Shown: positions 1-64,000 of the stretch, one piece after another
Layout of the letters: each line of letters starts with the position of its first letter
Numbering within the stretch: the first letter of the stretch is position 1
Assembly: GCF_037042905.1 (NCBI RefSeq)
Contig: NC_087245.1
Span: 11,596,001 to 11,660,000, forward strand
DNA: 64,000 nt
From: Lytechinus pictus
Lineage: Eukaryota
Direction of reading: 5' to 3'
Translations under genes and position numbers: made by a program
The notes under the pieces: generated by a model
The model's database searches: none
Told to the model about the DNA's origin: nothing
What the model saw: the letters and a program-made list of their open reading frames with translations, nothing else

Positions 1-159
1 AGTAAAGCCTTAATTTTTTTCGATATCAAATACTAAACTATATTATCAATATATTATACTAAGTTGTCTTCTGGTTTTTTAAATGATTGAAATGACAAAA
101 TTATCCCAACAAGACATTGATTTGAAAAGACAAGAAAAGAGTGCAAAGTATAGTATTTT

Positions 160-340
160 TAATGATAATGATGATAAACGTAATAATAACAATAATATTA
201 TTAGGGATAATAATAATGATTATAATTCTAAAAATGATAATAATAATAATTATTATTATTATTAATAATATTATTATTATTATTATCATTATTATTATTA
301 TATTATTATTATTATTGTTATTATTATTATTATTATTATA
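160..340. repeat. (AAT)n/(ATT)n microsatellite with strand flips
   Basis: An AAT run switches to ATT at ~250 and flips again around 263-271. Confidence 0.9.
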
Positions 341-1820
341 GCAATTTTAACAATGAAACATTACGTTAATATTATCAGTAGTACATGATGATAATATTGA
401 TAGTAATAGTGACAATAAGCATGCGTGATATATCTCGCATTGCCAATAGGAGGATCTCCAGATATCTCGACGTTCTATGCTCATAACGTTCTTATAACTT
501 ATATACATGTATTGTCATTTTTTGCTCAAACTTTTAGTTTATGATCATATTATTTGATTTTTGTTACTTTCACACAAGCTAACTTAATCCAAAAGTTTCT
601 TTCTTCTTTATTATTATAATATATTTTTAGAACATGCTAATGCGTCTAATGATAAGTTATCACTTGCAATGTTTTTGTGAATGTGCGCATGACATATTTC
701 ATGAATTTTGTCCATTGTTTGTGTTAACAACTGATTGTCTGCCGATTTATTAGATATGTTATCTTCATTTTCCGCTCCCCCTCTCTCTTAATTCCCGTCC
801 CCTCCCTCCTCTCTAACCCACTCTCATCCCATCACTCTGTTCTATAGTAGTGAGGATGGGGCACTGTGTTCTGCAGACCATCATCTCATGATGTTTGTCC
901 CATCTTCTAACTGTTGTATTTACTCTCAGTATACTTTCCTATTAGAACACACTCCACCTCCTTAAATCAGGTTAATGGTGTCTTCAAATTAACCTGTATC
1001 CTGGATATTTTCTGGGCCTTAAGTGGTCTTAAAATGGACTGTACGTAAGTTACGATAAACAAAACGAGACAAAGGTTAAGTGAATTAGGTCCGATCTTAA
1101 GAGAGAAACCATTCATAAAAATGTGTGGGTTTTTTCTCTCTCTCTAAAAACGACTATTTGAATGATAAAGCAATAAAGAATATCATGAATATTAAATGGA
1201 AAATGAGATTTTTGTGAACATTCGAGTCGTCATCATCATTGTCATACAAAACACTTTCATCATCATTATCATCCCCCATGATGATGATCATCATTTTCAA
1301 TATCATAATAAAATGAAGAGATGAAATACTATTATAAACTATAAGATTCAAATGGAAAAGAAAAATTGGAAGGGCTAATTCAAGAAAAAATTTCAGGTGA
1401 ATAAGAAGACGATCAAAAGAGAGTGTTATAAATTAACATAATTAAGTAAAGTTGATAAAATGATAATTACAATTTCATTGTAGATTTTCTTTTCATAAGA
1501 GCAAACGAACGCCATCCCATAAAGGTACCGAATGAAAATAAAACTATCATTCAATTAATAATCACCATGTCTACCTATCATTCATATCCTTTTCGTGCAT
1601 TTCTGCATGTCTAGTTCTTTTATTATTTTAGCTCATCTTACTTTTTAATCAATGGTTCTTTTTGTCGATTCCCCTTGATTTTTTGACGTCCAGTTAGGCC
1701 CTTTCTTCTTCTTCTTTCATTACCAGGTCATAATTATATTTGACTTAAATGCATATTCATTGTCACCATCAACGTCTGTTTTTCTTCAAAGATTCCTTAA
1801 GGAAGGAAATTAGTTCTTAC

Positions 1821-2353
1821 CTTTATGCTGAGAAGGGAGCCCCGACATTGCACAACCTGGATACCTCTCTTCCCCGGTACTACCCCGAAGATAACCGTAC
1901 AAGGCGCACTCAAGATCCGATGCAGAAAAATTGTACTTCTCCCGCTTTTCCAGCGAATCGCTTCCATCGACTCCACCGGAATCTCCGGGTGCCTTCCGCC
2001 CAAAAGGAGATGTCAGATTATGGAAGGGATGAACGGGTGATCTCGATGGAGGAGACGAGACCGGTATTTCACAGTGGGGTCTGGTGAAAGGTCGCCGATT
2101 CGGGTAAGAACCGTGTGCTTTGAGGAACTCATAGTGGAAGGCGTTAGGAATTCCTCTCCCTCCTTGAGATGATGTCGGGAAAGCACCTGGTATGTTTCGG
2201 GGAAAGGGGGCACCAAGAGTCGCCTGACCAGCTGAAAATACCTGAGTCGGGAATGGGAGGGGCGACCGGAAAGTCATAAGAGATTCCGAAGAGTTTGGCG
2301 AGGTGCCCGCTGCTAACATAGGAGGAGGGTGGGGCCATAACGGCAGTGGAAGT
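1821..2353 (-). CDS. Internal coding exon of an unidentified gene (Pro/Ser/Gly-rich, ending EKREKYNFSASDLECALYGYLRGSTGEERYPGCAMSGLPSQHK(G))
   Basis: GC-rich 533-nt block in AT-rich flanks. Minus-strand acceptor ttgctcctttttttcag|A at 2354/2353 and donor CATAAAG|gtaagaa at 1821/1820. One frame is open across the whole exon (part of ORF 1810..2511 -), phase 2 to phase 1. Confidence 0.75.
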
Positions 2354-5300
2354 CTGAAAAAAAGGAGCAACAAACAAGAAATACTAAAATTAAAATATAG
2401 GCCTACAAAATTCTCAAGTGGTCCTAGCCTTTGGTAGATTAAAAAGGTTATTCTGTAGAACTTTGAATAGACTTTAATAATAGTTAAATCAGTTTTAAAC
2501 ATAATTATCATAAGGTTAATCGTGATTATTCAAAATTTATCGAATATTCTTTTACCTTAATAAGTTTTATTTTGTGACCTGCACCATGTACTATGATGAT
2601 ATTACTCAATGTAGGCGATGAAACTAAAATTTATATCTTCTCATTCTTTACAACCTGATTTCCCAAAACTTATAAAAAGTTTAAACTATAGTTAAGAGGG
2701 GATCGTCCAATCCATTCAAAATGTCCTATACAAGATAAATCTGTGTCAAATAAAGCCCATTATATCCTTGAAATGTTCATTTGGCTACAATATAAATTCT
2801 ACAATATGAAATCAGGATGTTCATTGACTGCGGCATAACTTCTTATCAAATTGGAGAAACAAAATTATTCTCACAATGGACACGCAGCTCGCGAATGAAT
2901 ACATGAATTGACTTGTTAGTAACTTGTTGATTTATTTCGTTGACATATAGCACCCGAGAGGAGGGTGTTCTAAATATGAAATTCATCACCACATATGAAA
3001 CGGTGCTTTATTCTTCTACTGTACAAAACTAAAGGAAAGAGATAATTCGTTTTTCTTTTCAGTGTCAAAATTGTGACAGTCTGATATTAAATCCTTCGCG
3101 CTAACGGTGATGCACGAAGATGAGGACTTTATTGGTATGAAGTTGATTCGATGAGCTCTATATACTTCACATTTGTTTGCCACTTAGCTCATGGCTATGG
3201 AGAGCTAATCAGAGACACTTAATTTGATTGGATTTAGGATTGGTCTTATTGAGATATTAAGAGTAGATTGCTACCGCGCGATAGAATCTTTGATTGTTGA
3301 CTAGAGGCAATGGCGCAACCAGTTGGGATACTGATTGTATTATTAGCTCACATCATGTCATTTTTCATCATCTATCCATTATTAGATTGATCAAATGATG
3401 AGTAGAGTCTTAGGGGTTGTACTCAAGATAGAAGGTGTCAGTATTATCACCTATAGCTTATAATCCTCATGATTATCGCTCATACATTTTTCCTTCTTCT
3501 CCAGTTCATACTACAACAATTTTCCTCCCCTTTTCTTAATGTACTTCTTCATCTTTTCCTTCTTTTCTTCTTCGCCAGTAAAATGGTAATAATGATGATG
3601 ATCATTGATTTTATTATCATGTTCATGGTAAAATAAATATTATGATAATTGTCATCATCATTATTAGCATCATTATTATTGTTATCATTATCGTCGTCAT
3701 CATTGCGACTATTTAGCTAAATATGTTATCGCGCTAACTTTAATCTTTTAGTGTAAGTTCTATTCAAAAATCCAAATACAAACAACATGTTTAATGTGGA
3801 TTAAGCACTCATGTTTTTTTTCTGATACAATTGTCAATTTTATATAACAAACTGTGTTTTTTTAGGCAAGCGAATTTCACTTTAGAAACAGCTATTTTCT
3901 GGATAGTTTGAAAATGAAACGATTAACGTCGAGCAGGCAAACAAATCGATTACGTTTGCTTTCTATTGATCGAAGACAAGCAATAAACCAACTGAGATTC
4001 AGTCGTTATTTGAATACTTTTCCTTTCATTTTAATTAACAATGGTTCAATTTCCAAAATCAAGAAGTTACGAACTGGGTTTTAATAACAACGTCCATCAC
4101 ATCGATAATTTCATTGAGAATTTCTAACATATGTTTCCATTTGCCCTTATTCCTTTGCAATCAGAACATAGAAATCCTGGATATTGTTTAATTTCATCGT
4201 CCGATGCACCTGTACGACAAGGAACAAGCACGATCGCGTATTTTTTTTCATAGCATTTGTCGCCATGTTACATTTGGGGAATAAAGTCGTTTTATTTGCA
4301 GTGTGCTCTATTTCTAACGTTTGCTCACCTACTTATCTGCTTATAATGTTATTGATCCTATTACCATATTTAGATTTTGTAATTGTCTCATGTTGTGACA
4401 GCTGCTTAATTTTCGATTCATATATTTCAATACCTTCATAAAGTAAATTGAGGTACAACTCAGCCTTTTTCCACAAAGTAGAAAGATTAATCATGAATCA
4501 TATCAGATACAATTATAATTTGTTTAGTGAACACCTAATAAAGAAAGAAAGAGATCAAAATTTCCAAGATTATCGATGTAATACAAAGATAAATCAGCCT
4601 AACCTCGATAACACAGTATCTTACATATAAGCAGATTAATAGAATTAATGAAAGAATAAACGTTTTGATTTGAAATCCTTTACTACAAAGGAAATTCCAC
4701 AACATTTAGTCATGGATAGCTTTAAAGCTGAATTAAAAGAAAGAAAACATGAAAGAAAAAGAGAGAAGTTGTTGCCACCACTTTCTTTGTTTGGTGTGAA
4801 TGCTTTGATATATCAAAAGAAAACGATCAGAATATAATGACAATATATTGCCAAAGAATCACTTCGTTTCGACCTTGAGAAATAATCGGTGCTTGCGCAA
4901 AACAGAAACCCTGCCGGTTCTATTATCCCGAAAACACCTTCATTCTTCATCCATTTCATATAAAATAGTGATGGTGCGCAGTGGGGCGTTTAAATGCTCA
5001 AATTGGATGAAGCTTTTAACAGGTTGTATATGGGAGTAAATCGACCCAGCCGATGGCATTATGTATTACCTCATCTGTAACAAAAGTCGTTATCATGCTG
5101 TTTAGATACATCGTCTTCTCCAAGTTGGAATTGATTAGCCATTATGGATAAATGATAGTATATCAATAACATGTCATGAATTCATTTTTATTCTCAACAC
5201 GAGAGTGACTCCCCATGCCCTGTCGCAATAACCATTATTTTCTTTCCATTTCCCTTTCGAACTGTTTTGTCTTGCTAAATATCAGTCTTAATATGCGTAT

Positions 5301-5692
5301 CTTGGGATATGATAACGATTATCTCGGTTTGAAAATGACTATTACTGTCAAGAATAAAGAATATTAATCATTGTCTGTAATGATTTTTTACTTTACAAAA
5401 ATGTTTATAAAAAGCTAAGGAAGTATTGTTGATGAATTATTGCAAAGAGAATCTTACTATTACTGGTTCAGTGACTGACTTATGTGGATGCACTCCCCCC
5501 CCCCCCTCTGTCTTCTCACTCTCTCTCTCTCTCTCCATCTCTTCAAATCTCTCTTATACACAAGTTACCCTTTCATTTATCAATCTATTTATCTTTCTTT
5601 CTGCATTTTGTTGTTCCTCTCTCTCCTCTTCTTCTTCTTCCATTCCATTTATCTGGAGGCATATGACCCCACTTTCCTCTGAGGATACATAC

Positions 5693-5809
5693 CTCCCCTC
5701 CGGGATGTAACACTAATCCACTTAACGCCTTCTTCTTGCTATTCCCCCTTAATATCATTGCATCATAAAACGATTGATTCAACTTCGCCGCCTCTGTGCG
5801 CGCGCCAAG
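5693..5809 (-). CDS. Candidate upstream exon of the same minus-strand gene: LGARTEAAKLNQSFYDAMILRGNSKKKALSGLVLHPGGE
   Basis: Donor GGGGAG|gtatgt at 5693/5692 and possible acceptor ataatttctag| at 5810/5809; 117 nt, open, phase 0-0. The phase does not match the 2353 exon directly, so it may be 5'UTR or need an intervening exon. Confidence 0.35.
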
Positions 5810-6699
5810 CTAGAAATTATTATACCGTAAAGCACTCATTCGAAAAATATTCCCCGTGTCATCGAAGCGATTGGTCGCACTGGGCGCACCGGTTGATCTG
5901 CCCGAGGGGATCGTCTGATGGTACCGTTAAAACACAGCTAGTACCCCGTGTCCCTTGAGAAGACATTTAATCATATTAAACGATGTTTTCTCTTTCTTGC
6001 ATCCTCTTCTTATCAGCAAGATTATATCACTTTCATTTTTATTCTTTTTTTTCCTTGAAAGGTGAAAGGGAAAGGGCGCTCAAATATCGCAATGGCGGAA
6101 AGAACGTCTACCTAAGCTTTTCTCACTCTGTTTCTTTTAAAGCTGAAATATTTGTATAGGAAGATTGTGGGGGTGTCGTCCGAATTCCTTAACAATTCTG
6201 TGTCAATGTAAGATACTATTATATAACAATATAATTTTGAAGTAAATGCAATTCAAGGAGGGATGTTATGATTTCCAATAAACAACCCTTGTAATTTTAG
6301 TATATCTCTTGATATACAACATTGAAAATTAATGTTAGCTTTCGAGTTAATATATATAGGACTTAATATGATCAACATCTCGCAAAGTATATCAATAATG
6401 TGCATTTCAAACAGACAGCCACGATTTAATAAATATAAACCGCTTTTGTACATGTGAGAACCGCTTTAAATAAGGTCTTCTGTTTATCTAGTGTCCCAAA
6501 TGTTTTCTAAAGAAACGAAAAATTAAGGAAGTCAATGCTTAGAAGTATCATTAATATTTCAGTGCATCATACGGATTGCATTACAAAATTCGTTCGATTT
6601 ATAAGTGTTAATTTTTCTCTTACATCTAGCGCTCCTCGATTTTTCTTTAACTTTATTTTCCCGCTCTCCGGTTTCATATTTTTCTTCTCTACCTTCTGT

Positions 6700-6930
6700 T
6701 TCTTTATCCTCCTCTTCCTCTTCTATTTCTCCTTCTTCTTCTTCTTTGTCTTCCTCTTCCTCTTCTATTACTTCTTCCTTCTTCTTCCTCCTCCTCTTCC
6801 TCCTTATCTTATTCTTCTTCTTCTCCTTTTTCTTCTTCTTCTTCTTCTTCTTCTTCTTTTTCTTTTTTTCTTCTTCTTCTTACTTTTCTAACATTTCTGT
6901 TTCTTTGTTAATTTCTTCTTCTTCTTCTTA
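6700..6930. repeat. Degenerate (CTT)n/(CCT)n polypyrimidine microsatellite
   Basis: Directly visible; it explains the F/L/S-rich ORFs here. Confidence 0.9.
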
Positions 6931-7032
6931 AAATTCCTCCTAACACCTTTTTTTCTGAAATTGTGTCAGCTAGGAGTCAACTCGAGTATCAAAAAGAGAC
7001 TCATATTCCGAATTAATTTGACTCGGAAGGAT

Positions 7033-7302
7033 CAATGGCGTACAGATAGGGGGGCTTGGGGGCGTTTGCCCCCACCCCCCAAAAAAAAAATGACCAAGAA
7101 AAAAATAAAAGAGAATAGGAAGGATAGAAGGATGAAAATGATATTTTAAAAAAATATTATTTCACAATTTTTCACAAAAATTGAATTCTTGTAAAAAAAA
7201 TAATAAAACTTGTCAAACGTCAAAAATTTTCAACGTTTTTATAAATTTTGCCCGGTACGCCATATCTCGCCCCCTCAACATTTTCGGCTCACTACGTCAC
7301 TG
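7033..7302. mobile_element. Short hAT-like MITE (CAATGGCGTA...TACGTCACTG)
   Basis: Imperfect TIRs and poly-G/poly-C subtermini. Flanks ggaaggat/ctgaggat are a degenerate 8-bp TSD. Confidence 0.55.
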
Positions 7303-8599
7303 CTGAGGATAACTAAATTTCGCCTCATTGTAACTCAGACAACTAGTCACTCTGACTCGGAACTCTCAGGTGAAGCCATTCCTATAGTCAAATTTGACTC
7401 TGCATGGATAACAGTCTTATCTTCAGTAGATATGAAATAATATCATTTCTTTTTTTTTTATTTCGGTCAATTTTCAGAAGACGGCAAATTACCGTCAGAG
7501 GCACCATCGTTTGATCAACCCTTTCAAATGGAGAGCAAATCAAATACATGATCAATAACAAAATGAACAAGGTAGAACAAAAAATTACAAAGAAACACAA
7601 CATTAAACGAACACAAATCAATCTAAAAGTGTTCTTAATGAATGACAATATGGATTGATATACAATCCATAAAATAATGATTCGACACAAGTAATGATGA
7701 CTGTTATATTCATAATCGATTAAAGGACAATCACGAATGCATGTGCCTGGTGTTAATGAGTTAGAAATTGTGAAGAATGTATTTATTTTATTCTAATTAT
7801 GCATGTATTTCTGCAATCTGAAGTGCAACTAAATGTTTCCTTGTTTCTGAGTTATATTTTCTAAAAATGGAAGGGAATGAAAGTATAAAATACCAAATGG
7901 AATCAACACACACACACTTACACCCACACGGGATAAATCTGACTAACGATGAAGAAATATTTGTAAGGTAACAAGAAAAAAAGGTTAACTTTATTAATAG
8001 TATTATTAATGGATCGATTCTTGAGTCTCATAAACAGACTAGAGTGGAGATATTTAAGTAGATACTCTGGCACCCTTAGGGGGGCGTGGAGGTGAATTCA
8101 CAGGGAGTTAAGTTACCCTTGTTGAAGATTTATGCTCTTTAATAGTACAAATAACTTTAAAGACTGTTTGTGTAGGAGATCATAAAATAGTCGAGTAGAT
8201 ACAACTTGCAATATGCTAATTCAATATGAAGAATCATTATATGTAATCACACAGCGGGGTGTTTCCAAAAACTTGAAGAGTGGGCAATGCAATGAAAGAA
8301 TTAACTGACAAAATACAGTAATTAAATTCGCCATGCAAATCATAGCCTGTCATACAAGAGTAAAAAACAAATATCTATTTGTTTATTTAACTGTTTGTTT
8401 ATTTGTATGTTGGTTCATTTATTTATTCATCATGTCTTATTTCTACAAAATAATAACTGATCAGGAAAAGTTTTAATCATGATCAATACGGGTTGTAAAA
8501 CAACAAAATATATCAGAAGAATACATGAATAGCTTGAATGACGATATTTTGTCATTTCCGATAATAATAATTATTATTATTATTTTATATCGTCACTAG

Positions 8600-9580
8600 T
8601 CAAGCTAACATGATAAGATTGTTAGATTTATTACTTGCTTACACCCAAGAACACATGTTGGGAAGAATGAAATCGAAAAAGCTGGCCTTCTTCGCAAAGA
8701 CTTGAGGTCGCAACAACTTATACTTCACCATGTTCATAACATTTTCTATTCAAACGAATATCATTACATATCAAAAAAATTTACACGGTCATCTAATATT
8801 CACGGGCATGAAACAAGAAATAGCCTGTTTAACTTTGTGGTACCTATGAGAAAAGGTCAAATTGGCAACACATTTTATTATAAAGGTATACATTTTTGGA
8901 ATTCCCTCCCTAATCATGTTAAATCGGTTAAGACTTTTACACAATTTAAAAGAGTATTGAAACAACACTTAAAAAATGTCCCACTCTGTAATGTTAAATA
9001 TTCTTTCTAATTTCATGTGCCATCGTGTAGTCAACTATTTAGTTATGATTTATTTAATCAACTTGTTTTACATTGTTTCATCATATTTTGTTGTTTGCGT
9101 GAAAGTTTGATGTCTAACTTATTCGTACTTTTTCATATCTTAGGTTTTACGATTCATGAATCTTGTATTAGTTACGATGCATTTAGCACTACTTAAAAAC
9201 TGATTATTAGTATAATTCTCATATATATGTAACTTAGAAGTAATGATCGTTTACTCAACCTGTTTTACAATTATTTTAATCATATTTTGTTGACTGCGTA
9301 AATGTTTTTCATGACAAACTTATTTATTTTTGTCTTTTTATATATTAAGTTTTATAATTCATCGTGTTAATTTAGTGGTCTAGACTTAATTGATGTAGTT
9401 TGTAGATTTCTATAGGTGTTTTTTCATAGATGTACATTGTCTTCAATTACTGATGTAAGGACCCCATTGGAAATAAGCCATCTCGGCTTTCATGGGCAAT
9501 CCTGTCAAGGTATACACTTCTGTTCATATTTTCTTGTACTTGTTCATAGTTACCTGACAAATAAATCAATCAATCAAACA
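8600..9580 (+). mobile_element. 5'-truncated LINE (L2/Crack/CR1 group): ORF2 C-terminus and 3'UTR
   Basis: ORF 8702..9010 contains HGHETRN...TFYYKGIHFWNSLPNHVKSVKTFTQFKRVLKQHL, a typical post-RT C-terminus. It ends with a stem-loop region (~9459-9505) and an aataaatcaatcaatcaa tail. Confidence 0.85.
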
Positions 9581-10236
9581 TTACGGTTATACCTTCTTCC
9601 TCATCAGTGAGACACAATTAGGAAAATCATGTTTAATTAGAAATTCGAGGAAAAAGTAATGTACAGAAATTATATTTTTTGTCATTTCCGAGGCACCTTT
9701 TTCATCGTTGGTTGGGTTCGTGTCGTGCTGGAGTGAGAGAGAAGAAACACTGATACGAAGAGCGAGTCTCGAAAGCTAGTGCTCGGGCAAGGATTGACGA
9801 AGCGCATCGAGTTTACCCGCTAACCATGCACTCGGCCAATCAAGCAGGGAGGCGAGATTAATTGGGAGTTTAAGGCCACTTAAATACATGTAAATGATGA
9901 GAACCAGTAAGGATATGACGTTTATCCGCTCACTGGAGAGCGACTAGAGGCAAGCTAATCACATTAGCAAGAGCAATGATAGCAAGGAGGATAATTTTGT
10001 TGGTGGCTATTTAGTTTGCGATGGAGGGCATAAGTGCAGAGGACGGAGGCTGCGCGGGGGAGAAAGATGTGTATAATAATTTTTATGGATAAGGAAAGGA
10101 TAAAATGTATGGGGGAAGAGATCGCGGAGGGGAGTAGTATTTCTCCTCTCCCCTACTAGAGAGGGAGAAGAGGAAGAAAGTGAGAGAAAAGGGAGTGGTC
10201 GGAGAGAAAGAGAGAGGGGGAGACAGGGGCTGTAGT

Positions 10237-10513
10237 CATTGGCGGCGGAAGCCAAAAAATTTAGAGGGGGTCCACCTGAAATTTCGGGATGGACACAGGT
10301 AAAAAATTGTACAAGCAAAAAAAAAAGTTTATCAACCAAAATTTTAGGGGGAACACAAAAATTTTAGGGGGGGTCCATCTGAATTTAGGGGGGACGCAGG
10401 AAACAAAATTGACAAGCAAAAAAAAAAGGTTATCAACACAAATTTTAGGGGGGTCCTGTCCCCCCACCTCAAATTTAGGGGGACAGGACCCCCCCCCCCC
10501 CCCCCCGCCTATG
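10237..10513 (+). mobile_element. hAT-like MITE (CATTGGCGG...CCGCCTATG)
   Basis: TIRs; 8-bp TSD gctgtagt/gctgtaat; internal ~75-bp repeats. Same family occurs in reverse at 40811-41020. Confidence 0.8.
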
Positions 10514-13039
10514 GCTGTAATAACCGTTGAGAGGGAGTGAGCAGGGCGGAGATTGAGAAATATAAATGATAATGAACTAAGGGACTGTCTTTATTGATGA
10601 TGATGATATAATTATTTGACGAGAGCAAGAAAGAGAGAGAGAGAAAGAAGGCAGATGTGAAAGGGAAGTGGAGTCTTAGTTGGATAGGTGGTAGAATCTT
10701 TGCTGTAAAATACCCATGTTTTGAAATTGACCGGTATCCTATTTACGTATTTTGAAAGATGTATTACTTTATAACTTTAGTAGACCATTAGCACACGAAG
10801 TATTCAAGTATATATGAAAATTAATATTACAGCGTAATGTTGGGAGGGGTGGTTTGTGTAATACACGCCCTGCACAAACAAACACAATTGTACAGACTGG
10901 ATTAGTTTTAATCGTATTTTTCATTTCGCGATTTGTTACAATACTGTTTGATCTACAGCGTATGCTCTTACCCTTCATGTTCCTATAAAAAAATTACCTA
11001 AAGTGTCTAAACAATCATCCTCCCAAATGCAAATCTAATCAATCAGTAATAATTTCGATCCCATCCTTGAATCATAACCTCGTTCAATCCCTTAGAGTAA
11101 AGCAATGGGGCAAAACAGTGATCAGAGGCCCCTCGTTATAAAACCATGTCGGATCACGTCGAAAATCACCCTATCCTTTTAGATGATTGGAAAATTAGGT
11201 TTGAGGTAAACCGGGACATTTTAATGATTAGGTTTCGGATCATCAGTCTTTTTGCGCATCACCTACGCATTTATCTTCTCGATTTGTAATGAAAACTGTA
11301 CATCTTGAAGGCCATTTAAGTAAGAAAAAAATGCATCTGAACTTTAGACTAAAATATCGTTGGCAGTTTTATATCGACCTAATAAACTTAATTCAGAAAA
11401 GTCCAGAATAAATATGATATGAGACGATTGAAATTTTGAAAACGTAATTGTTTAATTTTAAGACTTACTTACAAATTGAGTACTCGAACTAAATAAAAGG
11501 CATTATGGTATAAAATTGACCTGATGTTCAATGTGTATTTCCAGGAAAATAGCAGACACTGAATAGATGATGGAATCAGCTAGACATAACCTCGAGCATA
11601 ACCAAGATCGTGATTTAACGACTGAAGTACTCAGATACTATACAAGAGCAAAATGAGTTCCAAACTCTTTACATTTCTGAAAATAATGAGCTGTCTTCCT
11701 CAAGCAAGAATAAATCCATCACATCCTCCCCGTTTCGTCCCCCATCCCAGCCCACCATCACCCCTTTCTCTACTGTCTCACGACTCTTTGGGATGAACTA
11801 GGTACTTAACCTTAATGAAAAGCAGCGACCGTTCAGAAACAGTAATCCCTTGTGTCTAACAGCACCCATGTGTACCCATGCGAGCAGCCAACCTATTCCA
11901 TCTATGATAATGCAATCTCAATTTTAATGTGATTACCCCCTTTTAATACCTTTCTGCGATGATGTTTTTGAACTAGTTTCTAAATCGGTGTTGTTCTCCT
12001 CCATTACCTTAAAGCTATACGAAAAGTATATAATAACGAGCTTGCAGTTTGAAATAATAATGATAAAAGCTCGAGTAATTATTATGCACGGAATTATTAA
12101 AATGTACGATAATGACACCACATGCAAAACGGCTCATCTAACTTTGCATCCCATATCATAAAAAAAGATCATTGGACGGATAAAGTAAGATGTATAATCA
12201 AATTGATTATGTTTTAATGACGTTGTGATAATGACACAGTTTTCTAGATAATAGAAGAGTGGATGATTGTTGAATGCTATGTGTAAAGCTCGCTTTAATA
12301 AGGGAAGGGCGGGAGGAGTGGAGATGTGGTATTCATCTGGTTCTGACAGGTGGGTACAAGTCTTACACCATTATAGAGATGATACGACATTTATTTACTT
12401 ATTTATTTATGTATTTATTCATTTATTTGTTTATTAATTTCTTTAATTATTCATTTATTTATTTATTTATTTATCTATTCATTCATCCATTACTACTTTG
12501 GGGATTTTTTCACTCTATTTCCCTCTCCTCTCTCCCTTATTTCTGTTATGTTATGAAAAAAAAATGTTTTGCGTAATTTTGTATAGAAATGTTCCCGTTA
12601 ATCATCTTCGTACCATATTTACTTAACTAACAAACATGAACGTTCATTTTACCCTTGATTGTGTATTGATAATAATATTTTGGTTTTAATTTGTCGCTAT
12701 GTACATTTTAACGCCATATTTGAAAAGGGATTTTTTTAATGGATAAATCATATCTGAGATTATATTTACGCCATGTGTATAAAAGTAAGTTGCATATTTT
12801 TCCACTGTATATTTAGTCATTCAATCTTTAGATATAAATATATCCTATTGTAGATAGATACGTTATACTGTGTTTAGTATAATTAGAAGACAAACGAACT
12901 AAAATGATCATTTACACGAATGAAACCATCTCCAAACAGACCAATGATATGCCTTTTCTAAACAGTGCTATATCTAGCTTTGATCGATCTGGAGTCGGTT
13001 TCGTTGTTGTGACCGTAATATTAGGGAATTATCGCGTCC

Positions 13040-13330
13040 GCGACGCAATCCATGGCGGATTCAAGAACACATTAAATCTATTTAAAATGTCTGTCAAATG
13101 ACAATGAACAGCTGGGAGGGCTTTGTCGAAAATTGGTGATCCGGAACATTAGTTTCGTCCTAAATTTCAGAGCTGATGAGAAATTTTAAATATGTCGTTC
13201 GTCCAGAGTCCAGGACGAAGCTTGTTTTCGTTCACCCATTGTCGACAAAGACTTCTCGGTTGTCCATTGCCATGAAGGGCAAATGACAATACATTTTCTG
13301 TGTTTTTGAATGCGTCATGCGTCATGGAGC
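13040..13330. mobile_element. Degenerate foldback MITE
   Basis: catggcggattcaagaacaca...ctttgtcgaaaattggtga pairs with tcacccattgtcgacaaag...tgtgtttttgaatgcgtcatg. Confidence 0.55.
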
Positions 13331-14508
13331 ACCAAAGAATGATCTTTAAAAATCAAGCACCTTATGTTATCTTTCAATTAATGATACGATACGCACGTTT
13401 GACTGTTTGTCCACATAGCATGAAAATTTGTGCATCCATATGAATTCATGCTTGGGTTTCTGTGAAAAGAATCGTATCAAATCAATCTTCTCAAAGAGGT
13501 AAAAGTATCAAGCTCGTATAAACTGTTTTAAAGGACTTAGTTGTTGTTGTTGTTGACAGGAATAATAGGATAAAAAGGTCCACAGCGAGTAATAGGGCAG
13601 GGAGATAAAAGGGGAAATGGTAGAAAGAGAGATAGAGGTAATCAGGGATAAGTAAAGTGCATACAGCAGGATGTCCTGAGTGGATTAGCGAAAAATAAGA
13701 AAACAGATACAAAATAAAAATGGAAAGAAATTACACGAACAATGTATTTTCCGACTATATTTCCCTATAAGCTTATATTTAGATTTTAGTCGACCTTTTG
13801 GGGTCATCATCATTTTCGTTCATTCATTTACACATTTATTCATACATTAATTAATTGATTAATTTATACATTGTTAGTTCAAATGTATCCACTCATTCAT
13901 GTCTTCATTCATAATATTCATTATCTAATTTATTTATCTTTTTGTCTGATATTATTTAAGGATGTACTCCGTAAAGATTCATTCAAAAATTCCGGCTGTG
14001 TTCCCTGAATTGCTTTTGTTGTCATTTCATTTGTCTGCCTCAAATGAATGATAAACCCCTGCCTTTATCTCAATTCATAAATCACCGACGCGTTATATTC
14101 TCCCTCAAAATAGAATTTAATATTCAACAGGTTATTAAGCAAAAAGCTTTGACAAGCTATTTGAAATATTAACCAAAGTTTTTAGAACAGACTGCAAAGA
14201 TAACAGTGGCATATGTTAATCTAAGAACAGATTGCAATAAAATACCAGCTATTATATGGCCTGTTTGGACCCCTTTTGTATCACTGTGTTATAAATAATG
14301 ATAGTGGTTTGATAGCCAGAGGGGAATCGTATTGTATTTTCTTCCATCTATCTATTTTTTGTCACCATTCTCTTCAATTATCTTGTCTAATCTACCCCTT
14401 CCTCGTTATCTCTTCAACAAGTAGATGGAGTGTAGTACTGCGGAACGTATGTAGGAAAATTAACATAGATCAGATTACTGCTAGAGGAAAAAATTATATC
14501 TATGTGGG

Positions 14509-14779
14509 CACTGGCGGATCCAGGGGGGGGGGGGGGGAGCAAAGCCGACCCGTGCCTTTGAGAGGCACAATTAAAATTTGTAATGTAAAAATGCCGTTAA
14601 AACAGAAGTGTGCCCCCTCCTGTTGAAAGTGAAGATCTTTTTTTTTTTTGGCTTGTCCAATTGTCTCGTGGACGAAATGTCCTTAATCTTTGGTTAAAAA
14701 CCTTTCTTATTGCTTGTCAAATTTTTCCTCGGAAAAAAATGTGCCCCCCCCCCCTTGGAAAATCCTGGATCCGCCCATG
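14509..14779 (+). mobile_element. hAT-like MITE (CACTGGCGGATCCAGG...CCTGGATCCGCCCATG)
   Basis: TIRs; degenerate TSD tatgtggg/taaatggg; homologous to 16119-16400 in the opposite orientation. Confidence 0.8.
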
Positions 14780-16118
14780 TAAATGGGCCCTGTCTTATGA
14801 AGAGTTACGATTGATCCAATCAAACACAACTATGGAAAGCCAACGCCAACTTCTAAAATGCATGTTTGGTCTGAATGTTTTCTTATATATACTCATACAT
14901 TCATCGTTGTCCTGACAGGTCTTCGTTTACAAAGGACATTATGCAAATTTCCAACAGGTATTTCTTATGACAGTGATGAATTTTCATATAGTTTGATTGG
15001 ATCAATTACAATTCTTTGTAAGACAGGCCCCAGTAACAAATCATATTATGTCACTTTTGAATTATATCAAAACCTTTCCGCTTTCCTCATTAACAAACTT
15101 TCTTTTTATTCTAAAATAATTCAATACAGTCATCTTCAAATGTTTTTTCGGATCAAATTCACTGGGACCAATCGACACATGGCGTATACATATAACTAAA
15201 TAATAGAAAATTCTCTTTTTTTCAAATCTTTGGTAAACACAAAAATGATAAGAACATGTAAAGCTTATACATAGTCGTTAAATTACTTTCCCTCCATTAT
15301 CATTATTATACAGGCATTCAAATGAAAAGAATGATTGTTTTCAAAAATACTTAACCGGAATAGTGCAGTGTGGCTTTATTTTTATTTTTCTCTGTGGGGG
15401 AAATAGATCATGTATGATTTCTGGTATGAAAATGATCATGAAGAGAGAAATTGTTGAAATTAGACGAATTTCCACATTTTCTCTAAATCTTAAAGAAATC
15501 CGCTAATATGGAGTTTCACGCCAGTTTGCCGCACAGACATGAATTATCCGTGAAGATGAAATCTGAAATATGACGGTCTGACTGACCAGTGTAGCAAGTT
15601 ATACACACACCAACTGTGTTATTTCTTCGCCGACTGCCAGGCCTATCAGCTCATATCAATTACGATACCTCTATTCTATCACGGGCTTGGTAAAGGTATT
15701 GCTGAAATAGTATCCATTTTATAATTATGTTTCCTAACAGAGAACTAATGCAATGATTTGATCATGATGTCAATTTTGCAAGCTATTTTCGTACCAAATC
15801 AAGTTGATATTTTCAAAGACTAGGCCCTATGATTTTCAATATTTCAGACTAAAAATATGACAGATTCTTTTGCCTGTGGATTCAAAAGCAACTTTCACAG
15901 TTTGTACTAACCAATATTTTATAAACATGTTTATTGTTTAGGCATATTCGTTACATATTACCATGATAATGGTGTATGATTTTTGCACGACCACGGCAAT
16001 ATCTTGCAATCGTGATTAAGGAAATATATGAATATACGATTATTGTAATTGAGTATCGAATATGTTTTAATAATGCATCTTTAAAAAAAATTATGCCTTT
16101 GTATTAGTTGCTTTAAAC

Positions 16119-16400
16119 CAGGGTCGCATCCAGGATTTTCCAAAAGGGGGGGGGGCACATTTTCCGGATTTTTTTAATGAAAATTTTGACAAGCAAAAAA
16201 AAGGTATTTAACCAAAAATTAAGGATATTTAGTACCCGAAAAAAATTTGACAAGCAAAAAAAAAAAAAAAAGGCCTTCACTTTTAAAAAGACGGGGCACA
16301 CCTCTGTTTTAATGGTATTTTTACATTACAAATTTTAATTTTGCTTCTCAAGGGGGGGGGGGGCACGGGCCGGCAGTGCTTCCCTCTGGATCCGCTAGTG
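16119..16400 (-). mobile_element. hAT-like MITE, inverted copy of the 14509 family
   Basis: Perfect 8-bp TSD ctttaaac (16111-16118 and 16401-16408); internal sequence is the reverse complement of 14509-14779. Confidence 0.85.
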
Positions 16401-16539
16401 CTTTAAACTAATTGAATTCAAATTCGTGTTATCACTCTTTTTTTTTCTTTATTCATTTATTTAAGTTTATAACGTCATGAATTGGAATAAGCTTGATGTT
16501 TCAAAATGTAATGTTATATGAATGGTTCTCATTCATTCA

Positions 16540-16920
16540 CTCGCTATGATAAAATATCTCCAAATCGATACACTGGAAATAAGTATAAGGGAAAAGAGCA
16601 GACTGACAATGATGTTTAAGAACCAGAACAATATTTTTTATATAAACAAAGAGGAATACATGAACTTGATTTCCACAAGGGAGACGAGGAACAGTAGTGG
16701 TAACCGCGTAGAAGAACCGTTTTCCCGGACAGAAACTTACAAAAATACATTCTTGCCAAGAACAATCAGAGCTTGGAACTTATTAGATTCAAATGTAAAG
16801 AATAAAATGTATGTAGAGAGTTTCAGAGCAGCACTCTCATCCACACGAGAGCAGCACGCTGGTGATTTGCAGTCCACTGCCCTGCCGATGTGACTTCAGA
16901 AGGTTCAGAAGAAGGTAAGC
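16540..16920 (+). mobile_element. LINE (CR1-group) ORF2 C-terminal remnant
   Basis: ORF 16522..16893 contains REKSRLTMMFK...SRTETYKNTFLPRTIRAWNLL...VESFRAAL, with a short AGA-rich tail. Confidence 0.8.
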
Positions 16921-19772
16921 TGAAAAGAACCATGTTATTAAAAGGCCTATTGCTCATCATCTTCATCATCACGATTATTTCTATCATTATTAAACCAGAA
17001 GGAACGCGTAACTGAAATGATTTTGAAATATATCATTTAAAAAAAAAGAATTTTCGTTTACCACTATACTTCAATTTTTAGATCTATAGAAAAATAGCGC
17101 CGATGGACTCCCCAGTAAGGACCCTGTCATGAAACCTAAAAACAAATCTGACTAAATTTATTTCTTTCGGAGTAAAAGTAAGACCAAACATTTTCTAGAG
17201 TAAGACTTACCTAGGCATTGGTAATATGGCCATCTGGTCGTCTCGAGTTTTTGCCTCCAAATCAGTCAAACGCAGATGAAGCACGTCGATCTCGAGCAAA
17301 TTCCCCGCAAAAGGGGTTCTAGATTTTCTTCCAGTTTATTCTAATTCTCTTAGATTTGTTCTTAAAATGCTATAACAATGATTACAATTTTGAGCGATGT
17401 TGCCAGTGGATGGCAACTGCAGAATAAATCTGCACTGAAATTCAAATTGATTTTTAATATGAAATTAATACTGAATATCAATGAAAGACTTGGTGCCAGG
17501 CATGGTGTGATCATCCACTGGAGCTAGTCATCAACCAAACTGAAATCTCGGTCCCTTTCTAACAACTCGCCGTGAAACTCGCTCAACAGTGTGATTAAAA
17601 TGCGGCGAACAACAATAGAACCACACGCCGTTTCTTACGTGTTGGCTATTGTAATAGACCAACAACCAAAATTGAAACAGCAAAAGAGAGGAGGGGGAAA
17701 GTCAGATTCGCAAAGCTGCACTAAGTCAGCCCCTTTGCTTTTGACGAGGCTCTATCGTGTGCTGGCCATTATGAAAAGGGTCAGTGTAAATTACATTGAT
17801 TAACAGGTATCTTGTTCCTGATTGGCTAGTTCAATAACTCTCAGACAATCTGTTGCATTGTACGCATGCGTAATTGATCTCTCCGGTACCTGGTTGAGAG
17901 CGAAAGATAATAATCTACCACCGTAGGATTTTCAAGCAAAGGGAGATTATATAAAATTCAGAAAAAAATATTAAACACCATAACCTTAGTAACCCTAATT
18001 TTAGTCAGAGAATGAGAGAGCGAAGGAGATGGATTTACCAAATTAGAGAGCAGTTTGATATATATATATGTATATATTTATATTCAAATTATCAGTTATT
18101 ATACTGTTCATATTATTTAAATGTATTAATTTTGATATCGTGTATCAGTGTATTTTTATGTCTTTCCCTCTTAGCTGTACACTGAACCAAGAAGGGTACA
18201 TGTGTGAAACAAAATTGAAGTTTTAAAAAAAGCATCATTAAACAAGATAAAATCCTATAGTAAAATCATATAAAAACATCTCTCTCATCATACTAATTTT
18301 GTTTTCCTAAGCTTAAGTTGTGTTTACGATAATTAGGAAGAATAAGCTTTCCCATTGACAGCATGCTAAACTCCGAGCAAGGAAAAGATAAGAACGTAAC
18401 TTAGCCTTTTCTCAGAATTTTTTTTTTCTAACAAAAATACGGTATGAATTCCACTCGAATCAGTGTTACTGCGTAAGTCATAATTATTCTTTCTTCTTTA
18501 ACCGATTATTAAAAGCGTGCTATGAAATTAAACGTTTGACACAGCTGAGCAGCGGGACGTCAGTGGACGACGGGCGAGGAGCGCCGCGGAGATGTGAGGA
18601 GGAATCTATTAAATGCTGCTTTCTTTTCGCAATATTGGCGCCTCGCTGTGAATGCTTTGCCCCCCGTGTGCTTATCGGACGGATTGCATGTTGACTGGTG
18701 TCCGCTATGAGGGAGGGAGCGGAAAGGGCGCCGCCGAGATTGTGTATAGTGCTCCGTGATTGAGAAACACGCCTCCTCGAATTAATATTTGGAGCAAAGG
18801 CCTATACAAGGACACGCACATGGTAGCGAATCGCTTCACAGGTGACGCCCCCGTAGTTGCGGCCTAGGAGCACGGTGACAGCCGCTGGATAGACGTACCA
18901 TTATGATGCTCAGCGCCTTAACAATCAACATTGAATTGTACAAGCTCAATCATTTTCATCCCAATATTAGATAATCTATCCTATTATCAAGTTGTCGTAA
19001 TTACTCTTTGAAAAATCAAGTTTCTTCTTCAAATACCCCGTACCATTGTTGATTTCAAATGAAAGAACAAGTGTAAGCCTAATTGAATCTTATAAACAGT
19101 ATATAAGATGATGGAAAGGGATCATCCCTAAAAGGGTCGATGAGCACTGGCGTTCTGTTGGGGGGGGGGGCTTGAGGCCATGGCCCCCAAAAAAGTTAAC
19201 ATCAAAGAATGAAAAAAGGGAGAAAAGGAAAGAAACATTCGAAAGAAAACGGAAAGAGCGATTTTCTGAATATTTTGTCAAAATCTATCCCAAAATAAGT
19301 TTTTATTTCCCACCCTTTCTACTCTCAGTATTTAAATACTATATAGGCCTATACCAAGATATCGGTCTCCGTGATAAGCTTGATTAAAAAAAAATAAAGT
19401 CAGGGCTTGGAAGATGAGAAGACATTACCAGTTTTTCATAAATTCAAGTAGGTTTAAGTTGGGTAATGCATATAGGTGATTCTAATAACAATTACCTAAT
19501 CTAGGAGGTAATGTATGGGAAACAGATACGAGGTGTTGATAGTAGTCGTATAGACCTACGCAGAGAAACATGTTACAAATCCTTGGCGTCACAAAAATCC
19601 GGGAAAAAAATACTAAAGATTCCAAGGCATTTAAGTGATAAGGCTTTATTGGTATGTAGAAATTAAGGACTATCAATGAATTACTTACCATGTTTACCGT
19701 GAAGATATGCATATGAATATTGACTGGTGAGATATGTATACTCTTAATGGATTCATAAAATATAGTCCTTAA

Positions 19773-20352
19773 AGGAAAAGTCCACCCCAAAAAGTTGATT
19801 TGAATAAAAGGAGAAAAATTCAACAAGCATAACACTGATAATTTCATCAAAATCGGATGTAAAATAAGAAATTATGACATTTAAAGTTTTGCTTAATTTC
19901 ACAAAACAGTTATATGCACATCCTGGCTGGTATGCAAATGAGGAGACTATGATGTCATCCACTCACTATTTCTTTTGTATTTTATTATATGAAATATTCT
20001 AATTTTCTCCTCATTGTCAAGTTATACAACGATTAATTCCTCCCTGAACATGTGGAATTAGCATTGTTTAATACTATAGGGTTAAGTCAAGTTGGTCCTT
20101 ATTGTCAAATCTATAAAAAATGAAATATTGTATATATAATTCAAACAATAAAAAACAAAAGAAATAGTGAGTGATGGACATCATCGTCTGACTCACCTAG
20201 TTGTGCATCACTGTTTTGTGAAAAATAAGCGAAACTTTAAAAGGTTATAACTTTCTTATTTTACATCCGATTTTGATGAAATTTTCGGCACTATGCCAGT
20301 TTGATTTTTCTCTATTTATTCAAGTCAGCGTTTTCCTGGGGTGGACTTGACT
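19773..20352. mobile_element. TTAA-flanked long-TIR MITE (Kolobok-like), AGGAAAAGTCCACCCCA...TGGGGTGGACTTGACT
   Basis: TTAA on both sides (19769-72, 20353-56). About 200-bp inverted arms including atttcatcaaaatcggatgtaaaataagaaa. Confidence 0.85.
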
Positions 20353-23300
20353 TTAAAATCTCCCTGTTTTAAGTCAATATATACAAAAATTTCAGCTCGC
20401 GCTTCGCGCTCGCATTGTTTAGTGAGAGAGGTACGTATCATGATTAGAACAATTTGATTATAATGTCCCTTTTTAGGTCTGAATATCAATAATTTTCAGC
20501 TCGCGCTTCGCGCTCGCATTATTTGATCAGTGAGATACATATCCGTTTAATGGCATTGTCCTTAAAATATCTCTATTACCTGGCAACTGAGTGTGCGTTC
20601 ACTAAGTGACTCAAAATTTTTGCTGGTGCCCCCCCCCCCATGCCGTGACCCACGGTACGCCACTGTATGTATATAAATTATGTATAATATGCAAAATGCT
20701 ATAACTTTCTCCTCTTACATCTGATTTGAATGGAAATTTTAGTGTTATGCTTCCTTGATTTCCTCTTTTTATTTTAAGCCATGATGGCTGGCGTCTCTAA
20801 TCATCTGATAATGTTTGAAGGAAAGGCAGAAGAATTTTATATTAATTTTAATTTAAATCATGGATATACCTCAGTGGTTGAATATTAATATGAGTTGTGA
20901 ATTCTTTTTTAAAACAAAATTTACGATTCACTATGAACTGCTTAACATATTTATGATAATAAAAATTGTCACACAACAATTAATTCATTAATGATACACA
21001 CCATCTTTTTACATATTCTTTTTCATTCTTGCATTATGAAAAAATATGTTGATTCATCTTAAAGACAATGCACACACACTTATGCGATATCAACAAAGAA
21101 ATATTAAATAAGAACCAAAGTTTATTTTATTCTGCGTAAGCTGTATTCAATATATAACCTACACTCGCATAAAGATGTTGCCTCAACGGAGTCATTCTTT
21201 TTCATTCTTTTATAAGAGGATAACATGTATTACCACTTTACCGCAAAAATCAATTATAAAGTACATTTATATGAATAAGAGTGTATCTCGCATCAGATGC
21301 AATATTTTACGATATAATGTAAATTCTCTTATTAATTGATGCATATGACGAAAAATTCGCTTTCATAAAATTAATTAAAAAGCCAATCATAAAAATATAG
21401 GTATAAGAATAAAAGCCGGAAAAAAAACGTGCTTTCTGTGGAATTTCACGTGAGTTTTGGCAAAGAAACTTGTCTAACAATCGCTCGATAGACACTATAC
21501 CCAATACTTAATGGTTTACGAAATAGCATAGAAAACGTAAAATTCATGATAAAACCGACAAAATGGGCATGCTTACAGAATTGCTATGAGTAAGCGTAAG
21601 CTAATTCAGAATTATAATGCATCTTTACGTGCTGTTTTACCGATCCCGATCACGTTAATTTACTTGGAACCTAAAGAGAGTGGGGTTGTTTGGCAGTGTT
21701 TTAACGACTTTTGTTCCACCTTGCTTCAAAAAGATAGAGAAAAGAGGTGCAACTCTCTATATTGTATAGACTCTCGGTAATTCATTATGAGTGTAAAGTT
21801 TAAACGAGTAACAATAAATGAACAAACACTGTATATACCTGTATACTAACGATCAGTCTTATCAATGATGAAGTTAAATGAGAAGAACGAAGAAACAGAA
21901 ATATACTAACATTAGGGAAACAGTAGGAATATATAAGAACATCATATTGTCGAAATCAAAAGAAAATCAGACTTGTTATAATGATACAGGATGACAAAGG
22001 CAATATTAGTGGGCTGACTTTTTATACGGTACATTACAAGCGAAGCGAGTAAGTCGATAATTCATTAACTAACAAAAGGATGATTTGTACCAAAATAATA
22101 ATGGTGTAAGAAGAACAACATAATGATAATAATAATTACAGGAAATCCGATGTAAATCATGATTTTGAAAATATATACAATGATTTAACAACAAATATAA
22201 AATCTATTAGGGGAAGCAGACTTCTCCCATCAAATCGCGAGTACGTCTTTGTCAACTGAATGAGTAAATGCAACGAGGGAAGAAAATGTTACTACAATGG
22301 CTATTGCAGGATGGTGGATGTGATGGAAGACGGGGAAAACAAACCTTAGAAGAAAAAGTAACCTTCGGTACACTGATTGCAATTGTTTAAAGACATAACA
22401 TGCAAAAAAGGCTTCTCGCTTCGAAGGGGATAGCAAGTTATACAAGATGCACAACGAGCAGATAAACATTATTTTATCACTTCGGTACATCATTAGATAT
22501 CTTTTATACGAATTGGCGGGAACCACACAAAAGTTATAAATTCTTTGCTATCTATTATAGAGCAGCTGTGAAAAAATATTTTGGTTCAAAAGTTTCGCTT
22601 TTAAGAAGCTATACCAGCATGACAAATGTTGCATTAAGTGGTGTAAAATACCCTCTTTCTATTCTTCTTGTGATAGATGGTTTATCTAATGATAATGCAC
22701 CATATGTTAGAGGGTTTTTTTCGAAACAATATCCAGGAATCAATTCAAAGTTTCTGTGATCTCAGCCTTCTAGTACGTGTTGGTAATCATCTCTCTTCGT
22801 GATGCATCAAACAAACCCACTTTCCAACCTAACGCATGCACTTCCCAAGATTAACGTGAATAACTTAATCCATAAAGAGTACAATACGATGTACCTATAC
22901 CCAGTTTTATTCAATTTGACACGATTTTACCATTTTATGACTTTGTAAAAAAAAAAAGCCAGAACACTCCCCGCTAAAAGTGTATCATGGCATTCTTTAT
23001 CACGTTTATCACTGTCATATACTGCGCAGTATTGTTACAAAGGAAAGGGCAAAAGAAGAAGGTAACAGGATATACATGTTAGTTAACAATATGGGGGCTC
23101 ATTATTAGTTAATTCTACTTTTCGGAAACTTTCAAAATATAGAAATATGTACAGTTTTGAAGCAGACTTGGAATGTCAATTAATTTGTACTTTATGTATA
23201 GTAAATCAGAAATGACATGTTCAATCCAGCTCAATCCACGTTTTGGATGGGGGGGGGGAGTGAAGAATAAATGTCAACAAAAAAATCGGCGTACTCCCCA

Positions 23301-24065
23301 CGCCAAATAATAATACAATTTTGTACGCGGAGCGCGCCGAAAATTGAAAAATCTTATATGTTTGATAGCGATTTAACGCCAAGTTTAATTGTTTTATATT
23401 GATTTCCAATGCTTTATTTATGCTCTATATACATAATTATATTTGCATTGCAGTTTTCAAGTTGTCTAATTATGTTTGCATTGTATATCATTAAAATATT
23501 TAAAGTTGTCAAAATTATTGCCATGGGGCGATCGATCCCTGCACACCCCCCCCCCCCGATCGACACGCCTCTCATAATTATGGATGCAGAACGGAGTCTA
23601 TCTTCCCTGCGCCCACCCATATGGAGCTGTTGATTGCATGAATAGACAATGTGATTAGCAAAACTGGATACAATATGATGCAGGGGATTTTTTTTTTTCG
23701 CTTGAGAAAAAATTAGGAGAAAATCAATATAGGCCTACTCTTCGCAAGTTCGGTGATGTTATTACTTAAAAAAGATATATCGAAATAATTTGATGAAAGA
23801 TATCGGATGTGGAATCATGCCAACACATGCCTTTCAACGTTATTTCTCATTCTCATTGTCTAACATAGCAGCACATATAAGTTTACCGATACACAGCACT
23901 GCATTAGCCGAGCACTTGTAACACAGTCCTGTTCTTCACCTCTGTTTGAAAAAAGGTGACCCTGATTTCATGTTATGTATACAATAATTATTTGCTATAT
24001 ATGCCTATATTCCCAGTGATATGTTCACTTACATGGTATCTGTCATGATCTCACACTGACATTAA

Positions 24066-24647
24066 AGGGATGGTCCGGGCTGAAAATATTTATATCTTAA
24101 TACATAGAGTAGAATTCACTGAGCAAAATTCCGAAAATTTCATCAAAATCGGATGACAAATAATAAAGTTATTGAAGTTTAAAATTTAGCAATATTTTGT
24201 GAAAACAGTCGTCATGAATATTCATTAGGTGGGCTGATGATGTCACATCTCCACTTTCCGTTTTCTTATGTTATTACATAAAATCATATCTTTTTCATTA
24301 TTTCATACTTGTGAGAATAATATGTCTCCCTTATAATGAAATAAGTTGCAGCAATAAATATCTAATGCACTATATCATTTGTCATTCCAATTTTTCTACT
24401 TCTTGGAGGAAAAAATTTGAATAAACCTCATTTCATATAATAACATACAAAAGACCAAGTGGAGATGTGACATCATCAGCCCACCTAATGAATATTCATG
24501 ACGACTGTTTTCCCCAAATATTGCTAAACTTTAAAATTCAATAACTTTGTTATTTGTTATCCGATTTTGATGAAATTTTTGGCATTTTGCTTAGTGAATT
24601 CTACTCTATTTATTAAGCTATAAATACTTTCAGCCCGGTCCATCCCT
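24066..24647. mobile_element. TTAA-flanked long-TIR MITE (Kolobok-like), AGGGATGGTCCGGGCTGAAA
   Basis: TTAA at 24062-65 and 24648-51; about 200-bp near-perfect inverted arms. Confidence 0.9.
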
Positions 24648-24651
24648 TTAA

Positions 24652-24888
24652 AGGTGTTGTGGCTCAGTGGATAAGTCTCCAGACTTTGAACCACAAGGTC
24701 CGGGGCTCGATTCCCACCGCAGCACTCGCTTCCTTTGGCAAGGCGTTTATCTATATTTGCCACTCTCCATCCAGGTGTAATAAATGGGTACCCGGTCGGA
24801 AGGAATTCCTTGAATGATCGGGTAATAGTACGCATCGCTTAAAACATTTGTATCAAGCGCTATATGAAATGTTATTATTATTATTATT
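24652..24888 (+). mobile_element. tRNA-derived SINE
   Basis: A-box-like tggctcagtgg, B-box-like ggctcgattcc, core tgccactctccatccaggtg...aaatgggtacccgg, then aagcgctat and an (ATT)n tail. Confidence 0.85.
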
Positions 24889-24902
24889 AGAATACAGAGG
24901 TA

Positions 24903-25136
24903 TACAATAAAAACTGTGGTGTTAACCGGTGTACATAGAGGACCATACCGGTTATTTTACACCGGTGTTAAATAGACAGTGTTCGTTTAACACCTATAGG
25001 ATTATTAAAACACCTTTGGTTGTTACATTTAAACTGTTTGTTTTTCAATCTCTATGGTGTAAGTTTAACATCTCAGTGTGTGGTCCTCTATTAACACCAA
25101 CTGGTGTCAGTTTTAACACCACAATTTTTACAGTGA
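24903..25136. mobile_element. Short MITE with AACACC/GGTGTT internal repeats
   Basis: taaaaactgtggtgttaa pairs with ttaacaccacaattttta-cagtg. Confidence 0.6.
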
Positions 25137-28100
25137 TGGATCAAGGGGTGGAGGCACCCCCTCCCCCTAAAAACCTAATTGGGCTCAGTACTCAAATTCA
25201 CGATTGCTCCCATACCCAATATTTATTAATTCAAATAAACATTTATTTCTTTCATTTTCACAAAATTTCACATTTAAATATATAAATTATACAAAGTCAT
25301 CTGTCATAAAAGAGTATGAAATTTATAATGTATAACACATTTGTTAACATTAGAAGGCGTATATCGTTCAGTTCATAAGAGCACTTCTTCCCAATGATCC
25401 TCGGGCTCACTTATAATAAGTTAAATGAGAATGAATCCTAGATTGTCGATTACAAGAATTTTCAAAATTTTTATTCCATTGTTTTGAAGTAATTTCTAAG
25501 GCATAAGACTGATAAAAAATAAATTGATGTATTCTAAACGTTTTACAGGGGCCTTGTGATTATTATTTTTTCTTCCTCTTCTTCTCCGCCTCCTCTCCTC
25601 CCTTCCTCTCATCTTTCTACGATCCCTTTGTATATAATTATTGATGTATCTATTCATGTTAACATATATATTCTTTTATTTATATTGTTTGTTAAAAACT
25701 AGTTTTTAATGTTTATTATGTCAAATGTATATTATGTTCTACAGGCCCCAATGGAAATCAGTTTTTTAACTGTTTGGGCTTTTTAAGCGTTTATGAATAA
25801 AATCAATCTTATCTTTTTTATCTTAAGCTTTTATAAACAACATATACACAGGAACTTTTATTTATCATCATAGTGTTTAAATTGTGTTTCGTTGAAACGC
25901 ATTTATAAACACCGTCTAAATTCAGAAGTTGAATTTTCGAATGTAATATTTATTTTTAAAAGTATAAATAGAGCATTTGTCTGTCCGAGAATGGTTAGTA
26001 GCTCCATGGTGCAAGCACCTAATCAGCATGGACATCGTTCATTATTTTGAGACCTCCATACATTTTAAGATATGTGGCAATTCGTATCAGCATTTTATTT
26101 TATTTTTTTTCGTTTTAGTTAATTTCCTACTTCCTCTCATGATATATATGTTGGAAACTCGATTCCTATCATTCTTAACCATGATAATCACTTATTTACC
26201 CTTCTTCTTTTCTTTCTTTCTTTCTTTCTTCAATTCTGTTTAGTCATACCTTACCCCTCCACCTTACTCTTTCCACTCTCTCATACTTTTCATTTCATCT
26301 TCTTTTCTGCTTTATTTTGTGTATACGAAAATTATGCTGTTGAAAACAAAATGATGCAAAAAGTAAGGAAAATATTAATCTACAAATGTGTGGGGATGAT
26401 GTTATTTTTGGTACCGCAAGCCAATTTTAAGCCTCATTTATGCGCCATTTGAACCTTTTCAATCATCCTAATTGTATTGAAATCAGCGGCGTACTCTCAT
26501 CGAGTATAGATCTTTGCCGCTCTTTGCCTGTCGTTCTGGCACGCAGTTTTACTGGAAGGCGCCACAAACCATTGGCTGACGTCTAAAATGATATCAGGTA
26601 TAAACCCTAAAAAGCCTATAGTGGACGGCGTGCTAGGGCAAGGGGGTGATGTACTCTGGATGCAGGGGCAGTGCTACAAGGGCCCCTGTGTGATTTAAAG
26701 TATTGAACAAGAAAAAGAAAGTAGAGGAAGAAAAGGTGGAAAATGGGGAAGGGATGAGAAAAAAGAAAAGCATCAGAAAGGGAATTATGGGTCGTTTAAC
26801 TCTTCAAAGGTCCTTTCCCCCTTGTCTAGGTTTTAAAACATCGATGCTTCTGAAACGTGTTGAATTTGTATTAAAAAGTTTGATTACAAGTATTAAAAGC
26901 TGCTGTAGTGACTTTTCATCCTTCTTCAAAAATTTTCACATCGTAAGCACGTAGTGTTCTATGATCTGTATTGTCCAAATTATATGAATGGAATAAGAGG
27001 AGAAATATCAGACAATGATTAAAAGAATCAGGTATGCATTTTACAAGATTTTTTTTATATAATACCACATATTTTTTTAACCAAATGGTTTTGATCAACA
27101 TAGACAGGGTTGTTGATAATCTTATTGGTTTATACTTCTAGGGATATACTTAATTCACACTTTAGTCACACTTTATAGTGATTTGAAATCTAATTGTCAT
27201 TTTTGAAGTAAAAATGGTTAATACTTGAACCCAAAATACACAATATGATTTCTTCATTATTTATGAAATGTGCTCACTGAACCTCGATGTGGTACAACAT
27301 GTGAAGGTACATCTTTTTCTGAGAAATGTCTGAAAATAATTTCTGATGAATTTAATGGATTTTGCAATTTGTGAAAATTTAGCTTACTGACCAGTCAAAA
27401 AAAATGTTTTAAAATTGTCAAGAGAGGTATATCAAAATTATGGATAAAAAATCCCCCATATGTAACCTTTGTGACATTATTTTGATAAGTGTTATTTTTA
27501 CCTCACTGTGTGCTCACTCACACCTGACGTGTCGAATTAATTTCATTTTTACACAAAATTTATTGTAGCAACATCCATGCCATGATATTTTGCTAAATAT
27601 CCTATTTTGCAAAAAAAATTATATTATCCAACTCATTAAAATATACACTGCTTTATTCACCAATGTGAATGTCAGAGTACATAATACATCTACCAATCTA
27701 CAATATCTTGTATCAGTAAACATGATGATATGCCACTACACCAGATATATATTGATCAATCCACCATTTCAAATATTTATCAAGGCATCGTGTGGATGTG
27801 TTCATCTATACCGGTGTATTATCCCTCGCCTTTCCCCCGGCTCAATCTCATGACAGATCACTTGCTCTGATAAGACGCATAATTACAATATGATTTGAAT
27901 GTAATGAGCATGTGCGTGAAAATAAACTGCAATAAAAACAAAAGCGCGCGTAATCTCGATCCGTGATGTTCGCAAACCGCCATACCCTTTTTTCTCTCGT
28001 TATATTGATATTATCCCATCATGCCCGTGTCAACCACAAACCAATCCACTTAAAAGCTTTCCAGCACCTTTCTTTATATGCATGTGATGGTTATTAGAGT

Positions 28101-28420
28101 ACACGATGATGATTGCGTGTTAAGAGGTGGGTTTCATGCTTAGTTTGAGCATGGTTTGAGACGTGATGTGAATTGGACGGAACTCCGAAAGTCGTGCAGA
28201 GGAGAGTGTGTGTGGTGTGGGAGGGTGTGTGTGTGAGGGGGTGTGCAAGGTGTGTGTGTGTGAGCGAGATAGAGAGAGGGGGAGAAAGAGATCGAATGGG
28301 GGAAATGTTATATTGAAAATCCAGTATAATATAATATTCATGAAATAATTCCATATTGTAGCCTTTCATGAGATTCTTTTCGGAGAGGAAGCTTGTTGCC
28401 CCCATCCCCATCTGAATCCT

Positions 28421-28775
28421 ATAATATAATATAATATTCAACATTTATATAGCGCTTAATACATCGGAACGACGTCTCTAAGTGCTTTACAGACATATTA
28501 TTACCCCGGTCATCGGATCCTTGCATGCCCGCATACAATGTATGCACCTTCTCCACTCCCTGTGGAGCATTCCAACAAGAGTTCCAAGACTCAATTGCTA
28601 GGCATACTACATAATAGGCTTTCACATCCTACCGGGTACCCATTTAACACCTGGGTGGAGAGTGGCAAAGTGTGGATTAACGCCTTGCCAAAGGACGCTA
28701 GGCGATGGTGGGATTCGAACACACGACCCTCTGATTACAAGGCGAGAGTCAGAACCGCTACACCACGACGCTTCC
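28421..28775 (-). mobile_element. tRNA-derived SINE, full length, related to the 24652 copy
   Basis: Head ggaagcgtcgtggtgtagcgg...gttcgaatcccacc on the minus strand, shared core, (TATTA)n tail. Degenerate TSD atccccatctgaatc / atccccatgttgaatc. Confidence 0.9.
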
Positions 28776-30189
28776 ATCCCCATGTTGAATCATTCCAATA
28801 TCGTAGCTAGAGATGTTTTTATACCAGAAATCTTCGTTTTACCACGATCAGCGATTTTATTTTCAATGAATATGGTTCACTTCTCTTAAAGGTTTACCGC
28901 TCTCTAAACATTGTCGCCATTACAAATCCCCTTTGCAATTTCATTTAAGCATCTTTTCCTTTGTGTCTCCTTTAAAAAAATCATATCCTTGCGATACCTA
29001 TGAATAGCAATGCAACCGTCCAGGTAACTATTCTTTGGTCTGCTTCTAAAGCAATGATTAGAGGCCTGTGAATACCACCAAAGTGACCAAACGTTCACAA
29101 CAACTAGCCTATTAGCATTTTAATTAGGCTACCCACTTTCTCTTTTCCTCTGCTGGATATTTTTCACAAATTTTCCAACTTTTTCCTGGCCATGTAAATC
29201 GATTTCTAACAAAAGACTAGATCAAAGAGCCGAGGTTTCGCTCTTCAGGTGGGCACGCTCGAACACCAGAAAAAACCAGCCATTCGACGTCGGGCCATGG
29301 ACACATGACACAAACGGTAATGAAATTTTCACGCGTTTGTGATGTTTGCTTAGTCGTGCTATGGGCGGTCCCTATAGTCGAGGGTATTATCACCAGCTTG
29401 GTCCCTCTCGCTACTAAGAAGACCATTGTGATATTCTTTTATTTCACTTATGAAGAAGATTCGCACGTAATTAACACTCTGTTTTGTTACCTTAAATGAG
29501 GCCCTGAGTCCTTTTATGTCGCACAAACGCCGACCGAGTCGGAAATCTGCGTGTCCGAGTCTGAAAGGACAGTTAATGGTTAGGTGAAATTAAGGAGTGT
29601 CTATACATTAGATGGAGCCACCGCTATGTATATGACACGCATCTAATATCTAAAAACACTTTCCATGACTGAGGGCATCTTCCTCCTACCTTAATTAAAT
29701 AGCAATCTTATTTCTAATTATAACATTTACAGGCTCATTCACCAATGACGGAGTTTCAATATAACCTCTGCCTCGAGTTAATATTTAATTAATGCTAATT
29801 GAAAATAAAGATTCGCTCATAACAGGGAGGTGAAACTGCCAACCTCCCTGGTCATAATAATGAAAAGAGTTAAGAGATTTCACTACAATTTACATTGTAT
29901 TCTATCCTGTCTTGAACATAAATCTTTCATCTTATGATGACAATCTTCTACTTCTCTGTGATGCTATAATTATCTCCATTATTCTCAAGGGAGGATTAAC
30001 GGAAAGTAAAAAACAATTCGTACACTATCAGATTGTAATAAATTCTAATAACCATAACACAATGTCTACACCATGTACAGGTATTTTCTTATTGTTTCCA
30101 TTTCAATATTTATTTCCATCAAAATCATGAATAACGGTCCGCACAAAACTTCTTGAAACATACTAGTACGCGCATAAGGCATACCGTCA

Positions 30190-30660
30190 CAAACACCCAC
30201 AAACCCTCTCACACCTTAACCTTCATAGAACACACGCAGACACCCTCACAAACACCGTAATTCCTTTCACACAAAACCTACTTGGAACACATGCACACAC
30301 CCCTACAACACCCATTCACTACACGCACTACACACATACACACTCGACCAATCTTTAAATATGTCCACACACCATTTTCCCACATTCATAAATAAAAACA
30401 AACAACATACTTGCACACACGCACAAAAACCCTCCAACAAACACACACAAACGCACAAAATACTTAAAATATATGCACCCACCAGTTTCCCACACCATCA
30501 CACACGCCCACACATCCTAACACACTCACAAACCCTCACACTGACTGGCCGACATACATAAACAAACCCTCGATCATCAAACATACACACGCACCCCAAC
30601 CCACACTCACAAATGCACTCACTTAAACCTACATCAACTTTCACGCACAAACATCCGCAC
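30190..30660. repeat. Degenerate CA-rich low-complexity tract
   Basis: Directly visible. Confidence 0.7.
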
Positions 30661-30703
30661 TCAGCTCCAATCACATCAAAATCTTCTCTATGTGCATAAT
30701 AAT

Positions 30704-30852
30704 TACGGAGCCTTTAAAGTGCCATCGACTTGGCGACTTGGCGAGATACTTTATCTTGCCATGTCGACATTTTTATAACCTTATTATGTCGACATGGCAA
30801 GATAAAGTATCTCGCCAAGTCGTCAAGTCGATGGCACTTTAAAGGCTCCGTA
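30704..30852. mobile_element. Near-perfect palindromic mini-MITE (TA-CGGAGCC...GGCTCCG-TA)
   Basis: 67-nt arms with one mismatch around an AT-rich loop of about 15 nt. Confidence 0.85.
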
Positions 30853-31042
30853 CATAATTATTATAGTCAATGTTGTTGGTATCTATTTGAGTTTCGACAC
30901 TCTATGATCTGGAATATGATCACTGGATCTTGATGTATGTGTGTGAAAGCGATCGGGTGCTTCCATGTTGCCACTTGTGATCAATTCACATCCATTGATG
31001 AGGTCATAGTTTGATTTGATTTGATTTTTTCCACTCTTGTTG

Positions 31043-31198
31043 ATGTCTCATCAACATTTTCGTCCGACAAACTGTCAGATCTGACAACTTTCCTTGACTT
31101 TGATTGGCTGAGAAGCATGATTACTATCGTAACTGCCATATAAAAAAGGACTTGTCGGATAAAACGTCCAACAAACCCTACCACATAACGCTCCCCTG
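31043..31198. mobile_element. Short MITE (...CGCTCCCCTGG family), related to 36639-36778
   Basis: Shares tccgaca, tctgacaact, tttgattggct and cgctcccctgg motifs with 36639-36778. Confidence 0.55.
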
Positions 31199-31228
31199 GC
31201 ATGCCTGGACGACACAGTCTTGCTTGTA

Positions 31229-33420
31229 CTAGTCAGGGCGATTGTGGATGAAATCACGGATCTTTCTGGACGTGGTGAGCCGATCTGAGAGATAAAATAT
31301 AGAAAAACACCACATCTACATGATGGATACGTTTTAGATCATGAAAATTCCATGAAGTTTGAACTCACGGTAGAGAACTCGAATCAGATAGGTATTATTA
31401 GGTATATACAAATTGTATAAATTTTATGTTACATGTGACAGTTGTGAAAGCTTATAATGTTTAACAAAACAGTAAATGAAATGCTAAAAATACAAGATAT
31501 ATACTGAACCAAGTAAATACCACCCGTTAATCGACAAGACCAAAGTGAACCTCGATACTTATGGACTTGTACCTACCTGCTGAACTATCTTATATGAGCT
31601 TCAGGTAATGTGGTATAGTACATCTGCTATCCATGTCAACCCCTTCTAATGTATAGATACACAGATGAACCAATATGATTCAAAAGGCGAGGGAATTGAG
31701 CCTCGTCACATCCGGGAATTGTCCCTTGACACTGGTATATTATGCTCATTCTGGAATATCATTCCGCTTCATTATTTATGTTATTGTCTTTGTCCAACTC
31801 GATTCCTGGTGATATAATCAAGGAATTGCCCTCTTTTTGATATCTCTAAAAAGTTTTAGTTAAATCTCAAATGATTCACATTCTCATGATAGTTTTTAAT
31901 TTCGACCGCCTTAAATTCGTTAATTTTTTTTCCACCGTTGTGCTATCCAGGCATCTGAACAGTAGTAGTATTTTTATAATGATGGCGCTCTTCAATCTCT
32001 CCTGATACACGCCGGTCACTTTCGAAAGTAGAACTTCTTAGAAAGGCCCATGTAACGTCGACCCATTTGGCGACGATTAGGTGAATTCATTTGTATCGAT
32101 TAGTCACCCATCAGCCTATTAAAAAGGTTATACAGGTTTCCATAATTTATTTATGTCTTCTGTTAAAAAAAAAGAAGCAAATCTATATCTCAACATAACT
32201 GCTCGTGGGAAAGGCCAAGCTAACCAAAACTGTTATTTACATGCATTAAATAATTCACGAATATAATAGTCTGGGTTGGTTAATAATTGCTTACATTTCG
32301 GGTTATTCAATTCCACTTGGTATTTTTTCACATTGTTCTTCTATCTCTTTATATTATAAACAAAATAAAATATGTGCAATAGTTATGTTCAACTTTCTCA
32401 CAGTAGCCTGATGAGTGATGTGTTGGATCTGAAACATAAGTTTTAATTTGTTGAATAAAGAATTCCTCTCTCCGAGAAAAACATTTTCAACATACCTTAT
32501 TAACATTATCATGAATAGCATAGGAAACCTACTATTTTCTGAAGCATCTGCTAGCCCGATCCCGGGGGGGGGGGCCACTTCCATTGACGAGTGGATACCA
32601 TGCGCGACCATGGGGTCTCGAAAAGCACCCTAAACACGTATTTTCCATTTTCTGAAAATGCACCCCTTAACAAGTATTGGAAACAAAACGATACTCTTGG
32701 CAAGTCTATTCCCTGAATTGAACCCCTAAACAAGTACAGCGATATTTCAATTATGCCACGGACGACGTCGGTCGTCGGTTTTACCTACATCATTGGGTTT
32801 AGTACAGCCCCAACTCACAACACCTCGCGCAAATTGTACTCTAAACACGAAGATCTAGTGTTGACTCTTGGGGCAAAAAGTACATCCCATATAAAACATT
32901 TTAGTCTAATTTTTTTTTATACCCTCGCAAATTTGACCCTAAACACGTAGCTTTCCTATCGAAAAATAGATACCCTTTTTTTCATTATTTTAGTGTTTTT
33001 ACACCCTTATTACGTTACGTACGTAACGTGCCCTATCTTGAAAAGGACATCCTTTTTACGTGTTTTTTGGGGTCGCGCATGGTATCCACTCGTCAATGTA
33101 AGTGGCCCCCCGGGAGCCCGATACATCAAACGTGAGCATAATTAACTTCTGGTGTTTGGTAATACAATTTCATAGTGCCTTTCCTTGCAGATCTATCAAC
33201 GATATCATTGCCGTGATATCACAGTGTGAATGAATCCACCCTAAATATAAACAAATATCTTTCAATCTTAGTTTGTGAATATTGGACAAAACTTCATTTT
33301 CATTCACAATATAGCTGAATGTGCTACGAGCCGAACATGTCAAAGATGGCGCTATACCCGAATCGGTACCCTTCACATAGGGACACTGACCAGTAAATGT
33401 TTACCCATTGGTTTTGTAAG
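31229..33420 (-). pseudogene. Possible decayed gene fragments with Ig-like character, interrupted by a MITE
   Basis: Minus-strand peptides RYQKEGNSLIISPG...(*)...IYQCQGTIPG (~31700-31845) and PSLTCSARSTFSY (~33310-33350). Donor CAG|gtaggt at 31577 and acceptor tctctcag| at 31284 leading to DRLTTSRKIRDFIHNRPD*. Several in-frame stops. Confidence 0.25.
32561..33114 (+). mobile_element. hAT-like MITE (CCCGGG(G)nCCACTT...AAGTGG(C)nGGG)
   Basis: About 45-bp TIRs; perfect 8-bp TSD agcccgat (32553-60, 33115-22); close reverse-complement copy at 56072-56651. Confidence 0.93.
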
Positions 33421-33746
33421 GAAAAAATAATAATAAAAAAAAAGTGATAACGATAATACCATTTTAAACCTTGTCATTTTATTGGTTCAAACAAATTCAA
33501 ATTATAAAAAGGATTTGACATAAAATACTCTTGTCTTATAATTTTCGTTAAAAAATGATAAAAAGTAGCAAAAACCTATCAAGGTACATGTTTATAATCT
33601 GTAGATATGACATGAACAGAGCTTGAAATACACTGGGGACATGAAAATCAAACTGGAGAGATGTAGGAGTGATTTATGTTTCTTCTTTTTAGTTAGTACG
33701 ATTTTCTGTCTATGTATTTTGCGCTATACAAAAACGTTTCATAGTA

Positions 33747-33900
<154 letters not shown>

Positions 33901-34984
33901 AGAAGTGGTAGTACGGGAAAGGTCACTCACACTAGTACGAGGTTAGCCTGTAAATTGATTTTTAGCAACAGTGGTTGGGCTTCTTGGCCCACTATATCAA
34001 ATCCCTATTTTAAAAATCCAACTGGCATCCACAGTTGCTCTCTCGTGGGATTCTTGTAAACCTGTAATTACACCCTTTCTGTATAATTACATATATGTAT
34101 AAAACTCTGGTGAAGTCGAACAGATTCCCTGATGAAGACGGATGCTTTCCGTGCATGATTTTATGATATATCTATTATTTTATATGTTACTTCAAAACTA
34201 ACTGGATACCTGCGTTACGAAGACCCGACCTTGCCGCCACTCCCCTATTTGATTATTCATTTTTTACTTATTTATCTATTGCTTTTCAAAAAGAAATATA
34301 AGGAAAAAAAAGGTCCCCATGAGAGGTGACAACATTTGAATTATTATTTCTTTTAGATAAGTGCCCCCCCCCCCAAAAAAAAGAGATAATAATGATGGTA
34401 ATGAAATAAAAATAAATAGATGAAAAAAATAAATTAATTAATAAAGAAAGAAATAAATAAATAAATAAATAAATAAATAGATAAATAAAAAAATAAAAAA
34501 ATAGAAAATCACTAAATCCATTTACTTTTGCTCATTCTAACTTTTTTTGCATCGCCTTGTTCATGATGTAGGCTATACTCTGTTACATGGGCAGCGTAAC
34601 CAGTGTGCTAGGAACCTTCAGCATCCCCCCTCCCTTATTGTTTCAGTTAACTTGTGCAAAAACATGACAATTAAAATCAAATTGTGATCTTATGCATACA
34701 GTCCCCGGATACAGTCATCCCGGTCTCCCATCCCACTCAAAAATCGTTCCGCGGCCCATACATCATCTCATGAAAGAACGCCATCACCAGTATACTTGAT
34801 GAAATAGACAATCCCTAACTTACATCTTTATTTTTAATTAAATATTCATTAATCTCATTCTTTGAATTTTCTGTTTTCACACAAGCTAACTTCTTGCTAG
34901 GATTTCATTCGCTAAAGATCGGATAGGTGCCCATAGTTTGAATCCTTCCATTGTTACGATTTTTGTAAATCTAATATTCCCATA

Positions 34985-35175
34985 GATTTACTTGGATTTA
35001 CTTGGATGTAGAGACGTAAAGCGTGTAGCTTATTTGCCCCTCGTCACGTTGGATAGTCTCTGGTAGGGTAAAAACTTTAGTGGATGGTTTTTCCAGTGCC
35101 TCTCAATAGCTGATTTGAACATATTGACACTTGATGCTGACACTGCTTCCTCTGGTAAAATATCTCTTATCTTAT
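34985..35175 (-). mobile_element. CR1-type LINE 3' end
   Basis: Minus-strand peptide DILPEEAVSASSVNMFKSAIERHWKNHPLKF, with a short tandem tail (gatttacttg repeats on +). Confidence 0.7.
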
Positions 35176-35244
35176 CTGATATCTAATAATAAATCAATCC
35201 ACATCTGTTCGTACTCGTGACAGAAGACGTGGAAATAATATAGT

Positions 35245-35478
35245 CAGTAGCGTACGCGGGATTTTTAAGAGAGGGAGGGTTCAAGCTGAATGAAATGTTG
35301 ACAACCCCCCCCCCCAAAAAAAAAAAAAGGTCTCCACCACCAGTTTTATGTCGTTTCCTACCCCCCAAAAAGGGTATTCACCCCCCCCCCAAAAAAAAGG
35401 TCTCCACCACCAGTTTTATGTCGTTTCCTACCCCCCAAAAAGGGTATTCACACCCCCCCCCCCCTGCGTACGCTCCTG
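35245..35478. mobile_element. hAT-like MITE with an internal ~70-bp tandem duplication
   Basis: CAGTAGCGTACGC...GCGTACGCTCCTG; TSD aatatagt/catatagt; two identical copies of ggtctccaccaccagttttatgtcgtttcctaccccccaaaaagggtattca. Confidence 0.8.
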
Positions 35479-36638
35479 CATATAGTTCTTTATCATTTTA
35501 GCTGCACTACATCTGGATATTTTTTTAGATATGGAAAAAACCCAGAATGAATCATTCCGTATGCAGAAAGATTACAGCGCCACCTTTTGTCAAAAATGCG
35601 AATTTGTATTAATACACATTGGCATTGTAAATACGATGTTAATTACAATTATGTAGAAATATAATGATCCATATTTCCATTACGAATTTCGTTTTGTTTA
35701 TATTTGTTATAGATATATTTGAAAAAATCTGACTTTGACATGATAAGTGTATAAAGCATGTTCACTAATGCTACCATATAACACACTTACATGTACACCG
35801 CCATTCAAACGAATTAAAACGTGATTGTCTTCGCGAATCCTCTGTAAAAATTTAAAACAAAGCATCATCTAACTTAGTTTTCAAGACTCAAATAATTACA
35901 AGTCTCGGATGAGACTTATATTTTAAGTCGATCGAATTTAGAGAATAAATTTAGAAAATTTAGTTTATATCCTGGTATTGTATTTTATCAAGGAATTTGA
36001 TCTTGTAAATCATAGAAGCATATATAAATACTTTTATAAATTACATCATAGCAAAAATTTGCTCAGGTATATGGACAACATGGCCTTTGATCTGGAGGGA
36101 AGATTTTGTCAGAATTTTTTTTTTTGTCACTCATATTGACCCAAATAGAATTCCAATCGTCAGATTTGCTACTGAATATGCAAAAAAACAGTATTGAAAA
36201 GCGACCGAATGACGTCTGTTCACAGTTACATTACATAATATCAATAATGATCTTTTTTGTGATTACTCTTGGTTTAAACTGTCAATTACCAGGACAAATT
36301 ACGTAGTTAATAATAATCAAAGAGATTATGCGGAGTTCATGATATCTATAAAGACGAAATATTAATGATTGTATTTGTGGAAAATATAAGTAAAATATGC
36401 TAAAGCCGATATGTCAATATGGCATAAGAGACGCCTGATTGAGTGTCATCGGAATCAGATCACGATGTCACAGGTCCATGATGTCACTGAGTCTGTCACA
36501 ATGCACTGGTAACCCATGTGGTCATCACCACCACCACCATCATCATCGTCGTCGTCGTCATCATCAGCAGCAGCAGCAACAACAAGAACATCGTTACAAT
36601 ATCCTTTGTCATTGCTTTGTGACACGAATTCAGTGATC

Positions 36639-36778
36639 TAGGGAGCGTATCATGAAAGGACCCGTCAGATTTTTTATCCGACAGCTACCACAGTAACAAT
36701 GCCTCTTAGCCAATCAAAAGATCTGACAACTTGTCAAAATGATACATGGATAGGTATTGATGAAACACGCTCCCCTGG
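36639..36778. mobile_element. Short MITE (GGGAGCGT...ACGCTCCCC)
   Basis: TIRs visible; related to 31043-31198. Confidence 0.65.
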
Positions 36779-38063
36779 TTCCGATGGCAAGTTCTTTGGT
36801 CTCACAATACCGCCCTCTCTTGACCGATCCAATTAAACTGATCAACGAAAGTAGAGTTCTGTGAAACCATTTTAAGTTCTGTGCATGTCGGATGTGAGAG
36901 ATAAAATTAAAATTAAGATATGGAGACATAATTATCAGGGAATTAAAATAGCAAATGAGTCTGATATAGGTCTGAAATGAATCTTTATTGGCTCTTGTAT
37001 CTCTCGAAACCCCTGCATGCTTTCCCAGATCATAAAGAAAAAATATTATTATCAGAACATGCAAAATAATAACAAATAAAATGTATCAGTATGTTCAATA
37101 AATTGTTTTAGTTCTATCATTATCGCCTATATGTTAATCGCATTAGTCTTCAAATAGCGTGAAAATACTTTAAAACATCGAAATCATCAACATTGATATA
37201 AAACATCAGATATTGAAGGAAAAAAATGTGTGTGTCTTATGACTGACATGGGCTATCGAGTTTGGCTTGAATCTGATGACCTGAAATTCAATGATGATAA
37301 ACGACTGGCATTAAATGGGAGGTGATGAGAAAAGAGAGAAACAATATGTGGACAAGAAATATCAATATTATTCCATTCGATGAAACAAACAATTTGCTAA
37401 GAATTCCAAAATGGCTAAAACCTATTTCTAAAAGGTTTTTTACCTAAATAACTAATGACGAAGTACACTTGATGAAAACACGATAAAAACTGCGATAAAC
37501 CGTTGGTCTCCATTCTTATTAACAAGATAAATCGTCATAACTTATATAGAATACAAGAAAAGGGGGACAAAGTTTGAAATAAAAGCAATTCATGCTATTT
37601 ACAGAAAAAATGATACAAATAAAAAGACACGCTTCATGAATTTTCGAATGCTTTAATGGCTGATAAACATTACATTCAAGAATTGGGACATTTTGTATGT
37701 TGCTTCAACCGATTTAACATGATAAGGGCATGACCTCGGAAAGAAGGAGAGAATGATCCCTGGGATATTGGTTGTATGCTGTAATGTATAAATTTGACCA
37801 ATATCATCTTCGTTTTGTAGCGAAAAGCTTTTTCTTATTTTTTCTCCCCTTTTTTCTATTTTTGCTTTTAAAATTTTCGCTGACCAAAATCATCATCACT
37901 TTTTTGTTGTTTGTTTTTTGATGACCCCAAAATCCTCTTTTGGGAGTGAAATCCTCTTTTTTTCTCCTCAAAATTTTGTTAACAAACCAGCACGCCCTTT
38001 ATTTTTTAATCGTCCAGGCCCCCTGGATTAGGCCCGTGATGGAATTCCAAAATTGTTCTCTTA

Positions 38064-38872
38064 GGCTGCGTTTATGCGACCTCAAGCCAGAATCATGATT
38101 TGAATCATGATTTGAATCATGATTCAAAACACCAACATGAATCACAATATCACAGAATCAGCGTTTAGACGATCTTCATTCCAATGCTGTTTCTCCTCAG
38201 ATTCGGGCCAATCCAGTGCGCATCACTAGTGCGCAGTTTGACAGAGGAAGTTTTTCGCACGTGTTTCGGCTCTCGAAAATTCTTTTGCTTCCATCAGAAT
38301 TCAGTCTATACCTCATTTTGTTTACTTCTATCATAAAGGGTCCATATGCTTCTATTCATCTTGTTAGTTTATCCAAAATGGTGTTCGGAAGTGAATTTCA
38401 GCGTAGATCCAATTTGATACTGTATACTCAACAACAACTGAGATCATTGTCTGTCCAGTTAATTCATTCAAGTTGAAGACATGACCAAAAAATGAAAAGT
38501 AGTGGACGATGCGATGACCAACACAGAACTTGAACATGACAAGAAATGAATTCATAGTACATAGTCATGTACATACAATGAGCATATAGAGCGCCTTGAG
38601 CTTGGCAAGAGTCAAACCGAAAGTAGCCCGACACAACAGTGAGGTCATATAATCATGATTGTAATCACGATATCGTTTATTCGAACATTTTCGTACGTGA
38701 TTCTGCAGAAACGTCTTTCCAAACGCCCCTTTTTTCGTGTTTCATGTTTGTGATTCTAATCATGATTATATTCAATTTCGACTAAACGCAATCGTGATTC
38801 TGCAGAATCATGATTTGAATCATGATTCAAATCATGATTCTAGGGTAAAAAAAGTGGCGGATAAACGCACCC
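38064..38872. mobile_element. PIF/Harbinger-like MITE with GAATCATGATT subterminal repeats
   Basis: TTA|GGCTGCGTTTAT...ATAAACGCACCC|TTA (3-bp TSD); arrays of the palindromic aatcatgatt at both ends. Confidence 0.85.
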
Positions 38873-39838
38873 TTAGAGTTATTAATCAACCTGACTATCT
38901 TGTAGTATGCCCATGAAAACTTGAAGAGAGGTTATTGTAATGATCTTCCTTTGACGGTAAAACATGAACTTGATGCTGTAGCAACAAGTGGTTACGAGCT
39001 CAGGTCTGCATGAAAAAAATCAACAGTTTCAGGTTCACTCTGACTCTTCCCATGTGTCCTTGGGTGTTTAAGCGATTGATAAATCTTATAATCCAATTCT
39101 AAATTACTCTTTATGTGTTCTGATTTACGCTTTACCATGCGGCATTGCTGTATATAGACAACTGAAAGGATGCTTGCACATTCACGAATCTTCACTTTGG
39201 ATTGCTATTAATCTATTGATGATAGTTGATATTAAAACAAAGACAGTAAAAACTGAGATTAATTAAACAAGCGTGGTTACCCACAGTGAAAACTATAATC
39301 AGTGAATACGACTTGCAATAAATATAAAGCTCCACTCTGCGTGTCTATATACAGATGATCACTGTCAAATTTATTTAAAATAAATTAATCAGTTGTCTTT
39401 ATTGATAAGCAACTCATTTGCTCTCTATTCAATAGTCATCAACTCAAAATGACTCAATCGATCTCTCCATTGTTTTCCGAAGCGGAGTCCCTCTGAACTG
39501 ATGAATGGATTAAAATAGCTCGAAAGAATCCGGATCTTACACCATCTGACCATGTCCAAAAGATCATTATACCTGAAAACTATATATGCACTTTAGATCT
39601 TTTAAAAGTCCATACCTCTTGCATTTTTTTTTTTGGGGGGGGGTGAAAATTGAAAATAGTTTATCACGGTATAAGTAATTTGATTTCCAGATTTAGATAA
39701 ACCAAACCTGTCTAATATACAAATTCGCAATGTGTCGAACATAATTTATAAACTAAGTTCCCAAAAGCATATATTTAAGTATAAAACTTAAACAACGTTT
39801 TAAAAGCAACGTTGAAAGCAAATACACTCACGACCTGC

Positions 39839-40093
39839 CAGGGCCATGGGAATGATTTGTGGTTGGGGGTGCTGAATTAAATTTGACAAGCAAAAAAAAA
39901 AAAATAATAATAAAATAAAAGTTACTATACAAAACAAAATGTTGGTCTTTTCCTACATTTCTCCAATTTGCTACACCTATCGAGATTTCCAGGGGGTGCT
40001 GCCTATGGAGAATGATACACGCAGCACCACCTAAGGAAATCTTGGGAGTGCTTCAGCATCCATGCAGCAACCTCCGCTTCCCATCGGGCCATG
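39839..40093. mobile_element. hAT-like MITE (CAGGGCCATGGGAA...TTCCCATCGGGCCATG)
   Basis: Perfect 8-bp TSD cgacctgc (39831-38, 40094-101). Confidence 0.85.
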
Positions 40094-40810
40094 CGACCTG
40101 CCCATTCAATTTGCAGTATATATACTGAGAACCACTTTCAACCCATAATCATAACTGCATATACTCTTCAGCATGCTCAGTGATGCATGATATCATTGCA
40201 AGAATCTGCAATCAACTGCAATTTCTGCTGTAAAGCTACAACGGATAGATCAATTTCAAATATACGAAATTATATTTGAACCCGGGATTTGAACCTATTG
40301 TGTCAAATAGAGCAGGCCAGTGATTAATTGCAATTTTCAGTTAGTTGCGAGACTTATGCCTATATATGATCAATCACTGGCGAATCAAAGATTTCTGAAT
40401 GGGGGAGGGGGGGGGGCAAATGTTCGTGATCGACTCATTCGTTTATCTTGCTTTTCTCTCATATGGATTGATTGATTGATATCGTTTCAGATTCCTATGA
40501 ATTTTTATCTGTAGGCCTATTAGAGACAAGTTACATGTTCATAATCATCATTATCATTTATACTTTCCTTTCTCGATTATCGTTTGTACAAATGTACACT
40601 TCTGTACATTGTTTCAGTTAAGAGACTTTCATGTATATATTGCGTGTTATTGTATATTTGATTTGAGAGAAGGCAATAAAAACATGTTATAAAACACAAT
40701 CCATTTATCTCATAGTGTGTACCTCCGGATAGCACCTATACCCAGAACATAAATACATGTATCACACAGTGGCCGGTCCAGCTTTCGTTTCGTCAATGGG
40801 GGGGGGGGTG

Positions 40811-40862
40811 CATAGGCGGCGGAAGCGGGGGGACGTGTCCCCCCTAAATCTTTTGTTGATAA

Positions 40863-40897
<35 letters not shown>

Positions 40898-41020
40898 TGT
40901 AAATTTTTTTTTCCTGCGTCCCCCCTAAAATTTTAGGTTGATAACCATTTTTTTATTATTTTGCTTGTCAAATTTTTTTTGTGGTCCCCCCCCCTAAATT
41001 TTTCGCTTCCGCCGCCAATG
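40811..41020 (-). mobile_element. hAT-like MITE, same family as 10237-10513, inserted in the poly-G of another element
   Basis: CATAGGCGGCGGAAGC...GCTTCCGCCGCCAATG TIRs, flanked by G runs. Confidence 0.8.
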
Positions 41021-41231
41021 GGGGGGGGGGGATAATTTCATCCACATTCCCCCGACCGGCAGCTAAAAGCTGATTGGTTGGGGGGGGGTTAGGGGGTGGT
41101 CCTTACTAATACGAAAAAACGGGACATTCCATTCACTTATTGAAATCATAAAAAGGATGGATATTTTCCTGAATAAATGATGAAAGTGCAGCAAAGCGCG
41201 AGCTGGAAATTTTTTTATATTCCTATCTGAA

Positions 41232-41462
41232 AGGGATGGTCCGGGCTAAAAATGTAATAACATAAGAAAAAGAAAAGTGGGGATGTGACATCATCAGTCC
41301 ACCTAATAAATATTCATTACGATGTTCATGACTGTTTTCACAAAATATTGATAAACTTTAAAATTCAATAACTTCGTTATTTTAATGAAATTTTCAGCAT
41401 TGTCTTTTATGAATTTTACTCTATTTATTTAGATATAAATATTTTCAGCCCGGACCATCCCT
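41232..41462. mobile_element. Internally deleted copy of the 24066 TTAA MITE
   Basis: Both termini present (agggatggtccgggct...agcccggaccatccct-ttaa), but the left arm is cut to about 25 nt. Confidence 0.85.
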
Positions 41463-41899
41463 TTAAAACTGGACTTTTTTAAAGCACTGTCGGAAACATT
41501 AATGCGAGCGTGAAGCGGAGCTGAAATGGGCCTGCTAACCCTTTGCAATCTTTATAGAACGTCATGAAGAAGATAAGGATAGTAGGATACCACTATATAC
41601 TGATGATGCAAGCGCGAAGCGCGAGCTGATTTTTTTTTCGATTTAGACCCAAAACGAGACATGTGTATCTAACAAAACAATCCGGCCCTTTGCCGAAAAG
41701 TCCCTAGTCGTTTTTTTTTGGTTTTTTTTTGCATCTTGAGAAAAAGGTTTTAAAGTTTGTTCTTTTCTTATATTGTAGGTCTAAAGTTTGTGTCTGATCC
41801 TTCGAGTTTTAGAGTAAATCTCGACATTTAATTTCAATGAATATGTTTTGCAATATACAAAATCTAATATTTTGATTAAAGTACAGAATATTTAGTTTC

Positions 41900-42287
41900 A
41901 GGTAAAGCAAAAACTTTTTTGGCACATCGTTAAAACGACGTGTATTTCTGCCAAAAAGGGCAGTAACCGAAGCGGCAGAAAGAAAATATGTTGCAGGCAC
42001 GATGAATATTTATTGTTCCGAGTGGTCTGTTGTAACTCATAATGATTATATCATGATTTCGCTAAGACAAACCATTACCTCATTTCGCACTATCGGAAAA
42101 ATGAACCCTCCGAATTACAAACCCTGTTGCCTCTTTAAGAATCTTTGGAATAACGCCACAAACTCGCTTGCCCCTACTATTTACTCTTCAACGTATTCAT
42201 GGTATTCGGTCATTAATTTTTGGACTACAATTTACGTGTTTCGGAATAACAAATAATGAAATAAATAAATTTGAATTTGAATTTGAA
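41900..42287 (+). mobile_element. Decayed LINE 3' end
   Basis: LWNNA-like motif in ORF 42002..42256, followed by aataaataaa and a (TTTGAA)3 tail. Confidence 0.45.
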
Positions 42288-42666
42288 ATAGTCCAAGAAA
42301 AATAAGGTTTTACCCCAAACAAATTGCAATAGATTTTTTTCACCGCCTTCAGTCCCAAAATGACATGCTAAAAGTCCCCCAAAATATCAGTGGTGGAAAG
42401 GCGTCCAATTTGCATAAATCCAATATAGCTGTCATTGTGAAAATTTCATGTTAATCTTAGTAGTACAAAGGACAAACTTAACTTGCATCTCAACCTTAAA
42501 ATGAATTGACAAGTCGTTACACTTAAGAAATGTTCATGCTTCAATCACTGAAATTTCAGAATTGTTATGATCAGACCAGTGGCTCAAATTCTACCAATAA
42601 TCATGTAAAATTCCCAGCCATTTTGGATATATGCAAACTCTACATCTTTTCTGTATCCATTGACAT

Positions 42667-43969
42667 TAGGGTTGCCAAATTCCCGGGAATTTTCGCAGTG
42701 CATGGAAACTTTCCATGGGAATAAACGGGAATTTTCAAGAAATGTTGGGAATTTTTAAAAAGTAGCAAATTTGTTATATTCACATACAGGAATTGAAAGG
42801 ATTATACCCTGGGAGATGATGATTGATTGTGCTTCGTCAGCAATTAAATATCACAAAAGATATGAATTTAATAACAATCACTAATCTCAATCAAACTTAG
42901 TGCATGTTTTCCCCCTTCATGAAAATGTATTAATCTTTATTTTTTTCAAAGTCAGCCATTATATTAATATTTCTTGCCCCCCCCCCCCAATTTTTTGGGG
43001 GTGGAGGGGGGGGGGGCATCTCAGAAATAAATTAGTAATTTAACATTGTTCGTTCCTGGATCTGATTTTTCCTATTTAAAGACTCAAGCCAGTACCATAG
43101 CTGCTGATGGGATTAGTCTGCTGTGCAAACCTAGTCTGCAGGCACAGAAACATAAATCAACAAGTGGGTCTCCACAAAGACTAGGCACTAACACATACAA
43201 AACTTGCTATTTCCTGAGCGAGAGGGCCTTCGGTACACAAGGCATGAGTAGGCTGCACATTCAGACCCTTAACTCGAGTGAAGGCTTTGCACAGCATTCC
43301 TTGAGTGCAAACCCTTCACTCAAGGAAAGTCGTCTGAATATGCAGCCTAAGGTTTCTGTCAATGACTTGTGTTCAGAAGTTCCCTTTGTTCAACCACGTA
43401 ATAGGTCCATGGTTCAACAGAAAGTTGTATTCGTGCTAATCGTGTGTGAAGGCCCATTTGTGGATCAAAGTTTCAATAAGGGTCTGTGCGTGCAGACTGC
43501 ATGTAGGGGGCACTGTTCTATTAACATGCTATTAAGTAATTGTAAATGGAAGGCAGGTTCTTACATGTATATATATATATAAAAACCTTGGCATTTAAAG
43601 AAAATAAAAAATAGTGTAGTGCACAGTTTTATTTTATGTTCATGTTGAATTAAAAGCTTCATTTTGTATATTATGCTCCATCAAGTTACTGGATACATAT
43701 TTGTATACATGTCCTATAATGTATTTATGTACAGTTTGATGAATATTTTATACCCTGGGCAATTTAAACAATGAAGAATAGTTTAAATACAAATGAAAAT
43801 ATAACATTTGAGGATATCAATTTATAATTTTGTATTTAAAAACACAATATATCACTTTTTGTGAAAAAATGAAAAATTCCCCAAATTCCCGGTAGCTAAA
43901 AGAATTCCCGAAACTTTCTATGGAAATTTTCCAAAATTTCCGGAAAGTTTCCAGCCCTTTGCAACCCTA
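42667..43969. mobile_element. 1.3-kb non-autonomous hAT-like element (TAGGGTTGC...GCAACCCTA)
   Basis: TIRs, ggaaa/ttcc subterminal repeats, and an 8-bp TSD attgacat/attgacct. Confidence 0.85.
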
Positions 43970-44656
43970 ATTGACCTTGAAGCCCTCGGGGTCAAATGTC
44001 ACAACTTTCAATAGGCCTACTTTTCTCTTGAAATTATAAAGGGACCGTACATGCTAAAATTAAACAACTATTTGCGTAACCTATAACGAAATAATGATGC
44101 AATACATCCGATTTTCTAATATTTCGCGGTCAATGATCTTTTAGGTTTTCAATGATCCTTTAGGTCATTGACCTCTAGAGGTCAAATCTGATTTCCTTCC
44201 TTCCTCATATCAAAATGAAGCTTATGGTAGGATACAACACTGATCTAGATGGTGAAAGTTTAATGCGTTAATCATAATTGTTAAATGTGTTATGATCAGA
44301 CCAGTGTTTGTACTACTATTCATGAAAAATTCTCACGATGGCAGCCATTTTTTATTTATGCAAATTAGACGTCTTTCCACCACTTAGATTTTTCTGGACT
44401 TTTATTATGTCTTTTGGGGGGCTTTGTGGAAATCCATTGTGCTGAAATAAAATAGAATGCAATTGTTACACTAAAGGCATATTTATAATAAACCGGTGAT
44501 GCTAAGTGTCAATATTCTAAGATTTTAAGGTCATTGGCATTTGCTATATAGCTCTCAAGGATGAAAGGTCAAAATTCATACACAAAACTCTCTCTCTAGA
44601 ATATCAGGATACCTTGAAAGTCAAAATTAACTAACCAGTTGACTGTTGACCTTTAA

Positions 44657-45244
44657 AGGAGAATGAAACTCTTGGAGCAAGTTAGCTTTTGTGAAAGCAG
44701 AAAAATCAAAGAATAAGATCAACAAAAGTTTGAGTAAAATAGGACTAGCAATAGAAGAGTTATGAGCATTTGAATGTCGAGATCACTAATGCTATGGAGA
44801 TCCTCCCATTGGCAATGCGACCAAGATCTATGATGTCACAGATGAACAACTCTCCCCTTTTGGACACTGAAAATATACCCCAAAACATCTCTTTTTGCTC
44901 ATTCTAATCATAAGACAAACGATTCATCAATGATATAATGTTGTGAAACCTCTGTATATTGTCCTCTCATAAAGAGAACACCTCACCTTGTGATAGACTC
45001 TATGATAAAAGTGAGAATATAAGTGAAATAAGTACTTAAGTAATGAGGGAGTTGTACGTGTGTGACATCACAGATCTTGGTCGCATTGCCAATTAAAGGA
45101 TCTACATGGCATTAGTGATCTCAATATTCAAATGCTCATAACTTTCTTATTATTCATTCAATCTTCCTCAAACTTTCAACAATATGTTTCTTTGATTTTT
45201 CTCTTTGATATGGATTCAGCTGGTTTCAAGGGTTTCATTCTCCT
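44657..45244. mobile_element. TTAA-flanked long-TIR MITE (Kolobok-like), AGGAGAATGAAAC...GTTTCATTCTCCT
   Basis: TTAA at 44653-56 and 45245-48; about 190-bp inverted arms. Confidence 0.9.
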
Positions 45245-45699
45245 TTAAGGTCTTTGAATGTTTTGGTCAGATCAGTCTTTTTACTACTAGGCCTACCAAT
45301 AATCATGAAAATTCTCACGATGTCAGTCATTTTATATTTAAGCAAATTAGACGTCTTTCCACCACTTACTAGACTTCCTAAGTTAGCTAATCGTTTGTGT
45401 TTTTTTTTCATTTAGGACACCCCCCCCCCCCCCACCGTGTAGAAAATCACAATCACTGCCCGATCGGAATACCGATCAATTGACTACCAGAAACCAATAT
45501 CCCACCAATAACACATGACCTTTCATTTTAAACAAAATTTGCAAGAGAATATTTCAATTCATAATATTGAATTTAAATGAAATATTTAAGTTAATTATTT
45601 TTTTAAACATCATGCTGAACAAAAATCTCATACTGTAGCATGTATATCATTGACATAGAAAATCTACCGGGGAAATCCTATCGGGTCTCAGTATCACTG

Positions 45700-46673
45700 C
45701 TGAAGATAATTAATTATTGTCTGTAAAGATGACGGAGAAAATAATAGGCCTCGTCTGTTAGAGAAAATAATACCCTAGCCTTATCTTTTGGATAAAATGT
45801 CGTGTTGGAATGGGGGTTAAAATTACGTTCCCCCGGGGAGGATTGGTCAGGTACTGAACAAGATAATAAACGTGACAATCATTCACACAAAATTAACGAA
45901 TCATTATCCGGAGGGGTGTGTACGGAGGAAATAATGGCACATGGCTCGCCGGATATGCGCTGTGTGTGTATGCACAGCAGTGTTTTTTTCCTGCGTGGGA
46001 TCCCGATTGCTCTTTCTCCACACAGAATTAGTGTTGCGGATATTTATTTGGAAATATTTTGCGGAATATATCGTCTTCAATCAATCTTTAATCAGGTATT
46101 TAATATATTTTGCCACTGAGCAATTAATTTCCGAATCGACCGACACATTATCCTGTATTTTGTTTCGAAGTAACGCAATCTTTGTTCAGACATCGCGTGA
46201 TTTTTGTGCAAGAGAGAGGAAGCAACCAAAATGAAACGTTTTTCTGTCGTGTGTGTGAGCGAGAGACGAAGCGAAGGAATAGATCTCGATCTCCACTTTT
46301 CATTTTACAGTCATGATTTGGGATTTAGATTGATACCAAATTCTTAAGATTATTATGTGATATATGTGTATGTATTGATTGTATACATGCTTGCGGACAG
46401 TCCTTTTGATTTTTTTCTTTGATCGAACTTGTGAGTTTGTTTTAGAGTAGGAAGAATGTGAGCACTTTATTTTGAGTTGGAGCCTCCGATCTGCGGCTCT
46501 GCCTCTGAAAGTGGAGAGGGAGAGAGGAATCATGAACTCAAAAAGTTGTAAAAAAAAGTGATCATCGCCTTTATTTGTCAATCGCCTTGGGGTCTGAGAC
46601 AATCAAGAACGAGTCTTTGCAGGGAACATTTAGATCTAGACTGTATTTAATATTTTAATCTATCTTTTTACAG
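45700..46673 (+). promoter_or_regulatory. Probable promoter / 5'UTR exon region of UBE2E
   Basis: Unique, relatively CpG-rich sequence immediately upstream of the ATG exon. Possible 5'UTR donor ACTT|gtgagt at 46430/46431. The TSS cannot be determined. Confidence 0.45.
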
Positions 46674-46701
46674 GATTGTTTGCAGGCTATTGAAAGGCAA
46701 A

Positions 46702-46910
46702 ATGCCGAATAATCGAGCGACTGAGAGCCAGCCGTCGGGAACAACACCTTCAAATCCAGCTGCTCCAAGCTCATCGACTACGACGAGCAGTCGACCATCT
46801 TCGGCTGGCAGTGGTGGTCGACGAGGTGGGCCTTCACAGGAAAGAGGAAAACCGAATCATTCTATGGGCAAACCAGGTTCCAAGGCCCCACTTAGCTCAA
46901 GCGCCAAAAG
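46702..46910 (+). CDS. UBE2E: Ubiquitin-conjugating enzyme E2 E-class (UBE2E1/2/3, Drosophila UbcD2-like), first coding exon: Ser/Thr/Gly/Pro-rich N-terminal extension ending ...KAPLSSSAK(R)
   Basis: Acceptor tatctttttacag|G (exon starts 46674), ATG at 46702, donor AAAG|gtttgc at 46910/46911 (phase 2). It joins in frame to the 52010 exon to give [24 protein letters not shown], the start of the UBE2E UBC domain. Confidence 0.93.
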
Positions 46911-48154
46911 GTTTGCCAATAATTTCTCCCCTCTTGATACCGATTTTAAATGGTATTTACAGTCAGCATGCCGTGAACAATCGGAGGTGATTTTAGTGTG
47001 CGTACCGTGCCGTAGCACTATGCGATCAATAGCATTAATCAGAAAACAGCCATTGACATGATGTGTATGTAAAGTCCACTTCACCGCTCCACTTACTGGC
47101 GAGCTACCTAATTTGCATATAAGCTAAAAACTGTTATCTCTCGAAAATTAGACTCTGAATAACCAATATGTATATGTTTTTGGGTCCCATTCACTAATAT
47201 AGATCGCAATTTTCCATTTATATCAGGATATATGTTACCATAAGCGAGAAAATCGCAATTTTCAGATCAGAAGCTTATAACTCGCACACGCTGTGTACAG
47301 CATGCACGGTGCACGGCACAGCAAATTGAGCCCTCCTTGGTCGTGAGTCGGGGTTTGCGATTTTGTGTGTGGATTGAAATCTTGAAAGAGTGACTCACAC
47401 AGGGCGAGAGTGATGAACTAATCACAAGACGTTTCTTTTGTTCCATAGTTAATTCTATTTTGTACTCGGTTTGAAGTCTTTTATGTACTTTTGTATGGAC
47501 AAAGTTTACAAAACAAAATTTGTAATAGCCCCAAGCCTTTATACCTGGCCCCATGGCCATACATTACCCTTGTTCTTGTAGTATATATGTCGTATAGCGC
47601 ATGGCAGCCCAGCCTAACACATTGTAGTTTTGTACATTGTTGACATTGACAGGAGCAGATGGGGGCTTTGAGATAATGGTCTTAGCCCCCAAATCAAAAA
47701 CAGTTCTAACTTTGAACGGTTAGTAGGATCCATGGTTCCCTTCCAGACAATGTTTGCCTCCATTTTCCTAGAATTGCCTGTTAATAAAATAATACAATTT
47801 TTTATGTTGCATCAGATTTTTGCATTCGTTAAACTTACTTGAAGGGGCTGGTCAACTTGATTTATGTGAATTTTTATGTGAAAAAGTAATTTTCCATTCT
47901 TTTTTCACATTTACATACTTTCTTACAAATCTTAAGACCTGTGACTGTCTTGACTGCACTTTCTGTTTGCCTTTTTTTTTTTTTTTTCATATTCCGGTAA
48001 TAAGCAAAGCCATTAAAGATCCATAATGCTTTCTGAGACAACCACGTGTACATGTAGGATTATTAACAAATATCCATAGGTGTGGAACATTACATTTGAA
48101 ACCCTTGCCTAAGTCCTCTCAAGAAGAAGACTTAGGCCAGAAGTCTTCTTCTCA

Positions 48155-48391
48155 AATAAATTTTGCCCAATACGCCATGATCAAATTTTTTGGCTCATTT
48201 CACCACTGGTTTAACGAATGAAGAAATAGGCCTAGATCTTAACAATCCATCAAATTAAATGTCTTCTCAAGAAGAAGAGTTGTAATTTGATGGATTGTGA
48301 AGACCTAGGCCTACATGTATTTCTTCATTCTTTAAACCAGTGGTGAAATGAGCCAAAAAATTTGAACATGGCGTATTGGGCAAAATTTATT
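48155..48391. repeat. About 237-bp near-perfect palindrome in a UBE2E intron
   Basis: aataaattttgcccaatacgccatg...catggcgtattgggcaaaatttatt, centred on tcttctcaagaagaaga. Confidence 0.9.
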
Positions 48392-49205
48392 CTAAAAAGT
48401 TGCGAGCATGCAAACATTTAGACATTTATATATTGAAAAAAAAATCAAATTTTGATTGATTTTGATAAGATATTAAGAAAGTAATCTTACACATTGTACA
48501 TGCATTCAAGGCTCTACACTTATTTTTTTTCTTGGTGGTCCAATCAGTCCACCACAATCATCAATTTCATTTTTGGGTGGCCCGCGAAGCAAATTTGGCG
48601 GCCCTTAAACAATAGAAAACAATTTATCAAAACTTTAGTAGCCCAATCAGGTCACCAAGTGTGGGTTTTTACATAATTTTGTTGGCCCGACTCTCATTTT
48701 TAGTTGCCCCTGGTCACTGCTACAATGTAATGTGGAGCCCTTATGTATGTTGCCTTTACATGTATCTCTTTCCTTTTCTCCGTTTTCTTTGTCATGATTT
48801 TTTTTAGGGGGGGGGGGGAAGCACCCATCTGTATGCACATTAAAATACTTACATGTGCCACTTTCATACTGACAGCCGAAGTGGTGTAACTCCGGAGTCC
48901 AGACTGAGTTACTCACTTTGGGGGGCAATATGAAAATTCTAGGATTATTTCGATCCAGATTCAAAGCGGAGTACGGTACTCAACCCACTTTGAGAAGAGG
49001 GTTACAAACGGAGTTCGTCCGCAACGTCTATCTCGCGCGTAACTTCATTCGTTTCCGCATGTATGGCGTGAACTCAAAGGCCAATCAAAGGGCATCCAGA
49101 GCCATGACCTTGTATTAATTCAGGCCTTAATTTTCATTAGTTATTTGGTCCTCTATGTTATGATGGTGCATCAAATTCCAGGTTATGACATTGACATTGG
49201 TTTTA

Positions 49206-50667
49206 TTGTCTCACCTGCATAGCAGAGTGAGACTATAGGCGCCGCTTTTCCGACGACGGCGGCGGCGTCGTCAACACCAAATCTCAATCCAAGGTTAAGT
49301 TTTTGAAATGACAGCATAACTTAGAAAGTACATACATGTATGGACCTTATACTAAATAGGTTCATTAATTTATTGCGGATTGAAAGAATCGCTAGAGGGT
49401 ATTCATTTGTCTCGCAATCTATATAGACCTAGTTCATCAAACTTGGCCATAAGGTTAATCAAGTATTACTGAACATCCTGCCTGAGTTTCAGGTCACATG
49501 ACCAATTTCAAAGGTCATTTAGGGTCAATGAACTTAGACCATGTTCGGGGATCAACATCAAAATCTTAACCTAAGGTTAAGTTTTTGAAATGTCATCATA
49601 ACTTAGAATATACATGTATATGGACCTAGTTCATGAAACTTGGACATAAGGTTAATCAAGTATTACTGAACATCATGTTTGAGTTTCACATCACATGACC
49701 AAGGTCAAAGGTCATTTAGGGTCAGTGAACCTTGGCCAAATTGAGGGTATCTGTTGAATTACCATCATAACTTTGAATGTTTATGGATCTGATTCATAAA
49801 ACTCAGACATAAAAGTAATCAAGTATCACTTAACATCCTGTACAAGTTTCAGGTCACATGATTAAGGTCAAAGGTCATTTAGTGTCAATGAACTTTGGAC
49901 AAATTGGGGGTATTTGTTGAATTACCATCCAAACTTTGGAAGTTTATTGGTCTACATGTAGTTCATAAAACTTGGACATAAGAGTAATCAAGTATCACTG
50001 AACATCTTGTGCGCATTTCAGGTCACATGACCAAGGTCGAAGGTCATTTAAGGTCAATGAACTTTGGCCATGTTGGGGGGGGGGGTATTTGTTGAATTAC
50101 CATCACACATGTATCTCTGTAAGTGTATTGGTCTACATGTAGTTCATAAAACGTGGACATAAGAGTAACCAAGTATCACCAAGCATCTTGTGCGAGTTTC
50201 AGGTCACTTGACCAAGGTCAAAGTTCAATGGACTTTGGCCATGTTGGGGGTATTTGTTGAATTACCATCATAACTCTGTAAGTATATTGGTCTAGTTCAT
50301 AAAACTTGGACATAAGAGTCATCAAGTATCACTGAACATCTCATGTGAGTTTCAGGTCACATGACCAAAGTCAAAGGTCATTTAAGGTCAATGAAATTTT
50401 GCCATTTTAGATGTAATTATTAGATTGCTGTTATAACTTTCAAAGTTTACAGATATAGTGTATAAAATGTGGATATAGGGGTAATCAAGTATCACTGACA
50501 GGTTTTAGGTCACATGATCAAGGTCAAATGTCAATGAACGTAGTATTGTATCGTTATATGAATGGTGTTTTTTGTGAATAATGATTTTATAGTAGTTTTC
50601 AAAGTCAGCACTGCTGCTATATTGAATTGCGTGATGCAGGTGAGACCGCCAGAGGCATTCCACTTGT
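49206..50667 (+). mobile_element. Helentron-associated/DINE-1-like element with about 7 internal ~163-bp tandem repeats
   Basis: Subterminal IR gtctcacctgca (49208) / tgcaggtgagac (50635), a GGC-rich mini-satellite/hairpin near the 5' end, a 3' small hairpin region, T-rich flanks and no TSD. The aatcaagtat register recurs at 49457, 49654, 49817, 49986, 50167, 50320 and 50483. Confidence 0.75.
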
Positions 50668-50911
50668 TTTCAATCGGTCTACATGTACATGTACCTCCCA
50701 GTCTACATGTAAGTAATGGTCTACTGTCAAATTGATCAAATTTCCGTGGGGAGTGTGGTCTACGTTACTCTTGGTCTAGTGTAATTCTCATTTCTAGTCT
50801 AATGCTGAGTTGGTCTAATTTCCACTTTGTCTTCATGTACATGTACATGTATTTTTAGTTGTCAAATGAATACCTCATTCATAACCATTTTGAATAGTAC
50901 ACACATGTACA

Positions 50912-51578
50912 CAGAGGCGTCGATCCTGGGGGGCAGGGGGGGCGATCGCCCCACCAATGAAAATATTGGGGGGGCAAACATATCATTTTGCCCCCCCAAT
51001 AATTCCGGATATGCATTAAAAAAAAACAAGATTGTAATGTTCAGCAAGCGAGATTGAGATACACAACTCGTTCTTTATTTAAAATCGTGCTCAAAATGTC
51101 CGCTTTTCAGATTGGAATATAAAAATTTTCAGCTCGCGCTTCGCGCTCGCATCATTTCTGTAGCAAAAACCCATACTTTTCATGATTAAATTGGTGAATG
51201 TAAATGTCCCATTTTCAGTTCTAAGCCTCAAAAGAACTGCTTCAATTTGCAATCATCTTTTCTTGGATATATAGCTTGTTCTTTATCAAAAACGTCCAGT
51301 AAACTGTCATTTTTTCAGATCGAAATATCAAAATTTTCAGCTCGCGCTTCGCGCTCGCATCTATTCTCTTTTAGATACAAATCTTAATCATTGGTACCAA
51401 AAATGCTTAGAATATCAAGTTTTCAGCTCAGAATATAAAGAAATTTGAGCTCACTCTCGGCACTCGTACTATCTGTGTAGTGAGATACGTGTCTGTGTCT
51501 CATGAGTCATACATATATATAGATATATACATATATATATATATATATGTGTGTGTGTATATATAATATATATATATA

Positions 51579-51623
<45 letters not shown>

Positions 51624-51694
51624 TGTACGATCGAGCGCCTTTGGAACGTTAATGATTTCGCCCCCCCAATCTGAAAAATGGATCGACGCCCCTG
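50912..51694. mobile_element. hAT-like MITE (CAGAGGCGTCGATCC...GGATCGACGCCCCTG)
   Basis: Perfect 8-bp TSD catgtaca (50904-11, 51695-702); internal tttcagctcgcgcttcgcgctcgcat repeats (also at 20393-20520); TA/TG microsatellite at 51510-51610. Confidence 0.9.
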
Positions 51695-52009
51695 CATGTA
51701 CATGTGTAAGTGTTAAAAGATCAAGCGGTTATTAGATGTCATGGGTGAAGCTTAAGGCCCTAGCTAGAAATTCAGTAAAATTAATGGGGTATTGGGCATA
51801 TTAAAGTTGATGGATACCATGTGAGACAAGAGTCACAAGACCCACTGTTTCCCCAGCTAATAAAAACAAATTTCCTGAAATTCAGTGACATTCCATGGAA
51901 TCTTCAAGTTCTTTTTTTAATTAGATAATTTAATAGAGATTCAAATATTTTACACACTGTAATATTTGTCTTTCTTTCTTTCTCTTTTCCCATTTTCTAT
52001 TTCATGCAG

Positions 52010-52060
52010 GATCCAGAAGGAACTCGCAGAGATAACCCTCGATCCACCACCAAATTGCAG
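52010..52060 (+). CDS. UBE2E: UBE2E 51-nt internal exon encoding (R)[16 protein letters not shown](S)
   Basis: Long polypyrimidine tract + ttcatgcag|G ATC CAG AAG GAA CTC GCA GAG ATA ACC CTC GAT CCA CCA CCA AAT TGC AG|gtaagt, phase 2-2. The peptide is the canonical UBE2E helix-1 sequence. The next exon (expected SAGPKGDN...) was not found in the window. Confidence 0.96.
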
Positions 52061-53049
52061 GTAAGTGTTAATTTTTCTGGGTTTTTTACATATCTTTATG
52101 ACGATATGTGGCGTGCCAATAAATCCTCCGGAGCCGACTGGCTTCTGCAGAAGCGAAATAGCAGTATTTACTATTTTTGTCTCTAAAAGCATTGTTTTGG
52201 ATCAATTACTTTTGCAAATTTCAAATTAGTAATGGACAACAGAAGCCCTCGTTTTATCTGCATGCCGACACTGTGCGACACAACATAAAAATAATCATGA
52301 TAAAAAAGACATGCAATTTTATAATTACTTTAAAAAATGACTAATTTCACAATTTTTCTGACAATTTGCGCTATTTTAGAGCTCACTCTTTGTGAAAGAT
52401 GTTTAAATATGGCCATATTTTGTATAATAATTCATGTGTGTTCTTACTGGAATCTCAGATAATGTATCTTTTAGTATTACCGTACTCAAATTATGGTTAT
52501 TTCTGTTCGCTGATACATGTACCTGTTAAGCCTACAAAATGTACTAAATTTAATGCATCATGAAGAACTGACCAAACCAAATTAGAATCTAATTTTATCT
52601 TGTTACTCCGAGAAACTGTCGTCAAATAATGTTTCTATTGTTGAATCACCTGTTTAAAACACACTATCTTGTCCTTGTCTCGTCACATGGGGTTAAAGCA
52701 GGCTGGTACTATTAAAACAGGTATATTCCTAATTTCCTATCCTGCCTAAGACATAGGTCTGCGTTAATAGCGGTACTCAATATCGCAAATTGCATTGTTC
52801 GTATACCGCGCACAAACTTTTCTACTTTGTTTGATGTTTGTTGTTTTTATTGCTGATATTATTCTGAAAGTTCCTGATTTTTTGAGAAATTTATTGGAGT
52901 ATGAAAAATAAGTATGAAGAATATGTCATTTCTTATCAAATGTTAACAGCCAATCATAAAATAGCAATTTGATGATGTCATCAGTCTTTGAAAATACTTT
53001 TTTTTAATTCAACAGTGAGATTACCATTAGAACCAAATTTAACCTTTAA

Positions 53050-53585
53050 AGTGATCATTTCACTTTGTTCTGATTTAAAAAATTTCATTTGGTTCTTGAA
53101 AATGGGCTAAATATTTATAGGCTTTTAGTTTAGTGTAGAAACACCATTCCAAAAGTTTCAAAGTATAATATCTACAGGAACAATGTTAAAACCTTGGAGA
53201 TGTAAACCAAAGTTTAAAAATAATTGGGGGTTGGTTTCAATGACTATGTACATGTATGTATACAGCAAATCTGTGCACCACAACTCAAGATGAACACAGC
53301 ATGACCAACATGTGTACAGTGCAGCTAATAATAGCCTGTGTATAAGAGACACACACAGCAGAAGGCAGTCAACATAGCCAATAGAATTTTTGATTGGAGA
53401 AAACTGGTCATAAGCTGACCCTGTCTACTAGACGGTTCTCAAAATAAATTGCTACTTGTACCTAAATTAGAGTTTTTCATCCTATAGGTTTTTAAGGACA
53501 TATACAGGCACTCATAAAAATACACATGTTTCATCTCAGTTTGAGAATTGTTTAAATCAGCTGCTTACAAAGTGAAACGATCCCT
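53050..53585. mobile_element. TTAA-flanked MITE (AGTGATCATTTCACTTTG...CAAAGTGAAACGATCCCT)
   Basis: TTAA at 53046-49 and 53586-89; degenerate long TIRs. Confidence 0.75.
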
Positions 53586-53690
53586 TTAATACAAAAGTTT
53601 GAGTAATGGGTTTTGGCATACTTTCGATCCATTCTTGTCCACTCTGTGGCGACGTCGTCAACTTCAATCTTAACCAAGGTTAATTTTTTT

Positions 53691-54174
53691 TTGGTCTCAC
53701 CTGTATACATGTAGCAGAACCAGATTACATGTACAGGTGCCGTTTTTCCAACTGCGGTGGCATTGAAGACATTGAGCACTAAGAGCGCTATTACCATTGC
53801 TATAAGAGACTTTGTCGTAATCTGCATAATATAAAAACTGTAAATGGACCTAGTTCATGAAAATTTCGACATTCAGTATAAAGGGTAATAAAGTATCACT
53901 TAACACCCTGCCTGAGAAACCCGGTCAGCTAAGGACAGTGCTGTTCAATCAGAGATAAGCACTCATGAATGGCTACAGCTGGGGGGGGGGGGGGGGTTAG
54001 GCAGAAAATTTTGCGCATGTGTGTGTGTGTGTCACTGTGTGAAAAGGGGGAAAAAATAGTATGGGGTTAGAAAATCTTGCGTAAAAAGTGTATTTTTTCA
54101 GAGTCAGCACTGCTGCTAAATTGAATTGCATAATGCAGGCAACTAGGCAAGACTGCCAGAGGCATTCCACATGT
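53691..54174 (+). mobile_element. Short decayed copy of the 49206 Helentron/DINE-like family
   Basis: Shares the 5' gtctcacctg...gcaga...gccg.tttttcc, ggacctagttcatgaa, and the 3' agtcagcactgctgcta...gccagaggcattccac. Confidence 0.75.
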
Positions 54175-54254
54175 AGCCAGTAGTAGGGTCCATGTTCAAG
54201 CCATTGGCTAGAGTGCTATCTCCAGGCTGTATAATTTGAACAGATACAGTAATA

Positions 54255-54816
54255 CCGTATTTACACGCTACACCAACTTGCGGGGCAGACCTGCCTCGTG
54301 GAGAAGTTTTGTCCCGTGGATTATTCAGCTTGCAGATCAGACTTGGCTAGCCGTGGGAGACAAACAGACAGATCAGTGGATACATTTTCGCAGACACCCA
54401 CAGTGGTCTGTCAGAATATGCATGCCCACGAAATGAAGAACTGAAAGTAAAGCTGGTAGCTTGTTATCTGTTTCATCTATTTTTGCTCGACACATTTTGG
54501 GAATATTACTAAAAAAGTATGTCTATCATCATGCATGCAGCTCACATGAACGGACGAGATTTACGTCATGAAACGTACTCTTAATCTTGAAGTTGCTCAT
54601 CCTGGGCAGACTCGACTTTGTGTTAACACAGTGAAAAATTGCCATTTCTGCTCCGGCTTGCGGGTGTGATCCTAGTATTTTGGCGGAGCAAAAAAAGCAA
54701 GTCAGCTACAGCTCGTGAAGCAAGGTAATCGCATTTACATGCAGATAAAAAAAGGCGAGTCAGACTCACCTGGCGGGTTAGACCCAAGAGCCGGGGTAGG
54801 TGTAACGTTAACACGG
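54255..54816. mobile_element. Tc1/mariner-superfamily MITE with CCGT termini (Tc2/pogo-like)
   Basis: TA|CCGTATTTACACGCTACACC...GGTGTAACGTTAACACGG|TA. Confidence 0.65.
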
Positions 54817-55980
54817 TATAAATTTAGACGGTGAAAAGGGTATCAAAATGAATATAAATATCAAGAAGTGTATGTACATGTAGGTCTTTATTTCAACAGC
54901 CTTGATATGAGTAGGCCTTTAGGTCTACATGTAATACATACATGTGTATACCATATCATGAAAATGGAATGGTTGAGGCATTATTACATGACAGATACAT
55001 GTACCTGAAATTGGGTACGCTGACATTGAAAGATAGAGGCAGACCCTACTTGTAGTTTACTTGTTGAGGGTCTACAATGTATTTTGAAAGTCCAACACCC
55101 TGATTGTAGACATATATCACAACTCATGTTGATTGATGTGCATATTCATGAACATGTAATGGATTCAAGGCAACTCTCCTGCTTGAATTACATTGACAAT
55201 TCAAAATTTGTCTGTACATGCATGGGAGTACTTGTACTGTATGCCTACAAGACTAAACATTTGAATTAAAAAAAAAACCTTTAAATTTTTACAGTGACAA
55301 GAAAAGATGATGTGACTTCAAATTTGTAGGACCTACATGTACATGTACATGTTGTGTTTGAATAAATATGAATCACTTTGGTACACTATAGAAATCAGTA
55401 TATTATTATTACCGGTATTATTTATTACAAGCAGAATTTGAGAATACAATGTGAGTAATAAAAGGTGTCTGTATTCATGGCACATGAGCTCCTTCCCATA
55501 TTCTCAATGCTTGTTTTTTGTATCTTCAATACAGTTGTGCAATATTTACACTTGAAATGTCACTACAAAACTGATACTGTGGCCTATGTTTGAGGGTAAA
55601 GACATTCTGCCAGAGGCCGAACAATTTGAGACTGTGTAATATGAAAATTGCGTACTGTGGAAATGAAAAGGGAGCTGACAAGATACAGTACGTGTATGCT
55701 TATGTACAGTGTGCTGTATTGTCACTGAGTTGCCGAATGGTCTTTCACTGATTCCAGCTTAGAAAACTGATTCCTTGATTAGAACTTCAAAGCAACAAGT
55801 ACATGTATTGCCAAAAAACATGGTTCAGAATATTATAGTTCATTCATGAGTGACAAATTTTGCCATTGTTGTATGTACGTGTACATGTAGATATTTACAA
55901 GCATGAAGAAACCACTAGATAGAATTCATACATGGTACATGAGATGCACATGTCAGCTTGTAAAGAGGAAATCACACATG

Positions 55981-57075
55981 AGGTGTGTTCAATGTCAGTT
56001 TCCACATTTAAACACAACATGAATCATGATTGAAAATTTAATTACAAAACACAATATACATGTAATGAGAACCCGGGGGGGCCACTTACATTGACGAGTA
56101 GATACCATGCGCGACCAAAAAAACATGTAAAAAGGATGTCTTTTTCAAGATAGGGCACGTTACGTACGTAACGTAATAAGGGTGTCAAAAACACTAAAAT
56201 AATGAAAAAAGGGTAGTTTTATCTATTTTTCGATAGGAAAGCTACGTGTTTAGGGTCAAATTTGCGAGGGTATAAAAAAATTAAGACTAAAATGTTTTAT
56301 AAACGATGTACTTTTTGCCCCAAGAGTCAACACTACGTGTTTAGAGTACAATTTGCCCGAGGTGTTGTGATGTGGGGCTGTACTAAACCCAATGATGTAG
56401 GTAAAACCGACGACCGACGTCATCCGTGGCATAACAATTGAAATATCGCTGTACTTGTTTAGGGATTCAATTCAGGGAATACTTGCCAAGAGTTTCGTTT
56501 TGTTTCCAATACTTGTTAAGGGTAGAGTTTCACACGCCAGCACTTGTTAAGGGGTGCATTTTCAGAATATGGAAAATCCGTGTTTAGGGTGCTTTTCGAG
56601 ACCCCAAGGTCGCGCATGGTATCCACTCGTCAATGGAAGTGGCCCCCCGGGAATGAGAAATAAAGGGTGTGTTCAATGTCCTCCATTCCCGGTTGTAAAA
56701 GTAAACATCTTTCCAATCACGTTTGGAGGAAAATTTAAGCTTTGAAAAAGATGCGCTTGTAAATGCTATCAGCTCACATTTTACAACCTTCAGCATAGTG
56801 AATGCATCATTGAACACGATTGAGTTTTGAAATGTCTTTTAATTTGCTCTCGCAATACCAGCAGGTGCCAGAATTGACCTTTCTTGTGATGGGACAAACT
56901 GTGCACTAAAGCTGCCAGCTAATGATTGCGGGAAATTTAAAGATGATCGACAAATAGCTTTTTGTTTTCAACACTTAACAGTACACTGCTGATCGTGTTT
57001 GTGTTCTGTTGTTTGTAATTGAGTTTTCAATTATGATTCAGGTTGCTGTTTAAATTTGAAAATTGACATTATACT
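55981..57075 (+). mobile_element. Harbinger-like MITE (same family as 63436-63916), split by a nested MITE
   Basis: Colinear with 63436-63916 on both sides of 56072-56651. Confidence 0.8.
56072..56651 (-). mobile_element. hAT-like MITE, same family as 32561-33114
   Basis: Perfect 8-bp TSD aatgagaa (56064-71, 56652-59). Confidence 0.93.
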
Positions 57076-57295
57076 CATCATTTGTTGGCTGTTCATTATG
57101 TTTCAGAAATTCCCCACAAAATTGTAATCAGGCACACATCTGCCATGCCCATGAGCCCTGAGCACATAGGGGAACTGCTACAAAAATAAAATTTCAATGT
57201 CGAATGAAGGGATTTACAACAGTAAGAGAATGACATTCTTCATATTTGCACTAGGAGATACATGTAGATGTTCATGTATTGTAACGCTTACATGT

Positions 57296-57788
57296 ATATG
57301 CTTTTCACACATGATTTGCTTAACCCCATACTATCCTTAACCCCGGACTAGGCGTATCCTTAACCCCATACTATCTTTGTTAGGTTTCACACTGTCTTTC
57401 TTAACCCCATACTATTTGCTTAGCTGGGGTTAATGCTTTAACCTTGGACTATCGTACAGCTCATGAATATTGATGACCTTGCAACACAGCATGATTAATG
57501 TGCAATTTCGACTTCTGTGATTGGCTAATGCATAGCCCCACTTTTCCTTAGCCCGGTTTCGTTTCACACTGCATCTCTTAGCACCGCAATAAGCTGGCTA
57601 ACCCTGCTTTTTTTCAGGGCCAGATAGTACCATACTATTTACCATGCTAGCCCACTTTGCTATAAAAACGTAGTGTGAAAACGAAGTGGGCTAAGCTTAA
57701 CTCCGGGAAGTTGGTGGGGATAAGACCCCCCCTTAGCCCCACCTATTTCCCGTGGTGAAGGAAAATAAGTGCAGTGTGAAAAGCATAT
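57296..57788. mobile_element. MITE with 15-bp perfect TIR (ATATGCTTTTCACAC) and CTTAACCCC repeats
   Basis: TIR seen at both ends. Confidence 0.75.
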
Positions 57789-60198
57789 TTCACTTCTATT
57801 ATACACATGTATGTACACCTGTCTCTATCTTTGAAAGTACGTATTCAAGAAATATCTGAAAACTCTGCCATTGAATCAACAATCTTTCCGTTCCAAATCA
57901 ATGTGTAGAGCGCTGAGAAACAATTATCTTTGTGAGAGCGTGATATAAATGAACATTATGCCAAAATCCACCCAACAGATTTCCCTTCGCAAATTGGCAA
58001 TATACATACAGTATACTATACACATATAGCTACTCTCTGAGGTGACAGAATCGGCATGAAGTCGGTGGCATCATGCTCCTACATGTACATGTACATTTAG
58101 GATAGATATATGAGAATGTGGAGAAGTTGCTGCATGAAACAATTGTTGCATGTTTTCTGGTCTTGTCGTACATGTACATGTGTCAATCCTCGACACTCAG
58201 CCTTATTGCTTAGTTTAGTGGACATAGAATCAGGATTTGGAGCAGAGATAATATAAATGATTGAATCATGCACCCAGTGCATGATCATCTTTTAATCATC
58301 TTTCTGCTGACAGTGGTTCTGCCCTGTTCGGCGGAATATTGACTCTAAAAGTTACTATCATGTTTTCAATTTTGTGGTGAGACTTTCATAAATGTTTATT
58401 CAGAGATAATATTTTTAGACAAACCCAGGAATTGCAAAGAGCTGAGTGGTTGCATGGGGGGGGGGGGGCATGCTTTTGAACTTAGATATGAAAATTGTAT
58501 TATTTTTTGTTGTATTCTATGGAACAATCAGCATTTTGGGAAAATGAAACAACAGTGCTTTGAAACAGATTTCTTCTATTTTAATCAGCATCATGCTTTG
58601 GTTAGGTTAGAGATTTGAGTATAAGAAGGGGGGGGGGGCAAGGCAAATTTTAATGTAAACATTCCCGGTAGGATGCTGAAATGTCACAAACAGCCTATTT
58701 TCCTCATGGACATTCAACATGCATGAACATGGAGATGGTTCGAGTAGAATATATGTCAAGGGACATGCCTTTTACTGCTGATAGAGACAAGAATTGCCAT
58801 GGACAATTGATGTTCCTCTACTCCCTCCTGGAGTATATTATGCCTCATATTAATTGATTGTAGTGACGAATTAGTTATTTAAGATAATCAAACATGACCA
58901 ACAGATGGCATGATGATGATAGGGAGGTGGTTACTTTTGTTTTTGGCTGTTATCATTATCTTGAAAGACCATTTCTTATCTACAATGTTGCATACCGGTA
59001 TATATTGATAGCTTGTTTTTAAATGTCTTTAGTAGACATGTGTGCTGCTCCCTCTTTCCACCCCATTAGGAAAAATAGCTTATTACAATGATTAATTCAT
59101 TTATTCAGGATGAAAATAGAGCTTGGAAGATCACAAGGCCATATCTTGCCAGCTCAATTTCACAATGTGGCAATGTTTGTACACACATCATACACAGATA
59201 TTTAAGCCATGCCCCCAAAGTGAATGCACACTGTATGTACTAGCAGTCTGTGTGTAATAGTAGTGTGTGTCGCTGAACAGGGTATTGTTGACATACCTCA
59301 CAGGCAGACTGTCATTAGAGTATTTCCAGAGGGAGTAAGTTCAATAAGCATAGCGGAACATAAACCCAGAAGCATCACCTGTTAGGTAGTAATTTGTATT
59401 GTTTAATTCTGCTAAGCACCTTTTTGTCTGCATGCATGTTCGCAGAGAAGGACATCATGCTTTATTAGCACTTGTAATTTAATGATGGGATTTATCTATC
59501 AAACTTGCTTATGCTTGGCGATAAAGACATATTTATGTGCCTCTTTCGATATTGAAAGCCCCTGTTGCTGGTTGCATTGAAGTCTAAAATAGTGAAGAAG
59601 TTATATCATTTTTTGCTAGATGATAGATATTAAAGGCTGTTTTGTGGGAAAACGGTGGGAATCTGAAACAAGATCACTTTGGTTATTTAATTTTATCTTG
59701 ATGTAGTGACATCATATTTAGAGAATTTAGATTCTAGCCTTTGAATTAATGATTAGACATACATTGTAGGACAGTCTAGTAATATTAAAAAAAAATCATA
59801 TATCTGCAGTACTTGGTAAATCTGCATTTCAACAACCATGGCTATATTATTAGTGAAACCTGCATGTATAAATAAAAAACACAGTAAATTGCAAATTTGT
59901 CTATTGCCAACTCGTCCACTCATCACATGGCCTACCTTCATTTGGTTTTAATGCCATTCCGTCCAATATTTGGACTAACAACCATTTGGTCCAATCATCA
60001 CTTCATCAATCAATGGTTCGTCTATGACCATTTCGTGTCATAACCAGTTGGTCTGATGTCCATTTTATTTTTATCTATGTCGTCCAATTAGACCAAGTGG
60101 TATATGGACTAAATAACAATTGGACCAACTGGTTACTAGACAAAATGGTGAGTTAATGAAAAGGCAGTTAGACCATGTAGATATTGGACAAAGTGATG

Positions 60199-60753
60199 CC
60201 CGCGGAGGGCACTCAGTATATAATGCATAGTGGGTATGTGCCGCGGAGGGGACCCCCATTTTTACACTCAAATTTCCGTTCCAAGGCATAGCATTTTTGT
60301 CTTATTGAGAAAAAGAACAAAGAAAGCCGCTTCAAAGCATAGCATTTTCTTCTTATCGAGAAAAAAAGAAGAAAGAAATCCGCTCCAAAGCTTCGCATAT
60401 TTTCCGTTACGCCGTTCCGGCCGTATTGATCTGCTACAATGAGCCGCAGTTTGGTGAAAAGCAGCCGCAGAGCGCTGTCCAACCATTGCATCTGCGCTAG
60501 CGCACCCGGCGCCCGTGCCGCCGGGCTATAGCTGCATGCACGTATGTCCGTTCCATAGGGATGAATACGCAATCACACGCAGGCGACCCGTTCCAAAGAC
60601 CCCCGTTTTCACAAACATTTGTCGTTCCGAAGCCCGTTCCGAGGACCCTCCTTTTTACAATAAGCCCGCTCCAAGGCCCCCGTTTTTTGTCTCGCCCGCT
60701 GCACATACCCACTACTTTTTTGGTCGAGTGCCCCCCCCCCCCCCCCCCCCGGG
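60199..60753. mobile_element. hAT-like MITE (CCCG...GGGCACTC / GAGTG(C)nGGG) nested in an older foldback element (~59915-60830)
   Basis: Perfect 8-bp TSD aagtgatg (60191-98, 60754-61). Host arms aatgccattccgtccaat / attggacggattggcatt. Confidence 0.88.
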
Positions 60754-60922
60754 AAGTGATGTTAGACCAAGTGATAGACAAGTTGATAATTGGACGGATT
60801 GGCATTTATAGACCAATTGAAAATGGACTGTATAAACGAGAAAAGTATAAAGCTTAAAATCTTGTGGTGCTGATGTTTCTATGTTTCAGCCCAGATTATA
60901 TCAGCATTTTAAAACATGTTTA

Positions 60923-61451
60923 CATGTGTGATGGGGGGACCTAAAGCTACGCACTTTGTTTTCAAACAATAAAAACTATCCCAATTTTAATATTTCAACA
61001 AATATCTTTCACTAATTTGTGGCAAACATTCTAAAGATCATTAACCAAGAAGAAAATATCGCAAAACTCACTAATACGAAAATCCCGCCGTGTTTTCCGA
61101 ACACCTCTTGATTTCGCCACCCGATGAAGAAGGGGTCCTAAAGCTACGCACTCGATTTATCATGCAAAAAAATAGTATTTCCTGTGCCTCAATTTCTAAA
61201 ATATATTCATATTATTATAGGAAAAAATGAAATTTAAGCGAATATAACTCCAAAATTCCAAACAGTTGTTGGTTTCTCTGCATTTAGAGATTTACTGCAG
61301 CCTCTGTAGAAAAAAATTGAATAGGAATCGTTCGTCACTCTGCAGTCACAGTTCCACACACAGAGTGCGCATTTGCCATAAAAACTGTACGCGCGATGAG
61401 TGGTGCGTAGCTTTAGGACCCGCGCAGCTTTAGGACCCCCTGCCATACATG
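60923..61451. mobile_element. MITE with GGGG(A/T)CCTAAAGCTACGCAC terminal and internal repeats
   Basis: Motif at 60935 and 61133, inverted at ~61404-61440. Termini CATGT.TG / CATACATG. Confidence 0.7.
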
Positions 61452-61887
61452 AAGTTAAAAAAATGGTTGCATCCTTTGTTATTTTCATTTACATGTATAC
61501 ATCAATTCAAATGCTGATTGTTAACTTGCAAAAAAAAAGAAGTTTTTGATGGTTGTTACTCCAGAATCGTGGTTTTGTGGGAAGTTTAAAGAAGACCACG
61601 ATCTAACACATTCAAATGATGTTACATGGTACATGCTTCTGGTGTGTGAATGAAGGTCTGTGTGCATGTACGGTCACATGGTTCTAATGGCCATCAAAAT
61701 ACATGTGATTAATAAGTACTCTCGTTAATACTGCTCTTAGGGGATAATCGCTGACCATGAAGTCCAGCAATAGCTGATGTCCATTTATCATCACCATGGT
61801 TGAAATTCTATAGCTACACATGCATGTCAAGTATTAACAAAATATTTGACAATACTGTGCAATAATTTTGGGAGAACAGAAAATGAA

Positions 61888-62035
61888 GAGGTGCCGTGGT
61901 CTAAGGTGCCTGGCTATACATGTACATGGAAAGTCTGGGGTTCGATCCCTGGCCACGTTACCTACAGTATGCTCTTTTATCATGCATTCAAATAAATGAA
62001 AATGCTTTACACATTATTGGTCACTAGGTGTGCAC
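61888..62035 (+). mobile_element. Decayed tRNA-derived SINE head
   Basis: gccgtggtctaagg...ggggttcgatccctggccacg. Confidence 0.5.
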
Positions 62036-62186
62036 TTGTTTCTTTTTTCTTTTTTTTTTCAAAGAAAAAAAAATGGACTGAGCTTTAATAATCCCTTACT
62101 ATAGATGGGGCTTACTTGCCATTTAGGTCGCTTTTCGCGTGTGAGAAAGGATATGAGTCTTGGTGATAATTCGCTAATATTCTTTA

Positions 62187-62829
62187 AGTTAGGGTTACAC
62201 CGGAACAGAATCAGTGGAGAATCCATCTAAATATTCGTATTCGGGTGGTTTCGGGAGTATTCTGTTCTCCCGCCACGAATGCAATTAAATTTGGGAGGGA
62301 TTCGGGAACATACCCAGAGGAATTCAGCTAGTTTTTAAGTGTTCAAAACGAGCCGAATAACCTCTAAAATACATGTACTCTGAAAGTGACCACAACGAAT
62401 TTCATTTGGGTCACATACAGCATGTATATTCGGATGACAGTCGGTTGGATTAGGGGAGGAATTTGGAGTATTCTGGGCAGACTCTGACCTATCCGTATCA
62501 TTCCGGGCCATATTCGTTCCGATTCCGGTCAATATTCGGCTGTAATCAGAGCAATTGGGTCATATTGGGATGATTCTTGGCACCTTCAAGTTGGCTTGAT
62601 TCTTGCCAATAGTTGGGTGGTATTTGGCTTTAATCGGGATGGCTAATATCGTTTCGGCGATTCTGTGCTGAATTGGGACCTTTTCTGGATCCATTTGCTC
62701 TATTCGGGGAGCTCCCCGAGTCAGAGAAGGAAAGGTTCCGAAATCAGCAAATCCATCCGAGTCTGGCCATATTCGGGCAGAATCGGTCCGAATTTATTCA
62801 GGAGAATTCAGTTTTGGTGTAACCCAACT
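62187..62829. mobile_element. MITE with AGTT(A)GGGTTACACC TIRs and TTAA-like flanks
   Basis: agttagggttacaccggaacagaatc / gaattcagttttggtgtaacccaact-ttaa. Confidence 0.7.
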
Positions 62830-62900
62830 TTAAGTGTGAAAATGACAGTGGGACTTAATGCATAGTTTTTATTAGATCGGTTTATGATATTGGTAACATA

Positions 62901-63402
62901 CAGTGCGTCCCAGAAAAAAGGAAACCGGGATTCCCATGTACAAATGTATTTTTCCTTCAAAAGCAAATGAATTAATTCAGTTATTCCTCTTTATTTTGAT
63001 GCCCATTAATATGAGACAAACACTTCAAGCATTAATTAGCGAGACGAGTTTGAAATTTTAATGTCAAAACCAGGTTGCGCAGAAAAATTTGACATGATTG
63101 ACCCTGCTTATTCGACGATTAGCTCATTAGCATTTCTTTTGTATTCTTAAGATTCTCTCACTGATCCCTGAAATGAAAGTGGAATCAGATTCTCGCGTGA
63201 GTTTCTGTGCAATTCGTTTCTAATATACCTCAATATTTATTGTTTGTAATCTGCCATACATGAACGACTTGCTTAGCTGTTGGTTTCATATCCGAGATTA
63301 GATTCCACCCTTGCCATGAGTATTAAATTCATAGGAATAACATATTTAATAATTGTGAAACCTATCTCTGAAAACAGGTTTCCTATTTTGTGGGATGCAC
63401 TG
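62901..63402. mobile_element. Tc1/mariner-type MITE with CAGTG termini and TA TSD
   Basis: TA|CAGTGCGTCCCAGAAAAAAGGAAACC...GGTTTCCTATTTTGTGGGATGCACTG|TA. Confidence 0.88.
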
Positions 63403-63435
63403 TACATGTAGTAGCAAGCTGACAATCTTGACTCA

Positions 63436-63916
63436 GGGTGTGTGCAATGTTGATTTTCAAATTTAAATAGCAACATGAATCATGATTGAAAAGGCAATTA
63501 CAAAACGTGGATATGAGAAACAAAGGATGTGTTCCATGTCCCCCATTCCTGGTAGTAAAAGTAAAATCATTCAGATCGTGATTCAGAGGAAAATTTAAAA
63601 CGGTGAAAAGGATGCATTTGGGAATGAGATCAGCTCTGATTTCAGCATCGTGAATGCAACACTGAGCACGAATAAGTTTTGAAACGTCTCTCTTGCAATG
63701 GAAGCCTACACAAGCACGTGTCAGAATTGATGGGTCAAACTGCGCCGTAAGCTGCGTAACGAGAGTCGGAAATTTATAGACAATCGACGTATAATCAGCT
63801 TTATATTTTCGACACTGAACGGTGCATCCCTGATGGTGTTTGTGTTCCTTGTGTTTTCAAATTCAATCATGATTCACGATTCTGTTTAAATTTGAAAATC
63901 AACATTGAACAGACCC
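63436..63916 (+). mobile_element. PIF/Harbinger-like MITE
   Basis: About 55-bp TIRs GGGTGTGTGCAATGTTGATTTTCAAATTTAAA... / ...TTTAAATTTGAAAATCAACATTGAACAGACCC; flanks TCA/TAA. Confidence 0.85.
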
Positions 63917-64000
63917 TAAAATGGCTATAGATGCTATACATGCAAATGTGTTAAACACTGTTTGTCTGCAGTGATGTTTGCACAATAGCATAAACACACA

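Follow-up and report, generated by a model that had tools for sequence, protein, structure and literature searches.

The palindromic octamer TACATGTA forms a dense field confined to the body of the UBE2E gene of Lytechinus pictus, in excess over chance and with a constant six-letter addition at TA dinucleotides. The window is the whole stretch of DNA that was analyzed, 64,000 bases in length, and its features are collected in Table 1. We read the octamer as the excision scar of a visiting Tc1/mariner-type element that favors chromatin of the UBE2E body, an origin with a putative source element to which we give about an even chance.

An octamer field inside UBE2E

By exact-word count, the window holds 38 copies of TACATGTA. 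Five lie in 1-46,910 (at 504, 9885, 35788, 40754, and 43562) and 33 in 46,911-64,000, the latter at 29 loci spanning 48,049-63,410. This corresponds to 0.107/kb upstream versus 1.93/kb, an 18-fold difference, or 16-fold when tandem copies are merged (5 versus 29 loci, binomial p 1.5e-12). A preliminary description of this DNA had given about 5 versus about 30 copies and a more than 10-fold step, and its five upstream positions are all correct. The best change-point falls at 48,048 (log-likelihood gain 27.5, matched by 0 of 2,000 random placements), with a support interval of ~46.9-48.05 kb that has 46,911 at its edge. Local CA/TG content, which that description had named as the explanation that could undo the enrichment, fails to do so because 46,911-64,000 contains 33 copies where 200 dinucleotide shuffles, run on 1-kb blocks, yield 0.59 (maximum, 3). 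Plain dinucleotide bias was rejected as the source of the field, with local shuffles yielding only ~0.6 copies, and an order-5 Markov expectation (19.2) was discarded as circular, since the octamers themselves supply their 6-mers. One-mismatch copies, which represent old octamers, are likewise in excess in 46,911-64,000 (35 versus 11.8 expected) and show the same edge as the exact ones. Their commonest classes are CACATGTA (n = 10) and TACATGCA (n = 7), with ~1 expected for each. Altogether the 29 loci are found among 1,165 TA sites, so that within this one gene ~2.5% of TA sites are occupied.

The identity of the downstream gene as UBE2E, proposed earlier, is borne out by tblastn and exon reading. 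The coordinates of exon 1 cover the upstream in-frame stretch of L. pictus model P0001 and have a provisional 5' end; the model ends at exon 3. Residues 87-212 of the L. variegatus UBE2E protein have no tblastn match within the window, and we therefore infer that intron 3 ends outside it. Of the 33 field octamers, 21 fall in this presumed intron, only one end of which is in the window. The field lies within UBE2E, as the preliminary description had it, yet begins at 48,049, past the CpG-rich promoter (exon 1 lies ~2.1 kb and 46,911 lies 1.1 kb before this point), and not at 46,911 itself. The absence of exact octamers from the promoter-proximal zone has P 0.02 at the field's rate, and no one-mismatch copy occurs within 45,901-48,000. 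The field edge is at most ~1 kb from where the CpG-rich promoter zone ends.

The upstream DNA had been treated as intergenic, which does not hold for 1-17,233, the body of a PRDM14-like gene. We take PRDM14 to be restricted in expression in urchins and UBE2E to be a housekeeping gene. Octamer density in the PRDM14 body is at the intergenic level (2 in 17,233 bases; p 1.7e-8 versus the UBE2E field), and "any gene body" was rejected as a rule for TACATGTA on that count. A second TA-bounded palindrome, TAGGCCTA, displays no switch, with 6 copies upstream versus 2 downstream (Fisher p 0.001 against TACATGTA). Three internal controls come with the window, namely the nearly empty body of a developmental gene, the promoter zone without octamers, and the second palindrome that shows no switch.

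Table 1. Features of the 64-kb window (positions are those of the window; o/e, observed/expected)
Feature	Positions	Strand	Observation
PRDM14-like gene body (control)	1..17233	-	2 octamers, CpG o/e 0.81
PRDM14-like coding exon 1	17,233-17,211	-	Followed by 14.9-kb intron
PRDM14-like exon 2	2,353-1,821	-	Remaining gene beyond left window edge
CpG-poor patch (counter-example)	42001..45900	.	Repeat fragments upstream of UBE2E; CpG o/e 0.52, 1 octamer
Promoter-proximal zone	45901..48048	.	No exact octamer; CpG o/e 0.87 over 45,901-47,900
UBE2E exon 1	45941..46095	+	tblastn 100% over 52 aa to L. pictus model P0001; donor site read
UBE2E exon 2	46674..46910	+	Start codon (MPNN) at 46,702
UBE2E intron 2	46911..52009	+	Both ends bounded; 12 exact octamers, all beyond 48,048
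Dense octamer field	48049..63410	.	29 loci, 4 of which hold the doubled form (TACATG)2TA; 33 exact copies in all
Palindromic MITE-like element	48155..48391	.	One arm TA, the other TA+CATGTA (48,312)
Tandem units, ~163 bases each	49271..50541	+	Filled sites and empty units side by side
hAT-like element	50912..51694	.	8-base target duplication CATGTACA; inserted into pre-existing TACATG array
UBE2E exon 3	52010..52060	+	RIQKELAEITLDPPPNC; UQ_con domain begins here
Presumed UBE2E intron 3	52061..64000	+	21 exact octamers; far end placed beyond window
Repeat copy filled at 53,706 and 53,726	53695..53750	+	Paralogue at ~49,205-49,250 has two six-letter gaps
Tc1-like MITE	62901..63402	.	Termini CAGTG...CACTG between two TA; candidate donor kind

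Filled and empty TA sites

At 6 of the 29 loci (~5 events) we observe six extra letters relative to an empty paralogue with a single TA; where a comparison has two copies only, insertion versus deletion is unpolarized. The six letters are constant and are not copied from the flanks; where a check is possible, each octamer looks like an insertion into a TA. Among the remaining 23 loci, 21 lack an informative paralogue or are unaligned, and two (56,057 and 61,917) align without resolving an empty site. In the tandem units, the filled sites at 49,953 and 50,134 share the same homologous TA, probably as one event, and stand against empty units. The copy at 49,611 exceeds its sister units by six letters, a decayed six-letter insertion is present at 50,106, and 49,333 is longer by eight letters. 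The +6 form dominates, with +4 and +5 forms near chance (20 versus 13.0 and 5 versus 2.05). TG (T at +3, G at +4) occurs in 10 of 52 flanks versus a 6.9% background (p 0.003, post hoc), a count over 26 independent single loci to which decayed neighboring units could contribute. This preference may correspond to the Tc1 target consensus, CAYA-TA-TRTG.

CpG depletion and decay

The field's intronic DNA had been described as CpG-poor and TG/CA-rich, and this stands: CpG o/e is 0.62 in 47,901-64,000 versus 0.79-0.81 upstream, and TpG/CpA o/e, with octamers removed, is 1.27 versus 1.06-1.14. For DNA not repeated within the window, CpG o/e is 0.61 in the field versus 0.80 upstream. However, the deficit is patchy (0.53 in 47,901-60,000, 0.85 in 60,001-64,000), and 42,001-45,900 is equally poor. 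That patch contains 1 octamer in 3.9 kb (P 0.007 at the field's rate), and CpG poverty by itself does not predict TACATGTA. A 183-aa frame in the patch (43,031-43,582) has no Pfam match.

Between repeat copies inside the field, CpG decay exceeds GpC decay (16/26 versus 15/45, p 0.027), and it is raised inside the field only. Where one paralogue lies upstream and the other in an intron, CpG decay has no significant direction (7 versus 4, p 0.55). UBE2E shows, at modest strength, the CpG-depleted, decayed introns and CpG-rich promoter of a gene with body methylation. The earlier proposal that the process favors a housekeeping, probably methylated gene agrees with the near-empty PRDM14 body, the empty promoter, and the CpG decay, but CpG poverty alone fails to account for the field. 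Without the words "housekeeping, probably methylated" the proposal would not hold; with them it seems to fit one gene pair, and is in this sense partly supported.

In a sea urchin (PMC10294446) and in cnidarians (PMC8857917), intron methylation is higher where expression is higher. The CpG-depleted introns of a presumably expressed gene with a spared promoter resemble these cases, although the findings cited concern methylated resident elements and not excision scars or insertion bias (PMC10294446, PMC8857917).

A putative cycle of insertion and excision

On this reading, a Tc1/mariner-type element that moves by cut and paste and ends in CA...TG would insert at TA with duplication of the TA. 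Its germ-line excision, followed by end joining that retains two letters per end, would leave TA-CA-TG-TA, a net gain of CATGTA; both the transposon origin and the retention of both overhangs by fill-in are what we infer. The cycle would have been ~16 times more frequent in UBE2E beyond the promoter-proximal 2 kb, the same zone in which a broadly expressed gene should carry elongation-linked, CpG-methylated chromatin. Biased insertion into such chromatin, by tethering or access, is in our view the likeliest cause, and biased excision or repair would look alike; LEDGF/H3K36me3 tethering is an example of integration bias. The bias appears stable over the long term, since decayed copies, too, occur in this zone alone. 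Assuming one burst, mean scar age would be ~0.09-0.10 substitutions/site, and by hand estimate, with point mutation as the sole route of loss, scars would form per TA at ~1/5 of the rate of substitution per base.

Footprints of C. elegans Tc1/Tc3 would share with the octamer and its putative source element a TA target, CA...TG ends, two-nucleotide overhangs (3' in Tc1; PMC4490562), and end letters between two TA (PMC13148408, PMC4490562). In contrast to the uniform, inherited +6 scar seen here, those worm footprints are typically +4 and somatic (+4 in 78% of soma scars; PMC13148408), with heterogeneous repair in the germ line (PMC4490562). Rice excision footprints are heterogeneous too, with 8 of 94 perfect (PMC4423477). 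Sleeping Beauty/Frog Prince footprints, C(A/T)GTA, are likewise uniform end-joining scars at a duplicated TA, but they are +5 and asymmetric (PMC3878927), and here the +5 word occurs at close to the chance rate. The scar length of +6 is thus not the canonical +4 (Tc1) or +5 (Sleeping Beauty). A closer match in length is Minos, whose footprint adds six bases at TA, four letters of them from one end; a Minos-like scar would need CATG-ended elements, of which the window has none. As to target choice, Sleeping Beauty insertion is described as fairly random, with 31-39% in genes, and piggyBac, Tol2, and lentiviruses as preferring active gene bodies, the latter bias being seen in fresh insertions in cells and far below 16-fold (PMC3878927).

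These patterns suggest that TACATGTA scars may record transcribed, methylated germ-line chromatin, on the basis of one gene pair. More tentatively, and with less confidence than we place in the scar origin, a sea-urchin TA-targeting transposon may read elongation-linked gene-body chromatin (H3K36me3 or 5mC) and, in the germ line, cycle through the introns of housekeeping genes at ~1/5 of the point-mutation rate per TA, leaving a uniform scar. Excision usually leaves no countable trace, and for natural DNA transposons both its germ-line rate and their target bias are therefore difficult to quantify; where a few percent of TA sites carry one uniform scar, excision would be recorded directly. In the scar we also see a sizeable source of urchin intronic indels of six bases. 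If scar density tracks germ-line transcription or methylation, it could separate targeting from tolerance for transposons in methylated invertebrate gene bodies, a question that bears on why gene-body methylation exists. Old germ-line chromatin domains would then be readable from assemblies alone. On the more tentative reading, transposons would seek such bodies, beyond merely being methylated there, and scar density would map germ-line transcription as a fossil read from sequence only, with TAGGCCTA, a presumed scar of an untargeted family, as a built-in control.

Alternative origins of the field

The best-surviving alternative, which we consider unlikely though worth weighing, is that the scars are real and the field is a local patch, produced by local hopping or by a replication or compartment domain that starts near UBE2E by chance, with the gene's expression or methylation not causal. 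A single boundary in a single window, with the right edge outside view, leaves room for this. However, the CpG-rich promoter zone ends within ~1 kb of the edge, the old one-mismatch copies have the identical edge, and the reported hopping ranges of 100 kb to 15 Mb (PMC2874221) are too wide for it.

Somewhat less probable is the addition of six letters with no visiting transposon, through some nuclease or repair pathway of the host, or through a transposase reaction that aborts, at TA sites of transcribed chromatin. Such a route agrees with the 29 scars per single intact candidate element in the field, with a scar more uniform than published germ-line footprints, and with our finding no TA-CATG-ended element in the window. 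Yet target duplication and Tc1-type ends predict TA-CA...TG-TA, and a constant insert that is not copied from the flanks requires a donor; we know of no host activity that adds such a constant insert at TA.

Marginally less probable again is a bias of preservation, in which scars form evenly, upstream DNA turns over faster by insertions and deletions, and both CpG loss and scar number reflect age. Field bins (1 kb) with more CpG do hold fewer octamers (rho -0.64, 16 bins, p 0.008), and within the field the repeat-rich 60,001-64,000 has 1.0/kb versus 2.4/kb (p 0.11). Against this, TAGGCCTA, itself only a putative insertion, shows no switch and is 18-fold above chance upstream (6 versus 0.33). 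The upstream self-repeats, which are old because their arms or copies are only 68-81% alike, hold 1 octamer in 6,403 bases.

We regard it as very improbable that methylation wrote the word by substitution, whether TACGCGTA-type words decayed at their CpG or near matches were converted, as in HIP1 of cyanobacteria. HIP1 is also a single iterated 8-letter palindrome at 1-2 per kb, but it is genome-wide and arises by substitution, whereas the octamer here has a probable insertion origin, 16-fold patchiness, and confinement to one gene. The field is CpG-poor, and the two commonest one-mismatch words are each one C-to-T step from the octamer. The six-letter filled/empty difference at TA in 6 loci contradicts such an origin, and CpG decay is therefore not the source; we also rejected it on the shuffle expectation of 0.6 and on the precursors TACGCGTA, TACGTGTA, and TACACGTA, none of which occurs in the 46,910 upstream bases. 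In the field, CACATGTG and GACATGTC are absent and AACATGTT occurs once.

A selected protein-binding site marking expressed genes, suggested by a dense palindrome linked to one gene, is the least credible origin of all, as the octamer splits repeats, stays out of the promoter, and decays at the pace of a neutral clock (35 one-mismatch copies).

Resident elements and the search for a donor

No transposase was identified among the 24 window ORFs of at least 110 aa, and a Pfam scan of 5 window ORFs gave 0 matches. The MITE-end pattern has 5 matches in public sets (1 viral, 4 prokaryote), none with an inverted partner better than 4/14 mismatches; without such a partner, the five were treated as chance and not as related elements. 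We found no published account of TACATGTA in animal genomes in a search of limited reach, mostly over open-access papers. An IMG/VR scan for the doubled octamer gave 0 of 120 loci with at least 4 octamer loci, and a metagenome scan for the urchin repeat gave a single case, one locus of 2,027 bases with 1 octamer and a CpG o/e of 0.41.

Within the window, the right TA of the Tc1-like MITE carries a six-letter insertion (63,403). One intact TA-CAGTG...CACTG-TA element is present in the field and none upstream, which amounts to no enrichment, and CACTA-type elements also end in CA...TG. The label of the hAT-like element follows from its 8-base duplication, by the known superfamily traits (PMC3878927). 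This element landed in a TACATG array, and some scars therefore predate its insertion.

Density of TACATGTA along the window

The palindromic octamer TACATGTA, which we read as a bare TA that gained the six letters CATGTA, occurs 38 times in the window, against a mean of 1.59 and a maximum of 6 in 100 whole-window dinucleotide shuffles. Five copies lie in 1-46,910 (0.107 per kb) and 33 in 46,911-64,000 (1.93 per kb), or 5 and 29 loci once tandem copies are merged (16-fold, p 1.5e-12), which confirms the rise at UBE2E noticed in the preliminary description. The best-fitting change-point falls at 48,048, and its likelihood gain of 27.5 was matched in none of 2,000 random placements (highest gain, 10.2). 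Shuffling within 1-kb blocks, which preserves very local CA/TG content, yields a mean of only 0.59 copies in the right part (maximum 3 in 200), and such content is thus not the full cause of the 33 observed. The left part yields a mean of 1.06 and a maximum of 5, so enrichment there is mild at most. One-mismatch copies split in the same way, with 35 on the right (11.8 expected) and 33 on the left (28.1 expected; 40 shuffles).

The translated exons are identical (100%) to Lytechinus pictus proteins, and the identification of the right-hand gene as UBE2E stands, its L. variegatus relative carrying Pfam UQ_con. Residues 87-212 of that relative have no match within the window and the L. pictus UBE2E model (P0001) stops at exon 3; hence 12 of the 33 copies fall within an intron bounded on both sides, and the other 21 within one for which the far end is predicted. 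P0001 opens in 45,941-46,095, adding 61 residues in frame ahead of MPNN, and terminates at exon 3 by running into the donor site; it looks like a truncated annotation. UBE2E and the PRDM14-like gene stand head to head, about 28 kb apart, and a patch rich in GC/CpG lies near 18,530-18,900.

The PRDM14 body holds 2 copies in 17,233 bases and intergenic DNA 3 in 28,667 (equal rate, p 1.0), far below the dense UBE2E field at 48,049-63,410 (p 1.7e-8). Location inside a gene is therefore insufficient.

Features of the window discussed in the text
Feature	Position	Strand	Remark
UBE2E exons	45,941-46,095; 46,674-46,910; 52,010-52,060	+	match to L. pictus protein
PRDM14-like gene	1-17,233; start codon 17,233; exon 2 2,353-1,821	-	match to L. 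pictus protein; first coding exon 8 codons, then 14.9-kb first intron
Filled site	48,312		arm vs arm of one element
Filled sites	49,953 and 50,134		common TA of tandem units, probably single event
Filled site	49,611		exceeds sister units by six letters; alignment read by hand
Filled sites	53,706 and 53,726		two six-letter gaps in paralogue
Decayed insertion	50,106		additional to the six filled loci
TAGGCCTA	2,398; 19,344; 23,730; 40,512; 44,012; 45,288; 48,227; 48,306
SINE-like copies, tRNA head	24,651-24,870; 28,460-28,770; 61,888-61,960		TACATGTACATG in head of the last, intronic copy
MITE-like long palindromes	19,778-20,348; 24,062-24,651; 41,252-41,467; 44,648-45,252		bounded by TTAA or similar
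TA-flanked inverted-repeat elements	57,299-57,785; 60,230-60,712		TGC...GCA, adjoined by TACATGTA; GTG...CAC; presumed intron

CpG composition

The UBE2E intronic DNA had been described as CpG-poor, which is true of 47,901-60,000 (o/e 0.53, against 0.81 in the PRDM14 body and 0.79 in intergenic DNA) but not of 60,001-64,000 (0.85); 45,901-47,900 has 0.87. Between repeat copies inside the field, the partner carries TG/CA at 16/26 CpG sites versus 15/45 GpC controls (p 0.027), and upstream at 13/38 versus 15/54 (p 0.65). The decay in the field is a mark, of modest strength, expected under germ-line methylation. Five paralogue pairs spanning upstream DNA and intron give a decay polarity of 7 versus 4, which is not significant. 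The promoter-proximal 2.1 kb holds no TACATGTA (P 0.02 at the field's rate). The stretch 42,001-45,900 is CpG-poor (0.52) yet has one copy (P 0.007 at that rate), which counts against a simple methylation rule; it is composed of repeat fragments, and its CpG poverty may have been imported with them.

Insertion at TA

At 6 of the 29 loci, representing about five events, a paralogous repeat copy within the window has a bare TA in place of TACATGTA (filled sites in the table), and these alignments demonstrate an insertion origin for a minority of loci. The count leaves out 49,333, where the excess is eight letters. Neither the alignment at 56,057 nor that at 61,917 resolves an empty site. The inserted letters do not vary and are no copy of flanking sequence; words with four or five added letters occur near chance, and none of three CpG-bearing precursor words is present in the upstream 46,910 bases. 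A second unit, exact or decayed, adjoins 7/29 loci (p 0.012), through either re-targeting or slippage. Positions +3/+4 are TG in 10/52 flanks of 26 independent single loci, versus a 6.9% background (p 0.003, post hoc), resembling the Tc1 target consensus.

Among one-mismatch classes in 46,911-64,000 we observe CACATGTA 10, TACATGCA 7 and TACATATA 3 times (about 1 expected each), with T-to-C changes in TA steps outnumbering C-to-T, unexpected for AT-rich DNA. TACACATGTA occurs there 3 times versus 0.06 expected, so some one-mismatch copies may be longer scars or slips. Under a single burst, the decayed/intact ratio of 0.72-0.82 corresponds to about 0.09-0.10 substitutions per site as mean age; under steady gain, it corresponds to accumulation over about 0.3.

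Origin of the octamer

We give roughly even chances to the reading that TACATGTA copies are transposon excision scars concentrated in a methylated, elongation-linked housekeeping gene body. The copies gather where this chromatin would be expected: intron methylation is reported to increase with expression in S. purpuratus (PMC10294446), and in cnidarians that of intronic transposons is reported as highest in long, highly expressed genes (PMC8857917). Judging from the gene families, UBE2E probably has broad and PRDM14 limited expression in urchins; mammalian PRDM14 is described as a germ-cell factor (PMC8481613), which, if also true of urchins, would argue against a plain rule of germ-line expression. 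The gene-body link is supported by three internal controls (the PRDM14 body, the promoter-proximal zone and a second palindrome) and weakened by 42,001-45,900 and by the single gene pair compared. As first proposed, TACATGTA might then serve as a marker of germline-active chromatin. That the field is instead a local patch is unlikely, though this alternative survives best.

For the motif itself, a transposon cause is likely. Tc1/mariner elements insert at TA and duplicate it (PMC3878927), and their excision is reported to leave 2-3-nucleotide 3' overhangs (PMC3878927, PMC4490562); retention of both CA and TG would yield TACATGTA. The usual worm scar is given as +4 (PMC13148408), so +6 requires fill-in across unpaired ends or elements ending in CATG. 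Elements of the latter kind were not found in the window. Fill-in across unpaired ends is a task of X-family polymerases. Germ-line scars of worm (PMC4490562) and rice (PMC4423477) are described as much more varied, whereas TACATGTA is uniform, the chief oddity for a transposon reading. We hold a non-transposon source to be improbable. A search of mainly open-access literature found no account of TACATGTA in animal genomes.

The TA-bounded palindrome TAGGCCTA occurs 6 times upstream versus 0.33 expected (about 18-fold), spread evenly, and twice on the right, as arms of a single element; it lacks the switch (Fisher p 0.001 against TACATGTA) and could be a scar left by another family of elements, one whose ends are GG...CC. 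Its abundance upstream speaks against preservation bias, in which upstream DNA would merely be too young for scars, and we rate that explanation a shade lower again. Origin by substitution, against which the six-letter length differences stand, is very improbable, and a selected site is the least credible of all.

Other elements

One intact element, TA|CAGTG...CACTG|TA, lies at 62,901-63,402, with the six-letter insertion on its right TA. An element at 50,912-51,694, with the 8-base duplication CATGTACA, was inserted into a pre-existing array. The element at 42,668-43,969 has ends TAGGGTTGC...GCAAACCCTA and an inverted repeat inside; its stop-free frame of 183 aa at 43,031-43,582 gives no Pfam match. 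The element also contains one of the five upstream TACATGTA copies, which it may have brought along. A CpG-rich element occurs in two copies 88% alike, neither with TACATGTA, at 32,569-33,114 (intergenic) and 56,073-56,648 (UBE2E intron). The pair keeps 24 CpG, with 2 decayed in the intronic and 0 in the intergenic copy, and the intronic copy interrupts an older repeat.

Follow-up and report, generated by a model that had tools for sequence, protein, structure and literature searches.

Short CATG-bearing gains at TA sites, massed in UBE2E introns: likely scars of Tc1/mariner-type transposon excision

In the window, the whole stretch of 64,000 nucleotides analysed here, the word TACATGTA corresponds to short gains at TA sites, mostly of six letters. 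They are massed in the introns of a single UBE2E gene, where a Tc1/mariner-type transposon with CA...TG ends likely left them as scars on excision. A pair of alleles with the element in one and a scar in the other was not found among the best 12 of 430 and the best 12 of 28 gap rows, so that the transposon origin of the scars is what we infer. The coordinates of the features are collected in Table 1.

We counted 38 copies of TACATGTA in the window, compared to a mean of 1.59 and a maximum of 6 in 100 dinucleotide shuffles (approximately 20-fold excess), and the word ranks first in count among the 256 palindromic 8-mers of the window. Only five copies lie in positions 1-47000; the other 33 are found past 47 kb in the UBE2E introns, where their 29 clusters stand among approximately 1,270 TA sites in 17 kb. 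The density steps up approximately 16-fold at the gene start, and the promoter region (44-48 kb) contains no copy. If palindromic CATG words are sorted by their flanks, the TA-flanked TACATGTA occurs 33 times and each of the other 15 words at most four times, and the enrichment is therefore restricted to TA flanks. The +4 forms TACATA/TATGTA number 20 in the 17 kb compared to 44 in 47 kb, hence they show no excess. An apparent flank bias of TACATGTA for T at +3 and G at +4 became weaker after the removal of chain-like neighbours. In 55 metagenome loci 32 motifs occur compared to 4.5 expected; since some of these loci are duplicates and a matched control is absent, this count is not used as evidence.

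The first coding exon of the gene by itself gives no match in Pfam, a Pfam search of seven frames of the window found no domain, and no later UBE2E exon motif was found as far as position 64000. Among the runs listed for 46500-56000 none was RNA.

Table 1. Positions of the gene parts, repeats and elements discussed in the text.
Feature	Position	Strand	Notes
Upstream non-coding exon	ends near 46095		predicted only
UBE2E-type first coding exon	46674..46910	+	ATG at 46702; predicted from splice signals
TACATGTA field	48049..63410	.	33 copies in 29 clusters
Long hairpin	48155..48391	.	right arm with additional CATGTA (48312-48319); left arm with bare TA (48227)
Very high-copy non-autonomous element (presumably DINE-1/Helentron-like)	49208..50668	+	12-bp inverted repeat 49208-49219 / 50635-50646; 163-bp tandem core; gains at 49333 (+8), 49611, 49953, 50106 (CACATGTA), 50134
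783-bp element	50912..51694	.	CAG...CTG ends; 8-bp target duplication CATGTACA
UBE2E exon	52010..52060	+	17 residues match UBE2E2 chain 9lul_a exactly, E 6.8e-07
Diverged second head of the family of 49208..50668	53693..53760	+	+6 at 53706 and 53726
517-bp inverted-repeat element	60929..61445	.	left flank TACATGTG, right flank TACATGAA; ends uncertain
502-bp element flanked by TA	62901..63402	.	ends CAGTG...CACTG; 26-bp terminal inverted repeats, 23/26 alike

The polarity of the length changes was read from alignments of the window with reads of other copies of the repeat families, taken from four public runs (X22, X1, X9 and X5). The six letters at 50134 are omitted by 1779 of 2058 X22 reads; in X1, X9 and X5 their omission accounts for 83-99% of the summed contig depth. 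A six-letter omission occurs at 50106 in 1089 of 1310 X22 reads, and at 49953 the gaps are split into 2+1+3 letters in 9204 of 10235 of the X1 depth, with an additional 1338 X22 reads clipped at 49959. The loose ends of family reads at 49330 and 49616 run on without a CATG word. Most family copies are thus shorter than the window at 50134, 50106, 49953, 49611 (+6) and 49333 (+8), so the polarity is length-changing at all five sites covered by family reads, and these five sites are gains rather than deletions or products of CpG decay. In particular, the possibility that the family consensus contains the motif and the short form is a deletion is contradicted by the reads at 50134. A net gain at a duplicated TA is seen in family reads at five sites, and at three more by paralog comparison only.

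The unequal hairpin arms of the preliminary description, differing by CATGTA, were found again, with almost no family reads there to show the direction of the change. For the tandem units the description holds in that CATGTA is present at 49953 and 50134 and lacking at the homologous TA; this bare TA lies at 50293, not at 50291. The claimed lengthening of a unit from 163 to 169 bp is in agreement with the measured lengths of 163, 169, 181 and 153 bp, the 181-bp unit being composed of 163 bp, a run of six G, CACATG and CATGTA. As 49953 and 50134 are homologous sites of adjoining units, they may represent one event that was copied. Both gains reported for the second DINE-like head relative to the first are present in these diverged copies. 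The decayed CACATGTA at 50106, the gain at 49611, the eight-letter gain at 49333 and the density step at the gene start go beyond that description.

An origin by substitution, in which ACGCGT-like words decay to ACATGT in a methylated gene body, has in its favor a lower observed/expected CpG in the gene (0.60) than upstream of it (0.80) with one repeat mask applied to both, together with a higher frequency of CATG outside the exact motif (8.3 per kb, upstream 5.1). We nevertheless regard it as extremely improbable: substitution adds no length and at five sites the window is longer than the family reads, the precursors are nearly absent (TACGCGTA 0, TACGTGTA 2, TACACGTA 0), and TA flanks would not be singled out. 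Deamination might help an existing CATG core to persist, but it is not able to generate one here.

An unbiased self-BLAST of the window, counted by hand, yielded nine distinct 6-bp indels, five of which are CATG-type (48312, 49611, 49953, 50106, 50134), the remaining four being TAATAA, AAGATC, GGGGGG and TTGAGT; the excess of CATGTA among such indels on which the earlier reading depended is thus present. A first read alignment, dominated by high-copy repeats, gave no CATGTA gap row among the best 12 of 430. The inserted CATG is constant in all 29 clusters and their flanks are unlike, which argues that the insert is not templated from neighbouring letters.

Under slippage, a (TACATG)n hexamer microsatellite would have expanded from a few seeds of any origin, the single motifs being collapsed or decayed arrays. 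Four exact doubles of TACATGTA (50680, 50838, 55334, 58080), 17 of 56 half-sites around TACATGTA that are at most one letter off CATG (5.4% upstream) and 10 decayed CACATGTA/TACATGTG forms within the gene would be accommodated by such growth. Exact neighbouring motifs occur in 6 of the 29 clusters compared to 2.2 expected (p=0.02), a modest excess. Slippage duplicates adjacent letters, however, and the bare sites matching 50134, 49953 and 48312 offer no CATG (none is present at the bare TA sites 50293, 48227 and 49220), so that at these sites the new unit was not copied from an adjacent one. With a longest perfect run of approximately three units, slippage could explain the extension of chains but not the first appearance of the motif, and as its origin it is quite unlikely.

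Alternatively, the words could be selected binding sites of an Irx-type homeodomain or MYB protein that mark broadly expressed gene bodies. The sharp step at the gene start would suit this, and TACATGTA is given as the preferred Irx site and as a Phytophthora promoter motif in the accessible text of PMC3520976 and PMC11134190. Yet the words arise as insertions in transposon copies and hairpin arms, spare the promoter region and decay freely; selection might affect their retention but gives no origin for them, and we consider it very improbable.

Contigs of the same species (X2, a sample possibly not independent of the source of the window) cross eight motif sites (52514, 53249, 53706, 53726, 54875, 54926, 54996, 62370) with 0-2 gap letters, therefore the X2 sample has all eight motifs; two X2 contigs over 58080, 58169, 61490 and 61917 have 32 and 15 gap letters. 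Two contigs of organism B end their alignment exactly at a motif TA (48763, 61918), which is suggestive, but no proof, of the motif being absent in this relative.

A further hint towards a transposon arises from three elements that abut CATG words. The 783-bp element, which we take to be hAT-like, landed in a pre-existing CATG chain and duplicated it, and the 517-bp element may have inserted into a double scar, at its middle TA. The 502-bp element possesses no transposase and has a TA on either side, the right one being the first TA of TACATGTA at 63403. It has many dispersed copies, as its summed depth is 55,365 (X9) compared to approximately 50 in unique bins, where depth does not equal copy number; 302 X21 reads diverge at 62898. 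As this resident element ends in CA...TG and the inserted CATG is constant, the added letters fit the letters of the element ends.

A metagenome locus (L015) has an end identical in 18 of 19 letters to the tip of the 502-bp element, followed by TA. It contains an intact DD41D reading frame matching the Mos1 and Sleeping Beauty transposases, a DUF4817 helix-turn-helix match and a long terminal repeat of at least 170 bp. No internal DNA match to the 502-bp element was found, so the DD41D link consists of approximately 19 end letters, and tblastn of the DD41D protein gave no match in the window. Candidate partner ends, loosely defined by up to six mismatches in 22 letters, have a TA beyond them in 10 of the 15 loci with such an end. 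The accessible parts of the literature searched contain no statement on the DD41D cut stagger.

Several observations speak against the excision reading. For the 29 scar clusters there is a single CA...TG element, which nothing links to the scars, and the scar spectrum is oddly uniform, with no excess of +4 forms where worm germline repair yields 26 products. The merely modest excess of exact neighbouring motifs and flanks without the Tc1 TRTG preference weigh on the same side. Another TA-targeting class with CA ends, or a process inserting a constant sequence without the Tc1/mariner overhang route, would fit this uniformity, an uncaught culprit and flanks lacking the Tc1 consensus. Hairpin-forming transposases leave flank-dependent palindromes, whereas the insert here is constant, and the window contains a Tc1/mariner-type element that fits; we therefore judge such a class unlikely.

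Under excision of a Tc1/mariner-type element, the element would enter at a TA and duplicate it, and at exit the transposase would cut each 5' end at two letters from its tip, inside the element, leaving a 3' CA overhang on each flank. Since two CA overhangs are unable to pair, germline end joining that retains both would yield TA-CA-TG-TA. With less weight we suggest that scars are good fresh targets and attract new insertions, which would lead to repeated visits and the build-up of chains, in keeping with the 17 of 56 CATG-like half-sites and the three elements at CATG words. Likewise with less weight, a preference of insertion for the transcribed, probably methylated gene body is the most likely reason for the gene-body bias; full elements would subsequently be lost there and neutral scars retained. 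The Tc1/mariner scar reading of the preliminary description is thereby supported, with a deduced source; its notion of a programmed +6 process was overstated, and a repair by-product fits best. It is conceivable, but doubtful, that in this lineage a self-reinforcing cycle of TA insertion, excision, TACATGTA and next element favors methylated housekeeping gene bodies and puts a directional +6 pressure on the sequence that has reached approximately 2% of intronic TAs, in which case germline chromatin and past excision rate could be read from scar density by sequence alone.

As a rule, an excision leaves nothing behind that could be counted. If the words are scars, past transposon jumps become countable, and the 29 clusters record far more visits than there are surviving elements. 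Excision rate, germline repair choice and insertion-site preference could then be measured from genome sequence alone, and the 16-fold step would connect the movement of transposons with gene-body chromatin.

The scar itself is textbook knowledge; its density, uniformity and placement were not found in print in the open-access literature, which also yielded nothing relevant on genomic footprint fields of this motif or on its occurrence as a marine microsatellite. According to the accessible text of PMC2170065, the Tc1/mariner family cuts 2-3 nt inside its ends, with 2 nt known for ISY100. Sleeping Beauty footprints (PMC7827188, as far as accessible) likewise combine the TA duplication with retained element-end letters after end joining, but stem from 3-nt overhangs, and the matching TACAGTA/TACTGTA words number just 5 across the last 17 kb against 33 TACATGTA. 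L015 shares the DD41D spacing and long terminal repeat of the rosa / LTIR DD41D elements and MITEs described in the available part of PMC5490172, from which the 502-bp element differs in its length, its 26-bp repeats and its lack of coding sequence. The Tc1 target consensus CAYATATRTG (accessible portion of PMC9635669), which is specific to Tc1 rather than family-wide, is not matched here: the TRTG flank preference is represented by TATG in 2 and TGTG in 0 of 56 half-sites. This lowers the case for Tc1 itself, not for an element that works like Tc1.

In the accessible text of PMC3520976 the worm TACATGTA scar is called rare, and the same word, abundant genome-wide in Phytophthora as promoter motif-1, is read as a transcription-factor binding site; here it is intronic, promoter-avoiding and demonstrably inserted. 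The closest parallel is Tc1 of C. elegans, whose cut leaves 2-nt non-complementary 3' overhangs and whose excision left TACATGTA (class L) in 24 of 103 wild-type germline revertants; by the available text of PMC4490562 these revertants were frame-selected at one locus and fall into 26 classes, and natural breaks are mostly repaired error-free. The sequence and the +6 at TA are the same in both systems. In the worm the scar is an experimental product, whereas in the present DNA it stands as a feature of the genome itself, with approximately 2 per kb, nearly one class and a step at the gene start.

The window contains 38 copies of the word TACATGTA, compared to a mean of 1.59 and a maximum of 6 in 100 dinucleotide shuffles, and TA is the only enriched flank for CATG; the feature is real. 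Five copies lie in positions 1-47000 and 33 in 47001-64000. If four exact doubles are merged, 34 clusters remain (5 upstream, 29 downstream), leading to densities of 0.11 and 1.7 per kb and a best change point at 48048, which was equalled by 0 of 5000 random placements. All paralogs cited in the preliminary description as differing by CATGTA were located; its bare TA site is present as well, at 50293, two positions from where it had been placed. The copy at 504, upstream of the gene, belongs to a repeat that is shorter at this place in its 44.7- and 45.1-kb paralogs, although divergence of the alignments prevents a clean +6 from being called.

The scar-dense region corresponds to the body of a gene for a ubiquitin-conjugating enzyme, and the first scar lies 1.1 kb inside the intron following the predicted exon with the ATG. 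Between the UBE2E exon and position 64000 no later exon motif was found. With an identical repeat mask, the CpG observed/expected ratio drops from 0.80 upstream to 0.60 in the gene; in hand-masked unique intron DNA it is 0.40. Judged by base composition, the lower CpG in the gene fits gene-body methylation, which according to the accessible part of PMC8857917 marks constantly transcribed genes in many invertebrates. The scar-free inverted-repeat elements upstream could serve as a control set for a gene-body effect. A creation of TACATGTA by substitution from CpG-containing words, named beforehand as a possible refutation, is extremely improbable, as substitution is unable to add length, the precursor words are almost missing, and the enrichment is confined to TA flanks.

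Selected features of the window, with contacts to the probable scars
Feature	Position	Remarks
Coding exon	ATG at 46702	predicted from splice signals
UBE2E exon	52010-52060	17/17 residues match UBE2E2
CA...TG element	62901-63402	adjoins word
783-bp element		8-bp target duplication is CATGTACA; in contact with word
517-bp element		placed between two decayed word copies
Long inverted-repeat elements, upstream	14555-16354, 19778-20348, 24062-24651, 30696-30861, 44648-45252	without TACATGTA
CCCGGGG-ended inverted-repeat element	32568-33115, 56073-56651	two copies, 88% alike

To determine polarity, four public runs were aligned to 48030-50330. Since this stretch contains a tandem element of very high copy number, the reads sample other copies of it. 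Among the best 12 of 28 gap rows, six letters are missing at 50134 in 1779 of 2058 reads of the RNA run X22 and, as summed depth, in 28347/28485 (X1), 147492/177832 (X9) and 189033/224898 (X5); at 50106, a CACATGTA copy overlooked before, in 1089 of 1310 X22 reads; and at 49953 as a gap split into 2+1+3 letters (9204/10235 in X1, 462-694 of about 2800 X22 reads). A further 1338 X22 reads are clipped at 49953 with a consensus without CATG, and loose read ends at 49330 (eight letters fewer) and 49616 (six fewer) run on without the word. At all five sites that family reads cover, the scars are added letters, and the short form did not arise by deletion, keeping in mind that a read from any tandem unit can align to any other; the gains at 49953 and 50134 could go back to a single event that was copied into the neighbouring unit. 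The hairpin site 48312 has almost no reads and is outside this count. The anticipated CATG excess also appeared in an unbiased self-BLAST of the window (5 of 9 distinct 6-bp indels). The DINE-like family (49208-50668) is abundant and strongly one-stranded in X22 (about 5000 vs 30 depth), these reads deriving from copies other than 49208-50668. That the words are protein binding sites (compare the accessible part of PMC3520976) is very unlikely, since this offers no origin for insertions inside transposon copies.

Tc1/mariner transposases insert at TA and cleave two to three letters in from the 5' ends (PMC2170065, in part), and the 2-nt 3' overhangs left behind by Tc1 are non-complementary (PMC4490562, in part). 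Given this chemistry, a constant CATG between two TAs leads one to expect an element whose ends are CA...TG. One convincing case was found in the window, with TA on both sides, terminal repeats matching at 23/26 and high depth; at its left edge 302 reads diverge. When metagenome contigs were scanned for this end pattern, 55 loci emerged. One, L015, encodes a 365-residue DD41D transposase (Mos1 E 3e-06, Sleeping Beauty E 0.006, DUF4817) and ends in a repeat with 18/19 identity to the tip of the window element. This match places the element's end type in the Tc1/mariner superfamily and, the likeness being confined to the tip, makes the DD41D family no more than a candidate source of the scars; the accessible part of PMC5490172 gave no data on DD41D cut stagger. 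L015:1-1638 appears to be intact; its terminal repeat spans 170 bp or more, and the identity of the first 123 compared letters suggests recent activity. In two 90%-alike copies of another locus (L021:660-675, L035:410-424), TACAGTA and TACATGTA respectively stand right before the same CAGTG element end, either as two different scars or through a 1-bp deletion. Excision of Tc1/mariner elements is the best explanation of the scars, and we consider it probable.

The scars also cluster. Half-sites at most one letter from CATG make up 17 of 56 at scars vs 5.4% of upstream TA half-sites, and exact neighbours occur in 6 of 29 clusters, where the density within the gene would give 2.2 (p=0.02). Copies of the word adjoin three intact elements, and the duplication flanking the 783-bp element gives an order of events, the chain being earlier and then partially duplicated. 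There is modest support for the idea that scars may attract new insertions. Growth of the words as a hexamer microsatellite is unlikely as their origin, since slippage requires an adjacent unit and bare sites have none; slippage may extend existing chains.

Several results count against excision. No allele pair of element and scar was seen among the best 12 of 430 and the best 12 of 28 gap rows. A same-species sample (X2) has all 8 scar sites that its contigs cleanly span; those sites are therefore not visibly young. The 29 clusters face one CA...TG element, and the Tc1 target consensus was not found in the scar flanks. Nor are +4 forms in excess in the window, although repair in the worm yields a varied spectrum with 26 products (PMC4490562). 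One-mismatch neighbours in 47001-64000 include 17 transitions in the TA flanks (CACATGTA type 10, TACATGCA type 7) and only 5 in the core (3 and 2), a skew not obviously explained by plain decay.

TAGGCCTA is over-represented too, with 8 copies in 1-64000, 6 of them before 46000, and no step at the gene start. TACCGGTA occurs twice in the gene, and GGTC, GGCC, GACC or AGTC, a set picked after data inspection, adjoins 8/29 scar clusters vs 34/1178 other TA sites. A second family, one with GG...CC ends, may have left scars of this kind. The downstream copy of the CCCGGGG-ended element is flanked by two AATGAGAA copies within an older repeat with a paralog at 63435-63917.

The scar itself is already known from Tc1: TACATGTA was the product in 24 of 103 wild-type germline revertants of a frame-selected assay (PMC4490562, Supplementary Data 3, in part). 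For the density, uniformity and gene-start step no match was found in the accessible portion of the open-access literature. The window contributes polarity evidence from family reads across the genome, a candidate element in contact with a scar, and the DD41D lead.
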